NCBI GenBank assembly: GCA_049678185.1
Contig: JBAUDS010000369.1
Coordinates: 354 to 64,353 of the forward strand
Origin: Thermoanaerobaculia bacterium
Lineage (GTDB): Bacteria > Acidobacteriota > Thermoanaerobaculia > Multivoradales > JAHEKO01
Direction of reading: 5' to 3'
DNA: 64,000 nucleotides
Part shown: one piece after another, positions 1-64,000 of the stretch
Position numbering within the stretch: the first letter of the stretch is position 1
Layout: each line of letters starts with the position of its first letter
Program-made: the position numbers and the translations under genes
Notes under the pieces: generated by a model
The model's database searches: none
The model's input: only the letters and a program-made list of their open reading frames with translations
What the model was told of the DNA's origin: nothing

Positions 1-442
1 CGCCAAGAGCAATCTCGACTCCCCCAAGAGCGTAGAAACCACCCTCGTCCTTTATCTCACCGGCTTGAGGAGGGTCCAGATCGAACAGCAGATAGCTGAA
101 ACCACCGCCGACGTAGGGCACCAAGTTTCCACTCGAGTTGAAGTTGTAGGCGACACCGAGCTCCAGAACCGTGACATCGAAGTCCTGTGACCGCACACCA
201 TCAACGTCACCGTCATCAAAGGGTAACAAGAAATCGGTGCTGAACTCGACGTAGCGCGTCCCTCGAAACTGCATGTCCCAATGGGCTCCGAGGCCGAACT
301 CCACGATGCCTCCTCCGCCGTAGGTGTTGCCGGCATCGGTCGAATCCGCCCAGGTGCCGAAGAATCCCGCACCGCCCCCTTTTGCCCATGAAGGGGCAGC
401 CAGAATAACCACCGCCGCCAGCGCTATAAGAACTCTCCTCAT
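1..442 (-). CDS. Outer-membrane beta-barrel protein, partial (3' end lies beyond the window start).
   Basis: Reverse-strand reading from the ATG at 442 gives MRRVLIALAAVVILAAPSWA (signal peptide), then a Gly/aromatic-rich sequence with alternating hydrophobic residues (FGTWADSTDAGNTYGGGGIVEFGLGAHWDMQFRGTRYVEF...), typical of OmpW/OmpA-like 8-10-strand barrels. A GGAGG Shine-Dalgarno lies 8 nt upstream. The provided ORF track shows only an overlapping wrong-frame ORF, because the true frame runs off the window edge. Confidence 0.55.
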   Translation of the reverse strand, partial: MRRVLIALAAVVILAAPSWAKGGGAGFFGTWADSTDAGNTYGGGGIVEFGLGAHWDMQFRGTRYVEFSTDFLLPFDDGDVDGVRSQDFDVTVLELGVAYNFNSSGNLVPYVGGGFSYLLFDLDPPQAGEIKDEGGFYALGGVEIALG

Positions 443-587
443 GTCGAAGCCTCCGTTTTGTTCAAATCCCGACCGCAACCGAGATCCGAGATCCGTCCTT
501 GGCGTTATCGGCCCGATTGTGGAGCAAAAACGGTCATAAACGCAAGGTAGTGTGTCACGCCGCACGCCCAAGGTGTAGATCTCCCAC

Positions 588-1199
588 CTAATATCCGGCG
601 GCGGCGCTCTGTTGCGCCCGACGCGCAACTGCGGAAACCAGGTTCTCGATGGTGTCTGCACTGGCTTCCAGCAGCTGCTCCACTCTGGCACCCGAGACTC
701 TGTCGACGCTACTCGTTTTGTTGTCCGAAACCACTTTGAGAACCTGGACGAGCCCCGGATCGCCGCCATGGAGAGCGGCCTCGTAGAATCCCGAGGCCTC
801 CATGTCGTAGACCACTGCCTCCGGGTAGAGACGCTCCACCCGCTCCACGGTGAGAACCGCATCCGTCCTACAGGGGGGCGAGAACGGTATGGCCGGAGAC
901 CAGCGCTGGCCGCTGGTCGCATCCCGCACCTCACTGGCCAGGATTGGTGAGCCCAGCGGGTAGGATCGATGGCCGCCGATGCCGACATTTATCCATCCGC
1001 CGATCGAAGACCCGGAGAGCCGCTGGCGAAGGTGAGCCACGGCCGCTGCCGCCGCCATCTTGCCGACACCCGACACGATCAACGTCGTCCCGTCCCCCTC
1101 CCAGATGCGAAAAGGATCGCCCTGATCCAGAGATCGAAGCCCGAGACGAGCCACAAGTGGCCGTGCCTCGGCTGGGAGCGCCGTCACCAGACAGATCAT
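588..1199 (-). CDS. PNP_UDP_1 family nucleosidase (MTA/SAH-nucleosidase-like; futalosine hydrolase / HpnG-like).
   Basis: An internal Met (MICLVTALPAEARPLVARLGL...GDGTTLIVSGVGKMAAAAAVAHL...VVYDMEASGFYEAA) matches the purine nucleoside phosphorylase/nucleosidase fold. The start at 1199 overlaps the upstream GT2 stop by 4 nt (ATGA). The 140-aa N-terminal extension in the ORF track is Arg/Gly-rich junk. Confidence 0.6.
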   Translation of the reverse strand: MICLVTALPAEARPLVARLGLRSLDQGDPFRIWEGDGTTLIVSGVGKMAAAAAVAHLRQRLSGSSIGGWINVGIGGHRSYPLGSPILASEVRDATSGQRWSPAIPFSPPCRTDAVLTVERVERLYPEAVVYDMEASGFYEAALHGGDPGLVQVLKVVSDNKTSSVDRVSGARVEQLLEASADTIENLVSAVARRAQQSAAAGY

Positions 1200-2053
1200 C
1201 CCGTCGCCAAGCCTCGGGGCACTCGGTCCCGGCACCAGCGCTCCCGTTTCAGTCGGTATTCGTCCGCCTCCTCGACCCTGCCCCTCTTGCGTGCACCGGC
1301 GGCGTAGATGTCGATCTTGTCGACGAGCATGTCGATCGCGGCCTGCCGGTCCTCTGTACCCAACGCCGCCGACCCAAGGACCCTCTCCAGGGCCTGGATC
1401 CGGTAGCGGTCGAGACCCCAGACCCGACGCGACAGCTGATCGTCGTGCCCCCCGTGCTTGACCACCAACCGCTCGGGGAGGAAAAGAACCGGCCAGCGCG
1501 AGCAGATTCGGAGCCAGAGGTCGTAGTCCTCGCAGGCCGGCAGCGTCTCGTCGAAGAGCCCCACCTCGTCGAACACTGATCGGTGGATCAGGACCGACGA
1601 CGGTGAGATCGCGCACAGCGGCAAACAGTCTTTAAAGATCCACCCACCCTGTTTGGCGTGCTTCCGGCGGGGGTTGACCCGTCGGCCACTACGGACCCAG
1701 ATCTCGTCGGTGTGGCAGATACGGTAGTCGGGTTCCTGATCGAGGCACGCCATTTGACGCTCGAGCTTTTCGGGAAGCCATTCGTCGTCCGAATCGAGCA
1801 GTGCGATCCACTCCCCAGTCGCCACTTCGATGCCGCGATTCCGCGCCGCGCTGACGCCGCGATTCTCTTGTGCCAGATAATCGACCGCGCCAAATTGAGT
1901 CCGCACCAGCGGGCCGGTGTCGTCGGTCGAGCCATCATCCACGACGATGATCTGCTCCGCCGGACGGGTCTGGGCAAGAACCGACCGTACCGACCGCAGA
2001 ACCAGATCGGCACGGTTGTAGGTGGGGATGACGACGCTGACGGTTGCTCTCAT
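1196..2053 (-). CDS. Family 2 glycosyltransferase.
   Basis: MRATVSVVIPTYNRADLVLRSVRSVLAQT...IIVVDDGSTDDT...LDSDDEW carries classic GT-A fold motifs (DxD, VVIPTYN). Its start overlaps the S9 peptidase stop by 4 nt. Confidence 0.8.
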   Translation of the reverse strand: MRATVSVVIPTYNRADLVLRSVRSVLAQTRPAEQIIVVDDGSTDDTGPLVRTQFGAVDYLAQENRGVSAARNRGIEVATGEWIALLDSDDEWLPEKLERQMACLDQEPDYRICHTDEIWVRSGRRVNPRRKHAKQGGWIFKDCLPLCAISPSSVLIHRSVFDEVGLFDETLPACEDYDLWLRICSRWPVLFLPERLVVKHGGHDDQLSRRVWGLDRYRIQALERVLGSAALGTEDRQAAIDMLVDKIDIYAAGARKRGRVEEADEYRLKRERWCRDRVPRGLATG

Positions 2054-4107
2054 TCTTCCATCAAACAACCCGGCGCCAGCCAGCGGTCCAGCCAGTCGTG
2101 CACTACCCCGTGCCACTGGAGGCTGTTGGATGGTCGCAGCACCCAGTGGTTCTCATCCGGAAAATAGAGAAACTCGCTGGCGACCCCTTTTCGCTGGAGG
2201 GCCGTAAAGGTCGCCATGGCCTGGGTGTCCGGGATCCGGTAGTCGTTGGCCCCGTGGACGACCAGCATCGGTGTCCGCCACTTGTCCACGTGTTGGGCCG
2301 GGTTGTGAAGCTCGAAACCCTCGCTGGCCGTCCAGTAGGTACCGCCATGCTCCCACTCGGGGAACCAGAGCTCTTCGGTGGCGTAGTACATCATCCGCTG
2401 GTCGAAGATGCCGTCGTGATTGACCAGGCAGTTGAAGCGGTCGGGCCAGTTGCCGGCTATCCAGTTGATCATGTAGCCGCCATAGGAGGCCCCCAAAGCG
2501 CAGACCCGCTCACCATCCATCCACGCATAACGATCGAGCGCCGTGGCGAGACCCTTCTGCAGATCCTCCAGAGGCTTGCCCCCCCAGTCACCACTGATCG
2601 AGTCGGTAAAGGCCTGTCCATAGCCGGTGGAGCCATGGAAATCGACCATCACCGCGGCATAGCCGGCTCCGGCGTAAGTCTGTGGGTTCCAGCGATAATG
2701 GAAGTCGTTGCCAAAAGAGCCCTGGGGTCCGCCGTGGATGAGAAACGCCACCGGGTACTTGTTCCCGGCATCGAACTCGGCCGGTTTGACCACATAGGCA
2801 TGCACCGTCTCGTTGTTCGCGCCGCGGAAGGTGAACTGATCGGGTTCGCCCATCACCACCGAGGCCAGCGCTTCACCGTTGATGTCGGTGATCTGCTGCA
2901 GCTCCGAGCCATCCCGCTTTATCGAATAGAGCTCGACCGGGGAGCGGAGATCGTCGCGGCCGAAGACGATGCGGTTGCCCGCGAGCGCCGGCGAGCGAAC
3001 GTGTCCTGCGCCGACTATCTTTGTCGGTTCACCCGACGCCACCGAGATGGAGAACAGGGAGACCTGGCCGACATCGGCCGCCGTCGTGTAGATCGTGCCT
3101 CCATCCTCGGAAAACAACACGCCCCGCGCCGAGCGGTCCCAGTCAGCGGTCAGCTCCCGCGTGCCGCCATCGGGCCAGTCCCGGAGAACGATGCGAAAAC
3201 GATCGGCTTCAAAGCCCGGCCTCGCCATGGCCAGGTAGGCCAACGTCTTGCCATCGGGTGAGAACACCGGTTGCGTATCCCAGGCCTCGTTGGCCTCGGT
3301 GAGACAGCGTGGGGACTGCGAGCCATCAGCCGGTACAAAGTAGAGATCGAAGTCGGTCGACCAGGCTTCGCTTGCCCCCACGTTCCGCGCCGTGAACACC
3401 AGCCCACTCCCATCGGGGGTAAAGGTAAGCTCTTCGGCGCCGCCAAACGGCTTCGACGGAATATCGGCCTCCATTCCCGCCGTCACGTCGACCGGATCGC
3501 CACCGGTTAGAGGCATGACGAACAGATGCGACCGACGCCCGTCGGCCCAGGTGTCCCAGTGGCGGAAGAGCAACTGCTTGTAGATGACACCCGAGGGCTT
3601 TTGCTCGTCTCGCTCCTCCAATCGCTTTACGGTGCAGTCGACGTCTTCACAGTCGACAAACACCTCCATGGAGATCGCCATCGTCTTGCCGTCGGGCGAG
3701 ATCGTCAGGCTGCCGATGTCCAAGGGCAGATCGGTAGCCTGTACCGCCGCTCCACCATCCCGGGGGATGCGCCAAACCTGCGATGAGCCCGACCGGCTGG
3801 AGAGGAAATAGACCGCCCGGCCATCGGCTGACCAGCGGGGGCTCGAGTCGCCGGCTTCGTCCGTCGTGACTCGGCGGAGACCGCTGCCGTCGACCCCCAC
3901 GATCCAGATATCGGTGCGGCCCTTGTCCGCCTCGAAGTCGGTCGTGCGGCGAACAAAGGCGATCTCTTCTCCTCCCGGAGCGACCTGGGGATCCGAGATC
4001 CGCTCCATGGCCACCAGGTCGTGGGCCGAGAAAGGACGGGGCTGGCTGCCCATGACCGGCAGGGCCGCAAGCAGCAGAACTATCGAGGCAAACAAGGAGA
4101 ATCGCAT
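2050..4107 (-). CDS. S9 family serine peptidase (prolyl oligopeptidase / acylaminoacyl-peptidase-like) with an N-terminal beta-propeller and a signal peptide.
   Basis: Signal peptide MRFSLFASIVLLLAALPVMG. TolB-like propeller repeats (SPDGK..., SPDG...). The C-terminal alpha/beta hydrolase domain has GASYGGY (the GxSxG nucleophile), HGANDYRIP (Asp) and DENHWV (His). GGAGGG Shine-Dalgarno upstream of the ATG at 4107. Confidence 0.85.
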   Translation of the reverse strand: MRFSLFASIVLLLAALPVMGSQPRPFSAHDLVAMERISDPQVAPGGEEIAFVRRTTDFEADKGRTDIWIVGVDGSGLRRVTTDEAGDSSPRWSADGRAVYFLSSRSGSSQVWRIPRDGGAAVQATDLPLDIGSLTISPDGKTMAISMEVFVDCEDVDCTVKRLEERDEQKPSGVIYKQLLFRHWDTWADGRRSHLFVMPLTGGDPVDVTAGMEADIPSKPFGGAEELTFTPDGSGLVFTARNVGASEAWSTDFDLYFVPADGSQSPRCLTEANEAWDTQPVFSPDGKTLAYLAMARPGFEADRFRIVLRDWPDGGTRELTADWDRSARGVLFSEDGGTIYTTAADVGQVSLFSISVASGEPTKIVGAGHVRSPALAGNRIVFGRDDLRSPVELYSIKRDGSELQQITDINGEALASVVMGEPDQFTFRGANNETVHAYVVKPAEFDAGNKYPVAFLIHGGPQGSFGNDFHYRWNPQTYAGAGYAAVMVDFHGSTGYGQAFTDSISGDWGGKPLEDLQKGLATALDRYAWMDGERVCALGASYGGYMINWIAGNWPDRFNCLVNHDGIFDQRMMYYATEELWFPEWEHGGTYWTASEGFELHNPAQHVDKWRTPMLVVHGANDYRIPDTQAMATFTALQRKGVASEFLYFPDENHWVLRPSNSLQWHGVVHDWLDRWLAPGCLMEE

Positions 4108-4187
4108 ATTTTCCCTCCGCAAAGAGTCAAGAATAGCAGTGCCGGTAGGCGGATTCGAGGGCCGGCGACGATACAATCCATCTCGCT

Positions 4188-4908
4188 CATGAGCCCCAGC
4201 TCATCCACCATGTCTGCTCGGCTCAAACGGTCACGTCGCCGTCTGCTCGAGTGGCTTGCCATCCATTTCTTTGGCGGCTTCGTTTTGCGGCTGCTGGTAG
4301 CGACCTGGCGGCTCGAGGACGCCGTGCCGGAGCACGTGGTGCAGGATCTGGCCAAGGGAAAGCGCTTCATCTATGCCTTCTGGCACAACCGGCAGATCGG
4401 TCTTATCAAGATCCACCACCGGTATCCGTATCCGCTCAAGGTGATGGTCAGCCGCCATGGTGACGGTGAAATCATCGCCCGCATCGTGGCCAAGCACGGC
4501 ATCGGCTCGGTTCGTGGGAGCTCGACCCGCGGCGGCCCGACAGCGCTCAAAGAGCTGATCGCGGCCACCGCCGAAGGCCACGTCGGCATCACCCCCGATG
4601 GGCCCGTGGGTCCCCGCTACCACCTCAAACAGGGAGCGGTGCTGCTTGCCTCTCGCAGCGGCCTCCCTGTCCTCTGCGTCTCCTGGAGCGCCGACCGCGT
4701 CTGGCGATTTCGCAGCTGGGATCGGTTCTTACTCCCCAAGCCCTTCGCCCGCCTCAAGGTGACCACCGACGGACCCATCGAGGTTCCAGCAAATCTCGAT
4801 GCTGACGGAATCGATGCGGCACGCGAGGACCTCGAGCGCCATATGAACGAGCTGACGGCGCGCCTCGATGCGGAGATGGGGCAGGAGGTCGATCTCAGCA
4901 GCCCGTGA
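4188..4908 (+). CDS. DUF374 family protein (lysophospholipid acyltransferase-like).
   Basis: FIYAFWHNRQIGLIKIHHRYPYPLKVMVSRHGDGEIIARIVAKHGIGSVRGSSTRGG...GITPDGPVGPRY is the conserved DUF374/LPLAT-like core. The start is uncertain (ATG at 4188 or 4209). The ORF-track N-extension overlaps the peptidase on the other strand. Confidence 0.6.
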
Positions 4909-4931
4909 TAGAAGTCCCACGGGCTGCTCCG

Positions 4932-6662
4932 CTACATTGAGATCGATCCCTTGCGGAAATCGGTGCGCCCGATGAGGGCGTTGATCAGCACCGGCCGGCC
5001 GGCGCTGACCTCTTCCTGGGCCTGATGGATGACCTTCTTCGTCTCCTCGGGTCGCTCGAGTCGAAAACCCCGGCCGCCAAAACCCTCGGCCACCACATCG
5101 TAGTCGGTACGTCTGAGGACCGTCCCCACATCGTCTTTCAGGATTTCCACTTGCTCGCGGGCGATCTGCGCCCAGCAGGCGTCGTTGCCCACCACTGCCA
5201 GCACGGGAATCTGATGGCGGACAAAGGTGTCGAACTCGGCAAGACTGTAGGCTACCGAACCGTCCCCGTAGAGGATCCAGACCGGGGCCTCGGGTCGACA
5301 GAGCTTGGCTCCCAACGCAAATCCAGCGCCGACTCCCAGGGTGCCAAAGACACCCGGGTCCAGCCAACTCAGCGGCGCCCGCGGTGAGACGATGTAGGAG
5401 GCGGTGGCGACAAAATCGCCCCCGTCGGCCACCAGAATGCTTCCCTCTTCGAGGTCACGTTCGAGCTGGCGGCAGAGATCGAGCGGGTTGAGGTACTGGG
5501 TCGTCTTGTCGGCCAAGCGTGTGATTTCTTCCGTGCGCTCCCGATCCCGCAGATGTAGAGCCTCGAGCCATTGCTCCCAGACGGGTTGTCCGACATCGCG
5601 CTCCGCCAAAGAGCGTAGAAAACGACCCGGATCGCAGACGACTCCGAGCTGCGGACGACGGTTCTTGGCCACCTCTTCGGCACTTCGGTTGACCGAGATC
5701 ACCCGCGCCATGCGGTTGATCTGTCGTCCGTAGTCGAGGCGGAAATCGCAGGGCACACCGGCCAGAAGCACGGTGTCGGCTTCCCGCAGGGCCTTGCGGC
5801 GCTGGTGGCGGAGCTGCAATCGATGCCCCCGACCGAGCAGACCACGCGCCATACCGGACAGATAGACCGGGATGCCGAGACGCTCGACCGCCGCCGCCAG
5901 ATCGCTGATAGCTCCCGTGTCGAGCGTCGCCTGGCTCCCCACCATAAGAACCGGGCGACTGGACCGACTCAGAAGCCGCACCGCCCGCCTAACGGCCGAG
6001 CCCGGCGCGGGCGAGGTCTCCACTCTCACGGGGTCACCGGCCGTATACCTCTCGGCGTCGCCAAAGAGTCTGTCCAGGTGGCGACGAAGATACCAATCCA
6101 GGGCACGCTCCCCGAGCGAGCCTCCTTTCCGATCGGTCTGCTGGCCATAGAGACCCCTTACCAGCTTCTCCTCGTAAAGAAGATCGACTGGGCACTCGAC
6201 AAATACCGGACCTGGAACGCCGCGCTGCGCGATCGAGAAGGCACGGAGCAGCACCGGTATCAGATCCCGCACTCGCGAGACACTCACGGCCCATTTGACA
6301 TGGGGCTCGAACAGCGCCATCTGATCGATGTCCTGAAGAGCACCCCTCCCCTTCAGGATGGTGCCGGTAGCACCACCCAGGAGGACCACCGGAGACTGTG
6401 CGAGCTGGGCGTTCTTGACCGCTGTGATGGTGTTGGTGACACCAGGGCCCGCCGTCACCGCCGCGACCCCGGGGGTGCCGCTGAGCCGGGCCACGGCGTC
6501 GGCGGCAAAGACGGCGTTGGCCTCGTGGCGAACATCCACCACTCGGATGCCAACCCGTTTGGCGGCGACCAGAATGGGTGAGATGTGCCCCCCACACAGA
6601 GTGAACAGAAACCGGACACCCTGCTTGTCGAGGACTTCGGCGATGAGCTCGCCGCCATTCAT
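4932..6662 (-). CDS. Thiamine-pyrophosphate-dependent enzyme (acetolactate synthase large-subunit-like / decarboxylase family).
   Basis: N-terminal TPP-Pyr domain ([25 protein letters not shown]...TAGPGVTN), a central domain, and a C-terminal TPP-PP domain ([15 protein letters not shown]...[16 protein letters not shown]...GNDACW) with a GDG-type motif. The substrate cannot be assigned. Confidence 0.8.
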
Positions 6663-6690
6663 ACCCGCGATCCGTCCAACACGTACAGTG

Positions 6691-8322
6691 CTATACCTCG
6701 TCCATATGGGGATAAGAAAAGTCAGTCGGCGGCACGAAGTTCTCTTTCATCGACCGCAGTGAGGTCCAGCGCATCAGGTTGAGCATGGAACCCGCCTTGT
6801 CGTTGGTCCCCGAGGCCCGGGAGCCGCCAAAGGGCTGCTGCCCCACCACCGCTCCGGTCGGTTTGTCGTTGATGTAGAAGTTTCCCGCGGAGTGGCGAAG
6901 AGCTGCAGCGAGTTTGACGATGACGGAACGATCCTGGGCGAACACGGCCCCGGTCAAAGCATAAGGGCTGGTCGTGTCGCAAAGCTCCAGGGTCTCATCC
7001 ACGCGATCATCGTCGTACACATAGATGGTGAGGATGGGTGCAAAGATCTCCTCCCGCATGAGCTTGGATCGTGGATCCTCCGAAAGAACGACCGTGGGCT
7101 CCAAAAAGTAGCCTTCGGATTTGTCTCCGCTGCCACCGCAGACGATCTCGAAACCGGTCGAGCCCGTCGCGTGCTCGATGTAGCTCATGGCGTTGTCGAA
7201 CGACTTCTCGTCGATTACGGCACACATGAAATTGCGAAAGTCGAGAGGCGATCCCATGCGGATGCGCCCCACATCCTGTTCCAACCCACTTCGCACCTCG
7301 GGCCAGAGCGATTTTGGGATGTAAGCGCGGGAGGCAGCCGAACACTTCTGCCCCTGGTACTCGAAGGCTCCCCGCACCAGGGCGGTAACCAGCGACTTCA
7401 CGTCGGCCGAGGGATGCGCAAAGACGAAATCCTTGCCACCGGTCTCACCCACGATTCGAGGATAGGTGTTGTAGGAAGCCAGATTCTCGCCGATCTGTCT
7501 CCACATCGCCTGAAAGGTGGAAGTCGAGCCGGTGAAGTGGATTCCCGCCAGCTCGGGTCTGACGAGGACGGGATCGCCGACCTGCGCCCCCTTCCCCGGC
7601 AAGAAGTTGATCACCCCCGGAGGCAGACCGGCGGCTTCCAACAGCTTCATGATGTAGTAGCCGGACAGCAGGGAAGTCGAGGCGGGCTTCCACAGTACCG
7701 TGTTCCCCATCAAGGCCGGCGCCGTGGGCAGGTTGCCGGCGATGGAGGTGAAGTTGAAGGGGGTGACCGCAAAGACAACCCCCTCCAGGGCCCGGTACTC
7801 GACGTAGTCCCAGATCCCGGGTGCGGATCCCGGCTGCTCGCTGTACAGCTGTCGCATGTAGTAGGGGTTGAAGCGCCAGAAATCGACCAGCTCGCAGGCC
7901 GAGTCGATCTCCGCTTGGAAGACCGTCTTCGACTGGTCGAGCATGGTGGCGGCGTTGAGAGTATCCCGCCAGGGACCGGCCAACAGATCGGCGGCCTTGA
8001 GGAATACCGCGGCTCTCGCCTCCCAGTCCATCTCGGACCACTCCGTCCAGGCAGCGGCAGCGGCCTCGACCGCCCGATTCACTTCCTCGGGACCCGCCTG
8101 GTGCACCTCGGCCAGGACATGACCGTGGTCGTGGGGACAGACAGCGGTGGTCGTTTTGCCGGTGCGGATCTCCTCTCCACCGACGATGACCGGCACCTCC
8201 ACCTGCTCGTCCATCATCTCCTGCAGCCGCTTCTTCAGCGAAGTCTTCTCGGAGGTCCCCGGGGAGTAGGGCTGAATGGGTTCGTTGGTCGGCTCCGGAA
8301 CGCTCACGATGCCAATTGCCAT
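6691..8322 (-). CDS. pruA: L-glutamate gamma-semialdehyde (delta-1-pyrroline-5-carboxylate) dehydrogenase, ALDH4 type.
   Basis: Aldehyde dehydrogenase superfamily with the ALDH4/P5CDH-specific N-terminus ([17 protein letters not shown]...), VGETGGKDF, catalytic Cys in [10 protein letters not shown], and EIFAPIL. GGAGA Shine-Dalgarno before the ATG at 8322. Confidence 0.85.
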
Positions 8323-8429
8323 CGAAGAATCTCCTTTTTTTGTAGATTGCCGGATACGCTCGGTCCAGCATTCACCGGCCGGTTGATGCTATCCGGCGCG
8401 GCCCGGCGAAGCAACGGTGAAGAGTCGGT

Positions 8430-8798
8430 TCAGAGGCGGAAGGCTGTCCAGGCGAACAGCAGAAATCCGGCGATCAGAAGCACACCGCCGAGGGGAGTCA
8501 CGGCCCCCAGCCAGCGGGGCGCCCCGAGGGCCAGGGCCGCCACGGTCCCAGAGAAGACAACCGCACCGACGAGAAGACTCCAAGCGGCCCCTTCGAACCC
8601 CGGACGTGGCCAGGTGCGACCCACAATCCCCAAGAGAGTCATCCCGAAACCACCATACATGGCATACCGAGCCGCCGTCTCCCAAAGCGCCAACGCCCGC
8701 TCGTCCAGCCTCTCGGCAAGACCATGCGCGCCAAACGCACCCGCCCCCACAGCCAGCGCACACATCAGTGGACCAATAAACAGAGCTGCGCTTTGCAT
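8430..8798 (-). CDS. DUF423 (YgdD/TMEM256 family) small membrane protein.
   Basis: 122 aa with 3-4 TM helices and the conserved GAFGAHGL ... YAMYGGFG motifs. Confidence 0.75.
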   Translation of the reverse strand: MQSAALFIGPLMCALAVGAGAFGAHGLAERLDERALALWETAARYAMYGGFGMTLLGIVGRTWPRPGFEGAAWSLLVGAVVFSGTVAALALGAPRWLGAVTPLGGVLLIAGFLLFAWTAFRL

Positions 8799-8870
8799 GA
8801 AACCCTCCAGACTTTGGGACCTCGAGCCCCCGAAGCGGCCAGCCTCCGTGCCGGCCGGATCCCCAAGCCC

Positions 8871-9149
8871 TTACTCCCCCACCTCCACCAGCGGATAGAT
8901 CTTCTTCACTTTTCCCTGCGCAATCACCAACCGGTCGTACTTCTTCCACACTCCAAACTCCGCCGCCCGCTGCAGATACTCTTCGTTCGAGCGACCCTCC
9001 TCACCCTCTTCATGGCCATCGGCATCGAGGAGGATCAATCCGCGCTCGGTCCGCTCGTCGAAGCGCCCGACGAACACCTCCGGACCATCGGTCTCCACGA
9101 CCACCGTAATGCCGTGGAGCTCGCCTTTGTCGTCGTGAAATGTGCCCAT
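8871..9149 (-). CDS. Hypothetical small acidic protein (92 aa).
   Basis: Genome-typical codon usage. Sits immediately downstream of, and contiguous with, the bacilliredoxin-like gene (1 nt gap). No recognisable domain. Confidence 0.4.
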   Translation of the reverse strand: MGTFHDDKGELHGITVVVETDGPEVFVGRFDERTERGLILLDADGHEEGEEGRSNEEYLQRAAEFGVWKKYDRLVIAQGKVKKIYPLVEVGE

Positions 9150-9584
9150 TCAGGAGGTCGCGACCGCGGCAAAATACCGATCAAAAGCGGCGGTCAGATC
9201 GCCCGCCACATCTTCTGCGCTACGGCTCTCGATCCGGTGCCGCGGCACGAAATACACCAGCTCGCCATCTTTGAATAGCGCAATGGAAGGGCTCGACGGC
9301 GGGATGTCGGCGAAGAGATTCCGCGCCCGGGCGGTAGCCTCCACCTCCTGACCGGCAAAGACCGTCAACAGACGATCGGGTTTGACACTGTGCTGGAGTG
9401 CCATCCGGATCCCGGGCCGTGCCTGGCCTGCAGCACAGCCACAGACCGAATTGATGACCAGAATGGCCGTTCCGTTCTTGTCCGCCATGACACGGTCGAC
9501 GTCCTCAGCGGTGAGCAACTCGTCGAAGCCCAGACTGGTGAGCTCCTCCTTCATCGGTTTGACCATGATTGGACTGTATGGCAC
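9150..9584 (-). CDS. BrxA/BrxB (YphP/YqiW, DUF1094) bacilliredoxin-family thiol-disulfide oxidoreductase.
   Basis: 144 aa with LVINSVCGCAAG, the CGC redox motif and surrounding sequence characteristic of the bacilliredoxin family. Confidence 0.7.
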   Translation of the reverse strand: MPYSPIMVKPMKEELTSLGFDELLTAEDVDRVMADKNGTAILVINSVCGCAAGQARPGIRMALQHSVKPDRLLTVFAGQEVEATARARNLFADIPPSSPSIALFKDGELVYFVPRHRIESRSAEDVAGDLTAAFDRYFAAVATS

Positions 9585-9723
9585 GTATATCTCTCCTTGA
9601 TTCTCAGATTCTCGATCTGACCACCTGCGTCACAAGTGCAAGGCGGTGGAAGTTGGCAGACATTGTACGACATTCCTGGGCTGGTAGACTGCGACAGGTT
9701 TTCCGGGCCGGAGCTTCGAAGCC

Positions 9724-10503
9724 ATGCCGCTCAGCGGACAGAGACTTCTCACCATCACGACTGCTCTCATCGCTTGCGTTGCGCTTGGCTGCGGCACGGT
9801 CCCGGTGAGCGCCGACTCCACCCCTCTGCCCCTCCAGATCCCCAGGGACCGACCCCTGCGTGCCGGATTCTTGATCGTCGACGGGGTCTACAACACCGAG
9901 CTGACGGCTCCCTACGACGTCTTTCAGCACACCAGTGCACATTTGGGCGCGGGGTCCGGCATCGAAGTTTTTACCGTCTCACCGGATGGAGGCGAGGTGA
10001 CCACCGCCGAGGGACTTCGGATCGTCCCGCACTACAGCTTCGAGACCGCTCCCCCGATCGATATTCTCGTTGTGCCTAGCGGCGAGCACAGCCGGGACGC
10101 CGACAGACAGAACCGGGACCTCATCCAATGGGTGAGCAAGACCGGCGCGCAGGCACACTTTGTCGTCTCCCTGTGTTGGGGAGCCTTTATCTTGGCCGAG
10201 GCCGGACTACTGGACGGCCACTCGTGCACCACCTTCCCCGGTGACTACCGACCCTTCGCCGAGGCCTTTCCCGACCTGGATCTCCGCATCAACGTCACTT
10301 TTGTCCACGACGGCCGCGTGCTGACCTCCGAGGGAGGCGCCCACAGCTACGACGTGGCCATGTACCTGGTGGATCTGCTGTTTGGAGAAGAAGTCGCGAA
10401 GGGGATCGGTCAGGGGTTGCTGATCCCGTGGCCTCCCACCGGCGGTGTACGGCCCGCCTACGTCACCGATCCTGGCATGTCTCTCAAAAGATCGACCGAG
10501 TGA
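9724..10503 (+). CDS. DJ-1/PfpI family protein (class I glutamine amidotransferase-like fold), probably a lipoprotein.
   Basis: Signal peptide with lipobox-like LIACVALGCG. DJ-1/PfpI core (ILVVPSGE...HFVVSLCWGAFILAEAGLLDGHSCTTFP) with the nucleophile-elbow Cys (SLCWGA). Confidence 0.8.
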   Translation: MPLSGQRLLTITTALIACVALGCGTVPVSADSTPLPLQIPRDRPLRAGFLIVDGVYNTELTAPYDVFQHTSAHLGAGSGIEVFTVSPDGGEVTTAEGLRIVPHYSFETAPPIDILVVPSGEHSRDADRQNRDLIQWVSKTGAQAHFVVSLCWGAFILAEAGLLDGHSCTTFPGDYRPFAEAFPDLDLRINVTFVHDGRVLTSEGGAHSYDVAMYLVDLLFGEEVAKGIGQGLLIPWPPTGGVRPAYVTDPGMSLKRSTE

Positions 10504-10598
10504 TGACCGGATTCATCGCCGTCATGTTCATCCTCCCGGTCGCCATCGTCGTCGCGGCGATCGTCCTCGGTCGACGCGCCGGCTCATGGAAGAACTAG
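10503..10598 (+). CDS. Micro-ORF encoding a 31-aa single-TM peptide (MTGFIAVMFILPVAIVVAAIVLGRRAGSWKN). Possible small accessory subunit of the downstream symporter.
   Basis: Its ATG overlaps the DJ-1 stop by 1 nt (TGATG). Its TAG stop lies 10 nt inside the symporter start, in a different frame (ATG 10586). The peptide is a hydrophobic helix followed by a basic tail. Support is positional only. Confidence 0.35.
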   Translation: MTGFIAVMFILPVAIVVAAIVLGRRAGSWKN

Positions 10599-12103
10599 CC
10601 ACAACCGAGGTCGTGCTCGACAGCACGGCCTTGGTGAGTTTTGTCGCCTACCTGGTGGTAGTCGTGGCCATCGGCGTCTATGCCACCCGCTTCGCCTCTT
10701 CGGGACTCGGCGAGTTCTTCGTCGGCGGCCGCCAGATGAACCGCTTCGTCGTCGCCCTCTCGGCGGTGGTGTCCGGACGCAGTGCCTGGCTTCTTCTTGG
10801 TGTCACCGGCATGGCCTACCAGATCGGAGCCTCGGCCGTTTGGGCGGTGACCGGTTACATCGTCGCCGAGCTCCTGATGTTTCTCTACTATGCCGGTCGG
10901 CTGAGAAGGTTTAGCGAGGCCTACGATTGCATCACCATTCCCGACTTTTTCGCCGCTCGGTTCAACGACACATTCGGCGTGCTGCGCATACCGTTGGTGG
11001 CCATCATCCTGGTATTCATGGTGAGCTACGTCGCGGCTCAGTTCGTCGCCGGTGGTAAGGCTTTCACTGCGAGCTTTGGCCTCAGCAACACCAGCGGTCT
11101 TCTGCTGACGGCAGCCATCGTTCTCATCTACACGGTGCTGGGTGGCTTTCTCGCGGTCAGCCTCACCGACGTGCTCCAGGCCCTGTTCATGATCGTGGCT
11201 TTGGTGCTCCTGCCGCTGGTGGCTATCGTAAGTCGGGGTGGGCTGAGGGCCGTAATCGACCAGCTCGCGGCGCTCGACCCGACCATGATCGATCCGTTCA
11301 CCCTGTCGGCGGGTGCTCTTGTCGGCTTTCTCGGTATCGGCCTCGGCTCGCCGGGCAATCCCCACATTCTGGTGCGTTATATGTCGATTCGCGACCCCGA
11401 GCAGCTGCGCTTCTCGGCGGTGGTGGGAACGGTCTGGAACGTGGTGATGGCGTGGGGCGCTCTCTTTATCGGACTCGTGGGCCGGGTCTACTTTCCGATC
11501 CCCGATCTCCTCCCCGCGGGCGATGCCGAGAACCTCTACGTAGCCCTCGCCAGGCAGCAGCTCCACCCGATCCTCCTCGGACTGGTGATTGCGTCCATCT
11601 TTGCCGCCATCATGTCGACCGCCGACTCCCAGCTTCTGGTTGCCGCTTCGAGCATCGTCCGCGACCTCTATCAGAAGGTCTTTCGCCGCGGCCGGGAGTT
11701 GTCCTCTCGGCGGCTGGTGATCTACAGCCGGGTGGTGGTCGTTCTGCTGGTGCTCTTGGCGCTGCTCTTTGGATACCTGGCCCACGACCTGGTCTTCTGG
11801 CTGGTGCTCTTTGCCTGGGCGGGTCTCGGCGCCGCCATCGGTCCCACTTCCATTCTCGCGCTCTACTGGCGCCGGACCACCCGCGCGGGCGTCTTGGCAG
11901 GTCTTCTCGCCGCCACTGCCGTCACCTTCATCTGGCGAGCGGACGATAGTCTCAACGACTCGCTCTATGTGCTCATTCCGGGCTTCTTGGCAGCCTTTGT
12001 GGCGACCGTCGTGGTGAGCCTCGTCACAGAACCGCCGGACGACGCCGATGAGATGCTCGACAGGATGACCGACTCGGGCGAGGGAAAGCGACGCCCGGGG
12101 TGA
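10586..12103 (+). CDS. putP: Sodium:solute symporter family transporter, PutP-like Na+/proline symporter.
   Basis: 505 aa with about 13 TM segments. The SSS-family signature region (GRQMNRFVVALSAVVSGRSAWLLLGVTGMAYQIG) resembles PutP. Confidence 0.75.
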   Translation: MEELATTEVVLDSTALVSFVAYLVVVVAIGVYATRFASSGLGEFFVGGRQMNRFVVALSAVVSGRSAWLLLGVTGMAYQIGASAVWAVTGYIVAELLMFLYYAGRLRRFSEAYDCITIPDFFAARFNDTFGVLRIPLVAIILVFMVSYVAAQFVAGGKAFTASFGLSNTSGLLLTAAIVLIYTVLGGFLAVSLTDVLQALFMIVALVLLPLVAIVSRGGLRAVIDQLAALDPTMIDPFTLSAGALVGFLGIGLGSPGNPHILVRYMSIRDPEQLRFSAVVGTVWNVVMAWGALFIGLVGRVYFPIPDLLPAGDAENLYVALARQQLHPILLGLVIASIFAAIMSTADSQLLVAASSIVRDLYQKVFRRGRELSSRRLVIYSRVVVVLLVLLALLFGYLAHDLVFWLVLFAWAGLGAAIGPTSILALYWRRTTRAGVLAGLLAATAVTFIWRADDSLNDSLYVLIPGFLAAFVATVVVSLVTEPPDDADEMLDRMTDSGEGKRRPG

Positions 12104-12117
12104 TGGGAGACGGGCTA

Positions 12118-13872
12118 CTACCGTTTGGCGAAATAGACTTGCAGGCGTGAGCCCTGCGGCGTCATATCTCGGACATAGACATCGGCGCCGGTAAGGTCGG
12201 CGACAACGTGGAGAACGCTGCCTTGCGGCTCCTTGTGCAAACCCGTGCGAATACGGTCGATGTGCGAGGTTCCCACATCCAAGGCCGATTCGTCCGGAGC
12301 CCGAGTCACGCCATAGACTTTGATGATGACCCGGGCGTCGTCGCCCTCGATACGCGACAGCTCGACCTGCCCTCCAACAACCACGTCATCGGTCCACAGC
12401 ATGAGAAGAGTTTCACCACCCAACTCCTCCCAGGAGATGCGCTCGACACGCGACAGCTTGCTGACAACCGGTACCACTTCTCGCCTCTCCGTCGGTGCCG
12501 GCGCAACCGGCGGCGTCTCCGTCGCGGCCGTCGACGGAGAAGTCGAGTCGACCTGGGCTTCTTCGGCAGCTGACTCTTCAATCGGTGGCAGCGGCTCGAG
12601 CGGGGCAGAGACCTCCACCTCGGACTCGCCCTCGATAAAGGAGGCGACACTGGACGTCAACACCTCGACATACGGCTGGAGCAGACCCATGTAGTAGGCA
12701 TAGCCTGCGGCTCCCGCGAGGATCGCCACTACCAACAACAGGAACAACCCGCGTCCGGATCTCCGCTTCGTGCTGTGGGTTCCCAGCGACGGCTCCGACT
12801 CCGCCATTCCCATGTCGGTCTCGCCGACCGCTCCGGTCTCATCCGGCCACTTCAGGGCACCGGAAGCGACCACCAGCTCATCGGGCACGGGTACGTCGGC
12901 GAGCTCCTCGGTGAACCGGATTTCGGGGACACGGGGAACCGTTGGCGGCGGCTCGAAGCTGGTCGTCGGTGGCGGACTGATCGCAACCGGTTCCTCCCAC
13001 CGAACATCCTCGCTGTCCGTGGGAGCCACATCCATGCCGCCGATCTCCGGCAGCTCCACCCGTGGCGGCTCGGGCAGGGGCGGTTGTGACTCGACAGGCG
13101 GCAGATCCAGGATGGAGATTTCCGGCTCGGCGAACAAAGACTCGGCTGGAGGACCGGCGTCGAGGTCATCGGGCGGCGTGACCAGAGTCGGGGGGCTTAC
13201 CTCATCCACATTCTCAAAGCTCTGTTCCGGCAGTGACGTCGACGGCGGTGGGATCGCAACATCGTAAGGTGGTGTGACCAGGGTCGGGGGACTGGCCTCA
13301 TCCATATCCAACAAGCTCTGATCCGACGGCGGCACGGGTTCCGGTTCGGGTGGCCGTACTTCCTGACGCACGCTCGCTTCGATCTCTGCCAACTCGGGAA
13401 TCTCTTGCTCGAGACCCCCGGTGGCATCCGCTTCGATCTCCACCGGGGCCGCCTCGGTGACTGCGGGAGCCGGTTTTTCGAGAACAAACAGGGTCTCGCC
13501 CTGGCGGCGGTGGCTGTCGACGACCTTGGCCAGCAACCGCTGGCCGGGTTCATCGAGGTCCTGGAAGCGAATCGACATCCCCTCCGGCGACTGACCCGCC
13601 GCGAATTCGCGCACGGCCACTACCTCCGCCTCACCCTGCATGAGCTGAAAGCCGTCGGCAATCCTCAATACGAAGCTGAGTCTCGAGCCCGCGGCCTTGG
13701 GGGTCTGGACCTCGACAAACATGCCCTCCTCGGAGAGGGTCGAGACGCTCAGATTGATGAATTCCCTGAAGCTCGGGTACTCCACGACCAGCTGTCGGTC
13801 GCTGAGAGTCACTACTGGCGCGGCGTTCGAATCACCTGTGGCCATCGGGTTCTCGTTTACCTCTGTCGACAT
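12118..13872 (-). CDS. PilZ-domain membrane protein with a proline-rich tandem-repeat linker, one TM helix and a C-terminal AMIN-like domain.
   Basis: N-terminal PilZ-like fold (VVTLSDRQLVVEYP...NLSVSTLSEEGMFVEV...GMSIRFQDLDEPGQRLLAKVV). A Pro/Glu-rich region with near-identical repeats (EASPPTLVTPPYD / EVSPPTLVTPPDD). A TM segment (LFLLLVVAILAGAAGYAYYMGLL). A C-terminal beta-rich domain resembling AMIN (LLMLWTDDVVVGGQVELSRIEGDDARVIIKVYGV...VLHVVADLTGADVYV). Confidence 0.65.
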   Translation of the reverse strand: MSTEVNENPMATGDSNAAPVVTLSDRQLVVEYPSFREFINLSVSTLSEEGMFVEVQTPKAAGSRLSFVLRIADGFQLMQGEAEVVAVREFAAGQSPEGMSIRFQDLDEPGQRLLAKVVDSHRRQGETLFVLEKPAPAVTEAAPVEIEADATGGLEQEIPELAEIEASVRQEVRPPEPEPVPPSDQSLLDMDEASPPTLVTPPYDVAIPPPSTSLPEQSFENVDEVSPPTLVTPPDDLDAGPPAESLFAEPEISILDLPPVESQPPLPEPPRVELPEIGGMDVAPTDSEDVRWEEPVAISPPPTTSFEPPPTVPRVPEIRFTEELADVPVPDELVVASGALKWPDETGAVGETDMGMAESEPSLGTHSTKRRSGRGLFLLLVVAILAGAAGYAYYMGLLQPYVEVLTSSVASFIEGESEVEVSAPLEPLPPIEESAAEEAQVDSTSPSTAATETPPVAPAPTERREVVPVVSKLSRVERISWEELGGETLLMLWTDDVVVGGQVELSRIEGDDARVIIKVYGVTRAPDESALDVGTSHIDRIRTGLHKEPQGSVLHVVADLTGADVYVRDMTPQGSRLQVYFAKR

Positions 13873-13906
13873 ATCTCCAGCGAATTCTAGCAGCCTGACT
13901 CCTCAA

Positions 13907-14677
13907 TTACCCTCCCCTCACCAGCTCGACGAGGTCCTCGAGGGTTCGCAGCTTGCGATCGGTTGCCACAAAGAGTTGAGCCGCGAATAGAGCCGACGCG
14001 GCGTGAGCCGCCAGAAGGTCCAACAGATCGCGGTCCTCGGAAGTCAAGGACGACTTGTGTTCGAGCAGCTTCAGGATAACCAACGCTCCCATGGTCTTTC
14101 CTTTGATCGCGAGGGGGACCACCGCCAAGGCAAAGGAGCCCTCTTCGGTGATAGTTCGCAGGACACCATCGACGAGGGCCTCGTCGACCATCGGATCACC
14201 GCCCGTGTACTCCGGGCCGGCAAACAGCCCGTCGGCCACGCCTTCGGTTCGCCGCGAGACGGCCACCTCGTAGCCGTCGCTCTCACCACGCCGCAGCAGC
14301 AGGGCGAAGCTGTCGGCGCCAAGGAGCTCGATCGCGATCTCGCCGACCGTCCTCTTGACATCTTCGAGGTCGAGTGTCTCGTGCAGCTCACAGGTGGCAA
14401 CATAGAGACTCATCAACCGTCCGCGCTGGTGCTCGACCTCCACCATTCGATCGGTGGTCTCTTGCAGGTCGCTCTCCGCTTCGGCGAGGCGGCTTCTCAG
14501 CCGTTCGTTCTCGCCACTCACCCCACCCACCTCCTGCCCCACATCGGAGGTCTCCTCTGGCGACCTTGCTTGCACCTCGCGTATCAGTACTACCGCCTTG
14601 TCGATCACCGACTGGAGCTCCGCTACGAGCTCTTCCACCGAAAGGTCGCTGGCAACCCGATGCCGCTCTTCTGCCAA
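13907..14677 (-). CDS. GAF-domain protein with an N-terminal coiled coil.
   Basis: N-terminal heptad-like segment (ERLRSRLAEAESDLQETTDRMVEVEHQRGRL), then a GAF-like domain (LEDVKRTVGEIAIELLGADSFALLLRR...MGALVILKLLEHKSSLTSEDRDLLDLLAAHAASALFAA). TTG start at 14677 with an AGAGGA Shine-Dalgarno. Confidence 0.65.
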   Translation of the reverse strand: MAEERHRVASDLSVEELVAELQSVIDKAVVLIREVQARSPEETSDVGQEVGGVSGENERLRSRLAEAESDLQETTDRMVEVEHQRGRLMSLYVATCELHETLDLEDVKRTVGEIAIELLGADSFALLLRRGESDGYEVAVSRRTEGVADGLFAGPEYTGGDPMVDEALVDGVLRTITEEGSFALAVVPLAIKGKTMGALVILKLLEHKSSLTSEDRDLLDLLAAHAASALFAAQLFVATDRKLRTLEDLVELVRGG

Positions 14678-14690
14678 TTGCCCGATCCTC

Positions 14691-15068
14691 TTATTCAGAC
14701 GCCACGGGTTGAATCCGTTCGATGAGCTTCAGAATCTCTTCGTTGCGAAAGGGCTTCTTGATGTACGCAGCCGCACCGGCCTCGAGCCCTCGCACCGTGT
14801 CCTGATCTTTGCCTTCGGTGCTGACGATAATCACCGGCACTTCGTTGAAGGCCTCACTCCCCTTGACCTCATCGAGAAACTCGAAGCCATTCATACTTGG
14901 CATATTTATGTCCAGCAGGATGAGATCGATGTCCGGGTGCTCGTGAAGGCGCTCGAGACCCTCCCTGCCGTCCATCGCGTGCACCAGGGCATAGGATCGG
15001 AGCATCACCTCGAACATCTTGTGAATCAACTTCGAGTCGTCGACAACAAGCACTTTCTTTGGCTGCAC
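14691..15068 (-). CDS. CheY-like single-domain response regulator (receiver domain only).
   Basis: KKVLVVDDS...DLILLDINMPSMNGFEFL...VPVIIVSTEG...AAYIKKPF carries all the receiver hallmarks. The chosen GTG start at 15068 gives 125 aa and has an AGGAG Shine-Dalgarno 10 nt upstream. The ORF track extends it to an upstream ATG at 15176, which is also possible. Confidence 0.75.
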   Translation of the reverse strand: MQPKKVLVVDDSKLIHKMFEVMLRSYALVHAMDGREGLERLHEHPDIDLILLDINMPSMNGFEFLDEVKGSEAFNEVPVIIVSTEGKDQDTVRGLEAGAAAYIKKPFRNEEILKLIERIQPVASE

Positions 15069-15234
15069 TGGCCTCGAGCTCCTATCTGAAACGAATCGCT
15101 GATCCCCTGGGGCGCGGGAATGAGTTGTGGGCACCATTCCCACCCGAGCGTAGCCGATCCTGCGACCTGCGTACAATCTCCTCTTTCACAGCACCCTACG
15201 GCACGACCCGGCCTCCAACCAGTGGTCTAGTTCA

Positions 15235-15266
15235 TTGACAAAAAACGTCGTCAAGCATAGTTAATG
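15235..15266 (+). promoter_or_regulatory. Candidate sigma-70-type promoter for the che operon (TTGACA, then 17-19 nt, then a TAGTTAAT-like -10).
   Basis: An AT-richer island sits in the 250-bp divergent intergenic region. TTGACA at 15235-15240 and a TA-rich hexamer about 17-19 nt downstream lie roughly 55-85 nt upstream of the cheA start. Pattern match only. Confidence 0.2.
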
Positions 15267-15319
15267 ACAGGACTTTTTCTACATCTCCAAAAGGCTATCG
15301 ACCAGATCAAAAACCCGCA

Positions 15320-16900
15320 GTGAACGACCTCACCAAAGAGCTTCTCGAAGACTTCCGCCTCGAGTCTAGAGAACGAATAGATCGGGTCGAGGATGGACTC
15401 CTGACTCTGGCCGGCGCTGCCCATCCGGAGCGACAGCCGCTGGTGTTGAAGGTGCGTTTGGAGCTCCACACACTCAAGGGCAACTCGGGAATGATGGGGT
15501 TCGACGACCTGCAGGCTCTGGCTCACGAGCTCGAGGACGAGATCGATCGGATCGACCTCGATCAGCCGGATCTCGGGCCCTTTCTCACCGGGCTCGATCG
15601 CATGAGAACCCGCGTCGAGGAGCTGGCGGCACCAGGCCCTCATTCGGACGCGACCGATTCCACTGAAACCACGATCACTGCAACGGAGAGCGGACAATCG
15701 GTTCGCGACAGTGTACGCGTCCCTGCCGACAAGCTCGATTCACTGGTGGATGCGGTCGCCGAGTCGCTCATCGCCCGCAACCGACTGACCGCCAGCGTCG
15801 AGCTCGGGCTCGAGCTCGACGTCACCGACGACGACTACATCACGTCTTCTGTCCACACCTGGGGCCAGGTCCAGGAAGCTCTACACTCGCTGAGCAAAGA
15901 GCTCGAAGCCATACAGGAACAGACACTCCGGCTACGGATGGTTCCTTTGAGCACGCTCTTCGGCAAACTCAAGCGCCTCGTTCACGACGAGGCCCTCAAG
16001 TCCGGCAAGGAGGCGCGCCTTACCACCCAGGGGGGTGAGACGACTGTCGACAAGGCGCTGGCGGATTTTGCCGGGGATGCCCTGGGCCATCTGGTTCGCA
16101 ATGCAGTCCACCATGGCATCGAGACGCCGAAGAGTCGGCAGCGTTCCGGCAAGTCTCCTTGCGGCACCATCCACCTCGCCGCCGCGGTGGTCTCGGGGAT
16201 GGTAGAGATCGACCTGCTCGACGACGGCGCCGGCATCGATCACTCGGCCCTGCTCGCAGCCGCGCGCCGCCACGGTCTGGACGCAGGTGACGACGAGGAT
16301 CTCCGCTCACTCGTCTTCCAAACCGGAATCTCCACCCGGACCCAGACCGACCTGAGCGCTGGTCGGGGAGTTGGACTGGCTGCTGTCCGCAATGCCGCTC
16401 ATCTCCTGGGGGGATCGATCGATCTGGCAAGCGAGAAGGACCTCGGTACCCACTTCCGCCTCCGCCTCCCGACCCAAGCTTCGATTACCCAAGCACTCCT
16501 GGTGAGGGTCGACAGCGAAAGATACGCCCTGCCGGTGATGTCCGTCGTCGACACCCTGGCGCTTGCCGGAAGCTCGGACGGGCTTGCACCCAGTGCCGGG
16601 CAAATGGACTGGAGAGGGAGAGGTCTCGATCTACTCGATCTGGGACAGGGCTTTGGCACCTCGGAGAGCAGACGCCGGCACGGCCACGTCGTGGTAGTGG
16701 CGGCGGAAGGGAGCGAGCGCGGGCTGATCGTGGATGAAATCGAGGGCATCCACCAGATCGTCGTCAAGCAGCTCGATCGGCTCGTCGCCGGGGTACAGGG
16801 CATCTCCGGCTCGACGATTCTCGGCGACGGTCGCGTCGTCATGATCCTCGACGCCGCCGATCTCGCAACACTGCCTCTACCGGAAGCGCAGCCATCATGA
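15320..16900 (+). CDS. cheA: Chemotaxis histidine kinase CheA (P1-P3-P4-P5; no recognisable P2 domain).
   Basis: HPt domain with the phospho-His context (LHTLKGNSGMMGF). Dimerisation segment. HATPase_c (HLVRNAVHHGIE...DDGAGID...GRGVGLAAV). C-terminal CheW-like domain. GTG start. Confidence 0.9.
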   Translation: MNDLTKELLEDFRLESRERIDRVEDGLLTLAGAAHPERQPLVLKVRLELHTLKGNSGMMGFDDLQALAHELEDEIDRIDLDQPDLGPFLTGLDRMRTRVEELAAPGPHSDATDSTETTITATESGQSVRDSVRVPADKLDSLVDAVAESLIARNRLTASVELGLELDVTDDDYITSSVHTWGQVQEALHSLSKELEAIQEQTLRLRMVPLSTLFGKLKRLVHDEALKSGKEARLTTQGGETTVDKALADFAGDALGHLVRNAVHHGIETPKSRQRSGKSPCGTIHLAAAVVSGMVEIDLLDDGAGIDHSALLAAARRHGLDAGDDEDLRSLVFQTGISTRTQTDLSAGRGVGLAAVRNAAHLLGGSIDLASEKDLGTHFRLRLPTQASITQALLVRVDSERYALPVMSVVDTLALAGSSDGLAPSAGQMDWRGRGLDLLDLGQGFGTSESRRRHGHVVVVAAEGSERGLIVDEIEGIHQIVVKQLDRLVAGVQGISGSTILGDGRVVMILDAADLATLPLPEAQPS

Positions 16901-17496
16901 GCAAACAATCCGGAGAGACCGAAAACGGGACGCAGGAGCTGCCGCAGTCCGGTCTCAAGGACGAGGTCCTGAACCGCGACGAGGATGATCGCCCTGGGCT
17001 CCTCTATCGTTTCGCCGACAGTCTGCGTAGCGGCGACGAGGAACAAGAAAAACCGGAAGAACCCGAGATCTGGCTGGTCTTTCGCCTCGGGGAGAGCTCC
17101 TTCGGTCTGCCGGTCGCCGATATACGGGAGGTCATGCGTGTCGGCGCCATCACCCGTGTGCCTCAGGCACCTTTTGCGGTTACGGGTGTCACCGACCTCC
17201 GTGGTCGCGTCATACCGATCGTCGATCTCGGAGCACGTTTCGACCTCGACCCCGTCGAGGTCGACGAGCAGAGTCGCATTGTCGTGCTCGATGCCGAAGG
17301 CCGACTGATCGGCCTTCTCGTGGACGCCGTCGATCGGGTAGGCCGCATCCTCCCCAGTCAGAAGGAAGACCCGGACCCGGGCGCCGACGGCCAGCCCGCC
17401 GCTGTTGTAGCTCTCTATTCGTGGGAAGACGAGCAGTTGAGGCTCCTCGACGTCGAGGAGCTGCTCTCGATCGACGAGACCCATGAAGGGCCCTAG
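16897..17496 (+). CDS. cheW: Chemotaxis coupling protein CheW.
   Basis: CheW domain (WLVFRLGESSFGLPVADIREVMRV...VIPIVDLGARF...RIVVLD...IGLLVDAV). Its ATG overlaps the cheA TGA by 4 nt. Confidence 0.85.
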   Translation: MSKQSGETENGTQELPQSGLKDEVLNRDEDDRPGLLYRFADSLRSGDEEQEKPEEPEIWLVFRLGESSFGLPVADIREVMRVGAITRVPQAPFAVTGVTDLRGRVIPIVDLGARFDLDPVEVDEQSRIVVLDAEGRLIGLLVDAVDRVGRILPSQKEDPDPGADGQPAAVVALYSWEDEQLRLLDVEELLSIDETHEGP

Positions 17497-17511
17497 TAGG
17501 GGATTGGACCG

Positions 17512-19467
17512 ATGCTCAAGAATCTGAAGTTCCGCCACAAGATGATTCTCCTACCGGTACTGGCCGGTATCGGATTCCTGCTCGTTCTCGCTCTTCTCGC
17601 CCGTAGCGCGCAGAAGAACGAGCTGTTCATGAAACGGATCGAGGCCGGGCACTTCGCCGCCTTGGAGCTCGCCCAGACCCTGACCGTCGACCTGGCCGTT
17701 CTCGAGCGGAGCTTCGAAGATGCTCTCGATTCGAACGACCCGAGCACCCTCGCACAAGCCGAAGAGCTGCGCGGCGTCTTTCTGCGCAATCTGCAGATCG
17801 GCGACGAGCTCGCGGTCCTCGACCCGGTAGGCCTGGAGAAACTGGAGACTGATTTCGAGAACTACTACGAGATCGCCCGCATCACCACGCTGCAAGCGAT
17901 GGATGCCGCCGTGGGTGCAGCTTCGCCTCCGGACTCGAGCCGCGGTGCTCAAGCCCATGAGAGCGTTCGGCACCAGATCGAGGCCCTGTCCGCCGAGCAG
18001 GCTCGCGAGATGCACCAGGCCTTTGCCTCGGTGCAGGAGAACATCAGGGCAACCAAGGTCGACATGACGGTTGTCATCGCCGTTTGGCTGGTGCTGCTCA
18101 TGTCCTTGGCGCTGGTGGTGATGTTTTCGGTGACGCGGCCGATGGAGCAGGCGGTGCGTGTGGCCGACCGTCTGGCGGAGGGCGACGTGGAAGTGGACAT
18201 CACGGTCGATTCCCGCGACGAAGCCGGTCTTCTCTTGCGCTCGATGAAGGACACGGTCAGCTACCTCCAGGAGATGGCCACGGTTGCCGACAGCATTGCC
18301 GAGGGAGATCTTGCGGTCGAGGTCGAGCCACATTCCGATCGCGATCGGCTGGGCAACTCCTTTCTCAAGATGTCCCACAACCTGCGCAAAATGATCGGCG
18401 ACCTCAAGGCGGCCTCCGACCAGGTCCTGACTTCCGGCAACGAGATCTCGACATCCGCCGTCGAGATTTCCCAGGGTGCCGAAAGTCAGTCCTCGGCCAC
18501 CGAAGAGACGTCTTCGACGATGGTGGAGATCGCCACCCAGATCGAAAGCGTCGCCAAATCGACACAGGCCCTGGCCACCAACGTCGAAGAGACCTCGTCC
18601 TCCATCCTGGAGATGGGTGCATCGATCGACGAGACCGCCAAGAACTCCGACAGCTTGATGACGGCGGTCGACGAGACCTCCGCCACCATCGAGGAGATGA
18701 TCGCTTCCATCCACTCCATCGCCGACAAGGTGAAGGTCGTAGACAAGGTCTCGCGCGAGGCCGCCGAGTTGGCGGAGAGCGGCGGCACCGAGCTCTCGGA
18801 GATCATCGAGGGCATCGGCACATCGAGCGCCGACATTGGCAAGATCGTCCAGATCATCGAGGAGATCGCCGACCAGACCAATCTGCTGGCTCTCAACGCC
18901 GCCATCGAGGCGGCGCGGGCCGGTGACGCCGGGCGTGGTTTCGCCGTCGTCGCCGAAGAGGTCAGGCGCCTGGCCGAGCGGTCGGTGGAGTCGAGCCGCG
19001 AAATCTCCGAGATGGTCGAGTCGGTCCAGAACGACACCCTTCAGGCTGTCGAGGTCACGCGCAAGATCCTCCGCCAGATCATCGACTCGGTGAGCGAGGC
19101 CACTGCCCTCGTCGGCGACGTCTCCCTGGCCACCCAGGAGCAGAGCGACGGAGCGGCACAGATCCTCGAAACTTCGAGCCATATGCAGGACACGACTCGA
19201 CAGCTGGCCTCCGCCGCCGCCGAGCAGGCTCGCAGCACCGGGGACATCCTGCGGGCGGTGGAGTCGATGAATCAGATGACCCAGCAGGTCGCCGAAGCCG
19301 GTTACGAGCAAAAACGAGGCGGCGACATCGTGGTGAAAGCGGTCGAGCACATCGCCGAGATCGCCAATCAGAATCTCGCCGCCAGCTCTCAGCTGTCGCA
19401 GGCGACCGTAAGTCTGACCAAAGAGGCCAAACGGCTGCAGCTGATGTCCAATATCTTCAAGCTCTGA
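17512..19467 (+). CDS. Methyl-accepting chemotaxis protein with two TM segments and HAMP domains.
   Basis: Two TM segments, HAMP linker(s) ([22 protein letters not shown]...; [20 protein letters not shown]), and the highly conserved MCP signalling domain ([36 protein letters not shown]). Confidence 0.9.
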
Positions 19468-19482
19468 GGAAGGGATGGCTCG

Positions 19483-21390
19483 ATGACAAAGAAAAACCCC
19501 TCCTCCGGTACCGCTCTCAGCTGGGAGGAGTGCATGGAGTTGCTCGAGAAGCTCCCCTCGCTGTCCCTCGAGGAACGGGCAGAGGCGATAGAAGCCCTGG
19601 TGCGCAACCCGAGCCCCGGAGTGCGGGGGCAGGCCCTCCAGGTCGGTGCCGCGATCTTGCCCGAGGAAACGCTGATCGAGTACATGCGGAGCGACTCCGA
19701 TGCCGTGCATCGCAACGCGGCTACCGAGATTCTCAAGATCCGAGGAAGTCGCAGTTTTCACCTGGCGGTCGAGTTGCTGGAAGACGAGGACCCCGACGTC
19801 GTGCTCCAGGCGGTTCTAATTCTCGATCACCTCAAAGACCCACGGGCTTTCGAGGCCCTGCGCGGGGCGCTTCACCACAGCGATCCCAATGTCGCCCAGT
19901 CCGCCATCGTCGCCGTCGGTCGTCTCGGTGATGCCAGGGCCATTCCCGACCTCCTACCTTTCCTGGAGAGCGATACCTGGCTTCGTGTCGCCGCGATTCA
20001 GGCCCTGGGTGACATCCGCTCGCCGGCCGCTGTCGAGCCGCTGAGCCCGCTGCTGACCGATCTGATGAGCGGGCCGATGGTCATCGAGGCTCTCGCCAGG
20101 ATTGGTGGCGAGGAGGCCTATCGGGCGCTCAGCGACCACTGGCTGCGCTTTCAAGACGAGTTGGACACCGAGACTGCTATCGGCTTTCTGGCCCACGTTG
20201 TCGAGGGTCTGCCCGAGCCTCCGCCACCCCGTCCCGAGCTCCGGTTGAGTCTGGCCGAGCGCCTGCGCGACCCCTACCGCGCGGTGCGACTCTCGGCCGC
20301 TCGCTGTCTGCTGGCACTGGGACCGGGGGCCGAGGACGCCGAGGCTCTCCACCTGCTCGCCGACTCTCTGCGCGAGGGGCCCACCATCCTGCCCAGCTGT
20401 CTCGCCCAGCGAACCGACCTCGCCGACACGCTCCTCGAAAGATCGGGCGCCTGGCGATTCTGGGGCTTCCTCTCCGCCGCCAAGCACCCGGGCTCCGCCT
20501 CCCCCGAGTCCCTGGCGCGCGCTCTGACCCGCGACGAGCCGGTGGAGTCTCTCGAAGCCATCATCGAGGCTCTGCGGGACGTCAAAAGCCCGGTCGTGGC
20601 AAATGCGCTATTGGATTTCTACCTGGGCCTTCCCGTCGAAGAGCGGGCCGGGCTCGAGCCGATCCTGGAGGAGCAGAGCGACCATCTCTCGGGCGTTTTG
20701 AAGCAGAGGAAAGATCTGCCGGAGACCGAGAGGCTGGTTGTACAAGCCCTGCTGGGGGAGCCGGCCGAGGGCATCGTGGCCCGCATCGTCGAGCTCGAAC
20801 CCGCGGAGCGGGTCGAGGTGATCTCGCGCCTCGGAGGTCATCCGGAGATCGTGCGTCAGCTACCGTGGCCGACATGGCTCGAGGAAGATCCCGAGCGCTA
20901 CGCCGAGCTGGCGGCACAGTCGGCGATCGCCTCCGGCTCGCGGGAGTTGTTACCGACGCTTCGATCTCTGCTCGAGCGTTTTCCCTTGCCCGATCTCGTT
21001 AGGGCCGCCGGTGAGCTTGGCGATCGCAAAGCGGTGCCGACTCTCATCAAACTTCTCGATGCCAAGAAGCCGCTCGTCTTCGTGCTCATTATCGAGAACC
21101 TGGGCAAGATCGGGGGGCCGGATGCCCGACACCATCTGCAGACCCTGGCCTCCGAAGAGGATGAGAAGATCGCCCGCCTCGCCTACAAGGCGCTGGCCTC
21201 GTGCGCCACCGAAGAAGACGATGAGTTTTTTCGCCAGGCCATCGATCACCAGGATTGGCTCGTCCGCCTCGCCTGCGTCGAAGTTCTCGGACGCTTCACC
21301 CGTCAGGAGAACATGGCAGCGCTGGCCCAATTGGCAGCCGACCCGGTTGCCGCGGTAGCCGAGCGCGCGGCCGCGGCACTGGAGGGATGA
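19483..21390 (+). CDS. HEAT-repeat (PBS-lyase-like) protein encoded inside the che operon.
   Basis: Repeated DPxVRxxAxxALGxIGDxRAV-type units (e.g. DPDVVLQAVLILDHLKDPRAFEAL; DPNVAQSAIVAVGRLGDARAIPDLL; DTWLRVAAIQALGDIRSPAAVEPL; RAAGELGDRKAVPTLIKLL). Confidence 0.7.
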   Translation: MTKKNPSSGTALSWEECMELLEKLPSLSLEERAEAIEALVRNPSPGVRGQALQVGAAILPEETLIEYMRSDSDAVHRNAATEILKIRGSRSFHLAVELLEDEDPDVVLQAVLILDHLKDPRAFEALRGALHHSDPNVAQSAIVAVGRLGDARAIPDLLPFLESDTWLRVAAIQALGDIRSPAAVEPLSPLLTDLMSGPMVIEALARIGGEEAYRALSDHWLRFQDELDTETAIGFLAHVVEGLPEPPPPRPELRLSLAERLRDPYRAVRLSAARCLLALGPGAEDAEALHLLADSLREGPTILPSCLAQRTDLADTLLERSGAWRFWGFLSAAKHPGSASPESLARALTRDEPVESLEAIIEALRDVKSPVVANALLDFYLGLPVEERAGLEPILEEQSDHLSGVLKQRKDLPETERLVVQALLGEPAEGIVARIVELEPAERVEVISRLGGHPEIVRQLPWPTWLEEDPERYAELAAQSAIASGSRELLPTLRSLLERFPLPDLVRAAGELGDRKAVPTLIKLLDAKKPLVFVLIIENLGKIGGPDARHHLQTLASEEDEKIARLAYKALASCATEEDDEFFRQAIDHQDWLVRLACVEVLGRFTRQENMAALAQLAADPVAAVAERAAAALEG

Positions 21391-21397
21391 GGCACCG

Positions 21398-22240
21398 GTG
21401 ACGACACCTCCCGTGACGATGACCTATGAGGAGTTCCAGCTCCTCAACGAGTTCATCTCCGACCTCATCGGGGTCAGCTTCCCCGCGGAGAGGGGCCGTT
21501 TGCTCGAATCCCGTCTGCGGCCCCGTGTCCAAGCGCTGCATCTGCCCCGGTTCATGGACTACTACTTTGTGCTCCAGTACGACATCGATAGCGAGGCCGA
21601 GCACCTCATGCACGCCGTCACCAACAATGAGACCTACTTTTTTCGCGAGACCCGCCAGTTCGAGGCTCTGTTCGATGAAGTGATCGGAGACCTCAAGGCA
21701 GAGGCCGTGACGCCAGGAACCATCCGGCTCCTCTGCGCCGGCTGCTCCTCGGGAGAAGAGCCCTACACCATCCGCATGTTCGGCGAGGAGAACCCCAACC
21801 CCGACGGCGAGTCGATGCTGCAAATCGACGCCATCGACATCGACCTGGAGCGCCTCGAGGCCGGCAGGACGGCGGAGTACGGGCCCAATTCCCTGCGCAG
21901 CACCAGCGAGACCCAGATCCAGAGCTACTTCAGCCGCAGCGGCAGCAATCGATTCAAACTCCTGCCGCATCTGCGGGTAGGAGTTCGCTTCTCCTACGGC
22001 AACATTCTGGATCTCGACTCCTATCCCAGCCTGGTCTCCTACGACGCGGTCTTCTGCAGGAATGTCTTGATCTACTTTTCGGAGGCGGCCCTCCACCGCG
22101 CCCTCGACAGCTTCGCCCGCGCCCTGCGCCCGGGAGGCCTACTTTTCCTGGGCCACTCCGAGTCGATCATCGGCGTCACACCGCAATTCGAGCCAGTCAG
22201 ACTCAGGAAGTGCATCGTCTACCGAAAGACCGGCGAGTGA
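21398..22240 (+). CDS. cheR: Chemotaxis protein methyltransferase CheR.
   Basis: N-terminal CheR helical domain plus SAM-dependent MTase (ETYFFRE...IRLLCAGCSSGEEPYTI...VFCRNVLIYFS). GTG start. Confidence 0.9.
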   Translation: MTTPPVTMTYEEFQLLNEFISDLIGVSFPAERGRLLESRLRPRVQALHLPRFMDYYFVLQYDIDSEAEHLMHAVTNNETYFFRETRQFEALFDEVIGDLKAEAVTPGTIRLLCAGCSSGEEPYTIRMFGEENPNPDGESMLQIDAIDIDLERLEAGRTAEYGPNSLRSTSETQIQSYFSRSGSNRFKLLPHLRVGVRFSYGNILDLDSYPSLVSYDAVFCRNVLIYFSEAALHRALDSFARALRPGGLLFLGHSESIIGVTPQFEPVRLRKCIVYRKTGE

Positions 22241-23313
22241 AGAAGATCCGCGTCGCCGTTGTGGACGACTCCTCCTTCATGCGCAAGGCGGTGGTGCGCA
22301 TGCTGGCGCCGGAGCCGCGCATCGTGGTCGTGGGTACCGCGGCCTCGGGTGAGGAGCTGCTGACACAGCTCGATACCTGGCAGCCCGATGTCGTCACCCT
22401 CGATCTCTTCATGCCCGGGATGGGTGGTCTGCGGACCCTCGATCGCATCATGGAGCGCAAACCGCTGCCGGTGATTCTCCTGTCGAGCCATTCGAGAGAG
22501 CGGGCGCCGCTGACCATCGAAGCACTGCACCGCGGCGCGGTCGACTTCATCGACAAGCAGCGCTACTCACTGGTGGATTTTCAAGCCCTGGGCAGGGTCC
22601 TGATCGACAAGATACTCCTGGTCACCGGGGCGCATGTCCATCCCCCGGACAGAGGCGCACACACAGGCGCACCAGAGGAGCACACGGGACCCGAAAGGCG
22701 GGCGCATCCCCGCGTGAGAAGCCCGCAGGCCACCCGAGCCCCTGCCTACGACCTCCTGCTGATGGGAGCCTCCACCGGCGGACCGGTGGCGATCCGCGAG
22801 ATCCTGGAGGACCTGGGTACCGATCTGCGGGTACCGGCAGTGGTGGTTCAGCACATGCCCAAAGGTTTTACCAGGGCTTTTGCCGAGCGGCTCAACAGCC
22901 AGCTACCGGTGCCGGTGCTCGAGGTCCTGGGCAGAGAGCCCCTGCTGCCTTCGACGATCTACATAGCACCTGCCGAGCGCCACCTGGTGATCCGCGGACG
23001 CCCTGGAGAGTTGACCGTCGTCGCCACCAGCGATCCCGACGACGTCACCCACCGACCCTCGGTCGATGTCCTCTTCTCCTCCGCAGCCAGCATCCCCGAG
23101 CTGCGGGTTGTCGGCCTGCTGCTCACCGGGATGGGGAGCGACGGCGCCAAGGGGATGAAGGAACTGGCCGGCGCCGGCGCCTTCACCCTGGCCCAAGACG
23201 CCGATACCTCGATTGTCTACGGCATGCCACGGGCCGCCGCCGAGCTCGGGGCCGCCCACGAGATCCTGCCGCTCGGCCAGATCGCCGCCCGGCTAAGAGA
23301 TTTAATTGGGTGA
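22236..23313 (+). CDS. cheB: Protein-glutamate methylesterase CheB (receiver domain plus CheB methylesterase).
   Basis: Receiver (KKIRVAVVDDSSFMR...VVTLDLFMPGMGG) plus methylesterase (LLLMGASTGGPVAIREIL...VVVQHMPKGFTRAFAERLN...GMGSDGAKGMKEL). A GTG at 22236 overlaps the cheR TGA (GTGA). An in-frame ATG at 22210 is an alternative start. Confidence 0.85.
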
Positions 23314-23402
23314 CAGGCTACTCAATTCAACGATTTGGACTGTAGGTCCGAGCTCGGGCAGTTGCAGCCAGTCCAAATCGTTGAATTGAGTAGCCTGTCA
23401 CC
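23309..23402. repeat. Perfect 34-bp inverted repeat separated by a 26-nt spacer (94 bp in total).
   Basis: Arm 1 is 23309-23342 (GGTGACAGGCTACTCAATTCAACGATTTGGACTG). Arm 2 is 23369-23402 and is its exact reverse complement. The spacer contains the small palindrome CCGAGCTCGG. The arms are AT-richer than their surroundings. Arm 1 overlaps the cheB stop codon. Confidence 0.85.
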
Positions 23403-23412
23403 GATCGGGCTG

Positions 23413-23976
23413 TCACCCTTCGGGCATCTCCGGCTCGAGGTCTATTCCCAAGCCGTCGGCCAGCCGGTTGTAATAGGCAAACATTCCCGTGACCTGGACG
23501 ATGTCGTGGATGGCGTGGTCGTCGAAACCCTGGTCGCGGATTGGCTGGAGATCCTGCTCCACCACCTGGCCGGGTGTCAGGGTGAGCTTGGCCACAAACT
23601 CGAGCATCGCCCGGTCGGCCGGGGCGAGGTCGGCTTGGGTGTAGTCGGTCTTGATCGCCGCCACCAGCGCCTCGGCCCCCGCCTGTCCCTGGACCTCTGC
23701 CCGGAGGTCCTCGCCATGGGCCTCGGCTCAGTAGTGACAGTCGTTGACCGCCGAGACCGTGGTGGCGATCATCTCCCGCTGTGCCCGGGTCAGCCCGCTC
23801 TCCAGTGAGTGCATGATCTCGATATAGGTCTGGGTCGACGAGCGCAGCACCTTGGGTCGCAGGCTCTGGATGCTGATGATGTTGTAGACCTTCCCCGCCC
23901 GCTTGACCGCGGCGTTGTAAAGCTGCTTCAACAGCCCCTCGGCCTCCCCCGGGGGAATCACCCTGATCCAAGCCAT
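23413..23976 (-). CDS. AhpD-like / carboxymuconolactone decarboxylase family protein (187 aa) with an in-frame TGA at the second Cys of the CxxCxxxH motif. Candidate selenoprotein (alternatively a pseudogene).
   Basis: Two ORFs in the same frame (23728-23976 and 23413-23664) are split by a single TGA at 23728-23730. The translation reads ...VSAVNDCHY[TGA]AEAHGEDLRAEVQGQ...AAIKTDYTQADLAPADRAMLEFVAKLT. The motif CHY-U-AEAH matches the AhpD CxxCxxxH active site. The frame stays open and conserved-looking for 83 codons after the TGA. A 7-bp perfect hairpin lies 17 nt downstream of the UGA. Confidence 0.5.
23691..23710 (-). promoter_or_regulatory. Candidate bacterial SECIS-like hairpin (GGACCUC-CGGGCA-GAGGUCC) 17 nt 3' of the in-frame UGA.
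   Basis: Seen directly: a 7-bp perfect stem with a 6-nt G-rich loop in the mRNA sense. Its spacing from the UGA is within the range reported for bacterial SECIS elements. No covariance model was run. Confidence 0.35.
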
Positions 23977-24051
23977 GGTGCTCGCATCGGACTACAGACC
24001 TGCGAGGATGTCAAGCACCGACCACGAGCCTTGCCCCGGAGGACCACATCG

Positions 24052-24276
24052 TCAGGTGGGAAGTACCGGCTTGTTGCGGCGGCCCTGCGCCGCGAAGTAG
24101 ACTCCGCTGCCAACAAGAGTTTGAAGGATCCCGATCGGAATCGTTGCGAGCAGGAAGGCTCGCTTGTAGCTCTCGAGCGTGACACCTTTCGCCATAGAAA
24201 GTGACACGGGCTCCCGATTCGGAAAGTCGACATACACTTCGTCCTCCACCGTAGTGCTAAACCGCACCCGCAACAT
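24052..24276 (-). CDS. Hypothetical small protein (74 aa) with a C-terminal TM segment.
   Basis: ORF divergent from the MBL hydrolase gene. Hydrophobic C-terminus (AFLLATIPIGILQTLVGSGVYFAAQG). Plausible codon usage. No domain recognised. Confidence 0.3.
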   Translation of the reverse strand: MLRVRFSTTVEDEVYVDFPNREPVSLSMAKGVTLESYKRAFLLATIPIGILQTLVGSGVYFAAQGRRNKPVLPT

Positions 24277-24288
24277 TGGAGAATTTCC

Positions 24289-25584
24289 ATGAGATCCACC
24301 AACAGGTTCCTGTCAGGAGTAGCTCTGTTCGTCGCCGTAACGATGCTCTATCTATGGGGGTACTCCGACGGACGCGAGGGCAGATCGCCCGGTCTCATGG
24401 GAGTGCTGCGCGCGGCTCCCACCGAGGCGACAAACGACTGGTCGCCCACCAAGCCCTATCCGTCACATGAGGTCTACTACCCCGGCACCGAGGAGCTGGG
24501 ACCGGACGAGATGCGCGTCATTACGTGCGGCTCCGGTATGCCGATGCCGCGCCTCAAACAGGCTGCCGCCTGCATCCTGGTGGAGCTGGGCAACGGGGAC
24601 AAGTTCATCTTCGATATGGGAACCGGCTCCATGGAGAGACTCTACGCACTCGGCATTCCGCTGGACTTCATAGACAAGGTCTTCCTCACGCACCTTCATG
24701 CGGATCATATGGGCGACCTGCCGGCGTTCTTTATCTATGGCCCACAGAACAACCGCTCGGTGCCTCTGCGGGTTTGGGGGCCCGGAGGAGGAGGCACGCG
24801 TCCGGAGTGGGGAACCAAAGCGGCAATGGACCACATGCTGGAGATGTGGGCATGGATGACCGGCACTCTGGTCGGCACCATCGACACACGCTCCTTCGGC
24901 CTCGAAGTCACGGAATACGACTGGTCGGCAGTCAATGGGGTCATCTACGAGGAGAACGGCGTGGTCATCAGAAGTATCCCTGCCGTCCACTTCGAGCAGT
25001 CGGCCAGCTTCATCATGGAATGGAACGGCCTCGAGCTGGCGTTCTCCGGGGACACACTCCCCAACAACTGGTGGATCGAGCACACCCAGGGCGTCGACCT
25101 CTCGATCCACGAATCCATCTTCATGCCCGACATGGCGATGAAGAAGTGGAAGTTCTCGGGTGAGGAAGCCTTGAACGCCATGACGAAGATCCATGCCAAC
25201 CCCGCCTTCTTCGCCAAGGCGATGGCCATGACGCGGCCGAGGCACGCCGTCGCCTACCACTTCCAAAACGACTTCGACACGCTCCCCGCCACCATCAGGA
25301 CCGTCGAGCAGATCTACGACGGCCCGGTGGATTATGCGCAAGACCTGATGGTGTGGAACGTCACCAAGGAAGGTGTGCGTACACGGATGGCCGTCCCCAA
25401 CCCGGAGTACTACCCGACACCTCCGCTTCAAGAGAAGCAAATCACAGTGGGCGGCGATAGTTACCAGACCCCCGAGTGGGTGCTCGATGGATTCCCGGAT
25501 GAGATGGATGCGGTCGCGAAGCAGATCTACGCGGACTTCAACAAAGAGCACGGAACAAAATTCGAGTTCAAGTTGAAGCCCTGA
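24289..25584 (+). CDS. MBL-fold metallo-hydrolase (RNase Z / arylsulfatase-like beta-lactamase superfamily).
   Basis: HxHxDH motif (THLHADHMGDL), plus downstream His/Asp ligands (AVHFEQ, SGDT). N-terminal hydrophobic segment (signal/TM). GC content and codon usage are visibly lower and more AT-ending than in neighbouring genes. Confidence 0.8.
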   Translation: MRSTNRFLSGVALFVAVTMLYLWGYSDGREGRSPGLMGVLRAAPTEATNDWSPTKPYPSHEVYYPGTEELGPDEMRVITCGSGMPMPRLKQAAACILVELGNGDKFIFDMGTGSMERLYALGIPLDFIDKVFLTHLHADHMGDLPAFFIYGPQNNRSVPLRVWGPGGGGTRPEWGTKAAMDHMLEMWAWMTGTLVGTIDTRSFGLEVTEYDWSAVNGVIYEENGVVIRSIPAVHFEQSASFIMEWNGLELAFSGDTLPNNWWIEHTQGVDLSIHESIFMPDMAMKKWKFSGEEALNAMTKIHANPAFFAKAMAMTRPRHAVAYHFQNDFDTLPATIRTVEQIYDGPVDYAQDLMVWNVTKEGVRTRMAVPNPEYYPTPPLQEKQITVGGDSYQTPEWVLDGFPDEMDAVAKQIYADFNKEHGTKFEFKLKP

Positions 25585-25699
25585 GCGGCATTTATTGCCG
25601 CGAAGAGGTCCACGGCCGGCCCCAAGCCCCTGGGCCGTGTAACGATACACTTACGCCAACACAGCCGCCGGAAAACCTGCGGCCCCGAGAGGCACCCCC

Positions 25700-27499
25700 T
25701 TGGACACCATCCGCAACTTCTGCATCATCGCTCACATCGACCACGGGAAGTCCACCCTGGCCGATCGTCTGATCCAGCGGTGTGGCGGGGTCGCGGAGCG
25801 TGAGTTCCGCGATCAGATCCTCGACTCGATGGACATCGAGCGCGAGCGGGGCATCACCATCAAGAGCAATACAGTGACCCTGGTCTACAAGGCCCAGGAC
25901 GGTAAGGACTACCAGCTCAACCTGATCGACACCCCGGGCCATGTCGATTTCTCGCACGAGGTGCGGCGGTCGCTGATGTCGTGCGAAGGGGCGTTGCTGC
26001 TGATCGACGCCGCCCAGGGGGTGGAGGCGCAGACTCTCGCCAATCTCTATCTGGCGTTGGAGTACGACCTCGAGGTGTTGCCGGTGATCAACAAGATCGA
26101 TCTACCGTCGGCCGATGTCGAAAAGGTGCGCGAGGAGATCGACGAGGACCTGGGGCTCGACCCTTACGAAGCGGTCTTGTGCTCGGCCAAGCAGGGCACC
26201 GGCATCGACGACGTGCTGGAGGCCATCGTCCACAAGCTACCGCCACCCGAGGGCGACCCCGAAGCGCCGCTCCAGGCCCTGATCTTCGACGCTCAGTACG
26301 ACGCCTACCGCGGGGTGGTCATGCTCTGCCGGGTCAAGGAGGGGACCTTGCGGCCCGGCCAGATCATCCGGCTCATGCATTCGGAAAAGGAGTACGAGGT
26401 CGAGGAGGTGGGCCTGCTCCAGCTCAAGCAGGTCAAGGCCCATCATCTCGCCGCCGGTGCCGTGGGTTATGTCATCGCCGGCATCAAGACGGTGCGGGAC
26501 ATCGCCATCGGCGACACCATCACCGCTGCCGAGCTCCCCGCTGCCGAGCCCCTGCCCGGCTACAAGGAGGCCAAGCCGGTGGTCTTCTCCTCCATCTATC
26601 CGATGTCCACCGATGACTACGAGGACCTGGCCAAGGCGCTCGACAAGCTGGCGCTGAACGACGCCGCGCTGACCTATGAGAAGGACTCCTCCACGGCGCT
26701 GGGTTTCGGCTTCCGCTGTGGTTTTCTGGGGCTGCTGCACCTTGATGTGGTGCAGGAGAGACTGAAGCGGGAGTACGGGCTATCGCTGTTGCTCTCGGCG
26801 CCATCGGTCAGATACGAGCTGATGCTCGAGGACGGCACCGAGACGTCTGTCGACAACCCGACCCTCTTCCCCGATCCAAACCACATCGACGGCGCCGCCG
26901 AGCCCTTTATCAAGGCCGCCATCATGATGCCGGAGCGGTACATCGGCGTGGTGATGGAGCTCTGCCGCGAGCGCCGCGGTGTCAACACCACCTATAACTA
27001 TCTCGCCGTCGGCAGGGTGGAGCTGACCAGCGAGCTGCCCCTGGCCGAGGTGCTGTTCGACTTTTACGACAAGCTCAAGACGGTGACCCAGGGCTACGGC
27101 TCGTTCGACTACGATCTGCTCGACTACCGCCCCACCGACCTGGTCAAGGTGGACATTCTGGTCAATAGCGAACCGGTGGACGCGCTGGCCCAGCTGGTGC
27201 ACCGGGACAAGGCGAGACCGCGGGCGTTGCGCTACTGCGAGAAGCTGGCCGAGACCATCCCCCGTCAGCAGTTCAAGATCGCCATCCAGGGGGCGATCGG
27301 CGGCAAGATCATCGCCCGCTCCACGATCAACGCCTACCGCAAGGACGTCACCGCCAAGTGCTATGGCGGGGACATCACCCGCAAACGGAAGCTCCTGGAG
27401 AAGCAACGAGAGGGTAAGAAGCGGATGAAGGTGGTGGGAGCGGTCGAGATCCCGCAGTCGGCCTTTATGGCGGTGCTCAAGGCGGACACCGACAATTGA
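25700..27499 (+). CDS. lepA: Translation elongation factor 4 (LepA).
   Basis: IRNFCIIAHIDHGKSTLADRL (G1), DTPGHVDF (G3), NKID (G4), and the LepA-specific C-terminal domain (...AKCYGGDITRKRKLLEKQREGKKRMK). TTG start at 25700. Confidence 0.95.
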   Translation: MDTIRNFCIIAHIDHGKSTLADRLIQRCGGVAEREFRDQILDSMDIERERGITIKSNTVTLVYKAQDGKDYQLNLIDTPGHVDFSHEVRRSLMSCEGALLLIDAAQGVEAQTLANLYLALEYDLEVLPVINKIDLPSADVEKVREEIDEDLGLDPYEAVLCSAKQGTGIDDVLEAIVHKLPPPEGDPEAPLQALIFDAQYDAYRGVVMLCRVKEGTLRPGQIIRLMHSEKEYEVEEVGLLQLKQVKAHHLAAGAVGYVIAGIKTVRDIAIGDTITAAELPAAEPLPGYKEAKPVVFSSIYPMSTDDYEDLAKALDKLALNDAALTYEKDSSTALGFGFRCGFLGLLHLDVVQERLKREYGLSLLLSAPSVRYELMLEDGTETSVDNPTLFPDPNHIDGAAEPFIKAAIMMPERYIGVVMELCRERRGVNTTYNYLAVGRVELTSELPLAEVLFDFYDKLKTVTQGYGSFDYDLLDYRPTDLVKVDILVNSEPVDALAQLVHRDKARPRALRYCEKLAETIPRQQFKIAIQGAIGGKIIARSTINAYRKDVTAKCYGGDITRKRKLLEKQREGKKRMKVVGAVEIPQSAFMAVLKADTDN

Positions 27500-28674
27500 C
27501 CGCCCACACCGGCCCCGGTCTCTATCTGCACCTGCCCTTCTGCTCCGCCATCTGCCCCTACTGCGATTTCTATGTGCTCACCGGTGACCCGGCGCGGCGG
27601 CGGCGCTTTGTCGACTCGCTGATCGCCGAGATCGCCCTCTGCGCCGGCGGCCGCTGGCCGGTGGTCGGAGACGAGTCGCCGGTCGAGCCGTTCGACACTC
27701 TCTATCTCGGTGGCGGCACCCCGTCGATCCTCGCTGGCGAGGAGCTCACCAGGACGCTCGAGGCTCTCCGCCTGGCGCTGCCGATCGCAGACGACGTCTG
27801 GATCTCTCTCGAGGCCAACCCCGAGGATGTGACACCCGCCAACCTCGCCGCCTGGCGCCAGATGGATGTGCGCTTCTTGAGTCTCGGTGTGCAGTCGTTT
27901 CAACAGGATAACCTCGACTTCCTCGGTCGCCGGCACACCTCCGAGCAGTCCCGCCGTAGTCTCGATCTGGCACTCGGTGCCGGCTTCCAAACCGTCTCGG
28001 TCGACCTCATCTACGGGCTCCCCCACCAGACCCGCGAGGGTTGGCGGCGGGAGCTGGAACAGGCCGTCGACTTCGGCCCCCAGCACCTCTCCTGCTACCA
28101 GCTCACCATCCACGAGCGCACCCCGTTTGGCTTCCGGCTAGAGCGCGGCGAGCTGGAGGAGCTGCCCGAGAGCGACCAGGCCGAGCTCTTTCTCTTCACC
28201 CACCGCTATCTCGCCGAGCACGGTCTCGACGGCTACGAGGTCTCCAACTTCGCCGCCGGCCCCGAGCACCGCTCCCGCCACAACCGGAAATACTGGGACC
28301 ACACCCCCTATCTCGGTCTCGGCCCCTCGGCCCACTCATTTGTCGGCAACCGTCGGTGGTGGAACGTGCGCAAGATCAAACCCTGGGAGGCGCGGCTCGA
28401 AGCCGGTAGCTCACCGGTCGAGACATCCGAAGAGCTGTCACCAACCGATCTCGCCCTCGAGCGGCTGATGCTGGCGCTGCGTACCAGCGACGGTCTCGAC
28501 CTCGACGCCTTCCAAGAGGCCTACGGCGTCGATGCGCTGGCAACGAATAGCGATGTCGTCGATCGTCACGTCCGCGCCGACCTCCTCACCTTCGAAAACG
28601 GCCACCTCACCCCTACTTTCGCCGGGCTGGCTGTGGCCGACACCTTGGCTCGCTCATTCGAGATCCCCGGCTGA
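27496..28674 (+). CDS. hemW: Radical-SAM heme chaperone HemW (HemN-like, oxygen-independent coproporphyrinogen oxidase family).
   Basis: CxxxCxxC radical-SAM motif (CSAICPYCDF) in the LYLHLPFC context. Conserved lepA-hemW synteny. TTG start overlapping the lepA stop. Confidence 0.85.
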   Translation: MTAHTGPGLYLHLPFCSAICPYCDFYVLTGDPARRRRFVDSLIAEIALCAGGRWPVVGDESPVEPFDTLYLGGGTPSILAGEELTRTLEALRLALPIADDVWISLEANPEDVTPANLAAWRQMDVRFLSLGVQSFQQDNLDFLGRRHTSEQSRRSLDLALGAGFQTVSVDLIYGLPHQTREGWRRELEQAVDFGPQHLSCYQLTIHERTPFGFRLERGELEELPESDQAELFLFTHRYLAEHGLDGYEVSNFAAGPEHRSRHNRKYWDHTPYLGLGPSAHSFVGNRRWWNVRKIKPWEARLEAGSSPVETSEELSPTDLALERLMLALRTSDGLDLDAFQEAYGVDALATNSDVVDRHVRADLLTFENGHLTPTFAGLAVADTLARSFEIPG

Positions 28675-28710
28675 AGCGCCGGCGGCGATATCATCGCCTA
28701 TCAGGAGGAG

Positions 28711-31764
<3,054 letters not shown>

Positions 31765-31767
31765 CCC

Positions 31768-31953
31768 CTAGTCTGTTTCTGGTCTTGCTTGATACTCGAT
31801 GAAGGCCTGCCGAACCCGGTCCCGCCGGTAGGCCTCGACGCGCTCGGACAGAGCCCGGAGCACCTCGCCGATCGGCTTCTGGTAGCGCCGGTACTGGCAA
31901 AACACGTAGGCCACGATCAAGACAACCAAGAGAATCTGGGAGGTGCTGTCCAT
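31768..31953 (-). CDS. Hypothetical small single-TM protein (61 aa).
   Basis: MDSTSQILLVVLIVAYVFCQYRRYQKPIGEV... has an N-terminal TM helix, genome-like codon usage, and abuts the BNR gene end. No domain assigned. Confidence 0.3.
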   Translation of the reverse strand: MDSTSQILLVVLIVAYVFCQYRRYQKPIGEVLRALSERVEAYRRDRVRQAFIEYQARPETD

Positions 31954-32520
31954 CGCTTATATCTCCAGTGCCGGTCTCTCCTTTCCCAAACTCCCAACCC
32001 GACTATGTGACCCGAGGCACCCGACTCGCAATGACAGGCTTCACTCCTCCGAGGAGAATCCGTTCCAACTCGGCCGATTGCCGAACAAAGGAGCACCAGC
32101 GGCTGTCTCGGAGCTCACCCGGTCAAAATTCCAGGTATCTGCTGGGGACTCGCGATGCGCGGGCCATCGGGATCAGGAGACCCTGGTCATGCCGGGACAG
32201 CTTGTGCGAAAAGCCAGGGAATACCTGGCGAAAACGGGCATCGTTCTCCGAGAGCTAGCGCATGGCCTGGACATCCATGACCTGGTCGCCGTCGAAGACG
32301 ACGGCACCGAACCAAGGTAACGCCGCCGGTGCACGGTGCCAATGAGAGGGATCACAGCCCCAACCTGCCCGGACCCCACACATTCGTTCACCACCATTTG
32401 CGCTCTGCTAGCATTCGACAAGCGCGCTTTAGACGGCGAAGCGATGTTTGAACGGGAGACCTGCCCCAGGCGGCGCGCTCTCTCGGGCAGGGTTCCCGTT
32501 CCAGGAGGCCACGGGAGCAA

Positions 32521-34998
32521 GTGGACACGGCTCGATCGATCCGACGAATTGTCCTGGCCAGTCTGGGGATCGGTCTGCTCGCCACCTCCACCATTTCTGC
32601 ACAAGAAGCCCCCGGGCCCGAGACTGTCACCAGGACCGTGACGCTCGCGGTCGAGGTGCCGCGGGCACTCCACTCGACGGATCTCCAAGCGGGCGATCTC
32701 GAGGTCTTCTACGACGGCGTTTCACAACCGGCCGTCGGGCTCCGCCAACCGTCCGCGGACCGGGCGGGTGACTCCCCAGGCGACTGGCAGGTGGTCGTCT
32801 ATTTCGACGCACCTCTCAGCACCCCGGAAGGTCTCAAGATCGCGGCGCGCACCCTGGCACGCCAGGCCGAGTCTCTGATCACGCTGGGCCCGGTCGAGGT
32901 CGTCCTCGCCGACCCCCTCCCCCGTCTTTTTCTGGCCGCGAGCCGGAGCTCGACCGAAGTCGAGGAGGCCTTGAAGGATGTCCCGCTCGACTCGTTTGCC
33001 GCCGGTGAGCTGGCCTGGCTGCGTCAGCGCTTTCTCGCCGCCGTCGACAGTGCCGACTCGGAGACGGTGGCCAACCATGCCCTCGGCCAGGAGGTCGCGC
33101 TGCTCGAGCAGCAGCGTAGCGGTCTGCTCCGTTGGCTCGCCGACCGGCCGAGTCGAGGTCCGCGGGTCGTCTTTCTGGTGCAGAACGGTTTTGATCTCAA
33201 TCCTCGGGAGTTCTATCTGGAGCGGGTCGGTCGCACCTTCTACGAGGACCCGCGCAGCGAGATCGCCCACACCGACCTCGCCCGCACCCTGGCTGCCGAG
33301 GGTTGGATCGCCGTCGTGCTGGCCATGGGTAACACGCCCGAGGAGCTGACCGAGCCCCTGGCCCCGCTCGACGAGCTGAGAGAGGCCACCGCCGGAGTGA
33401 TCGTCCACCGGCCAAAGAAGCTGGCGCCGACCTTGGAAGACCTGGCCCAACGTCACCTGCTGACGGTCGCGTTGAGCGGTGAGGCCGACGGCGAGCCGCG
33501 CAGCCTCGAGGTGCGGCATCGGCAAACGGGCAGGAGGCTGAGCACTTCGGCTTGGACCGCGGTTTCGACGCCAAGGGCCCTCGCCGAGCTGACGGCCGCG
33601 CCGGATGCGGACGCGACCGGGGTGGCTGCGTCTACCTCGTCGGTGGTCAAGCCGGTCATCCGGCTCCTGCGGCCGGAAGCGACGGCCCTGGCCGGGCTCA
33701 CTCGCTTTCGCACCGTCACCGGTCGGCGCCAGATCGAGCGGGTCGCCTTCTACCTCGATGGTAAGGAGGTCGTGATCGACGAGCGAGGTCCGTTCTCGGC
33801 CGTCATCGATCTCGGCCCCTCGCCGCGCCCTTGCACCCTGGAAGCGGTCGCCTTCTCGCCCAGCGGCAGACGGCTCGGGGTGGACGCTATCGACCTCAAC
33901 ACCACGGTCGACCCCCTCGAGGTGGCGATCACCGACATCGTGGCCAGACCCGAGGCGGGGATCCTCGAGATCGAAGCCGATGTGAAGACACCGGCCGGTG
34001 CCGAGTTGGATAGGGTCGAATTCTTCTTCGACGAGAATCTCGAGCTCACCCTGAACTCATCGCCCTACCGCGCCCAGCTCCCGCTGCCCGAGACCGACGA
34101 CAACGACTACGTCAAGGTCGTGGCCCATCTGACCGACGGCTCTTGGGCGGAGACCGCCAAGCTCGTCGCCTCGTCCGCGGCGACCGCAGACGTGCTGGAT
34201 GTCAACCTGGTCGAGCTGTTGGCGGTGGTCACCCCACGCAACCGGGATTCGCTCCCACTCCTGGAGCAAAGCGATTTTTCGATTCGACGCAAGGACAAGC
34301 TGCTGCCGGTTCAGCGATTTGCCCGCTGGGACGATCTGCCCCTGGCTCTGGGCCTGGTGATCGACACCTCCGACAGCATGGAGCCGCTGCTGGCAAAAGC
34401 TCACGCCGCGGCGGAGCGCTTTTTCGAACAGGTCCTACGCCCAGGGGATCGGGCGTTCGTCGTCGACTTCGACACCATGCCCCGGATGACCGGTCGCGCC
34501 ACGGACGACAAAGACGAGTTGCTCCACAGCCTCGAGGGGCTCGACGCCAAGGGCAACACCGCTCTCTACGACGCCATCGTCTACTCGCTACTGCAATTCG
34601 ACAGCTCGCCCGGACGCAAGGCGGTGGTGGTGCTCACCGATGGCAAGGACTACGTCAGCCGTTATCAGCCGAGCGACTGCATCCGCCAGGCTCGGCTGCA
34701 GGGGGTGCCGGTCTACCTCATCGCCCTGGGCGCTCCACCCGATCTGCGGCAAGAACCCTCGCAGATGAGAAATGTAAAGATCGCCACCGAGACCGGCGGC
34801 AAGGTCTTCTACCTCACCGATCTCGACGATCTGGACCGGGTCTATGAGAGGATCGACGAAGAGCTGCGAAGCCAGTTCTTCCTCGCCTTCTCAACCGATC
34901 ATGCCCTGACCCAAAAGGAGCTCCGTGACGTCAAGGTCGAGGTGAGGCAAAAGGGACTCGCGGTGCGGACTCTCCTCGCCAGGAGCCACACTCCATAA
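32521..34998 (+). CDS. Secreted von Willebrand factor A (VWA) domain protein (Acidobacterial VWFA-related family-like), 825 aa.
   Basis: Signal peptide. C-terminal VWA domain with MIDAS motif (LALGLVIDTSDSM ... GNTALYDAI ... VVVLTDGKD). Its C-terminal tail is homologous to the second VWA protein at 48636-50063. GTG start with a GGGAG Shine-Dalgarno. Confidence 0.8.
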   Translation: MDTARSIRRIVLASLGIGLLATSTISAQEAPGPETVTRTVTLAVEVPRALHSTDLQAGDLEVFYDGVSQPAVGLRQPSADRAGDSPGDWQVVVYFDAPLSTPEGLKIAARTLARQAESLITLGPVEVVLADPLPRLFLAASRSSTEVEEALKDVPLDSFAAGELAWLRQRFLAAVDSADSETVANHALGQEVALLEQQRSGLLRWLADRPSRGPRVVFLVQNGFDLNPREFYLERVGRTFYEDPRSEIAHTDLARTLAAEGWIAVVLAMGNTPEELTEPLAPLDELREATAGVIVHRPKKLAPTLEDLAQRHLLTVALSGEADGEPRSLEVRHRQTGRRLSTSAWTAVSTPRALAELTAAPDADATGVAASTSSVVKPVIRLLRPEATALAGLTRFRTVTGRRQIERVAFYLDGKEVVIDERGPFSAVIDLGPSPRPCTLEAVAFSPSGRRLGVDAIDLNTTVDPLEVAITDIVARPEAGILEIEADVKTPAGAELDRVEFFFDENLELTLNSSPYRAQLPLPETDDNDYVKVVAHLTDGSWAETAKLVASSAATADVLDVNLVELLAVVTPRNRDSLPLLEQSDFSIRRKDKLLPVQRFARWDDLPLALGLVIDTSDSMEPLLAKAHAAAERFFEQVLRPGDRAFVVDFDTMPRMTGRATDDKDELLHSLEGLDAKGNTALYDAIVYSLLQFDSSPGRKAVVVLTDGKDYVSRYQPSDCIRQARLQGVPVYLIALGAPPDLRQEPSQMRNVKIATETGGKVFYLTDLDDLDRVYERIDEELRSQFFLAFSTDHALTQKELRDVKVEVRQKGLAVRTLLARSHTP

Positions 34999-35008
34999 CC
35001 CACGCAAA

Positions 35009-35896
35009 ATGAAACCGGCTCCCTTCGACTACACGGCGCCAGACTCGCTCGCGGGTGCCCTCGCTCTCCTCGGCGAGCACGGGTACGACGCCAAGCTGCT
35101 GGCCGGTGGTCAGAGTCTGGTGCCGTTGCTCAACTTTCGATTGGCCAAACCGTCGCTGCTGATCGATCTCAACCGGCTCTCCGATCTCGACTATGTCCGG
35201 CCTAGCGACGACGGCGGCTTACGGATTGGTGCGCTGACCCGGCAACGACGTCTCGAGCGGGATCCATTGGTGGCCGAGTGCGCCCCCCTGCTCCATGAGA
35301 CGGTCCCCTTCATCGCCCACCCCCAGATCCGCAACCGCGGCACCGTCGGCGGCAGCCTCGTCCACGCCGACCCCGCCGCCGAGCTGCCGGTGGCCGCGGT
35401 GGCGCTGGAGGCCCGCTTCCGGCTCCAGAGCGCCCGCGGCGAGCGCTGGGTCGCCGCTGAGGACTTCTTTGTCAGCCTCTTCACCACCGACCTGGCTCCC
35501 GAGGAGATGCTGGTGGAGGTGGAGATCCCGCCCTCACCGCCGCGGACCGGTTGGTGCTTTATGGAGATCTCCCGCCGTCTGGGCGACTATGCCCAGGCCG
35601 GGGTGGCAGCTGGAATCACGCTCGACGAGAACGGCGCCTGCGGCCGGGCCAGACTCGTCTACTTGAGCGCCGGAGACGTGCCGGTGGTGGCGTCCGAGGC
35701 AGCGCGGGTACTCGAGACCGACGGCCTCGGCGAGGAGTCGATCCGCGCGGCGGCCGAAGTGGTGGCCGCCAAGGAAGTCGAGCCCACCGATGACATCCAT
35801 GCCACGGCCGCCTTCAAGCGGCACCTTTTCCATGTGCTGACGCGGCGCGCCGTCGCCACCGCGGCCGAGCGTGCCGCCAACGGGGGGCAAGCATGA
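35009..35896 (+). CDS. Molybdenum hydroxylase (xanthine dehydrogenase / CO-dehydrogenase family) FAD-binding subunit (CoxM/CutM-like).
   Basis: FAD-binding-5 domain (LLAGGQSLVPLLNFRLAKPSLLIDL...IRNRGTVGGSLVHADPAAELP) and CO-dehydrogenase flavoprotein C-terminal domain. Confidence 0.85.
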   Translation: MKPAPFDYTAPDSLAGALALLGEHGYDAKLLAGGQSLVPLLNFRLAKPSLLIDLNRLSDLDYVRPSDDGGLRIGALTRQRRLERDPLVAECAPLLHETVPFIAHPQIRNRGTVGGSLVHADPAAELPVAAVALEARFRLQSARGERWVAAEDFFVSLFTTDLAPEEMLVEVEIPPSPPRTGWCFMEISRRLGDYAQAGVAAGITLDENGACGRARLVYLSAGDVPVVASEAARVLETDGLGEESIRAAAEVVAAKEVEPTDDIHATAAFKRHLFHVLTRRAVATAAERAANGGQA

Positions 35897-36375
35897 CCAG
35901 CGTGGAGGTCACGGTCAACGGCAAGCGGTACAGCCGCACCGTCGAGCCACGGCTGCTGTTGAGCGACTTTCTCCGTCACGAGCTGGGTCTGACCGGCACC
36001 CATGTCGGCTGTGAGCATGGCGTCTGCGGTGCCTGTACGGTGCTGCTCGACGGCGAGCCGGTCCGCTCCTGTCTGTTGCTGGCGGTCCAGGTCGATAGTC
36101 ACGAGCTGAAGACGGTCGAGGGTCTCGCCGAGAGCATGGACCAGCTACACCCGCTGCAGGAGGCCTTCCGCGAAGCCCACGGGCTGCAGTGTGGCTTCTG
36201 CACCGCCGGCATCCTCATGACGCTGGAGCCGTTCTTGGAGGACAACCGGGAACCGTCGGAGGAGGAGATCCGTCACGCGCTGTCGGGCAACCTCTGCCGC
36301 TGCACCGGCTACCAGCACATCGTCGACGCGGTGAAGCTGGCGGCCGAGAAGATGGGATCGCCATCGGAGAGATGA
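35893..36375 (+). CDS. Molybdenum hydroxylase (2Fe-2S)-binding small subunit (CoxS-like).
   Basis: Plant-type ferredoxin Cys cluster (GCEHGVCGACTV) plus second cluster (CGFCTAG...CRCTGY). Its ATG overlaps the FAD-subunit stop (ATGA). Confidence 0.9.
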   Translation: MTSVEVTVNGKRYSRTVEPRLLLSDFLRHELGLTGTHVGCEHGVCGACTVLLDGEPVRSCLLLAVQVDSHELKTVEGLAESMDQLHPLQEAFREAHGLQCGFCTAGILMTLEPFLEDNREPSEEEIRHALSGNLCRCTGYQHIVDAVKLAAEKMGSPSER

Positions 36376-37685
36376 TCGACGACCGCGACACCCGACCGAT
36401 CGCGCGCGCGGCGCTGACCGCCGAAGCGCGCGACCTGCTCGGCACCCTCGACCTGCTGGAGAACCACTTCGCGCGCGAGGAGCCGCCGATCCAGGCCTTT
36501 GTTCCTGAAGAGGATCGTTTCGCGCGGCTCCGCCGGGACGCCGAAGAGCTCTTTACCCGGTTCCCGAGCTCCGAGGAGAGGCCACCCCTGTTTGGGGTTG
36601 CCATCGGCATCAAGGACATCTTTCATGTCGAGGGGCTGCCCACCCGCGCCGGATCCGACCTACCCGTGGAAGAGCTCGCGGGTGACGAGGCCGACTGCGT
36701 CACCGCGCTCAAGGGGGCAGGCGCCCTGGTGCTGGGCAAGACGGTGACCACCGAGTTCGCCTACTTCGCCCCCGGCCCGACCCGCAATCCGCGCCATCTC
36801 GAGCACACACCGGGTGGCTCGAGCTCCGGGTCGGCGGCGGCGGTGGCCGCCGGGCTCTGCCCGCTGGCCCTGGGCACTCAGACCATCGGCTCCATCTCGC
36901 GCCCGGCCTCCTACTGCGGCATCGTTGGTTTCAAACCGAGCTACGACCGGATCTCGCGCCAAGGGGTCATACCGTTGTCCCCCTCGCTCGATCACATAGG
37001 GATCCTGGCGGCCGATGTCGAGCTCGCCACCCGCGTGGCCGGGCTGCTCTGCAGCGATTGGCAAGAGAGTCGTCGGTCGTCGGTCGCCGGCCGTCGGCCG
37101 GTGTTGGGGATTCCCGAGGGGCCCTACCTCGAGCACGCCTCGGCCAAGGGTCTCGAGCATTTCAGACGCACCTGCAAGCTCCTGGAGGATGCCGGCTACA
37201 TGGTCCGGTCGGTGATGACCCTGGCCGATTTCCCGGTGGTCCAGGAACGGCATCTCACCATCATGGCCGCCGAGGCGGCGCAGGTGCACGCAGAGTGGTA
37301 CAAGCGATTCTGGGAGCTCTATGACACCCGAACCCGCGATCTCATCGAGCGAGGGACGGGGATCTTGGCCGCAAAATTGGAGGAGGCGCTGGCCGGCCGC
37401 CAGCGACTGCAGTCCGAGCTGGCCGACATCGCCGCCGCCAACGAGATCGATCTCTGGATCTCGCCAGCAGCCACCGGACCGGCACCGGCGGGTCTGGAGT
37501 CGACCGGGGACCCGATCATGAGTCTGCCCTGGAGCCAGGCCGGGTTGCCGACCGTCTGTCTGCCGACCGGGGACACCCTTTCGGGAATGCCGATGGGCCT
37601 CCAGGTGGCGGCCGGTTGGTATCAGGACGAGGAGCTGCTGGCATGGGCCGCTGAGATGGAGGAGGTGCTCGAGCCCGATGACTAG
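36372..37685 (+). CDS. Amidase-signature (AS) family amidase.
   Basis: GGSSSGSAAAVAAG Gly/Ser-rich AS motif. Catalytic Lys context (GIKDIF) and Ser-cisSer-Lys triad region. Its ATG overlaps the 2Fe-2S subunit stop (ATGA). Confidence 0.85.
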   Translation: MIDDRDTRPIARAALTAEARDLLGTLDLLENHFAREEPPIQAFVPEEDRFARLRRDAEELFTRFPSSEERPPLFGVAIGIKDIFHVEGLPTRAGSDLPVEELAGDEADCVTALKGAGALVLGKTVTTEFAYFAPGPTRNPRHLEHTPGGSSSGSAAAVAAGLCPLALGTQTIGSISRPASYCGIVGFKPSYDRISRQGVIPLSPSLDHIGILAADVELATRVAGLLCSDWQESRRSSVAGRRPVLGIPEGPYLEHASAKGLEHFRRTCKLLEDAGYMVRSVMTLADFPVVQERHLTIMAAEAAQVHAEWYKRFWELYDTRTRDLIERGTGILAAKLEEALAGRQRLQSELADIAAANEIDLWISPAATGPAPAGLESTGDPIMSLPWSQAGLPTVCLPTGDTLSGMPMGLQVAAGWYQDEELLAWAAEMEEVLEPDD

Positions 37686-39366
37686 AGTTGTCCGTTGCGA
37701 GATCCGGTCGGGCGCCTATGCCGATTCGATCGTCCTCATGCAGCTGCAGAGCGCGCTGACCCGGCTGCCCGGTGTGATCGACGCCGGGGTGATCATGGGG
37801 ACACCGGTCAACCTCGATCTTCTGGCGTCCAACGACCTGCTGCCGGAGTCCGCCGCCGCGGCCGGTGCCGACGACATGGTGGTGGTCGTCAAGGCCGAGA
37901 GTGACGAGGCGGCAACCGATGCCCTCGCCCAGATCGACACCCTGCTGGCACGCCGGAGCACCGCCGGCGATCAGGAGCACCGACCCCGCAGTCTGGCCGC
38001 GGCGATCAAGGCCCGGCCCGATTCCAACTGGGTGCTGATCTCGGTGCCGGGCCGTTGGGCCGCCGGTGTGGCACGCGAAGCCGTCGACCTGGGTCGCCAT
38101 GTCTTTCTCTACAGCGACAACGTCCCGCTCGAGGATGAGATCCAGCTCAAGCAGGAGGCCGCGGCCAAGGGTCTCCTCTTCCTCGGCCCCGACTGTGGCA
38201 CCACCATCGTCAACGGCGTCGGTCTGGGTTTTGCCAACCGGGTGCGCCGCGGTGCCATCGGTCTGGTAGGAGCTTCCGGCACCGGTCTCCAGGCTGTCAC
38301 CAGCCGCATCCACGAGCTGGGCGGCGGCATCTCTCATGCCCTCGGCACCGGCGGCCGGGATCTGACCGCCGAGGTGGGCGGGATCACGGCTCACGAGACC
38401 CTGGATCTCCTCGCCCGGGATCCGGACACCCGCGTCATTGTTCTGGTCTCCAAGCCCCCCGCGCCGAGGGTGGCCGCCGGTCTGCTGTCCGCGGCGCGGG
38501 CCACCGGCAAGCCGGTTGTGGTTCACTTCTTCGACTTTGTTCCGCCGGCGCGCAGCCTGGACAATCTCCATTTCACCACCAGTCTGAGTCGCGCCGCCGA
38601 GTTGGCCGTCGAGCTACTCGAGAGTGGCACCGAGCCAGCCTCCAAGGCCGAGATCGCCGACAGAGAACACCACCCCGGTCGTCTCCGCGGACTCTTCGCC
38701 GGGGGCTCCCTGGCGGTGGAGGCGCAAGAAGGACTGCGGCCGTTCCTCACCCCCCTGCACTCCAACGTGCCGGTGTCGGGGGTGGAACGCCTCACCGACC
38801 CGACCCGGAGCCAGGGACACACCATCCTCGATCTGGGGTCCGACGAGCTCACCGTCGGTCGGCTCCACCCGATGATGGACCAGCAGCTGCGGATCGACCG
38901 CTTGCACCAGGAAGCCGCCGACCCCGATGTGGGGCTGCTGCTGCTCGACGTGGTCCTCGGCTACGGCGCCCACCCCGACCCGGCGGCGGAGCTGGTGCCG
39001 GCGATCGAAGAGATCCGTCGCCGGCGAGAGGTCGAAATCGTGGCGGTGGTCATCGGCACCGATGAGGACGCGCAGGAGATCTCCTCGCAGATCGAGAGGC
39101 TGACCGCGGCCGGTGCCCGGGTCTTCCGCACCATCACCGAGGCCACTACCTACATCAGCCGGGTCCTGGCGGCCAGGAGACCCACCGGCGGCACACCGGT
39201 GGCGCTCGAGGTTCTGTCCTCCCCGATGGTGGCAATCAACGTCGGTCTCGAGACCTTCTACGACAGTCTCACCGGACAAGGGGTGCAGGCGATACAGCTC
39301 GAGTGGCGCCCGCCGGCAGGCGGCGATGCCCAGCTGATCTCGATCCTGGAAAGGATGAAAAAGTGA
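37678..39366 (+). CDS. fdrA: FdrA family protein (succinyl-CoA-synthetase-alpha-like CoA-binding / ligase-CoA domains).
   Basis: 562 aa. CoA-binding Rossmann segment (VLISVPGRWAAGVAREAVDLGRHVFLYSDNV), then GPDCGTTIVNGVGLGFAN and a second ligase-CoA-like half, as in E. coli FdrA. Overlaps the amidase stop by 8 nt. Confidence 0.75.
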   Translation: MTRVVRCEIRSGAYADSIVLMQLQSALTRLPGVIDAGVIMGTPVNLDLLASNDLLPESAAAAGADDMVVVVKAESDEAATDALAQIDTLLARRSTAGDQEHRPRSLAAAIKARPDSNWVLISVPGRWAAGVAREAVDLGRHVFLYSDNVPLEDEIQLKQEAAAKGLLFLGPDCGTTIVNGVGLGFANRVRRGAIGLVGASGTGLQAVTSRIHELGGGISHALGTGGRDLTAEVGGITAHETLDLLARDPDTRVIVLVSKPPAPRVAAGLLSAARATGKPVVVHFFDFVPPARSLDNLHFTTSLSRAAELAVELLESGTEPASKAEIADREHHPGRLRGLFAGGSLAVEAQEGLRPFLTPLHSNVPVSGVERLTDPTRSQGHTILDLGSDELTVGRLHPMMDQQLRIDRLHQEAADPDVGLLLLDVVLGYGAHPDPAAELVPAIEEIRRRREVEIVAVVIGTDEDAQEISSQIERLTAAGARVFRTITEATTYISRVLAARRPTGGTPVALEVLSSPMVAINVGLETFYDSLTGQGVQAIQLEWRPPAGGDAQLISILERMKK

Positions 39367-40604
39367 GCATCGATCAGGCCAATCAGAAAGCCGTCGAGCG
39401 GATGACGTCGGCCCGGCCGATGCTGACCGGGGTCGATACCGCCAGGGAGGTCATCCCCGGCCTCGGCGAGCGGATGCTTCTCCACGCCGGACCGCCGATC
39501 ACCTGGGACCGGATGTCCGGGCCACTCAAAGGGGCGGTCATCGGCGCCATCCTCTACGAGGGCTGGGCCGAGGACGAGACCAGGGCCGCCTCCATGGCCG
39601 AGGAGGGCGAGGTGGCCTTCGAGCCCTGCCACCACCATCAAGCGGTGGGCCCGATGGCTGGGGTCATCTCCCCGTCGATGGCGGTCTACGTGCTGGAGAA
39701 CATCACCCACGGCAACCGGGCCTTCTCCAACCTCAACGAGGGTTACGGCAAGGTGCTTCGCTATGGTGCCTACAGCTCCGAGGTCCTCGACAAGCTCCGC
39801 TGGATGAACGAGCAGATGGCGCCCGTTCTCGCCGCAGCTCTGGCGGAAACTGAAGGACTCGACATCCGCGCGCTCCTGGCCGAGGCGCTCCACATGGGAG
39901 ACGAGGGGCACAATCGCAACAAGGCCGGCTCGCTCCTCTTCCTGAAGCTCCTGGCACCACTGGTCGCCAGGGTGGCCAAGAATAAGGCCACCGAGGAGCG
40001 CGTCCTCCAGTTCATCGGCGACAACGCACTCTCGGTTCTCAACCCGGTGATGGCCGCATGCAAGGCCATGGCCGACGCCGCGCATGGGATCGAGGCCTCG
40101 ACCCTGGTCACCACCATGGCCCGTAACGGCACCGACTTCGGCATCCGGGTGAGCGGTCTTGGCGACGACTGGTTCACCGCCCCCGCCCCCACCCCCGACG
40201 GGCTCTACTTCAGCGGTTTCTCGGCCGCTGACGCCAACCCGGACATAGGCGACTCGACCATCACCGAGACCGCCGGCATTGGCGCCTTTGCCATGGCGGC
40301 CGCGCCGGCCATCGTCACCTTTGTCAGCGGCACCCCCAGGGATGCCATCACCGCCACCCTGGAGATGTACGAGATCACCATCGCCGAGCACCCGCAATTC
40401 ACCATCCCGACGTTGGACTTTCGCGGCACACCCACGGGGATCGACATCCGCACCGTGGTCGAGCTGGGTATCACACCCCGGGTCAACACCGGTATCGCTC
40501 ACCGCGAGGCCGGGGTGGGTCAGGTGGGGGCCGGTCTGGTGCGACCGCCAAAAGAGGTCTTCGAGCAGGCGCTGGTCGCCTATGCGGAGCGCTATCAGCT
40601 GTAG
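39363..40604 (+). CDS. DUF1116 (YlbE-like) protein.
   Basis: About 413 aa. Architecture and the conserved HHHQAVGPMAG motif match the YlbE/DUF1116 family that partners FdrA. A GTG start overlaps the fdrA stop (GTGA). Confidence 0.75.
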   Translation: MSIDQANQKAVERMTSARPMLTGVDTAREVIPGLGERMLLHAGPPITWDRMSGPLKGAVIGAILYEGWAEDETRAASMAEEGEVAFEPCHHHQAVGPMAGVISPSMAVYVLENITHGNRAFSNLNEGYGKVLRYGAYSSEVLDKLRWMNEQMAPVLAAALAETEGLDIRALLAEALHMGDEGHNRNKAGSLLFLKLLAPLVARVAKNKATEERVLQFIGDNALSVLNPVMAACKAMADAAHGIEASTLVTTMARNGTDFGIRVSGLGDDWFTAPAPTPDGLYFSGFSAADANPDIGDSTITETAGIGAFAMAAAPAIVTFVSGTPRDAITATLEMYEITIAEHPQFTIPTLDFRGTPTGIDIRTVVELGITPRVNTGIAHREAGVGQVGAGLVRPPKEVFEQALVAYAERYQL

Positions 40605-40612
40605 GAGCCGAT

Positions 40613-42967
40613 GTGACCACCCGATTCTTTGGCCAGCGCATCACCCGTAACGAGGATCCCCGCCTGCTGACCGGTCAGGCGCTCTTTGTCGACGACGTGG
40701 CACTGCCCGACATGGGACACATCGCCTATGTCCGCAGCCCCTACGCCCACGCCCGGATCGGGGCGATCGACACCACGAAGGCACGGGAGATGCCGGGGGT
40801 AATCGCCATCTTCACCGCTGAGGAACTGGGGGACTACTGGCAGCCGGGACCGTTGCTGGTGTCGCCACCCCCGATCGAGCGCTGTGTCTTCCACCAGCGC
40901 ACCCAGTTCCCGCTGGCCAAGGACAAGGTGCGGCATCTCGGTGAGGCGGTGGCCGCGGTGGTGGCCACCAGCCGCTACGCCGCCGAGGACGCGGCCGAGG
41001 AGGTGGTGGTCGACTTCGAGCCGCTGCCCGGGGTGGTCGACCTCGAGCAGGCCCTGGCCGCCGACGCCCCGGTCCTCCACGACGATCTCGAGCACAATCT
41101 CGCAGCCCATGTCATCCAGGAGAAAGGGAGCTACGACCAGGCCAAAGCCGGGGCCGAGCTGGTGCTGCGCCGGCGTCTCCTCTACGAACACGGGACCGCC
41201 GCCGCCATGGAGAACCGGGGAATCGTCGCCGACTGGGATAGGCGCGCCCACCGGCTGACGGTGTGGGACACGACCCAGGCCCCGATCCCCATCCGCAACG
41301 GGCTGGCCGCCATGCTTGGGCTCTCCGAGAGCCAGGTGCGGGTCGTCGCCCCCTTTATCGGTGGCGGCTTTGGGCCAAAGATCATGATGTTCTACCCCGA
41401 GGAGATGCTGGTCCCCTGGATCTCGCTCCAGCTTGGGCGACCGGTCAAGTGGATCGAGGACCGCGAGGAGAACTTCACCGCCACCACCCAGGAGCGAGGT
41501 CAGATCCACGACTCCGAGATGGCGCTCTCGGGCGACGGCAAGATCCTCGGCATCCACGATGTCTATCTCCACGACACCGGGGCCTACGACCCCTACGGGC
41601 TGACCGTCCCCATCAACAGCCAGTGCACGCTGCTCGGGCCCTACGATGTGCCCAACTACTACAGCGAGTTCAAGGCGGTCTTCACCTCCCTGCCGATCGT
41701 CACTCCCTATCGCGGGGCGGGCCGTCAGCATGGCGTCTTCGTGGTCGAGCGCCTGCTCGACCTGGCCGCCCGCGAGTTGGGGATCGACCGCGCCGAGATC
41801 CGTCGGCGAAACTTCCTACCCCCCGACGCTTTCCCCCACAACCACGAGATCATCTACCAGGACTTCGCCCCGCTGGTCTACGACAGCGGCAACTACGAGC
41901 CGGTGCTAGACAAGGCACTCGAGATGGTCGGCTACGACAAGTTCGTCAAAGAGACCCAACCCCGGCTACGGGCCGAGGGCAAACACGTCGGTATCGGTGT
42001 GGTGGCCTATGTCGAGGGGACCGGGATCGGGCCCTACGAGGGGGCGCGGGTCCAGGTCCAGGCCAGCGGCAAGGTGAGCGTGGCAACCGGTATCGGCACC
42101 CAGGGCCAGGGGCACTTCACCTCGTTTGCCCAGATCGTCGCCGACCAGGTGGGGGTGGATGTCCGCGATGTCGAAGTGGTCACCGGCGACACCGACCAGT
42201 TCCACTGGGGGGCCGGCACCTTTGCCAGCCGTGGGGCGGTGGTGGCCGGCAACGCCATCCACGCGGCGGCCAAGGACGTGCGGCAGAGGATTCTCGAAGT
42301 GGCGAGCGACCAGCTCGAAGTAGCTGAGGAGGACTTGGAGATCGGCGAGGGGCAGGTGCGGGTCAAGGGTGTGCCGTCGAGTGCGATTCGACTGGGAGAG
42401 CTAGCGCTCAAGGCCAACCCGATGCGGGGCGCGGTCAAACCGGGGACCGAGCCCGGGCTCGAGGCCACCAACTACTTCGGACCCGAGCGGGGCGCCACCG
42501 CCAGCGGGGTCCACGCCATGATCCTGGAGATCGATCCCGAGACCATGCAGATAAAGATCGAGAAGTACGTGGTCGTCCACGACTGCGGCAAGGTCATCAA
42601 CCCACTCATCCTCGACGGCCAGGTCCACGGCGGGGTGGCCCAGGGTCTGGGCAACGCCTTCTACGAGCAGCTCCACTTCGACGACGAGGGCCAGCTCTTG
42701 AACGCCTCCTTTATGGACTATTTGCTGCCCACGGCGCTCGATGTGCCGCGGATCGAGACCGGCCACTGCGAGACCGACTCGCCCTTGAACGAGCTCGGGA
42801 TCAAGGGGGCCGGCGAGGCGGGGGCCATCCCCACCGCCCCGCTCTTTGTACAGGCGGTGGAAGACGCCCTCGCCATCGAGGGCTTCGAGATCCTGGAGAT
42901 CCCCTTGAGCCCCAGCCGGCTCTGGGAGCTCGTCCGTGCGCAGGCCGGGGGCAAGCAGAGCGGCTAG
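40613..42967 (+). CDS. Molybdenum hydroxylase molybdopterin-binding large subunit (form-II CoxL / xanthine dehydrogenase family), 784 aa.
   Basis: Aldehyde-oxidase/xanthine-dehydrogenase a/b hammerhead and MoCo-binding domains. The active-site loop reads PYRGAGR (AYRGAGR-type, not the AYRCSFR of true form-I CO dehydrogenase). GTG start with an AGGAG Shine-Dalgarno. Confidence 0.9.
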   Translation: MTTRFFGQRITRNEDPRLLTGQALFVDDVALPDMGHIAYVRSPYAHARIGAIDTTKAREMPGVIAIFTAEELGDYWQPGPLLVSPPPIERCVFHQRTQFPLAKDKVRHLGEAVAAVVATSRYAAEDAAEEVVVDFEPLPGVVDLEQALAADAPVLHDDLEHNLAAHVIQEKGSYDQAKAGAELVLRRRLLYEHGTAAAMENRGIVADWDRRAHRLTVWDTTQAPIPIRNGLAAMLGLSESQVRVVAPFIGGGFGPKIMMFYPEEMLVPWISLQLGRPVKWIEDREENFTATTQERGQIHDSEMALSGDGKILGIHDVYLHDTGAYDPYGLTVPINSQCTLLGPYDVPNYYSEFKAVFTSLPIVTPYRGAGRQHGVFVVERLLDLAARELGIDRAEIRRRNFLPPDAFPHNHEIIYQDFAPLVYDSGNYEPVLDKALEMVGYDKFVKETQPRLRAEGKHVGIGVVAYVEGTGIGPYEGARVQVQASGKVSVATGIGTQGQGHFTSFAQIVADQVGVDVRDVEVVTGDTDQFHWGAGTFASRGAVVAGNAIHAAAKDVRQRILEVASDQLEVAEEDLEIGEGQVRVKGVPSSAIRLGELALKANPMRGAVKPGTEPGLEATNYFGPERGATASGVHAMILEIDPETMQIKIEKYVVVHDCGKVINPLILDGQVHGGVAQGLGNAFYEQLHFDDEGQLLNASFMDYLLPTALDVPRIETGHCETDSPLNELGIKGAGEAGAIPTAPLFVQAVEDALAIEGFEILEIPLSPSRLWELVRAQAGGKQSG

Positions 42968-43332
42968 TCGCCGCCTTCGCTGCTCTTCATCTCCACCAAG
43001 ATCAGATCGATCGGTCCGTCCCCCACGTTCGCGGGCAGGTGGTCCCCGGCCGGGGTCCAGATCGCCTCTTTGCCCTTGTTCTCCACCTCCTGGGTCGAGC
43101 CATCGGCCATCGTGAACTGGACCATCTGGTCGGTCAAGAAGACGGCCACACTGTCTGGGTGGTAGTGCATCACCGACTTCTCACCCACGCCATAGGTGAT
43201 CCGCAATACCCGCACTTCGTCATTCTCGAACACCACCTTGTAGTGATCGGGGTCGACCTTGGTCGGGTCTTCCCCCGCCGACAAGGGCGCTACCGCCAGC
43301 AGAAGACACAGCATCATCAGACATCTACGCAT
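42964..43332 (-). CDS. Secreted cupin-domain protein (122 aa).
   Basis: Signal peptide (MRRCLMMLCLLLAVAPLSA) plus small cupin barrel (HYKVVFENDEVRVLRITYGVGEKSVMHYHPDSVAVFLTD). GGAGG Shine-Dalgarno 7 nt before the ATG at 43332. The upstream extension in the ORF track was rejected. Confidence 0.65.
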   Translation of the reverse strand: MRRCLMMLCLLLAVAPLSAGEDPTKVDPDHYKVVFENDEVRVLRITYGVGEKSVMHYHPDSVAVFLTDQMVQFTMADGSTQEVENKGKEAIWTPAGDHLPANVGDGPIDLILVEMKSSEGGD

Positions 43333-43447
43333 AGCAAACCTCCATTGCGACTCGAGCCGCGCTGCCGCGAGCTCATTCTCTGTTCGTGCGAAACTGCCGC
43401 GCATCCTACCACCAAGAAAGGGCGCTTGGGATAGGATTCGGGCCATC

Positions 43448-44803
43448 TTGTCCGCCACCGAGATCGTGACCGAGGCGCCCGCCACCCGGCCGGCCGAGGC
43501 GGCTCCCCGTGTCGTCTACGACATCGACGACCGGCCACCGCTCAGGGAGGCCATCCCCCTCGGTTTCCAACACCTGGTGGCGATGCTGCTGGGGAACATC
43601 ACCCCGCCGCTCCTCATAACCGGGGCGCTGGGGCTGGCCACCGGCGACATAGCCTTCATGCTGCAAGTGGTCTTGGTGATGGCGGGACTCGCCACCCTGG
43701 TCCAGGCCTACCCCATCGGCCCGGTGGGTGGCCGCATCCCGGTCATCATGGGGACCTCGATCGCCTTTGTCGGCGGCGCCATTGCCATCGGTCGCCAGCA
43801 CGGTCTGGCGGTGGTCTTTGGTGCCTGTCTCGCCGCCTCCGTAGTGGAGATCGTCCTGGGCTTCTCCATCGTCCGGCTGAGACGGCTCTTCCCCCCGCTG
43901 GTCAACGGCATCGTGGTCATGCTCATCGGTCTGACGCTGATCCCGGTGGGGATGGACTATGCCGCTGGTGGGGTCAACGCGGAGGACTACGGCTCGCTCA
44001 CCAACCTGGGGATCGCCGCGGTGGTCTTTCTCATCACCCTGCTGCTCAACCAGTTCGGCCGGGGCTTTGTCAGCTACGCCAGCATGCTGATCGGGGTGAC
44101 CGTCGGCTATGCCGCGGCCTTCAGCCTGGGAAAGGTAGACCTTACCCACGTCGCCGACGCCGCCTGGTTCGCTCTCCCCCGCCCACTCGCCTACGGTCTC
44201 GAGTTCCAGTGGACGGCAATCCTGGTGATGGGTTTTATCTATGTGATCTCCACCATGGAGACCATCGGCGACATCACCGGCACCATTGCCGCCGTCGGCC
44301 GCGAACCCACCGACAGCGAGCTACGAGGAGGCCTCATCGCCGACGGGGTCATGAGCGGCTTCGCGGCGCTCTTCAGCGCCTTCCCCAACACTTCGTACTC
44401 TCAGAATGTCGGACTGGTCAATTTCACCGGTGTCGTCAGCCGGCATGTCACCGCCATCGGCGGCATCATCCTCGTGGCCCTGGGAGTGGTCCCCAAGGTC
44501 GGTGCCCTCTTCGCCACCATCCCCCCCGCGGTCATCGGCGGTGGGGGCTTGATCATGTTCGCCATGATCTTTGCCTCCGGTCTCTCCATCATCCACCGCT
44601 CGGTCCCCCTCACCCGCCGCAACCTCGTCATCCTCGCCGTCGCCACCGGCCTGGGGCTGGGAGTCGAGCTCCGCCCAGACGCTTTGCAGTACCTTCCCGA
44701 GGGACTGCGCACCTTCTTCGGCTCGGGGTTGATTGCGGGCGGGCTGACGGCACTGGTGCTGAATGTCATCTTCCCCGACAAGGAACGAATGGAGACCGGT
44801 TAG
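43448..44803 (+). CDS. NCS2 family nucleobase:cation symporter (xanthine/uracil permease family).
   Basis: The N-terminal DDRPPL...GFQHLVAMLLGN, about 12-14 TM segments, and NCS2 signature regions are all typical. There is no in-frame ATG before the conserved N-terminus. The start was therefore assigned to TTG 43448, or GTG 43466 as an alternative. The start is uncertain. Confidence 0.75.
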   Translation: MSATEIVTEAPATRPAEAAPRVVYDIDDRPPLREAIPLGFQHLVAMLLGNITPPLLITGALGLATGDIAFMLQVVLVMAGLATLVQAYPIGPVGGRIPVIMGTSIAFVGGAIAIGRQHGLAVVFGACLAASVVEIVLGFSIVRLRRLFPPLVNGIVVMLIGLTLIPVGMDYAAGGVNAEDYGSLTNLGIAAVVFLITLLLNQFGRGFVSYASMLIGVTVGYAAAFSLGKVDLTHVADAAWFALPRPLAYGLEFQWTAILVMGFIYVISTMETIGDITGTIAAVGREPTDSELRGGLIADGVMSGFAALFSAFPNTSYSQNVGLVNFTGVVSRHVTAIGGIILVALGVVPKVGALFATIPPAVIGGGGLIMFAMIFASGLSIIHRSVPLTRRNLVILAVATGLGLGVELRPDALQYLPEGLRTFFGSGLIAGGLTALVLNVIFPDKERMETG

Positions 44804-44811
44804 AGGTAGAG

Positions 44812-45051
44812 GTGGAGGCCGAAACATCGAACAGCTTTTCGAGTGTTGCCCCAATCCTTGTGATTCTGGGATACGCGGCGGCTTTTCATCTTCTGTACTC
44901 GGCAAGGGAACGGTACGGCTGGACGAGGAGGACAGTAGGCTGGTTGGGGAGGGTCACCAGGCATGGAGAGAGCATCGTCCTAATTTGGGCGCTCATTGCC
45001 GACATGTTGGCAGTGGTGTTCATCATTCTCTGGCTGACGGGGGCCCGTTGA
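44812..45051 (+). CDS. Possible small 2-TM membrane protein (79 aa) in a lower-GC gap.
   Basis: GTG start preceded by GAGGT. Two hydrophobic helices (APILVILGYAAAFHLLY; SIVLIWALIADMLAVVFIILWL). GC3 is lower than the genome norm, so this may be non-coding. Confidence 0.2.
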   Translation: MEAETSNSFSSVAPILVILGYAAAFHLLYSARERYGWTRRTVGWLGRVTRHGESIVLIWALIADMLAVVFIILWLTGAR

Positions 45052-45102
45052 GCCGGTGAACGATCGGATCATGAGACCGATTAGGTGTAGGAGGCACGTG
45101 GC

Positions 45103-45759
45103 ATGAGATCGATAAGCAGGGTGTTGCCGGTGGTGCTGCTGGTGGCCACGGTCGTGGTGCTGGTGGTCTCGGGGATCAATCCTTATGACCGGGTGACCTG
45201 GCTGTTGGAGGTGTTGCCGGTGCTGATCGGGGTCCCGTTGCTGGTGGTGACCTATCAGCGGTTTCCTTTGACTAATCTGCTTTATGGGTTGTTGTTTGTG
45301 CATGCTTTGATTCTGATCGTCGGGGGGCACTACACCTATGCCCGGGTGCCGGTGGGGTTCTGGTTTCAGGAGCTCTTTGATATGTCGCGCAATCACTACG
45401 ACCGGTTGGGGCATCTGGCGCAGGGGTTTGTGCCGGCGATTCTGGCGCGGGAGCTTCTGCTGCGGACCTCTCCACTCCGCGCGGGGAGGTGGCTCTTCTT
45501 CCTGGTGGTTTGCGTATGCCTGGCCTTCTCGGCGTTCTACGAGCTGATCGAGTGGTGGACGGCGCTGATCGGTGGCGGCTCGGCGGATGATTTTCTAGGC
45601 AGCCAGGGGGACGTCTGGGATGCGCAGTGGGACATGTTTCTGGCGCTGATCGGGGCGATAACCTCTCAGTTGCTGCTGTCCGCGTGGCATGACCGGGGGC
45701 TGGCGCGGCTGGGGCTACCTGGGTTTTCGGCCGGCACGGAGGCCGGCCGCTTCGACTGA
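45103..45759 (+). CDS. DUF2238 (YjdF-like) inner-membrane protein.
   Basis: 218 aa with multiple TM helices and a conserved DUF2238-like core (LIVGGHYTYARVPVGFWFQELFDMSRNHYDRLGHLAQGFVPAILAREL). AGGAGG Shine-Dalgarno. Confidence 0.7.
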   Translation: MRSISRVLPVVLLVATVVVLVVSGINPYDRVTWLLEVLPVLIGVPLLVVTYQRFPLTNLLYGLLFVHALILIVGGHYTYARVPVGFWFQELFDMSRNHYDRLGHLAQGFVPAILARELLLRTSPLRAGRWLFFLVVCVCLAFSAFYELIEWWTALIGGGSADDFLGSQGDVWDAQWDMFLALIGAITSQLLLSAWHDRGLARLGLPGFSAGTEAGRFD

Positions 45760-45822
45760 TCAAAATCTCGGCGAAGGATTTTTGCCTCGACATGACTCAT
45801 ACTTACGGGTCAGGGTGAGTGT

Positions 45823-46431
45823 ATGGACGGCGAGGCTAGCGACAAGACACTGGTAAAGCGGTTGCTTGCCGGTGACGAAGAGGCCTTTGAAGAGTTCTTC
45901 CACGGCTATTTTCCTCGCCTCTATCGCTTTGCCCTGGCCCGGGTCGACAACTGTCCCGATGCGGCCGAGGAGATCACCCAGGTAACCCTCACCAAGGTGG
46001 TTTCCAAGCTCGGGACCTACCGTGGGGAGGCCAGATTGTTTACCTGGCTTTGCACCTTCTGCCGGCACGAGATCAGCGCCTATTGGCGGCGGGAGAACCG
46101 TCAGCCGCACCAGGTGGATCTGATCGAGGAGATCCCGGAGATCCGGGCCACCCTGGAGACCCTGCTGGTGTCGAGCGGTGGCGGGCCGGAGGAGAGGTTG
46201 CACCGCAAGGAGATTGCCCGTCTGGTACAGGTCACCCTCGATCATCTGCCGCCCCGGTATGGCGACGCGCTGGAGTGGAAGTACATCCATGGACTGACGG
46301 TCAAGGAGATTGCGGAGCTGCTGCAGGTGGGCCCAAAGGCCGCCGAATCGCTGCTGACGCGGGCTCGCCAGGCATTTCGCGAGGGCTTCTCCGCCCTCGG
46401 CGAGCCACATTTAGCGCTAATTCGGAGCTGA
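45823..46431 (+). CDS. ECF-subfamily RNA polymerase sigma-70 factor.
   Basis: Region 2 (FEEFFHGYFPRLYRFALARV...AEEITQVTLTKV) and region 4 HTH (ALEWKYIHGLTVKEIAELLQVGPKAAESLLTRAR). Confidence 0.85.
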   Translation: MDGEASDKTLVKRLLAGDEEAFEEFFHGYFPRLYRFALARVDNCPDAAEEITQVTLTKVVSKLGTYRGEARLFTWLCTFCRHEISAYWRRENRQPHQVDLIEEIPEIRATLETLLVSSGGGPEERLHRKEIARLVQVTLDHLPPRYGDALEWKYIHGLTVKEIAELLQVGPKAAESLLTRARQAFREGFSALGEPHLALIRS

Positions 46432-46452
46432 TTGGACAGAGGTATTCGAGCC

Positions 46453-47505
46453 ATGAGCAACATCGACAACCAACAGCCGCTGGACCAGGATCGACTGGAC
46501 GCCGAGCAGGAACAGATCGCCCGGCTGCTCCGGTTTGCCGGCCCGCGTCTTGCCGTTCCCGACGAGAGGGCCATCCGTGTCAAGGCTGCCGTGCACGTCG
46601 AATGGAGGGAGTCGATCCGGGCCCGGCAAAGGAGACGGGCCTATCTGTGGGCAGGTACCGGTCTGGCCGCGGCTGCGGTGTTGGCGCTGGCTGTCGGTCT
46701 GACGCTCCGCCCCGCTCCCGACACGCCTCTTCTGGTCCCAACCCAGCTGGTCGCTACCCTGGAGGCCGCCACCGGTTCCGTGCGTCATCTCCAGTCGGCG
46801 GACGATGCCGGGGATCCCGGTGCGCGTTTGGCGCCGGGCGACACGGTGTTCTCCGGCACGGCGGTCAGGACCGAGCCCGGCACCCGAGCGGCCCTACGCC
46901 TCGCCGGCGGCCCGTCGCTGCGTTTGGGCTACGGCACTCTGGTGCGGTTCGTGTCGGAGTCGGATCTCATTCTGGAGGCGGGCCGGATTTACCTCGATTC
47001 GGGCGCACTCGGGGAGGGCGAGTCGTCCATCTCGGTCCGCACCCCTTTTGGGCTGGTCGAGGACATCGGTACCCAGTTCGAGGTCGATATCAGGGAGCAG
47101 GGGATAAAAGTGCGGGTCCGTGAAGGTCTGGTAACCCTGGACCACGAGGATCGGGTCTTCGAGGCGCCGGCCGGTGTCGAGCTGACTATCAACGACGACG
47201 GCGAGCTGACCCGTGGTTCGGTGCCGATCTACGGCCCGCAGTGGGACTGGATCCTGGAGATCGCACCTCCCTTCGAGCTGGAGGGTAGCCGGCTGGAGAC
47301 TTTTCTCGGCTGGGTGGCAAGAGAGACCGGGTGGGAGATGCACTACGCCGACAGCGAGTTGCAGAAGGCGACCGCCGGCACCATTCTGCACGGCTCGATC
47401 ACCGGTCTGAGACCCGATCAGGCCCTCGAAGCGGTGCTGCCGACCTGCGGGCTGGTCTTTCGCGAAGAGGGAGGAACGGTTACCATCGTCGCTGGCCTAC
47501 TCTGA
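46453..47505 (+). CDS. FecR-family anti-sigma factor / transmembrane sensor.
   Basis: Cytoplasmic N-terminus, one TM (AYLWAGTGLAAAAVLALAVGL), and a periplasmic FecR domain (RLAPGDTVFSGTAVRTEPGTRAALRLAGGPSLRL...TPFGLVEDIGTQFEV). It immediately follows the ECF sigma. Confidence 0.75.
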   Translation: MSNIDNQQPLDQDRLDAEQEQIARLLRFAGPRLAVPDERAIRVKAAVHVEWRESIRARQRRRAYLWAGTGLAAAAVLALAVGLTLRPAPDTPLLVPTQLVATLEAATGSVRHLQSADDAGDPGARLAPGDTVFSGTAVRTEPGTRAALRLAGGPSLRLGYGTLVRFVSESDLILEAGRIYLDSGALGEGESSISVRTPFGLVEDIGTQFEVDIREQGIKVRVREGLVTLDHEDRVFEAPAGVELTINDDGELTRGSVPIYGPQWDWILEIAPPFELEGSRLETFLGWVARETGWEMHYADSELQKATAGTILHGSITGLRPDQALEAVLPTCGLVFREEGGTVTIVAGLL

Positions 47506-47525
47506 TCGACAACCCACAGCCCACC

Positions 47526-48635
47526 ATGCGCGCCAAGGCCATCACCGCCACTCTGGCGATCCTGCTGCTCCCGCTTCCGGCCGGCGCCTCGGAACCCAAG
47601 TCCTTCAAAAAGAAGGACTTCCAGAAACAATACAGGCAAGTCCTCGGGCGTTACGCCGACGGCGACTTCGACGGCGCGGTGACCACTCTTGTCGACCTCG
47701 AGTCAGCCACGTTCGCGGAGCACGGGGCCAAGGTGCTCAATCGGATGTGGAAGGCCAAGCTCCAGGTTTTGAAAGACCTCATGTTGGAGGGTGGTTTGGA
47801 AGTTTTGGCGCCTGTGGCCCTGCTTCACGAGGACACCTATGTGGCCTTTCTCGACCTGGGGAGCCCACCGCTGGCGAGACACTCGCGCACCATGGCTGCT
47901 GATCTGGTGCAGTTCTACTCCGAGCAGGTGGAGAGCGACGAGAGTCAGCAAATGGCCAGCGGTCTGATGGCCAGCCTCGCCGGTCGCTTCCAGGAGGCCT
48001 ACCTGGACTCGGCGGCAGCCGAGCTCTTCGTCCTCGCCCTTGAAGTCGACTCTCGAAACGTGGCGGCGCTCCAGGGACTCGCCGGGATCTATGAGAGGCA
48101 AGGCGAGTACGAGAGGACGGTCATGTACCTCGAACAGCTGACAGCGCTCGATGGGCCAAATCGAGAGGGACGGTTGCGACTAGCTGTCAATCTGATACGA
48201 CTCGACCGTCAACGCGAGGCCGGCGAGACGCTGCGCCGGCTGGTCGAGGAGCCACAGAGTGACTGGATCCTCTCGCTCGCCTATCAGGAGCTCGCTCGCA
48301 TCCTGACCGACAACGGGGACTTCGCCTCGGCGCGAGCTCTGCTGGAAGAGGCCGCCACAAGACTACCTCGTGACCCTTCGCTGTCGATTCAACTGGCGTA
48401 TGTCTCGGATCGGGACGAGCCCGCCGATGCCGAGTCCGACCTGCACCTGGCGCTCAGCCGATGCGCAGCCGAGGGAGACGAGTCTCCCCGCTATCTCTAT
48501 AGCCAGGTTCCCAAAAGCGCCCTCGGGGATCTCCGTCGAGCGCTGCGCCGGGAGCGAGACGACCGGCTCTTGCTGCTGGCCGCCGCGCTCGACGTTCGCC
48601 ACCGCTTCGACGCGGCTACGGAGGCAGGATCGTAG
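47526..48635 (+). CDS. Secreted TPR-like repeat protein.
   Basis: Signal peptide (MRAKAITATLAILLLPLPAGA). TPR-like helical repeats (AALQGLAGIYERQGEYERTVMYLEQL...). Confidence 0.6.
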   Translation: MRAKAITATLAILLLPLPAGASEPKSFKKKDFQKQYRQVLGRYADGDFDGAVTTLVDLESATFAEHGAKVLNRMWKAKLQVLKDLMLEGGLEVLAPVALLHEDTYVAFLDLGSPPLARHSRTMAADLVQFYSEQVESDESQQMASGLMASLAGRFQEAYLDSAAAELFVLALEVDSRNVAALQGLAGIYERQGEYERTVMYLEQLTALDGPNREGRLRLAVNLIRLDRQREAGETLRRLVEEPQSDWILSLAYQELARILTDNGDFASARALLEEAATRLPRDPSLSIQLAYVSDRDEPADAESDLHLALSRCAAEGDESPRYLYSQVPKSALGDLRRALRRERDDRLLLLAAALDVRHRFDAATEAGS

Positions 48636-50063
48636 ATGCCGCGCTCACCAACAATCGGACGGTGCCTGGCCCGACTCATGTTGGTGAGTGTGCTGTGGGT
48701 CGGTGTGCCGCAGCTCGCCGCCGATGACGCCGGCAAGATGAGCTATGCCGGGCGCCCGCTGGTGGAGGTTCTCCGCGACTTCCAGAACCGCGGTCTGAGA
48801 ATCCTCTACAGCAGCGACCTCGTCCGACCCGACATGGTGATCACCAAAACACCCACCGCCACTACCCTCCACGGTATTCTCGAGCAGCTCCTGGCACCCT
48901 ATGGCCTCAAGCCCGAGATTGGCCCCCTGGGGAGCGTCCTCGTCGTGCGCAAGGAGGCCAGACCCATCCCGGTGAGGATCACCCACCCGACCGGCAATCA
49001 AGCGGTTTTTGGTGAGATCGAGATCTCGGCAGTCGTGGAAACCGAGGCGGAAGTCGACCGGGTGGAGTTCTATGTCAACGACCGCCTGGTGGCCACGGTC
49101 GCCCGACCACCCTACCGCGCGCTGATCGACATTGGAGAAGACAACATCGATCGCGAGTTCCGAGCCGTCGCCTACGGTGCTTGGGGTGGCAGGGGGATCT
49201 CGATCGTCGACACCACGCAGGTCGAGTTCGAAGAAGAGGTCGAGATCGCGCTCAAGCAGGTCTATGTCACCATCACCCGCTCGGGGCACCCGGTGACCAA
49301 CCTCGAGCCGGAAGACTTCACCGTTATCGACAACGGCTACCAGCGGAATCTGGTGACCTTCGAACGGGGAGACATCCCCCTGACGGCGGTGCTGCTGGTA
49401 GATGCCAGCGAGAGCATGAAGAAAGGGTATGTCGAGGCCGTGACCAACGGCTCCCGAGCCTTTCTGACGCGGATGAACCCTCTCGACCAGGCCATGATGA
49501 TGCTCTTCTGCGACCGAACCCTGGCGGCTACTCCCTTCTCGCAGCGAGCCGAAGATCTACTGCGCCCGCTGCAGGGGACACCCTTTGTCGGTGGTACGGC
49601 GCTCAACGACCACCTGTACGCCTCGCTCAAGGTGCTCGACCAGCAGCAGGGTCGAAGGGTCGTGATTCTGCTCTCCGACGGCCGGGATGTGCTCAGCACT
49701 CTGCGCATGGAGGACGTCCTGTGGAAGGTGCACCGCAGCGACGCCGTGGTCTACTGGATCCGGCTGCTCAAGCGGGGTCGGGGATCGTTCTCTTCCGCCT
49801 GGCGCGATTTCGAGGAGAACTCCCGCGAGCAGGAGGATCTCGAGCGGGCGGTGAAGGCGAGCGGTGGGAGAATCGTAGCCCTCTCGAGCATCGACGAGAT
49901 CGAGGGTGCCTTTGACAACATCATGACCGAGCTGCGCGAACAGTACGTGCTCGGCTACTACCCCGACGGCCGCGCCAACGACGGCCGCTGGCGCCCCGTC
50001 AAGGTCAAGGTCGACGCCTTTGGCGCCAAGGTGAGATACAGCACCGGCTACATCGACAACTGA
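48636..50063 (+). CDS. Secreted VWA-domain protein, paralogue of the protein at 32521-34998 (Acidobacterial VWFA-related family-like).
   Basis: Signal peptide. VWA with MIDAS (LTAVLLVDASESM ... GGTALNDHLY ... VVILLSDGRD). The C-terminal tail (...LREQYVLGYYP...KVKVD...) resembles the first VWA protein. Confidence 0.8.
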   Translation: MPRSPTIGRCLARLMLVSVLWVGVPQLAADDAGKMSYAGRPLVEVLRDFQNRGLRILYSSDLVRPDMVITKTPTATTLHGILEQLLAPYGLKPEIGPLGSVLVVRKEARPIPVRITHPTGNQAVFGEIEISAVVETEAEVDRVEFYVNDRLVATVARPPYRALIDIGEDNIDREFRAVAYGAWGGRGISIVDTTQVEFEEEVEIALKQVYVTITRSGHPVTNLEPEDFTVIDNGYQRNLVTFERGDIPLTAVLLVDASESMKKGYVEAVTNGSRAFLTRMNPLDQAMMMLFCDRTLAATPFSQRAEDLLRPLQGTPFVGGTALNDHLYASLKVLDQQQGRRVVILLSDGRDVLSTLRMEDVLWKVHRSDAVVYWIRLLKRGRGSFSSAWRDFEENSREQEDLERAVKASGGRIVALSSIDEIEGAFDNIMTELREQYVLGYYPDGRANDGRWRPVKVKVDAFGAKVRYSTGYIDN

Positions 50064-50083
50064 ACCCGGCTACCATTGCCCTC

Positions 50084-51841
50084 ATGGCGGTAGGCAACCG
50101 GGTGTGGAGTCCGGCAGTAGGCGCTCTGCTTGCCCTGCTGGCGGGAGCGGCGGACAGGGCAACGCCCGCCGATCTCTTTGCCGACAGGACGGCCGCGGTC
50201 GGGCTCGACTTCATCCATTTCAACGGCATGACGGGCCGCTTCTACATGCCCGAGAACATGGGTGCCGGGGGTGCGCTCTTCGACTTCGACAACGATGGTG
50301 ACCTCGACCTCTATCTGATCCAGGGGTCTTTGATGGGCCCCGATGTCAGCCTCGAGGATGCCGTCGAGCCGCCTCACCACCCGCTGCCTTTGACCGATCG
50401 GCTCTACCGCAACGATCTCTCGCTCGACGCCGAAGGGCGAGTCGTCGTTCGATTTGCGGACGTCACCGACAGCGCGGCTCTACCACCGGCCGGTCACGGC
50501 ATGGGAGCGGCCACCGGCGATTACGACAACGACGGCTGGATCGATCTCTATCTCACCCGTTTCGGCTCCAACCTCCTGCTGCGCAACCGGGGTGACGGGA
50601 CGTTCGAGGACATCACCGACAGCGCCGGTGTCGACGATCCACGTTGGAGCGTGCCGGCGGTGTTCTTCGATTTCGACCGCGACGGCTGGCTCGATCTCTT
50701 TGTCGGCAACTACCTCGACTTTAGCTGGGCCAAGAAGGTTCCCTGCACCACCCGCGCCGGGGCTGCCGACTACTGCGACCCATGGGCCTACGACACCGTG
50801 GGCGATCGACTCTTTCGCAACCGTGGGGACGGCACCTTCGAGGATGTCACTCGGACGGCCGGTCTCGACACCGTTGCGGGAAGGGGTCTGGGGGCGGTGG
50901 CCTTCGACGCCGACGGTGACGGCTGGCTGGATCTCTACGTGGCCAATGACCGCACACCCAACCAGCTGTGGCGCAACCGTGGGGATGGCACCTTCTTTGA
51001 TGATGTTCTCGCTGGGGCCGCGGTCAACGGCGAGGGGCTGGCCGAAGCCTCGATGGGCGTTGATGCGGGCGATGCCGACGGCGACGGCGATCTCGACTTG
51101 GTGATGGGACACTTTACCGGCGAGACCCATACCCTCTTTGTCAATGTCGGTGACGGTCTATTCGAGGATCGAACGGTGCGATCGGGTCTGGCCGCTCCGA
51201 CCCTGGCCGCCAACGGCTTTGGCACCGGTTGGCTGGACATCGACAACGACGGTCGTCTCGATCTGCTGGTGGTCAACGGCGCCGTTCGAGCTCTCGACCG
51301 GCTGGTACAGCAGGGTGACCGCTATCCCTATCACCAACCCAACCAGCTCTTTCGCGGGCGTGGGGACGGCTCCTTCGAAGAGGTCACCTCGATCGCCGGC
51401 AGCGTCTTTGGCGAGTCCGCGGTGAGCCGGGGCGCACTGTTTGGCGACCTCGACAACGACGGCGACACCGACGTCGTGGTCACCAACAACAGCGGTCCGG
51501 CCCGTGTTCTTCTCAACCAGATGGGACAGCAACAAACCTGGGCGGGTTTGAGATTGGTGACCGGAGTGGCAGGCACACCCCGTGACGCGCTGGGTGGTCT
51601 TGTCGGCATCAAGCGCTCCGGCGACTCGACGCTGTGGCGACGTGTCGGGAGCGACGGCAGCTACGCCGCGGCCCACGACGCACGAGTGCTGTTCGGTCTT
51701 GGCGCTGGCCCGGACCCCCGTCCGACGGCGCGGATCCGGTGGCCGGACGGGCGATGGGAGCACATCGAGCACCTGCCCAGCGGGCACTACTCGACCGTGC
51801 CGCAAGGTAGCAGCCCGACCGCGAGGAGACGGACACCATGA
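50084..51841 (+). CDS. CRTAC1-family protein (FG-GAP/VCBS repeats plus ASPIC/UnbV C-terminal domain).
   Basis: Signal peptide. At least 7 FG-GAP-like repeats (FDFDNDGDLDLY, YDNDGWIDLY, FDFDRDGWLDLF, FDADGDGWLDLY, GDADGDGDLDLV, DIDNDGRLDLL, GDLDNDGDTDVV), each followed by a NRGDGTFEDxT unit. C-terminal UnbV_ASPIC-like segment (RIRWPDGRWE). Confidence 0.8.
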   Translation: MAVGNRVWSPAVGALLALLAGAADRATPADLFADRTAAVGLDFIHFNGMTGRFYMPENMGAGGALFDFDNDGDLDLYLIQGSLMGPDVSLEDAVEPPHHPLPLTDRLYRNDLSLDAEGRVVVRFADVTDSAALPPAGHGMGAATGDYDNDGWIDLYLTRFGSNLLLRNRGDGTFEDITDSAGVDDPRWSVPAVFFDFDRDGWLDLFVGNYLDFSWAKKVPCTTRAGAADYCDPWAYDTVGDRLFRNRGDGTFEDVTRTAGLDTVAGRGLGAVAFDADGDGWLDLYVANDRTPNQLWRNRGDGTFFDDVLAGAAVNGEGLAEASMGVDAGDADGDGDLDLVMGHFTGETHTLFVNVGDGLFEDRTVRSGLAAPTLAANGFGTGWLDIDNDGRLDLLVVNGAVRALDRLVQQGDRYPYHQPNQLFRGRGDGSFEEVTSIAGSVFGESAVSRGALFGDLDNDGDTDVVVTNNSGPARVLLNQMGQQQTWAGLRLVTGVAGTPRDALGGLVGIKRSGDSTLWRRVGSDGSYAAAHDARVLFGLGAGPDPRPTARIRWPDGRWEHIEHLPSGHYSTVPQGSSPTARRRTP

Positions 51842-53070
51842 GATTGTGGTCGACCCTCGGTGCTCTTTTGCTTGCCAGCGCCGTGCCGGCGGCCGCGGAG
51901 AGGGCCGCGCTCGAACCCGTCCCCCTGCCCGCCGCCGGCGCGGCCGAGAGCTTTGTCTACCAGGAGATCCGGGATGCGCATGAGGCGGTGACGGCTCTGG
52001 CACAGAGGGAGACGGCCGAGCCGATGGTGGTGGCCCAGGGATTTGCCGAGCTGGGACAGCTCTACGCCGCCTACGAGTTGTGGGATCCGGCCGGATCGAG
52101 TCTCCGCAACGCCACCACCCTGGCGAGCGGAGCGGCCGGTTGGTGGTATCTGCTCGGCTATGTCGAGCAGAGGCGCGGAGGTCTGCAGGAGGCCGCGTCG
52201 GCTTTCGAGCAGGCCTCGCGGCTCGACCCGGAGAACGCAGCCATCTGGCTCCGTCTGGGCGAGACGGAGCTGCTGATGGGTGCGGATGAGGCTGCCACGA
52301 CCGCTTTCTCCCGCGCCCTCGCCAGTCCCGCGCATGCCGCCGCGGCCCACTTCGGCCTGGGCCGTCTGGCAGTGCGCGCCGGTGATACCGCCACCGCCGT
52401 CGAACAGCTGGTCCAGGCGCTCGACCTCCAACCCACGGCCACTCAGATCCACTACCCTCTGGCCCAGATCTATCGCCGTCAGAACCGGCTGGAGCTGGCG
52501 CAGAGCCACCTCGAGCTTCAGGGCACGGGACAGGTGTTATTCGAAGATCCGTGGGTCGAGGATCTTTCACGCCGGGGTCTCGGCGCCGCGGCCCAGCATC
52601 TGCGGGGAGACCGTGCGGCCATCGACGGCCGTTTCTCCGAGGCCGTCGCGGCCTATCGGGAGGCGGTGGCCGCCGATCCGCAGAGCATCTTCTACCGGCG
52701 CTCGCTGGGGCTGGCCCTTTTCCAGACCGGCGACATCGAGGGCGCTGCGCGCGAGCTCGAGACCGCACTCACCCTCTCCCCCGGGCTATCGCCGGCGCAG
52801 CGCGATTATTGGGGTGCCGAGATCCGGTACAACCTGGCCGGGCTCGCGGTCTACCGGGGTGACCTCGAGCGCGCGATCGAGCTCCACCGGTCGGTGATCG
52901 CTCTCGATCCCGGGCACGCCGGTGCGCACCTCTATCTGGGAGATCTCTTGCTCAAGAGTGGAAACAGGGAGGAGGCGGTGGTCAATCTGCGGCGGGCGGT
53001 GGAGCTCGACCCCGACGATCCCCGAGCCCGGCAGCTGCTCGAGCGCGCCCTGCCCCAGGTCGATCGCTAG
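51838..53070 (+). CDS. TPR-repeat protein with a signal peptide.
   Basis: Multiple TPR units (AWLRLGETELLMG..., HFGLGRLAVRAGDTATAVEQLVQALDLQP, YPLAQIYRRQNRLELA..., AHLYLGDLLLKSGNREEAVVNLRRAVELDP). Its ATG overlaps the CRTAC1 stop (ATGA). Confidence 0.75.
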   Translation: MRLWSTLGALLLASAVPAAAERAALEPVPLPAAGAAESFVYQEIRDAHEAVTALAQRETAEPMVVAQGFAELGQLYAAYELWDPAGSSLRNATTLASGAAGWWYLLGYVEQRRGGLQEAASAFEQASRLDPENAAIWLRLGETELLMGADEAATTAFSRALASPAHAAAAHFGLGRLAVRAGDTATAVEQLVQALDLQPTATQIHYPLAQIYRRQNRLELAQSHLELQGTGQVLFEDPWVEDLSRRGLGAAAQHLRGDRAAIDGRFSEAVAAYREAVAADPQSIFYRRSLGLALFQTGDIEGAARELETALTLSPGLSPAQRDYWGAEIRYNLAGLAVYRGDLERAIELHRSVIALDPGHAGAHLYLGDLLLKSGNREEAVVNLRRAVELDPDDPRARQLLERALPQVDR

Positions 53071-53114
53071 GAGCCCGTAACGCAACTGCGCGGGTTACTC
53101 GGACGGGCTCCTAG
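53067..53114. terminator. Bidirectional terminator-like palindrome between convergent operons (CTAGGAGCCCGT ... ACGGGCTCCTAG).
   Basis: A 12-bp perfect inverted repeat with a 24-nt structured loop. The TAG stop codons of both convergent genes (TPR at 53068-70, anti-sigma at 53111-13) sit inside the CTAG ends of the arms. No T-tract follows. Confidence 0.45.
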
Positions 53115-54322
53115 CGGACGAGATCGGCGAGTGAGCGCAGCGAATCGCTGCTGACCTCACCCCAGAGAATGAGCAGGTAACCCTCGCTATCGCGCCAGCG
53201 ATAGGACTTCAGGCCGGAAGGCTGGACGACCAGAGTAGGCTCGGCCGGCACCGTGGCCCTGTCACCGGGCGATAACAGCTGCTGGAGGAGCACGATCTCG
53301 TGGCCGGCCGCATCGAGGTAGACCATCTTGACGACCGGGAGATGGTCGAGACCGCCCTCTACTCCACTCCCCGGCACCACCTCCACCCGCCGAAGATCGA
53401 GATCGGGGAGCGTCCGCAATGGGCCGCCCAGCCGGCTCGCCGCATCATCCGGATCGGTGGCGATGGAGATTACAAAATCCGCTGCTGGCGGGGTGGGCTC
53501 AGGCGCCGGCGGCGGCTGTGCAGCCCGCATCTTGGCCCTTGCGGGAGCCGCGCTCTCGGGTCGGACCTCCTCGAGCTGCGACCGCAGCTCGGCTCCTTCC
53601 GCACCCGCCTCGAGCTCGGCCAGCAGGCGGCTCTCCTCCTCGGCCGGCACGATTTCTCCCGAGCCCTTCTGGTCGAGCTCGGTATCGGCTCTCGACCCGT
53701 CTGGGACATCCACCTCGGTTTCGGCAGCGACGGCCGCAATACCCTCCGCGCTTGTGGTCGCGGCCGGCTCCGGTTTCGACTGGAACGCCATTTCCGGTGC
53801 TTCGTCCTCCCCGGCCCTGCCGAGCTGCTCCTCGACCGCCAGAGGTTTGTCTTCGGCCGGCTTCTCCAATTCGCTGCCAAGATTCCCCTCGGCAATAGAA
53901 TCTCGATCCTCTTTCTTCTCCGCCAGATCGACGGACGCGACAGGCGACTGGGCTGGAGCCGCCATCTCGAAGGCGGCCCTGGGCGCACTCTTCCAGACGT
54001 TGCCCGACAACCAACCGATGCTAAAGGCCAAGAACACCGACGCTGCCCACGCCAGACCCGGCCGCAGCCAGGATCGGCGCTCCGGGATGGTCAATCTCTC
54101 CGCGGCCCGTTCCTCGAGCTCGCGCCAGGGGGGTGGCTGGACGGGGCCCGGCTCGAGCTTGGCTAGCAGCGCCGAGACACTGCGGCTGAGCGTGGTCACC
54201 TCCACCAGCCGCTCACGACACTCAATACAGGTCTCGAGGTGCCGCTCGACCTCCCGGCGCTCCTGCTCTTCGGTCTCGCCGTCGAGATAGGCTTCCAGGG
54301 CTCCCTCGTCAATGTGCGACAT
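53111..54322 (-). CDS. Anti-sigma factor with an N-terminal zf-HC2 (putative zinc-finger) domain, one TM, and an extracytoplasmic C-terminal domain.
   Basis: The N-terminus (MSHIDEGALEAYLDGETEEQERREVERHLETCIECRERL) is the canonical zf-HC2 anti-sigma motif. TM segment (AWAASVFLAFSIGWLSG). The start at 54322 has an AAGGAAG Shine-Dalgarno 8 nt upstream. It overlaps the sigma gene end by 14 nt. Confidence 0.7.
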   Translation of the reverse strand: MSHIDEGALEAYLDGETEEQERREVERHLETCIECRERLVEVTTLSRSVSALLAKLEPGPVQPPPWRELEERAAERLTIPERRSWLRPGLAWAASVFLAFSIGWLSGNVWKSAPRAAFEMAAPAQSPVASVDLAEKKEDRDSIAEGNLGSELEKPAEDKPLAVEEQLGRAGEDEAPEMAFQSKPEPAATTSAEGIAAVAAETEVDVPDGSRADTELDQKGSGEIVPAEEESRLLAELEAGAEGAELRSQLEEVRPESAAPARAKMRAAQPPPAPEPTPPAADFVISIATDPDDAASRLGGPLRTLPDLDLRRVEVVPGSGVEGGLDHLPVVKMVYLDAAGHEIVLLQQLLSPGDRATVPAEPTLVVQPSGLKSYRWRDSEGYLLILWGEVSSDSLRSLADLVR

Positions 54323-54818
54323 CTTGATCACTTCCTTTGCTCTCGAGCCTCGTATAGGCCTCTGCCAGCCGGCTCCGTGCGCGCGACAGGGTGGTGCCGA
54401 TCGAGCCTCGAGATAGATCCAGTATGCCAGCGATCTCGTCGTAGGACAGCCCCTCCTCCCAGAGGAGCAGGGCCTCGCGATCTCGCTTCTTGAGCTCCGC
54501 CAGCGCGGTCTGCACCTGGCGGACAGTCTCTTGTCTTTCCAGCGCCACCTCGGGCCCCGGCACCGCCGGTTCGGACTTGGCCTCGGCCTTGATCAGGGTC
54601 AGATGATGTCTCCTCACCGAGCCGCGGCGCCCCTCGTCCCTGGCCAGGTTTGCGGCCACGGCAAACAGCCAGGCCCGGGGCTTGTCTGGTTGATGCTCGA
54701 TGGCGCGCACAAAAGCCTCCTGGGCCAGGTCCTCGGCGCGAGCCTGGTCGCCGATCCGCCGGTAGAGAAAGCGGACCAGCGACCGGTAGTGCTCGCGGTA
54801 GAGCTGGTGTAGATCCAA
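54309..54818 (-). CDS. ECF-subfamily sigma-70 factor.
   Basis: Region 2 (LVRFLYRRIGDQARAEDLAQEAFVRAI) and region 4 (LLLWEEGLSYDEIAGILDLSRGSIGTTLSRARSRL). Confidence 0.85.
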   Translation of the reverse strand: MDLHQLYREHYRSLVRFLYRRIGDQARAEDLAQEAFVRAIEHQPDKPRAWLFAVAANLARDEGRRGSVRRHHLTLIKAEAKSEPAVPGPEVALERQETVRQVQTALAELKKRDREALLLWEEGLSYDEIAGILDLSRGSIGTTLSRARSRLAEAYTRLESKGSDQDVAH

Positions 54819-54854
54819 CCGTTGTCTCCTTGCTTCGGGCTTCAGGACGGGGGC

Positions 54855-57089
54855 TCACAGGCTTCCGTCCAGACCCTCCACGACGGCCTCGAGTTCGGAG
54901 GAGCTCAGCTTGGTGACACCGCCGGCAGACAGCTCGAGTGCCACTCCCTCACCGACGATAACCAACCGATCGCTCAACGCGAAGTAGGTCTTGAGCGCCG
55001 GTAGCCGCCGCACCAGCTCGAAGTAGGCCTGGCTGTAGGGCGCCACCTCGATGGTGCGCAGCCCGGCCTCGAAGCCCACGTCGGTCCACACGCCGTCACG
55101 GAGGACAAAGGCCCGCCGACCGATCTGCCGCGCCGCGCCGGGGAGGACGCTGTCCCCCGTCAGGCTATCAGCATCATCCAGCCGGTCCACCTCGCGCATG
55201 AGGCTGCTCTTGGCGGCGCTTTCAAAGGCCACCGCACCGGTCTGGTCACGAGGGGCGGGCGACGCCAACATCGGCCTTCTTCTGGGCAAAGGCTCCCGAA
55301 GACCCACGGCCAACATCGGCTCCTCGACCAGGTAGGAGGTGTACTCGGTGATGATGCCGTAGCGCAGACCGAGCTGGCGGATCTCTTCGACCAGCTCGGG
55401 GTTGGGGCCGTGCAACCGCACCTGAGCCGTCAAGGCGCCCGCCTTTCTCGCCGCCCACAATCGCGGGATGAAGTCGTTCTCGTTCTCGCGTCGGGGGAGC
55501 TCCACCTGGTAGCGGAAGCGTTGCGTCTCCCCGGCTCTCGAGCCCTCCACCACCAGCTCACCGGCACCGTGTCCCCGATAACGCCCAAACAGTACCAGCT
55601 CCTCGCCAAAGAACAGATCGGGCAGGGTGCCCGGATAGTGGTCCTCGAGCTCCACCGGAGCACGCACGATGCGGAGATCGGAGAGGGCCGGGTGGCCGAT
55701 CTTGCGGGTCAGCGAGAAGACCGCTTCTTCGACGTCGTCTCCCGGGCGGACATAGCTGACCGTGCCACGGCCGCCAGCCGCCATCCGGTCGAGCAGATAG
55801 GTGTTGACGTCGTAGCCGACACCAAAGGCAAAGACCCGCTCGCCGTCCCGCAGCCGCTCCACTTCACGAGCGATCCGTTCGGGATCTGTTTCGCCGATCG
55901 TCGGCTTGCCGTCGGTGAGAAAGACGATTAGTGAGAGCCGTCCTCTTTCGACCTCCGGTGCCAGCGCCTCGCGCAGGGCGTCGATGACGTTGGTGCTGCC
56001 CTCGGCCCGCACTCCGTAGAGAAAGTCGCGGGCGTCGTCGATCATCCCCCGGTCCGCACGCACGAACTCTCGGCGAAACGACCGCACTCCGCTGCTGAAG
56101 GTGATGAGCCGGAACCGATCCTCGCGTCGCAGGCCGCCCAGAATCTGGTCCATGGCGTCCCGAGCCTGCTCGAGCTTGCCACCTGACATCGAGCCGGAGA
56201 CGTCGCAGACCAGGGTTACGTCACGTGGAATCTGGACCTCCTCCCCCACCGCCGGCGGCGAGAGCAACAACATGAAGTAGCCGTCCTCACCGCTGCCGGC
56301 ATGCGCAACCAGACTGGCGCCGACCAGCGCCTCGCGCAGTGGCAGAAAGAGCTCGAAATCACGGCTGTCGCCCTCGCTGCGGTGGGCGATCTCGATCTCG
56401 TCCCGGCGCCGCTCGCGCACCTCGATGGCGTGGGTGGGTGAGTACGGGGTGGAAAAACGGGCGGCGTTTGGCACACGGACCGTCAGCGTGAACGGCTGAG
56501 AGGCCTCCGGTCGGCGTGGGGGTGAGAAGACCTCGCGCGTCTCGGTGCCGGGGAGGATGCCGACGATGCGCGGATAGCGCAGTCGCAAGGTGTCGCCATC
56601 GCGGCCCAACACCTGGGTGTAGCGCAAGATCACCCGCCGTGAATCGCCCGGCTCGATGGGAAAGACACGCGCCCGCAGTACGCCGTGGCCGACCAGCTCG
56701 ATCAGTGCCGGGTCCTTCTTGCGCCGAACGATCTCCTCATAGATCTTGCGCGCCTCCTCGGCCGACAAGACCTCACCCTTGAGCTCCTGATCACCCATGA
56801 ACAGAGAGAAGTTGGTAAACACAGCCGACGACGGAATCGGATAGAGATAGTCCCCCTCCGCGAGCCCGTGCGAGCGGTTGCGAAAGACCTCCTCCACCTC
56901 CACCCGGGCGACCCGGCTCTCACCGTCGACGGTGACCCGGACATCGCTCCGCACCCGCTCGACTTGAAATGTCGGGCCCCAACGGTCTCGCGGCTCGATC
57001 CACCCCTGCGCCAGACCGGCGCCGGCGGTGGTAAGCAAGGCAAGCCCGATCAGCATGGCCGCCGGAACAGTCGTGTTTTTCGATGGCAT
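54855..57089 (-). CDS. Secreted VIT (vault inter-alpha-trypsin) plus VWA domain protein.
   Basis: Signal peptide (MPSKNTTVPAAMLIGLALLTTAGAG). N-terminal VIT-like domain (RVARVEVEEVFRNRSHGLAEGDYLYPIP...). VWA with MIDAS (VTLVCDVSGSMSG ... STNVIDAL ... LIVFLTDGKPT). GGGAGGG Shine-Dalgarno before the ATG at 57089. Sits upstream of the sigma/anti-sigma genes in the same orientation. Confidence 0.8.
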   Translation of the reverse strand: MPSKNTTVPAAMLIGLALLTTAGAGLAQGWIEPRDRWGPTFQVERVRSDVRVTVDGESRVARVEVEEVFRNRSHGLAEGDYLYPIPSSAVFTNFSLFMGDQELKGEVLSAEEARKIYEEIVRRKKDPALIELVGHGVLRARVFPIEPGDSRRVILRYTQVLGRDGDTLRLRYPRIVGILPGTETREVFSPPRRPEASQPFTLTVRVPNAARFSTPYSPTHAIEVRERRRDEIEIAHRSEGDSRDFELFLPLREALVGASLVAHAGSGEDGYFMLLLSPPAVGEEVQIPRDVTLVCDVSGSMSGGKLEQARDAMDQILGGLRREDRFRLITFSSGVRSFRREFVRADRGMIDDARDFLYGVRAEGSTNVIDALREALAPEVERGRLSLIVFLTDGKPTIGETDPERIAREVERLRDGERVFAFGVGYDVNTYLLDRMAAGGRGTVSYVRPGDDVEEAVFSLTRKIGHPALSDLRIVRAPVELEDHYPGTLPDLFFGEELVLFGRYRGHGAGELVVEGSRAGETQRFRYQVELPRRENENDFIPRLWAARKAGALTAQVRLHGPNPELVEEIRQLGLRYGIITEYTSYLVEEPMLAVGLREPLPRRRPMLASPAPRDQTGAVAFESAAKSSLMREVDRLDDADSLTGDSVLPGAARQIGRRAFVLRDGVWTDVGFEAGLRTIEVAPYSQAYFELVRRLPALKTYFALSDRLVIVGEGVALELSAGGVTKLSSSELEAVVEGLDGSL

Positions 57090-57304
57090 GTTTGTCCCTC
57101 CCAGGGTCTGTGGGATTCGAAATTCGGCTTCTATTGGAGGAGACGTGCGGGAAATCGGATCTTGCACAGAATCGAGAGCTCGTCGGCTCGACATACGAAG
57201 CGGCCGGCCTCCGTGCCGGCCGGGGCGGACGGAGGATCCGGGGGCCACGCCAGCGATCCAGTCAACGGCTAGAATCGAATAACCGGATGAATAGGAGAAT
57301 TGAG

Positions 57305-57865
57305 ATGCGAGTGCGAAGGTCCCTTGCGGTTTGCAGCGTCGTCACCGCCGTTCTACTGACTCTTGCCGGTGGAGCATGCGCTCAGCAGGCGGCAACTTCC
57401 GAGCCCAAGATGCCCGAGGGTTGGCCCGATCTGGTACGGAACCCGCGGATGCCCCGGGAGGGGGTGCTGAGCGGCGGCCAGCCGACCCCCGAACAGCTGG
57501 CGGCGGCCAAAGAGGCCGGCTTCGAGACGGTGATCAACATCCGGGTGCCGGGGGAGCCGGGCACCGACAGCGAGCGGGAGCTGGTCGAGAGCCTGGGAAT
57601 GACCTACGTTTCGCTGCCAGTGCAAGGAGCGGCCGGAATGACCGAGGAGAACGCCAAGGCGTTGGCGGTGGCGCTGGACGAGGCCGAGCAGCCGGTCCTC
57701 CTCCACTGCGGCAGCGGCAACCGCATCGGCGGCCTCTTCGCGCTGATCGCCTACCACTACGACGACAAGACTATCGAGGAGGCCATGGCCTTTGGCAAGG
57801 AGGCCGGCCTGACAGGCCTCGAGCCGGTCGTGCGCGAGAAGCTGGAGAGCGTGGCAAGGGATTGA
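57305..57865 (+). CDS. DUF442 / beta-lactamase-hydrolase-like protein with a tyrosine-phosphatase-like Cys motif and a signal peptide.
   Basis: Signal peptide (MRVRRSLAVCSVVTAVLLTLAGGACA). Dual-specificity-phosphatase-like fold with an HCGSGNRIG P-loop. AGGAGA Shine-Dalgarno 7 nt before the ATG at 57305. Confidence 0.55.
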   Translation: MRVRRSLAVCSVVTAVLLTLAGGACAQQAATSEPKMPEGWPDLVRNPRMPREGVLSGGQPTPEQLAAAKEAGFETVINIRVPGEPGTDSERELVESLGMTYVSLPVQGAAGMTEENAKALAVALDEAEQPVLLHCGSGNRIGGLFALIAYHYDDKTIEEAMAFGKEAGLTGLEPVVREKLESVARD

Positions 57866-57949
57866 GGGCTACTTCAGGGCGCCTGCTTGCGTGACCCTCG
57901 GGTCTCCGCCACCCTCCCCGGCCGGCGCGCGGAGGCCGGCCGCTACGAC

Positions 57950-59476
57950 CTACGCGTCGAGCTTTGCTGGACGTAGCTCGGCGTCGACCTCTTCGCCGTA
58001 GCGGATGACGATGCCTGGCAACGCCTCGATGTCCGCGAGCGAGGTGCGGAAGTTGACGATGCAGGCGCGGAGCGCAAAGGTGCCGCCGGTCTCGGCGTTG
58101 GAGAGGAAGGCCTCGCCGCTGGCCTTGAGTTTTGCCAAGAGCTCCTCGTTGAGCTGGTTGAGATAGGTCTCGTCCGCCTCGATACCCGCTTCGAGTCCGC
58201 TGGGAACATAGCGGAAGGTGGTGATGCTCAACTCCTGGGTCATGGCCTGGAGCTCGGTCTCCTTTTCCACCCGGTGGTAAAGCTCACGCGCCAGCCGGAT
58301 GTCGTCGCCGATCATCTTGGCGTAGCCCGAGCGACCGACCTGGCGCAGACCAAGCCATACCTTGAGCGCCCGGAATCCACGCGAGTTCTGTAGACCCAGC
58401 TCGTAGAAATTGGTGCGGGGATCCTCCTCTTCGCCGGTGAAACGGTAGTAGGTGGGGGTGTAGCTGAAGGCGTCGGTGAGAGTCTTGGCCTCCCGCACCA
58501 GGACACAACCGGCCTCGAGCGGCGCATAGAGCCATTTGTGCGGATCCACCGCGATCGAGTCGGCCCGGCTCATGGCCGTCAGCTCCGCGGGAGCGTCGGG
58601 AGTGATGACCGCAAAGGCGCCATAGGCACCGTCGGCGTGGAACCAGAGATCGTGCTCCTCGGCCACATCGGCCATCTCGGCCAGCGGATCGACGGCGCCG
58701 GTGCTCACCGTCCCGGCGTTGCCAACGATGAGGAAGGGACGATCTCCCTGTCGCTTGTCCTCTTCGACCCGTTGCCGCAGAGCGCCCACATCGGCCCGCA
58801 GATCGGCGTCTACCGGGATCCAGCGGATGCTGTCGGTGCCGTGGCCAAAGAGATCCGTGGCCTTCTGCAACCAGGTGTGGGTCTCCAAGGAGGCGTAGGC
58901 CAGGAGTCTTCCCTTGCCCTCTTCGATGCCCCGTGCGCGAACACCCTCGCCGGTTTTGGCCCGTCGCGCGGCCAGAAAGCAGTGGAAGTTGGCCATGTTG
59001 CCACCGCTCACCAGCAGTCCGCCGGCGTCACTCGGGTAACCCAGCAGCTCGGCGATCCAACGCACCGACTGCCGCTCGATCTCGGAGGCGACGGGTGACA
59101 GTTGCCAGCCACCAAGATTCGGGTTGATCGCGGCCGCCAGCAGGTCGGCCAAGGCGCCGAGGGGTGCCGCCGAGGAGGTGATGTAGCCGAGGAAACGGGG
59201 GTGACCGTTGAAGAGTGAATGCTCGAAGAGGAGCGGTGTCACCTCGGCGAGCAGATCCTCGGCAGTCGACCCCTCCTCGGGAAGAGGGCCCTCGGGCAAG
59301 AGGGCTCTGACCTGGGTGGGAGACTCGTCCCGATTGACCGGGCGATCGGCCAGCGTCTCCAGAAAGGCGGCAATGTCGTCGACGAGTCGGTGACCAAGAT
59401 GGCGAAACTCCTCCGCGCTCATCTCCATGGGGGCGACCCGCCGACGAAGGTCGCTCTCAGACTTGGGGTTACTCAT
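57950..59476 (-). CDS. PLP-dependent group II decarboxylase (aromatic-L-amino-acid / glutamate / diaminobutyrate decarboxylase family).
   Basis: Pyridoxal-dependent decarboxylase conserved domain (GGNMANFHCFLAARR ... SIAVDPHKWLYAPLEAGCVLVR, with the PLP Lys in DPHKW). GAGGAG Shine-Dalgarno before the ATG at 59476. Confidence 0.85.
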   Translation of the reverse strand: MSNPKSESDLRRRVAPMEMSAEEFRHLGHRLVDDIAAFLETLADRPVNRDESPTQVRALLPEGPLPEEGSTAEDLLAEVTPLLFEHSLFNGHPRFLGYITSSAAPLGALADLLAAAINPNLGGWQLSPVASEIERQSVRWIAELLGYPSDAGGLLVSGGNMANFHCFLAARRAKTGEGVRARGIEEGKGRLLAYASLETHTWLQKATDLFGHGTDSIRWIPVDADLRADVGALRQRVEEDKRQGDRPFLIVGNAGTVSTGAVDPLAEMADVAEEHDLWFHADGAYGAFAVITPDAPAELTAMSRADSIAVDPHKWLYAPLEAGCVLVREAKTLTDAFSYTPTYYRFTGEEEDPRTNFYELGLQNSRGFRALKVWLGLRQVGRSGYAKMIGDDIRLARELYHRVEKETELQAMTQELSITTFRYVPSGLEAGIEADETYLNQLNEELLAKLKASGEAFLSNAETGGTFALRACIVNFRTSLADIEALPGIVIRYGEEVDAELRPAKLDA

Positions 59477-59568
59477 CTCACCAGCTCCTCTGTTGGTGGC
59501 TCCGATCTGCATGAGCTAGAATCAACCATCGCACCCGAAACCGGAAGATCACGATTGGCAGGAGCGCC

Positions 59569-62490
59569 ATGATCGGCGAGACCGTATCGCATTACAAAGT
59601 CATCGAAAAGCTCGGCGGCGGCGGGATGGGTGTGGTCTACAAGGCCGAGGACACTAAACTGGGCCGTCAGGTGGCGCTCAAGTTCCTGCCCGAGGCGATC
59701 GCCGAAGACCCGCAGGCGCTGGAACGTTTTCTGCGCGAGGCGCGAGCAGCCGCGGCTCTCAACCACCCGCACATCTGCACCATCTACGAGATCGACGAGC
59801 ACGACGGGGCGCCCTTTATCGCCATGGAGCTGCTCGAGGGGCAGACCCTCAAGCACGCCATCGCGTCCGGTCCGCTGCGGAGCGACACCGTCCTCGCCGC
59901 TGGGGTCCAGATCGCCGATGCCCTGACGGCGGCGCATGCCAAGGGGATCGTCCACCGCGACATCAAACCGGCCAACATCTTTTTGACGGCCGGCGGTCAC
60001 GCCAAGATCCTCGATTTCGGTCTGGCCAAGCTGGCACCGCAGGCCGGTGGCGCCTCGATGTCCTCCGACTCGACCAAGGGAGCCGATCTTACCAGCCCCG
60101 GATCGGCGGTCGGCACCGTGGCCTATATGTCGCCCGAGCAAGCGCTGGGCGAGGAGATCGACACCCGTACCGATCTCTTCTCGCTGGGAGTCGTCCTCTA
60201 CGAGATGGTCACCGGGCGTCAGGCCTTTACCGGCGCCGGCTCGGTGGCGATCTTCGACGCCATCCTGCACAAGGCTCCGGTGCCGGTGGCCAGGGCCCAT
60301 CCCGAGGTACCGCCGGAGCTGGAGCAGGTCATCGACAAGGCGCTCGAGAAGGACAGGAATCTGCGCTACCAGACAGCCGGAGACCTGGCGGCCGATCTAC
60401 GCCGGTTGGCGCGGGACACCGATACCGGACACTCGGTGGCCGCGAGCGCCATCTCGGTGCCGGCGGCCACACCGCCGCCGGCCGCCGCTGAGCCGGCTGC
60501 CCAGACCATGCCGCAGGCGGCGGTGGTTTCGGAGTCGACCAGTGGCTCGGCGATCAGCGCCTCCAAGATCCAGGCTATCGACCGCGCCGGTGCCCGCCAT
60601 TGGAAGGCGGTGGTCGGTGCGATGTTGGTGCTGGGAGCCCTGGCCGTCGCGGCAACCTGGTACTTTGGCCGAGAACCGGCTCTTACCGAAGAAGACGTGG
60701 TGGTGCTGACCGATTTCGTCAACACCACCGGCGATCCGGTCTTCGACGGCACGCTCAAACAGGCCCTTGCCGTCAAGCTGCGCGAGTCTCCGTTTCTCAA
60801 CGTCATGCCCGAGGAGACGGTGCGCGAGACCCTCGAGTTGATGGCTCGCTCCCCCGACGACCGTGTCACCCGGGCGGTGGGACGCGAGCTCTGCCAGCGG
60901 CGAGGGGTCAAGGCGATGATGACCGGCGAGGTGGCGCCGATCGGCAGCAGCTATGTCGTCACCCTGGGGGCGGTCGACTGCCAGAGCGGCGACTCGCTGG
61001 CCCTGTTGCAGGCCGAGGCCGGGAGCAAGGAGGGGGTGTTGGAGGCGCTGGGCGACGCCGCCACCCGGATTCGCCGTCAGCTGGGAGAGTCGCTGGCCAC
61101 GATCGAGCGTTTCGACGCCCCTATCGAGCAAGCCACGACCGGGTCGTTGGAGGCCTTCAAATCCTTTGTGCTGGGGGTCGAGGAGCGGGCGAGCTCCGGG
61201 GACAAGAACGCGATTCCCTACTTCGAGCGCGCCATCGAGCTCGATCCCAACTTCGCTCTCGCTCACGCCCGGCTGGGTACGGCCTACGGCAATCTGTTCG
61301 AGCCCGAGAAGGCCAGCGAGTATAGGAAGCGCGCTTTCGAGCTCCGCGATCGCGTCAGCGAGCTGGAGCGGCTTTACATCAGCGCCCACTACTATGGCTC
61401 CGCCCTCGGTGATCTGAACAAGCAGATCGAGACCTACGAGCTCTGGAAGCGGACCTATCCCCGCGATTGGACCCCCCACAACAACCTGGCCGTCGGCTAT
61501 ACCCATCAGATCGGCGAATTCGACAAGGCTTTGGTGGAAGCCCAAGAGGCGTTTCGTCTCCAGCCGAATCACATCTTCGCCCGCCAAAACCTGGCTTGGG
61601 CCTACCTGATCGCCGGTCGCACCGATGAGGCCGCAGCCCTCAGCCGCCAGGCTCTTGACAAGGGATCCAAATCCGAGACTCTCAGCATGGTCTTGTGGCT
61701 CATCGCCCGCGCCGAAGGGGACCCGGAGACGATGCGTGAGCAGGTGGACTTGCAGAAGGGCACCATCGGCGAGATCTGGATGGCCAAACTGCAGTCCGAG
61801 GCCGCCATCGAGGAGGGAAAGCTGGGCGAGGGACGACAGCACGGCCGGCGATCCGTGGAAGTGGCACAACGCTTCGAGCTTGCCGAGATGGCGTCGCTGT
61901 TCGCCTCTCAGACTGCCGTCTCCGAAGCCCTTCATGCCAACAACGACGAGGCTCTGGGTCTGGCCGAAGAGGCACTGGCCATGGCTCGCAGCCGGGACTC
62001 CATGGCCTATGCCGCGGTGGCCCTGGCGGCAGCCGGCGCCACTTCGGCGGCCGAGGAGCTGCTTGCCAAGTTGAACGAGCGTTTTCCGCAGGACACCCTG
62101 ATCCAGAACGTCTACCTCCCCGCAGCCCGGGCGGCCCAGGCGATGCGGATGGGAGACCCCGCCGCGGCCATCGAGCAGCTCGCGGCCGCTACCCCGTATG
62201 AACGGGCCTACCTCTGGATCATCTATCTCCGGGGTCTTGCCTATCTCGAGCAGAATCTCACCGAGGAGGCTGCCGCCGAGTTCCTCAAGATCGACGAGGT
62301 GCATGGGGTCTGGGAGACGGTGCCGGTCCGCTCGCTGGCGCTGTTGGGTCTGGCTCGCGCCCAGGCCATGAGCGGCGAAACCGCCGGGGCCCGCCGCGCC
62401 TACGACGATCTATTCGTCACCTGGAAGAACGCCGACACAGGCTTCGAGCCTTACCGGCTGGCCCAGACCGAGTACTCGGCGCTTGAGTAG
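59569..62490 (+). CDS. Serine/threonine protein kinase with a C-terminal TPR / helical-repeat domain (973 aa).
   Basis: Hanks-type kinase subdomains ([11 protein letters not shown]...VALKFL; [11 protein letters not shown]; DFGLAK; [11 protein letters not shown]). A predicted TM segment after the kinase domain ([20 protein letters not shown]). A long TPR-like C-terminal region. Confidence 0.85.
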
Positions 62491-62513
62491 AAAAGAGCTC
62501 CATCACAGGAAGG

Positions 62514-64000
62514 CTAGGCTCTGTTGGCAGTGGCAAAGAGCTTGGCCAGATCCGGCTTGGTCACCTTGCCCATGGCATTCTGCGGCAGCGCATTGAGCTT
62601 TAGGAGACGGCTGGGCACCTTGTAGGCCGCCAGGCGTTCCTTGGCCCAGGTGCGGAGCTCCTCGAGGGATAGCTTCGTCCCCGCGCGCAGAGTGACAGCG
62701 GCTCCGACCCGCTGACCCCACTCCGGGTCGTCCAGACCGACGACGGCGCAGTCGCGGATCGACGGGTGCTCATGCAGGACGGCCTCGATCTCCAGGGCCG
62801 ACACCTTGAAGCCCCCGGTCTTGATGATGTCGACGCTCCGGCGGCCGAGGATGCGGTAGGACCCCTGCTCTACCACGGCGATGTCGCCGGTGCGGAACCA
62901 GTCGCCACGGAAGGCGGACCGGGTGGCCGCTGATTGGCGCCAGTACTCCAGAAAGACTCCGGGGCCACGAACCTCGATCTCGCCGGGTTCCTCGGCCGCG
63001 ACGGCCTCCCCGGCCTCGTTCACTCTCCGCACCTCGACCCCGGGCAGCGGCTGGCCGACATGACCTGGTAACCGCTGGTCGTGGAGCGGATTGGAGAGCG
63101 CCATCCCGATCTCGGTCATGCCGTAGCGCTCGAGCAGGGTGTGCCCGGTGATCTCCTGCCAGCGCTCGAACATCGGGACCGGCAGCGCCGCCGAACCGGA
63201 GACCATGAGACGCAGACTCCCACAGGCCTGCGACAGCGAGCGCTGTCTGTCAGGCGACATCCTCTCCCAGGCAGCAATCAGTTTGGCGTAGATAGTCGGC
63301 ACCGCCATGAACAGACTCAGATCGCTCCCCTCTATCCGACCCCAGACATCGTCCGCATCGAACCCAGGCAGCATCTCGCAGCGGGCTCCCGACCACAGCG
63401 CACAGCCCACCACGTTGATGATGCCGTGCACATGATGGAGTGGCAGGGCGAGCAGGATCTTGTCGTCGGGCCTCCACTCCCAGGCTTCGACCAGCGACTC
63501 GATCTGAGCTTGGATGGTCTGGTGGGTAAAGACCACCCCTTTCGGCCGGCTGGTCGTGCCGCTGGTATAGACGATCATGGCGCGCCGCTTGGGCTCGATC
63601 TCGGGCAGCTCCGCCTCGCCCGGCGGCGGTGCGTCGGCCAGTAGCTCCTCGAGGGTTGTCAGCCTTAGACCCCTCTCTTCGGCGATCGGGCCCAAACGCC
63701 CGACCCAATCGGACAGGGCCACCAGCACCTCGGGCTCCACATCGTCGATCACATACTCGAGCTCCGGCTGTGGATGCGACGTACAAAGGGGTACCGCGAC
63801 ACCGCCGGCCCGCCAGACCCCCCATTGCACCGCCGCATAGGCGTAGCTCGGGGGGAACAGAAAAGCGACCCGTGCCTCCGCCAAATCGCTGCGGGCACCA
63901 AGCAGCGACCCGGCCACACGGCTCGAGTCGGCCAACAGCCGCTGGTAGGAGAAGTGCCCTTCGATCGCCTCGATCACCAGACGGTCGCCATGCCCGGCCG
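62514..64000 (-). CDS. AMP-dependent synthetase/ligase (acyl-CoA synthetase family), 5' end beyond the window.
   Basis: AMP-binding motif I (MIVYTSGTTSRPKGVVFTHQ), motif II (YGMTEIG), ...GDIA...GRRSVDIIKTGGFKVSALEIE, and a C-terminal Lys (MGKVTKPDL). The reading frame stays open to position 64000. Confidence 0.8.
   Translation of the reverse strand, partial: AGHGDRLVIEAIEGHFSYQRLLADSSRVAGSLLGARSDLAEARVAFLFPPSYAYAAVQWGVWRAGGVAVPLCTSHPQPELEYVIDDVEPEVLVALSDWVGRLGPIAEERGLRLTTLEELLADAPPPGEAELPEIEPKRRAMIVYTSGTTSRPKGVVFTHQTIQAQIESLVEAWEWRPDDKILLALPLHHVHGIINVVGCALWSGARCEMLPGFDADDVWGRIEGSDLSLFMAVPTIYAKLIAAWERMSPDRQRSLSQACGSLRLMVSGSAALPVPMFERWQEITGHTLLERYGMTEIGMALSNPLHDQRLPGHVGQPLPGVEVRRVNEAGEAVAAEEPGEIEVRGPGVFLEYWRQSAATRSAFRGDWFRTGDIAVVEQGSYRILGRRSVDIIKTGGFKVSALEIEAVLHEHPSIRDCAVVGLDDPEWGQRVGAAVTLRAGTKLSLEELRTWAKERLAAYKVPSRLLKLNALPQNAMGKVTKPDLAKLFATANRA

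Follow-up and report, generated by a model that had tools for sequence, protein, structure and literature searches.

The gene analysed here very probably encodes a genuine selenoprotein of the AhpD-like family, with selenocysteine (Sec) predicted from comparative sequence evidence at codon 83, an in-frame UGA. It lies in a 64,000-nucleotide stretch of Thermoanaerobaculia (Acidobacteriota) DNA, referred to below as the window. A candidate AhpD-like selenoprotein had been proposed for this locus in a first-pass annotation, and that proposal is supported by the family assignment of the protein, by the UGA found at the same column in all of the best relatives and by a downstream hairpin of the bacterial SECIS (bSECIS) type. 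All defining features open to testing in silico were found, and the gene thus belongs to an already described family.

That family has been catalogued as a selenoprotein since 2005. The Sargasso Sea selenoproteome introduced the ‘AhpD-like protein’ (COG2128, CxxU) as a new selenoprotein family of 27 sequences with predicted SECIS elements (PMC1088965), the GOS survey of 2008 placed ‘AhpD-like 1’ fourth among prokaryotic selenoprotein families in abundance, with 299 Sec and 902 Cys forms (PMC2398784), and a review from 2026 lists the AhpD-like protein as TIGR01926, CxxU, with one Sec (PMC13188914). The first-pass annotation was therefore correct in stating that AhpD-like selenoproteins had been described before. 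The window copy resembles the described family in scoring above the TIGR01926 cutoff, in its CxxU motif with the predicted Sec at the second Cys, in forming one side of a Sec/Cys pair with many Cys homologues, and in having a hairpin with a small G-containing apical loop just after the UGA. Nothing categorical sets it apart, its particular source being a MAG from the Thermoanaerobaculia. Neither a new mechanism nor a new family is revealed, and what is new is limited to the finding that this copy of the gene is wrongly divided into two small proteins in public annotation.

Reading frame, family and active site

The features of the locus are collected in the table. The gene is encoded on the minus strand, which the first-pass annotation had left unmentioned. 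Translation confirmed the earlier observation that two ORFs in the same frame are parted by a single TGA and that, read through, they yield a product of 187 aa (187 codons plus the terminal TGA). The codon-83 TGA is the sole in-frame stop inside this frame, and the read-through sequence around it is ...SAVNDCHY-[UGA]-AEAHGEDLRAEV.... The protein begins with MAWIRVI, an N-terminus common to homologues. Downstream of the UGA the frame is open for 104 codons; the figure of 83 codons given in the first-pass annotation is that of the longest GTG-initiated ORF in this part, and has to be corrected. No start codon is found in the first 21 codons past the TGA in the window sequence, and the 150 nt on either side of it each have a GC3 of 0.90. 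No other in-frame TGA inside a gene of the 64 kb is flanked on both sides by sequence of coding-like composition; three further candidates in the window turned out to be just neighbouring genes in a common frame.

Table. Coordinates of the predicted selenoprotein gene and its parts (positions within the window)
Feature	Coordinates	Strand	Basis
AhpD-like (TIGR01926 ‘peroxidase-related enzyme’) predicted selenoprotein gene, complete	23413..23976	minus	translation, profile matches
Start codon, ATG	23976	minus	
ORF listed for the part before the UGA, 82 aa	23976..23728	minus	
Predicted proton-relay glutamate Glu68, 12 residues before Cys80	23773..23775	minus	alignment and spacing
Active-site motif C80-H81-Y82-U83-A-E-A-H87 (CxxUxxxH)	23716..23739	minus	translation
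In-frame UGA, codon 83, predicted selenocysteine	23728..23730	minus	translation, comparison with homologues
Predicted bacterial SECIS core	23691..23710	minus	bSECIS constraints and comparative pairing
5′ arm of the hairpin, GGACCUC	23710-23704	minus	
Loop of the hairpin, CGGGCA	23703-23698	minus	
3′ arm of the hairpin, GAGGUCC	23697-23691	minus	
ORF listed for the part after the UGA, 83 aa, GTG start	23664..23413	minus	
Terminal stop codon, TGA	23415-23413	minus	

In GenBank the two pieces stand as MGB5813952.1, an 82-aa ‘peroxidase’, and MGB5813951.1, an 83-aa ‘hypothetical protein’, which is the splitting by gene callers that the first-pass annotation had anticipated; a full-length annotated version with X at codon 83 was absent on exact look-up. 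Deposition as two fragments is not confined to this gene but evidently extends to hundreds of its orthologues in MAGs from soil and sediment. Such split deposits would hide a selenoenzyme, and selenium use is probably under-counted in the Acidobacteriota and other uncultured phyla as a result.

The gene is bordered on one side by a convergent chemotaxis operon (CheA/CheW/MCP/HEAT/CheR/CheB) that ends at 23313, and on the other by a divergent MBL-fold hydrolase (24289-25584), LepA and HemW. There is no peroxiredoxin, sel gene or ahpC adjacent to it in the window, so that the genomic context gives no clue to the partner of the enzyme.

For profile scoring, Cys was placed at codon 83. The protein reached 147.2 bits with TIGR01926 (cutoff 81.8), residues 3-182 matching positions 2-177 of the 178 in the profile, 41.2 bits with the AhpD core domain TIGR00778 (cutoff 27.8) and 36.3 bits with the Pfam CMD family PF02627 (cutoff 23). 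These matches bear out the earlier assignment to the carboxymuconolactone-decarboxylase/AhpD family. The score for canonical AhpD (TIGR00777) is 22.4 bits, far under the cutoff of 191.95, and thus the protein is AhpD-like and not AhpD proper. Two (seleno)protein models, the AhpD-related CFYUT model NF041238 (75.2 versus 175) and the YciW-related groundwater model NF053654 (36.6 versus 310), also remained below cutoff.

The nearest solved structures are the Cys-containing AhpD-like proteins 3C1L (Mlr4105), 6K40 (DR1765 of D. radiodurans) and 2OYO (E = 1e-26 to 1e-25); with 2PFX and 2PRR included, E-values run from 1e-26 to 1e-22 for matches that cover almost the whole length. These proteins share the C-x-Y-C-x-x-x-H-G centre and have Cys at the column of the predicted Sec, whereas they contain no in-frame stop and need no SECIS. 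In the alignment with 3C1L, 6K40 and 2OYO, as with the Cys homologues, the UGA column is the second Cys of this centre, in agreement with the earlier placement of the TGA at the second Cys of a CxxCxxxH motif. A DR1765 mutant is sensitive to H2O2, and the CxxC cysteines matter for complementation (PMC8945050).

C80, Y82, H87 and E68 are all nearly invariant in the family alignment. The proton relay of M. tuberculosis AhpD comprises Glu118/Cys130/His132/Cys133/His137 and that of PA0269 comprises Glu36/Cys48/Tyr50/Cys51/His55 (PMC3141380). The spacing of E68/C80/Y82/U83/H87 is identical to both, with a distance of 12 from the glutamate to the first cysteine in all three, and we predict that these residues form the corresponding relay. 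M. tuberculosis AhpD, an adaptor that reduces AhpC, has the CMD/AhpD fold family and the relay spacing in common with the window protein, but represents another subfamily (TIGR00777, 22 bits versus 192), and its His132 is replaced in the window protein by Tyr82, as it is in PA0269.

The UGA column among relatives

When 5.8 billion proteins were searched, every one of the closest relatives (55-71% identity) proved to be a half-protein of ~102-125 aa. Those that represent the N-terminal half stop exactly at ...CHY, and those that represent the C-terminal half begin one to three codons past the stop. Full-length relatives (~185 aa) are only 40-51% identical, and most of them have Cys at the column.

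The DNA of relatives was drawn from one genome per GTDB species, which gave 533 confirmed relatives, the best 80 of which were kept. In this set, ranked by similarity to the read-through query and hence enriched for near relatives, the aligned codon is TGA in 80 of 80 (78 parsed first, then L021 and L054). The loci with TGA come from Acidobacteriota, Chloroflexota, Planctomycetota, Gemmatimonadota, Marinimicrobia, Myxococcota, Binatia, KSB1 and others, and identity to the window copy does not exceed 65% for the nearest species representative found. A metagenome scan seeded with the Cys clade gave 45 TGC and 37 TGT codons at the column (82 Cys) and a single TGA. An alignment of AhpD-like homologues at this column had been suggested in the first-pass annotation as a check, and its outcome is TGA in the near relatives and TGC or TGT in the Cys clade. 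On the codons observed, the family has the look of a classical Sec/Cys pair.

Estimates of dN/dS are ~0.14-0.53 downstream of the UGA and ~0.01-0.55 upstream of it, rough values given that dS is near saturation. Both halves of the gene are under similar constraint.

The hairpin downstream of the UGA

The bSECIS model specifies a loop of 3-9 nt that has G at one or both of its first two positions, usually followed by G or U, a stem of 4-16 bp, a UGA-to-loop distance of 16-37 nt and a free energy of -7.5 kcal/mol or lower; the SECIS of known bacterial selenoprotein genes is located within the coding sequence, right after the UGA (PMC13188914). The window hairpin spans 17-36 nt past the UGA and overlies the codons for (E)DLRAEV(Q). 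Its loop of 6 nt, its stem of 7 bp with no mismatch and its UGA-to-loop spacing of 24 nt are all within the limits of the model, and by itself it folds with -11.3 kcal/mol, which passes the energy limit. The loop, C-G-G-G-C-A, has its G at position 2 in keeping with the loop rule, and loops that start with CGG were found in 41 Sec-form loci. The hairpin is similar to the E. coli fdhF-type SECIS in being a stem-loop that lies within the coding region directly 3′ of the UGA and has a small G-containing apical loop; it differs from the fdhF element in having no sequence similarity to it, which is usual among bSECIS elements (PMC13188914). A gathering-threshold scan of the whole window with Rfam gave 0 matches.

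Comparison with related genes links the hairpin to the UGA. In 77 Sec-form genes, the most stable simple hairpin within 45 nt downstream of the UGA has a mean of -7.7 kcal/mol, versus -3.8 kcal/mol elsewhere in the same genes (Mann-Whitney p ~4e-24, although the sequences are not independent and p-values from such phylogenetically related loci overstate independence). For Cys forms the mean is -2.3 kcal/mol, and the difference between Sec and Cys forms is kept in three GC bins. Hairpins that fit the bSECIS model at -5 kcal/mol or better are present in 83% of Sec forms versus 11% of Cys forms, and in the nearest Cys form, which has the similar peptide DDLRSE, the stem is degraded to ~4 bp.

Within an alignment of 20 sequences from the window sub-clade, 96.4% of the cells of the 7-bp stem are paired, against 23-48% for slid controls. 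At the closing pair, 12 sequences have C-G and 5 have G-C, an exchange that changes two different codons; a C-G to U-A double change occurs once, so that two pairs show double changes overall. The first-pass annotation had described a 7-bp stem that starts 17 nt past the UGA, at the place where a SECIS would lie. The stem is exactly as described; the hairpin fits the published model and accompanies the UGA forms and not the Cys forms. A hairpin region not conserved as structure, which had been named as evidence that would speak against the proposal, is not what the paired and compensated columns of the sub-clade reveal.

The position of the hairpin differs between sub-clades. The UGA-to-loop distance is 24 nt over DLRAEV in the window clade and 28 nt over RNLRQLT in another, whereas most other family members have the hairpin at 16-18 nt over HHGAGLR. 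It may be that the SECIS hairpin was relocated or re-invented at least twice in the family, with the peptide after the Sec co-evolving to encode the stem; we regard this as a tentative reading, worth stating but not one that we would favour as yet. If it holds, RNA structure would dictate part of the protein sequence close to the active site, and SECIS turnover could be studied in the AhpD-like family as a ready-made data set.

Alternative readings and the Sec machinery

An obvious concern is that, although the UGA encodes Sec, the 7-bp hairpin exists merely as a by-product of encoding the conserved peptide DLRAEV, in which case another or a larger structure would be the functional SECIS. When the 63 nt after the UGA are folded as a single sequence, the result is no better than for shuffled sequences (z = -0.63) and the minimum free energy structure uses a different pairing and not the 7-bp stem, although in this GC-rich context the single-sequence fold is uninformative. 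Synonymous resampling with the protein held fixed produced a hairpin as good in 27% of resamples of the window, with a family-wide mean z of -1.1, a modest excess, and the stem is thus largely a consequence of the conserved peptide in GC-rich codon usage. The different registers of the other sub-clades, at 16-18 or 28 nt and not at 24, point the same way. However, a peptide that encodes the stem is what is expected if a SECIS constrains the coding sequence, given that known bacterial SECIS elements sit in the coding sequence after the UGA (PMC13188914). Furthermore, Cys forms are without the stem, including the nearest one with its similar peptide, the closing pair co-varies by way of two different codons, and the hairpin agrees with the bSECIS model in all four constraints. 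We therefore consider it unlikely that the hairpin is a by-product.

The remaining alternatives deny that the codon is read as Sec, and each has less to recommend it. If the TGA simply terminates, the locus would be a pseudogene or a truly split gene that makes an 82-aa fragment, perhaps together with a separately initiated C-terminal one. GenBank and gene callers do annotate the locus in this way, and no Sec machinery is visible in the window. Yet the same TGA stands at the same catalytic column in all 80 best relatives, across phyla, the downstream half is constrained like the upstream half, and no start codon is available for 21 codons after the TGA; termination would moreover sever the CxxC...H active-site helix, seen as one unbroken helix in the solved structures. 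Such an explanation is very improbable. We attach equally little credence to the view that the UGA is read as a standard amino acid (Cys, Trp, Arg or Gly), through near-cognate or suppressor decoding or a reassigned code. Some database homologues have W, R or G at the column, but the ‘W’ homologue that was examined has TGA in its DNA, so its protein was translated with a code in which TGA is Trp; a UGA-linked hairpin that fits a SelB-type SECIS and is absent from Cys forms would also be unexpected for plain read-through. TGA ends 12 of the 21 identified genes in the window and is the commonest ordinary stop there, which implies the standard code and makes any recoding site-specific. Finally, a sequencing or assembly error for TGC or TGT is effectively refuted. 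TGA is one base away from a Cys codon, a circumstance that is in no way specific, whereas three independently assembled MAGs carry the 564-nt gene without any difference, the 82-aa fragment is found on 16 contigs and TGA is present in all 80 best relatives. Three PGAP-annotated assemblies of Thermoanaerobaculia bacterium match the window (GCA_049678325.1, GCA_049670325.1 and GCA_049674325.1); the locus is 100% identical in the L170 and L171 contigs, and identity is 99.98% over the L172 locus.

In one short contig the column is occupied by AGA (Arg) and the hairpin is intact, an observation that would also suit the reading of the codon as a standard amino acid.

On the favoured reading, a single gene at the locus would encode an AhpD-like thiol/selenol oxidoreductase of 187 residues that belongs to the TIGR01926/COG2128 ‘peroxidase-related enzyme’ family. 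The stem-loop after the UGA would act as a bacterial SECIS and recruit SelB-GTP-Sec-tRNA(Sec) to the ribosome, the UGA at codon 83 would be decoded as Sec and not as a stop, and translation would then run on for the remaining codons. Sec83 would take the place of the second Cys in the AhpD CxxC redox centre, within the predicted relay, and the enzyme may cycle between the selenol/thiol and selenenylsulfide states, reducing a peroxiredoxin-type partner or peroxide. We infer Sec insertion, its dependence on SelB, the presence of selA, selB, selC and selD in the host, and the enzymatic activity and partner of the protein. The selenoprotein reading also implies a Sec-decoding trait in the Thermoanaerobaculia lineage of the window; the two 2026 papers searched do not name Thermoanaerobaculia among Sec users.

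Searches for the machinery itself covered the window and the loci of relatives. ARAGORN found 0 tRNAs in the 64-kb window, and tRNA-Sec was likewise absent from 81 loci. Scanning 20 of the window's proteins with NCBIfam detected no selA, selB or selD, and the sole match of the E. coli SelA/B/D proteins in a six-frame tblastn search of the window was the GTPase domain of LepA; ~5 kb of extra left flank beyond the window also contained no sel genes. Across 1.43 Mb of the relatives' loci, the E. coli queries identified one true SelB (TIGR00475, 396 bits versus a cutoff of 242), which is encoded 1.7 kb from the UGA-form gene in the Acidobacteriota relative L043 and lends the selenoprotein reading indirect support. 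A protein search seeded on this SelB returned only Pyrinomonadaceae-type relatives. SelB is common in these Pyrinomonadaceae-type Acidobacteriota, which also carry UGA forms of the AhpD-like gene.

Hairpin placement and the residue at the Sec column

Within this one AhpD-like family the hairpin that follows the UGA occurs in three registers, as seen among the best 80 genome loci, all with TGA at the Sec column, when L016–L080 are compared with L001–L015 (for example L046, L049, L067, L070 and L080), and each register lies over a different encoded peptide (see table).

Two further homologues stand out at the Sec column. The first, on the 997-nt JGI metagenome contig Ga0438785_423091 (L084:99–647), has AGA (Arg) at this position and a hairpin, ACGGAG-CGGGU-CUCCGU, that is still intact; the AGA has arisen either by recent mutation from UGA or through a sequencing error. 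The second is a database protein, P0003, which is recorded with Trp at the same column. The codon in the DNA is TGA (L083:1056–1607; GCA_025491055.1, JAOQFC010040566.1), and the Trp arose because the gene caller had applied a code in which TGA specifies Trp. Thus some of the AhpD-like proteins deposited as ‘CxxW’ are hidden selenoproteins. One relative from a Chloroflexia MAG is aberrant in another way: the tblastn match (L021:10001–10707) spans 707 nt rather than the usual ~530–560 nt, and its CHY-TGA motif is out of frame with the start of the match, a pattern suggesting that the N-terminal half of the gene has undergone an insertion or frameshift.

Features of the AhpD-like family hairpins and of the window
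Feature	Position	Strand	Peptide or relation	Loop or structure
Hairpin register	16–18 nt, UGA to loop		HHGAGLR	CGGGU or GGN
Hairpin register	24 nt, UGA to loop		DLRAEV	CGGGNN
Hairpin register	28 nt, UGA to loop		RNLRQLT	AGUU
Perfect 34-bp inverted repeat	window 23309–23402			arms 23309–23342 and 23369–23402, 26-nt spacer
MBL-fold hydrolase	window 24289–25584	+	divergent neighbour of AhpD-like gene

Annotation and genomic surroundings of relatives

In GenBank the locus at 23413–23976 is split into a ‘peroxidase’ of 82 aa (MGB5813952.1) and a ‘hypothetical protein’ of 83 aa (MGB5813951.1). The same split is found in at least four MAG records, and the 82-aa product is present on 16 contigs.

An Acidobacteriota MAG (JANMAA010000228.1) carries selB (L043:6431–8350; TIGR00475, 396 bits) 1.7 kb upstream of its own UGA-containing AhpD-like gene (10001–10528); one dihydrofolate reductase-like gene and one HxsA-like gene occupy the interval. 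Among the Cys forms the nearest homologue is P0002 (CHYC), whose gene belongs to a mer-like cluster (L081:930–2889 and L082) in which an ArsR/HTH_5 regulator, MerT+HMA and a second small CMD-domain protein precede the AhpD-like gene. The arrangement hints that the function of this Cys paralogue relates to metals or mercury.

Flanking features in the window

The inverted repeat, present as a single copy in the window and found in all three MAG assemblies (GCA_049678325.1, GCA_049670325.1 and GCA_049674325.1), is situated between cheB and the AhpD-like gene, which converge on it; its left arm overlaps the cheB stop codon. Folded as RNA it reaches −67.4 kcal/mol (z = −13). Lacking a T-tract, it does not qualify as a canonical intrinsic terminator, and may instead be a palindromic insertion or a terminator-like hairpin that works in both directions.

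The MBL-fold hydrolase scores above the cutoff for NF041257, ‘guanitoxin biosynthesis GntH’ (392 bits against 333), the name also assigned by PGAP, and matches Pfam Anti-Pycsar Apyc1 as well. For this Thermoanaerobaculia protein, GntH is probably an over-specific annotation.

Follow-up and report, generated by a model that had tools for sequence, protein, structure and literature searches.

An operon interleaving a molybdenum hydroxylase with AllF and AllG homologues, a candidate for catabolism of uracil-like bases

In this study, we document a tightly coupled six-gene operon, assign its products to families, identify their catalytic residues and demonstrate that its interleaved gene order is shared across phyla. 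By comparison with related loci we infer, with about even confidence, that the operon serves the catabolism of a dioxo-pyrimidine-type nucleobase, most likely uracil or thymine, both the activity and the substrates being inferred. The operon would then most likely encode an undescribed route, and no description of this cluster was found in the literature searched.

The six tightly packed genes occupy positions 35009-42967 on the + strand of the window, by which we mean the whole 64-kb stretch of DNA that was analysed. The source organism is an uncultured soil or sediment bacterium. The operon and its neighbours are as follows (Pfam E values in brackets).

32521-34998, + strand: secreted VWA/Big_7 protein (Pfam VWA, Big_7)
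35009-35896, + strand: FAD subunit, the medium, FAD-binding, CoxM-like subunit, 295 aa (PF00941 1.4e-47; PF03450 1e-14)
35893-36375, + strand: 2Fe-2S (FeS) small subunit with two [2Fe-2S] clusters, CoxS-like, 160 aa (PF01799 8.9e-33; PF00111 5.9e-10)
36372-37685, + strand: amidase of the amidase-signature (AS) family, 437 aa (PF01425 1.1e-70)
37678-39366, + strand: AllF/FdrA homologue, 562 aa (NF004760 FdrA; PF00549; PF02629)
39363-40604, + strand: AllG/YlbE (DUF1116) homologue, 413 aa (PF06545 2.8e-97)
40613-42967, + strand: Mo (molybdopterin) large subunit, form-II CoxL-like, 784 aa, GTG start (PF01315, PF02738, PF20256)
42964-43332, - strand: small secreted protein of the cupin family, 122 aa, transcribed towards the operon (Cupin_2 only 0.035)
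43448-44803, + strand: NCS2/NAT nucleobase:cation symporter, XanQ/PbuX type (PF00860 1.3e-91; TIGR03173 pbuX)

Reading of open frames and a separate gene call, made independently for the source contig (L001), gave an identical gene set, and all six family assignments have Pfam backing (E 1e-14 to 1e-97). The family calls of an earlier note on this DNA, including FdrA and DUF1116, were thus correct, and both gene calls agree with its statement that the Mo-hydroxylase subunits are separated by the amidase, AllF and AllG. Its claim of 4-8-nt start/stop overlaps throughout holds at four junctions, namely FAD/FeS and FeS/amidase (ATGA, 4 nt each), amidase/AllF (ATGACTAG, 8 nt) and AllF/AllG (GTGA, 4 nt), but not at AllG/Mo, where an 8-nt spacer containing GGAG separates the TAG at 40602-40604 from the GTG at 40613. 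The interleaved order, together with these overlaps, would yield co-ordinated synthesis of every component.

This interleaving is not a local accident. We compared the 80 closest AllG loci, from species-level MAGs of three phyla, in which AllG is 72-92% identical. Where sufficient flank was available, amidase, AllF and AllG lie between the FeS and Mo genes in 30 of 37 Chloroflexota and Acidobacteriota loci, with the order FAD-FeS-amidase-AllF-AllG-(cyclase)-Mo in 26 of 31 and 4 of 6, respectively; since the arrangement recurs across phyla, it exceeds chance. Median identities to the orthologues are 73% for Mo, 75% for AllG, 74% for FeS, 58% for AllF, 57% for FAD and 55% for the amidase, and all six proteins behave as orthologues. 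Synteny had been proposed as a check, to be failed if the Mo genes were always adjacent with the amidase, AllF and AllG elsewhere; the loci compared do not refute the unit in this way. Gemmatimonadota and actinomycetes do have contiguous Mo genes, but AllF-AllG still adjoin them.

All eight cluster cysteines are present in the translated 2Fe-2S subunit, and the large subunit retains the catalytic Glu (GAGEAG). Its closest PDB chains are CoxL (8uem, 537 bits), quinoline 2-oxidoreductase (491) and 6-hydroxypseudooxynicotine dehydrogenase (455). An XDH-like Mo enzyme was considered and rejected, as XDH reaches only 158 bits in the same comparison. Against the NCBIfam model NF040766, 'CODH group 5', the large subunit scores 934 with a cutoff of 950; its active-site loop, TPYRGAGR, lacks the copper-binding Cys of CODH, which argues against a CO dehydrogenase. 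The loop is constant in every readable orthologue bar one (SPYRGAGR). From these comparisons, the large subunit is best classed as form-II CoxL-like, and as neither CO dehydrogenase nor canonical XDH. The hydroxylase subunits also score highly on NCBIfam models of archaeal glyceraldehyde dehydrogenase, so an aldehyde substrate is not excluded, and 4-hydroxybenzoyl-CoA reductase models fall far below the CoxL-type ones. Form-II CoxL enzymes are of unresolved function (PMC13240472).

AllF scores 498.7 bits against the NCBIfam FdrA model (NF004760, cutoff 433), finds FdrA (3dmy) as its best PDB match and is 38% identical to E. coli AllF over its full length. AllG shares 53% identity with its E. 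coli counterpart, also over its full length; its best PDB match (3clq) is uncharacterised, and Pfam now lists PF06545 as 'Oxamate carbamoyltransferase subunit AllG'. From oxalurate and phosphate, E. coli AllFGH forms oxamate together with carbamoyl phosphate (Kim & Kim 2024, PMC11326118), which bears out the link between FdrA/YlbE and oxamate carbamoyltransferase that had been drawn earlier; without allH, E. coli allFG yields only ~7% of wild-type oxamate (PMC11326118). The amidase falls below the cutoff of every named NCBIfam equivalog. Among solved structures malonamidase E2 comes closest to it (173 bits across residues 67-433), and the Lys/cis-Ser/Ser triad is conserved (GIKD, GGSSSGS, TIGSISRP). 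We predict its substrate to be a small carboxy-amide, malonamate or oxamate, an activity that is itself inferred.

Of the flanking genes, the cupin, described earlier as flanking and secreted, has an N-terminus that reads as a signal peptide, and it has homologues in many genomes, proteins of ~120 aa that frequently carry a cupin annotation. Its gene lies on the minus strand and runs towards the operon, the two stop codons, its own and that of the Mo gene, falling in one CTAG palindrome; it therefore does not belong to the operon. It recurs only in near-identical contigs, and the cupin that occupies the equivalent site in locus L007 is not related to it; it is probably not part of the module. 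The VWA/Big_7 gene ends 10 nt upstream of the FAD gene, an adjacency found elsewhere only in L007/L016 and L035, and a scan between the two genes gave no promoter-like site better than chance. It is possibly co-transcribed with the operon, and a functional link is not evident. The downstream permease is an NCS2 protein, as had been proposed. Its gene, starting at 43448 (TTG, gene caller) or 43466 (GTG), is a separate transcription unit 3' of the operon. The protein exceeds the NCBIfam pbuX cutoff (TIGR03173, 441.7 against 414) and carries the NAT motif SQNVGLVNFTG, that is, Q-N...T-G as in XanQ. In another Thermoanaerobaculia locus (L082), an orthologue sharing 72% identity is likewise found downstream of the cluster.

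For the breakdown of a uracil-like base we propose four steps. The Mo hydroxylase, drawing on FAD, a pair of 2Fe-2S clusters and a cytosine-dinucleotide-type Mo cofactor, would hydroxylate the base to a trioxo compound, barbiturate in the case of uracil. A hydrolase not encoded in the window would open this to an N-acylurea, ureidomalonate. If they act like the homologous E. coli AllFGH, AllF-AllG would then cleave the acylurea with phosphate to carbamoyl phosphate and malonamate, from which the malonamidase-E2-like amidase would release ammonia and malonate. Elsewhere, the ring-opening role could fall to a cyclase-family hydrolase in most related loci (directly after AllG in 49/50 Chloroflexota loci) and to a barbiturase-signature enzyme in Embleya. 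Chloroflexota loci further add UraA-type permeases (E-N...T-R motif, 15 loci), a CodA-like (cytosine-deaminase-like) amidohydrolase, a dicarboxylate-type family III CoA-transferase and AllH (15/28 loci), and many of these clusters adjoin a CoA-transferase and thiolase; carbamate kinase is found in 0/80 MAG loci.

In the cultured actinomycetes Embleya and Nonomuraea, a homologous hydroxylase (48% identical, with an identical active-site loop) clusters with UraA-type permeases, a PucR regulator and AllH-AllF-AllG. Embleya encodes an AtzD/Bar-family enzyme with the barbiturase signature N195 H321 K325 V345 A346 (residues from PMC3758960) ~6 kb from the cluster across unrelated genes, adjoined by carbamate kinase, a CoA-transferase and an NmrA-like gene; that of Nonomuraea stands alone, 42 kb away. 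The uracil-type NCS2 permeases, cytosine-deaminase-like amidohydrolase, ring-opening hydrolases, carbamate kinase and PucR of other loci lend support to the uncharacterised nucleobase or ureide pathway suggested earlier. On balance, the evidence favours pyrimidines over purines. Against the uracil reading, the lineage of the window has no ring-opening hydrolase, AllH or carbamate kinase within 64 kb, the window permease would be better suited to xanthine or urate than to uracil, the actinomycete hydroxylase is just 48% identical to that of the window, and the Embleya barbiturase-signature gene lies off the cluster.

Oxidation at the purine end is unlikely but deserves to be kept in mind: here the hydroxylase would oxidise xanthine or some other ring of purine origin, AllF-AllG would be a true oxamate carbamoyltransferase working on oxalurate, and the amidase would convert oxamate to oxalate and ammonia. 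Oxalurate is the known substrate of the E. coli system to which AllG is so similar, the XanQ-type permease and the PucR-family ('purine catabolism') regulators of actinomycetes would agree, the family III CoA-transferase of related loci additionally matches models of CoA:oxalate CoA-transferase and Frc, and oxamate and malonamate are alike as small carboxy-amides. Yet uricase, allantoinase and enzymes for allantoate or ureidoglycolate are missing from both the window and related loci, the large subunit matches XDH far less well than CoxL-type chains, and UraA-type permeases accompany the cluster in most related loci and in actinomycetes, some together with a cytosine-deaminase-like or barbiturase-signature enzyme.

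Rather unlikely, too, is the same logic applied to a different ring (hydantoin/imidazolone, s-triazine-related or an unknown N-heterocycle) or a Mo enzyme acting on an aldehyde intermediate, which the glyceraldehyde-dehydrogenase scores and the unresolved function of form-II CoxL would allow. On proteobacterial plasmids AllFG(H) adjoins cyanuric-acid-hydrolase-signature enzymes, so the family is not ring-specific. However, s-triazine rings require no hydroxylase, the Embleya signature points specifically to barbiturate, and in MAG and actinomycete clusters no transporters other than NCS2 permeases are linked recurrently (an Aminobacter plasmid has a BMP/ABC system instead).

We regard as quite improbable that AllF-AllG form an ADP-forming acyl-CoA synthetase-like enzyme whose CoA thioester the Mo enzyme hydroxylates or reduces, on the model of 2-furoyl-CoA dehydrogenase or 4-hydroxybenzoyl-CoA reductase. 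The CoA_binding and Ligase_CoA domains of AllF, its NCBIfam name 'acyl-CoA synthetase FdrA' and the CoA-transferase and thiolase beside many Chloroflexota clusters speak for it; but E. coli AllFGH, when purified, proved to be a carbamoyltransferase (PMC11326118), the pair is linked to carbamate kinase in cultured organisms, the 4-hydroxybenzoyl-CoA reductase scores are low, and AllF of the window, of Anaerolineae (L009) and of E. coli all fail to conserve GHAGA, the phosphohistidine loop of SCS-alpha (succinyl-CoA synthetase). Scarcely credible is a chance insertion of amidase-AllF-AllG, or a form-II CO dehydrogenase with unrelated passengers, which the CODH group as best large-subunit NCBIfam model and the contiguous Mo genes of some lineages would permit, but which is disfavoured by synteny in two phyla, by the co-variation of all six proteins, by gene blocks that stay neighbours even where not interleaved and by the loop without a copper ligand.

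Neither AllH/DUF2877, whose absence had already been remarked upon, nor carbamate kinase was detected across all 64 kb (tblastn E > 0.5; Pfam survey). Proteobacterial plasmids unite a ring-opening amidohydrolase, NCS2, AllH, AllF, AllG and carbamate kinase in one cluster, which demonstrates repeated use of AllFG(H) downstream of cyclic-ureide ring opening, and the classical oxidative pyrimidine route itself leads from uracil through barbiturate to ureidomalonate (PMC3758960).

The six genes all lie on the forward strand, as seen in the ORF listing and its translations, and gene calling done independently on the public contig containing the window (GCA_049678325.1, a Thermoanaerobaculia MAG) gave the same six:

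35009-35896, + strand: FAD (medium) subunit of the molybdenum hydroxylase
35893-36375, + strand: small 2Fe-2S (FeS) subunit
36372-37685, + strand: amidase of the AS family
37678-39366, + strand: AllF (FdrA)
39363-40604, + strand: AllG (DUF1116)
40613-42967, + strand: large molybdopterin (Mo) subunit

Every family named in the earlier note was supported by both Pfam and NCBIfam. The same note had described start/stop overlaps throughout the operon, which is true of four junctions. Read base by base, FAD/FeS and FeS/amidase are both ATGA overlaps; the amidase and AllF genes share 8 nt (ATGACTAG) and AllF/AllG is a GTGA overlap. AllG and Mo do not overlap, being separated by an 8-nt spacer with GGAG upstream of the GTG start of the Mo gene. 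A promoter and terminator scan of 31.5-45.8 kb gave counts not above those of shuffled sequence and, in a high-GC, non-proteobacterial genome, is uninformative on transcript boundaries. A secreted VWA/Big_7 gene (32521-34998) stops 10 nt upstream of the FAD gene. This adjacency is kept in the related loci L007/L016 and L035, and its conservation suggests that this first VWA gene may be co-transcribed with the operon.

The window genes meet the criteria for all three subunits of an XDH-family, CoxMSL-type hydroxylase. The FAD subunit matches PF00941 (FAD_binding_5, 1.4e-47) and PF03450 (CO_deh_flav_C, 1e-14), and the FeS subunit matches PF01799 and PF00111, with two [2Fe-2S] motifs and their eight cysteines visible in the translation (CEHGVCGAC...C, CGFC, CRC). 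The Mo subunit carries the hammerhead and MoCoBD_1/2 domains (PF01315, PF02738, PF20256) and keeps the catalytic glutamate, the Glu of its GAGEAG aligning with that of CO dehydrogenase (CODH) and quinoline 2-oxidoreductase (Qor). Its closest structures are CoxL (8uem, 537 bits), Qor (491) and 6-hydroxypseudooxynicotine dehydrogenase (455), and it is far from XDH (PDB chains at most 158 bits) and nicotinate dehydrogenase (143). It is not a bona fide XDH by model score (best XDH model NF043082, 431 against a cutoff of 780), nor does it meet the criteria for form-I CODH (TIGR02416, 573 against a cutoff of 991). In residue-level alignments its active-site loop reads TPYRGAGR where CODH has (A/S)YRCS(F/L)R with the copper-binding cysteine. 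As aligned, this loop corresponds to the form-II CoxL signature (AYRGAGR type), the function of which is unresolved in the literature (PMC13240472). In NCBIfam the hydroxylase subunits show a likeness to archaeal glyceraldehyde dehydrogenase as well.

AllF passes its NCBIfam model (NF004760, 498.7 against a cutoff of 433) and is 38% identical to E. coli AllF over its full length, and AllG matches PF06545 (2.8e-97) with 53% full-length identity to E. coli AllG. On sequence alone, both meet the subunit criteria of oxamate carbamoyltransferase; the reaction is inferred. In E. coli, AllF, AllG and AllH together were identified in 2024 as the oxamic transcarbamylase, which interconverts oxalurate and phosphate with oxamate and carbamoyl phosphate, and allFG without allH restored oxamate formation to only about 7% (PMC11326118). 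The earlier note had reported no AllH (YlbF/DUF2877) partner, and our tblastn searches bear this out: neither E. coli nor Anaerolineae AllH found a match in the 64-kb window (E > 0.5). Carbamate kinase gave only chance-level tblastn matches in the window. The amidase (PF01425, 1.1e-70) has malonamidase E2 (MAE2) as its best solved relative and an intact Lys / cis-Ser / Ser triad aligning with MAE2 K62, S131 and S155. It falls below the cutoff of every named NCBIfam amidase model (145-188 bits against 391-511 for AtzE, allophanate hydrolase, GatA and PRK08310). We considered MAE2 Arg158 as a marker of carboxylate substrates and dropped it, as the arginine in GGS(I/V)RxP is general among AS enzymes.

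A protein search with AllG returned thousands of relatives, the top matches being 72-95% identical and belonging to MAGs labelled Thermoanaerobaculia, Acidobacteriota, Anaerolineae, Gemmatimonadota and 'Deltaproteobacteria'. Scanning one genome per species gave at least 557 matching stretches, from which we took the best 80 loci, all from MAGs, annotated the ORFs of all six frames against a panel of window proteins and accessory proteins from related loci, and counted features only where the flank was sufficient. Within these best 80, the order FeS..amidase..AllF-AllG..Mo on one strand recurs in Chloroflexota (26/31) and Acidobacteriota (4/6) and in 0/5 Gemmatimonadota loci. Median identities of the orthologues to the window proteins are 73% for Mo, 75% for AllG, 74% for FeS, 58% for AllF, 57% for FAD and 55% for the amidase, and the six behave as one orthologous set. 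The TPYRGAGR loop is constant wherever readable in the Mo orthologues, save for one SPYRGAGR. In related loci these junctions often show overlaps of 4 nt, a qualitative statement only, since start codons were chosen heuristically. The earlier note had proposed a check of gene order in other genomes, with a local chance insertion as the outcome that would refute it; with both the interleaved order and the six orthologues conserved, that outcome was not met.

The Chloroflexota loci typically begin with CoxG, XdhC or a divergent thiolase/CoA-transferase pair and continue with FAD, FeS, amidase, AllF, AllG, a cyclase-family gene and Mo, followed in many by NmrA-like, AllH and NCS2 permease genes and in a few by a CodA-like amidohydrolase. 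Their permease resembles UraA, with 'uracil permease' as its best NCBIfam model and an E-N...T-R motif; the amidohydrolase is cytosine-deaminase-like and the CoA-transferase is of dicarboxylate type. Among the best 80 loci, the cyclase-family (PF04199) gene lies directly 3' of AllG in 49 of 50 Chloroflexota, 3 of 9 Acidobacteriota and 0 of 9 Gemmatimonadota, and AllH is found within the locus in 15 of 28, 0 of 6 and 0 of 4, respectively. In none of these 80 did any of the three phyla show a carbamate kinase, and no PF09663-type protein (the AtzD/Bar fold of barbiturase) was found in them or in the window. Some Gemmatimonadota loci have AllF-AllG beside a divergent amidase-cyclase-CoA-transferase block, which in one (L014) is followed by a contiguous Mo operon. 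The window lineage (the window, L007/L016, L011 and L035) is without the cyclase, which was either lost or never present, and has no AllH or carbamate kinase nearby. In two other Acidobacteriota loci, L082 (11245-12948) and L030, AllG is followed by a protein of about 568 aa in which two PF04199 domains stand in tandem, the Chloroflexota cyclase having a single domain and about 260 aa; L082 also has peptidase-like genes between the tandem cyclase and Mo and a NodU/CmcH-type carbamoyltransferase upstream (2-1810). The locus L035 (contig_17686), otherwise window-like, gave matches to FAD, FeS, amidase, AllG and Mo with the panel and no AllF ORF; a frameshift, a fault of assembly or a genuine loss could account for this.

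Two genes follow the operon in the window:

42964-43332, - strand: cupin-like protein, 122 aa, convergent to the operon
43448 or 43466 to 44803, + strand: NCS2 permease, a separate unit

The former had been read in the earlier note as a secreted cupin flanking the operon; it lies on the opposite strand, is not kept in related loci and is unrelated to the cupin of L007, so we rejected it as a module member. Its match to Pfam Cupin_2 is below threshold (E = 0.035, 14.3 bits, cutoff 27.2), and it belongs to a widespread family of about 120 aa with many close homologues bearing a precomputed PF07883 match or a cupin name. The TAG of the Mo gene (42965-42967) and the minus-strand stop of the cupin-like gene (42964-42966) share one CTAG palindrome (42964-42967), leaving zero intergenic room for a terminator. 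The NCS2 permease passes the pbuX subfamily cutoff, and its NAT motif SQNVGLVNFTG aligns with AQNNGVIQMTG of XanQ, making it of the Q-N...T-G (purine) type, whereas E-N...T-R is found in UraA and in the permeases of the Chloroflexota and actinomycete clusters. In NAT transporters, Q-N marks the purine type and E-N the uracil type.

In a Pfam survey the remaining window genes were unrelated, and no allantoin, urease, XdhC, CoxG or Moco genes were found among them. MocA and a split XdhC, which serve molybdenum cofactor maturation, lie 2-3 kb beyond the 3' end of the window on the same contig. That stretch (L091 12946-17030, about 0-3.5 kb beyond the end) holds an AMP-binding enzyme, the 3' part of which is window 62514-63977 (-), a 4'-phosphopantetheinyl transferase, the MocA-like cytidylyltransferase and the split XdhC. 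In L007 the same AMP-ligase, MocA and XdhC block is only about 4 kb from the operon, and the roughly 17 kb between them here, with genes for ECF sigma, FecR, VWA and TPR proteins and kinases, has the appearance of an insertion. The window has three secreted VWA/Big_7 or VIT-VWA paralogues (32521-34998, 48636-50063 and 54855-57341 (-)) and two ECF-sigma/anti-sigma pairs, of FecR and zf-HC2 type (45823-47505 and 53111-54854). Marked negative AT skew at 10001-12000 (-0.27) and 44001-46000 (-0.21) coincides with membrane-protein genes (SSF symporter, 10424-12103; NCS2 and DUF2238, 43448-45759) and probably comes from the T-rich codons of hydrophobic residues. At 4932-8388 (-), 27 kb upstream of the operon, an aldehyde dehydrogenase has as its neighbour a TPP-dependent enzyme (N, M and C domains); the fold of the latter includes oxalyl-CoA decarboxylase and glyoxylate carboligase, and no link to the operon is established.

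Cultured organisms were searched through a plasmid collection that also holds some mis-filed chromosomes. In the clusters of Embleya sp. NBC_00888 (L099 1-31400) and Nonomuraea gerenzanensis, a regulator of the PucR family is accompanied by one or two UraA-type permeases (YAENIGVMAATR), a divergent AllH-AllF-AllG block and a hydroxylase encoded by contiguous FAD-FeS-Mo genes; this hydroxylase is 48% identical to that of the window and has the TPYRGAGR loop. CoxG and a CN-hydrolase lie 3' of the Mo gene in Embleya only, not in Nonomuraea. The Embleya cluster is flanked by CoxD/CoxE/XdhC-like maturation genes, and about 6 kb past it are an AtzD/Bar-family ring-opening amidohydrolase and a carbamate kinase, together with homologues of the Chloroflexota CoA-transferase and NmrA-like proteins. 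In the AtzD/Bar fold, barbiturase is marked by N195, H321, K325, V345 and S/A346 (Peat et al. 2013, PMC3758960). At positions 195/321/325/345/346, the Embleya and Nonomuraea ring openers have N, H, K, V and A, the barbiturase signature, and those of Aminobacter pSR8 and the enterobacterial plasmids have R, T, R, G and G, the signature of cyanuric acid hydrolase. The former was found only in cultured actinomycetes with the homologous cluster.

On the Leclercia adecarboxylata plasmid pZ96-1_4 (L100 661-10740), a hypothetical protein, a ring-opening amidohydrolase and an NCS2 permease (Q-N) are followed by DUF2877/AllH, fdrA/AllF, DUF1116/AllG, carbamate kinase and a LysR regulator. Many conjugative plasmids of Citrobacter, Klebsiella and Enterobacter carry the same genes, and the cluster, for which we found no description in the searched literature, looks like a mobile module for using cyanurate- or barbiturate-type rings. 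Aminobacter pSR8 has AllF, AllG, a ring-opening amidohydrolase, carbamate kinase, an AtzC-like amidohydrolase, an ABC transporter and AllH. From these gene contents, AllF-AllG, with or without AllH, is predicted to act repeatedly downstream of cyclic-ureide opening. From barbiturate the N-acylurea formed by such opening is ureidomalonate and from cyanurate it is carboxybiuret or biuret, both being oxalurate analogues. The type of permease was rejected as a decisive substrate marker, since Q-N types also accompany clusters with the cyanurate-hydrolase signature and E-N types the Chloroflexota and actinomycete clusters. Truncated AllG fragments occur on plasmids of Arthrobacter sp. D5-1 (pAD51, L097 8983-11694), Paenarthrobacter and Pseudomonas sp. 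EGD-AKN5; at 65-74% they are the most similar to window AllG among cultured organisms, and that on pAD51 adjoins carbamate kinase and the s-triazine catabolic gene atzC. This suggests remnants of an AllFG-containing ring-catabolism cluster. AllG matches on Rhodococcus plasmids were set aside as distant paralogues (37% identity).

All functional claims on the cluster are comparative inference from sequence. Within that limit, we are confident that the six genes function as one unit, in which Mo-dependent oxidation is coupled to the processing of a ureide by AllFG and the amidase. A dioxo-pyrimidine-type base would be imported (the permease linkage is observed, the substrate inferred) and uracil would be hydroxylated by the Mo enzyme to barbiturate, a trioxo ring. 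A hydrolase, the cyclase-family protein in most MAGs and Bar in Embleya, would open this ring to ureidomalonate; no candidate for this step is encoded in the window. AllF-AllG, by extension of the E. coli reaction, would phosphorolyse the acylurea, conserving the carbamoyl group, to carbamoyl phosphate and malonamate, from which the MAE2-like amidase would release malonate and ammonia, and in some lineages a CoA-transferase may activate the diacid. For this specific course from uracil through barbiturate and ureidomalonate to malonate, the most likely of the readings considered, we see the case as evenly balanced.

The alternatives are kept alive by the missing cyclase, AllH and carbamate kinase near the operon, by the purine motif of the permease and by the resemblance to glyceraldehyde dehydrogenase; that none of the best 80 MAG loci has a carbamate kinase is a further misfit. 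A purine/oxalurate reading would suit that permease and the known E. coli substrate, and has against it the distance of the Mo subunit from XDH and the window's want of allantoin genes. Another ring or an aldehyde as substrate would draw on the glyceraldehyde dehydrogenase likeness and on the plasmid AllFG(H) genes beside cyanuric-acid-hydrolase-signature enzymes, set against the nucleobase permeases recurrently linked to the MAG and actinomycete clusters and the barbiturase signature in Embleya. That AllF-AllG is a CoA ligase survives only weakly: it follows the older 'acyl-CoA synthetase' label of AllF, and the GHAGA phosphohistidine loop of succinyl-CoA synthetase alpha is not kept in AllF of the window, of the Anaerolineae locus L009 or of E. 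coli, which argues against that label. Chance juxtaposition is effectively excluded by the conserved interleaving and orthologous set, as is CO-dehydrogenase function by a loop without the copper-binding cysteine.

Building on the pyrimidine scheme, a wider reading is tentative and, taken as a whole, rather unlikely: an undescribed oxidative pyrimidine pathway that saves the carbamoyl group as carbamoyl phosphate, jointly with three further propositions. The operon's clade of form-II CoxL-like enzymes would be the uracil/thymine dehydrogenase, an enzyme whose genes have, to our knowledge and in the searched literature, never been assigned. AllF-AllG would be a general acylurea phosphorylase, acting on ureidomalonate here, oxalurate in E. 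coli and biuret-type products near cyanurate hydrolases. In the window lineage it would function in the absence of AllH and of a distinct hydrolase for ring opening; there, a physical complex of AllF-AllG with the hydroxylase might open the ring by phosphorolysis.

The protein families in the operon are all known; what is new is the conserved architecture, in which AllF-AllG and an AS amidase separate the S gene of a form-II CoxL-type hydroxylase from its L gene, and the pathway logic that this arrangement implies. We found no description of the cluster in the searched literature, an incomplete search that leaves a prior description elsewhere possible. It returned instead the E. coli AllFGH work, CO-dehydrogenase papers and a nitrifier MAG study with allFGHK beside triuret and biuret genes (PMC12625717). 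The interleaved cluster is widespread and internally coherent. Form-II CoxL-like hydroxylases are often tallied as putative CO dehydrogenases in metagenomes, and the cluster gives one large clade a testable role. It also widens the scope of AllFGH, identified only in 2024 and with one known substrate, in E. coli, to a recurrent cyclic-ureide/nucleobase module in at least five phyla (Acidobacteriota, Chloroflexota, Gemmatimonadota, Actinomycetota and Pseudomonadota). Were the pathway true, abundant uncultured Anaerolineales, Thermoanaerobaculia and Gemmatimonadota of soils and sediments would gain nitrogen, and possibly ATP, from pyrimidines. This is testable without cultivating the MAG organisms, since Embleya and Nonomuraea, which are cultured, and enterobacterial plasmids carry homologous clusters.

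Compared with known systems, the operon shares with E. coli allFGHK (PMC11326118) adjacent, co-oriented AllF and AllG in the same order and the assumed chemistry, N-acylurea phosphorolysis to carbamoyl phosphate and an amide. Unlike E. coli, the window has no AllH, carbamate kinase or allantoin genes, and its AllF-AllG is embedded among Mo hydroxylase subunit genes with an amidase upstream; E. coli is without such an amidase, and oxamate accumulates in its allantoin fermentation. The predicted substrate is ureidomalonate rather than oxalurate. With MAE2 of Bradyrhizobium japonicum (PDB 1ock and others) the amidase aligns over nearly its full length, both being compact AS enzymes of about 415-435 aa with a Ser-cisSer-Lys triad, but the match is only 173 bits, which places the window amidase in a distinct subfamily and leaves its substrate inferred. 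Form-II CoxL/Qor-type hydroxylases have the same three-subunit CoxMSL architecture and AYRGAGR-type loop, with CoxL, Qor and Kdh as closest structures, and MocA and XdhC maturation genes are on the window's contig. In contrast to those systems, the M-S-L order is broken by three or four unrelated genes and coxDEF is absent; and while form-II function is unresolved (PMC13240472), genomic context assigns the window-type clade a nucleobase-type role. The Embleya/Nonomuraea and plasmid clusters have in common with it AllF and AllG, an enzyme that processes the ring, a step that handles an amide or carbamoyl group and, in most cases, a nucleobase permease (of the NCS2 family on enterobacterial plasmids, not in Aminobacter). 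They keep AllH, and most keep carbamate kinase, whereas the window has neither; their Mo genes are contiguous or absent, their ring openers are of the AtzD/Bar fold, and a CN-hydrolase or no amidase stands where the window has its AS amidase. In the classical oxidative pyrimidine pathway, hydroxylation is by a multi-subunit Mo/FAD/FeS enzyme. That route (Rhodococcus, Nocardia and Mycobacterium), with uracil/thymine dehydrogenase, barbiturase and ureidomalonase, shares with our prediction the steps from uracil through barbiturate to ureidomalonate and the end product malonate (PMC3758960). It opens the ring with an AtzD/Bar-fold barbiturase, in place of the PF04199 cyclase-family hydrolase predicted for most related loci, and yields urea and malonate via ureidomalonase (PMC3758960), whereas the window-type cluster is predicted to give carbamoyl phosphate, then ammonia, via AllFG and the amidase.
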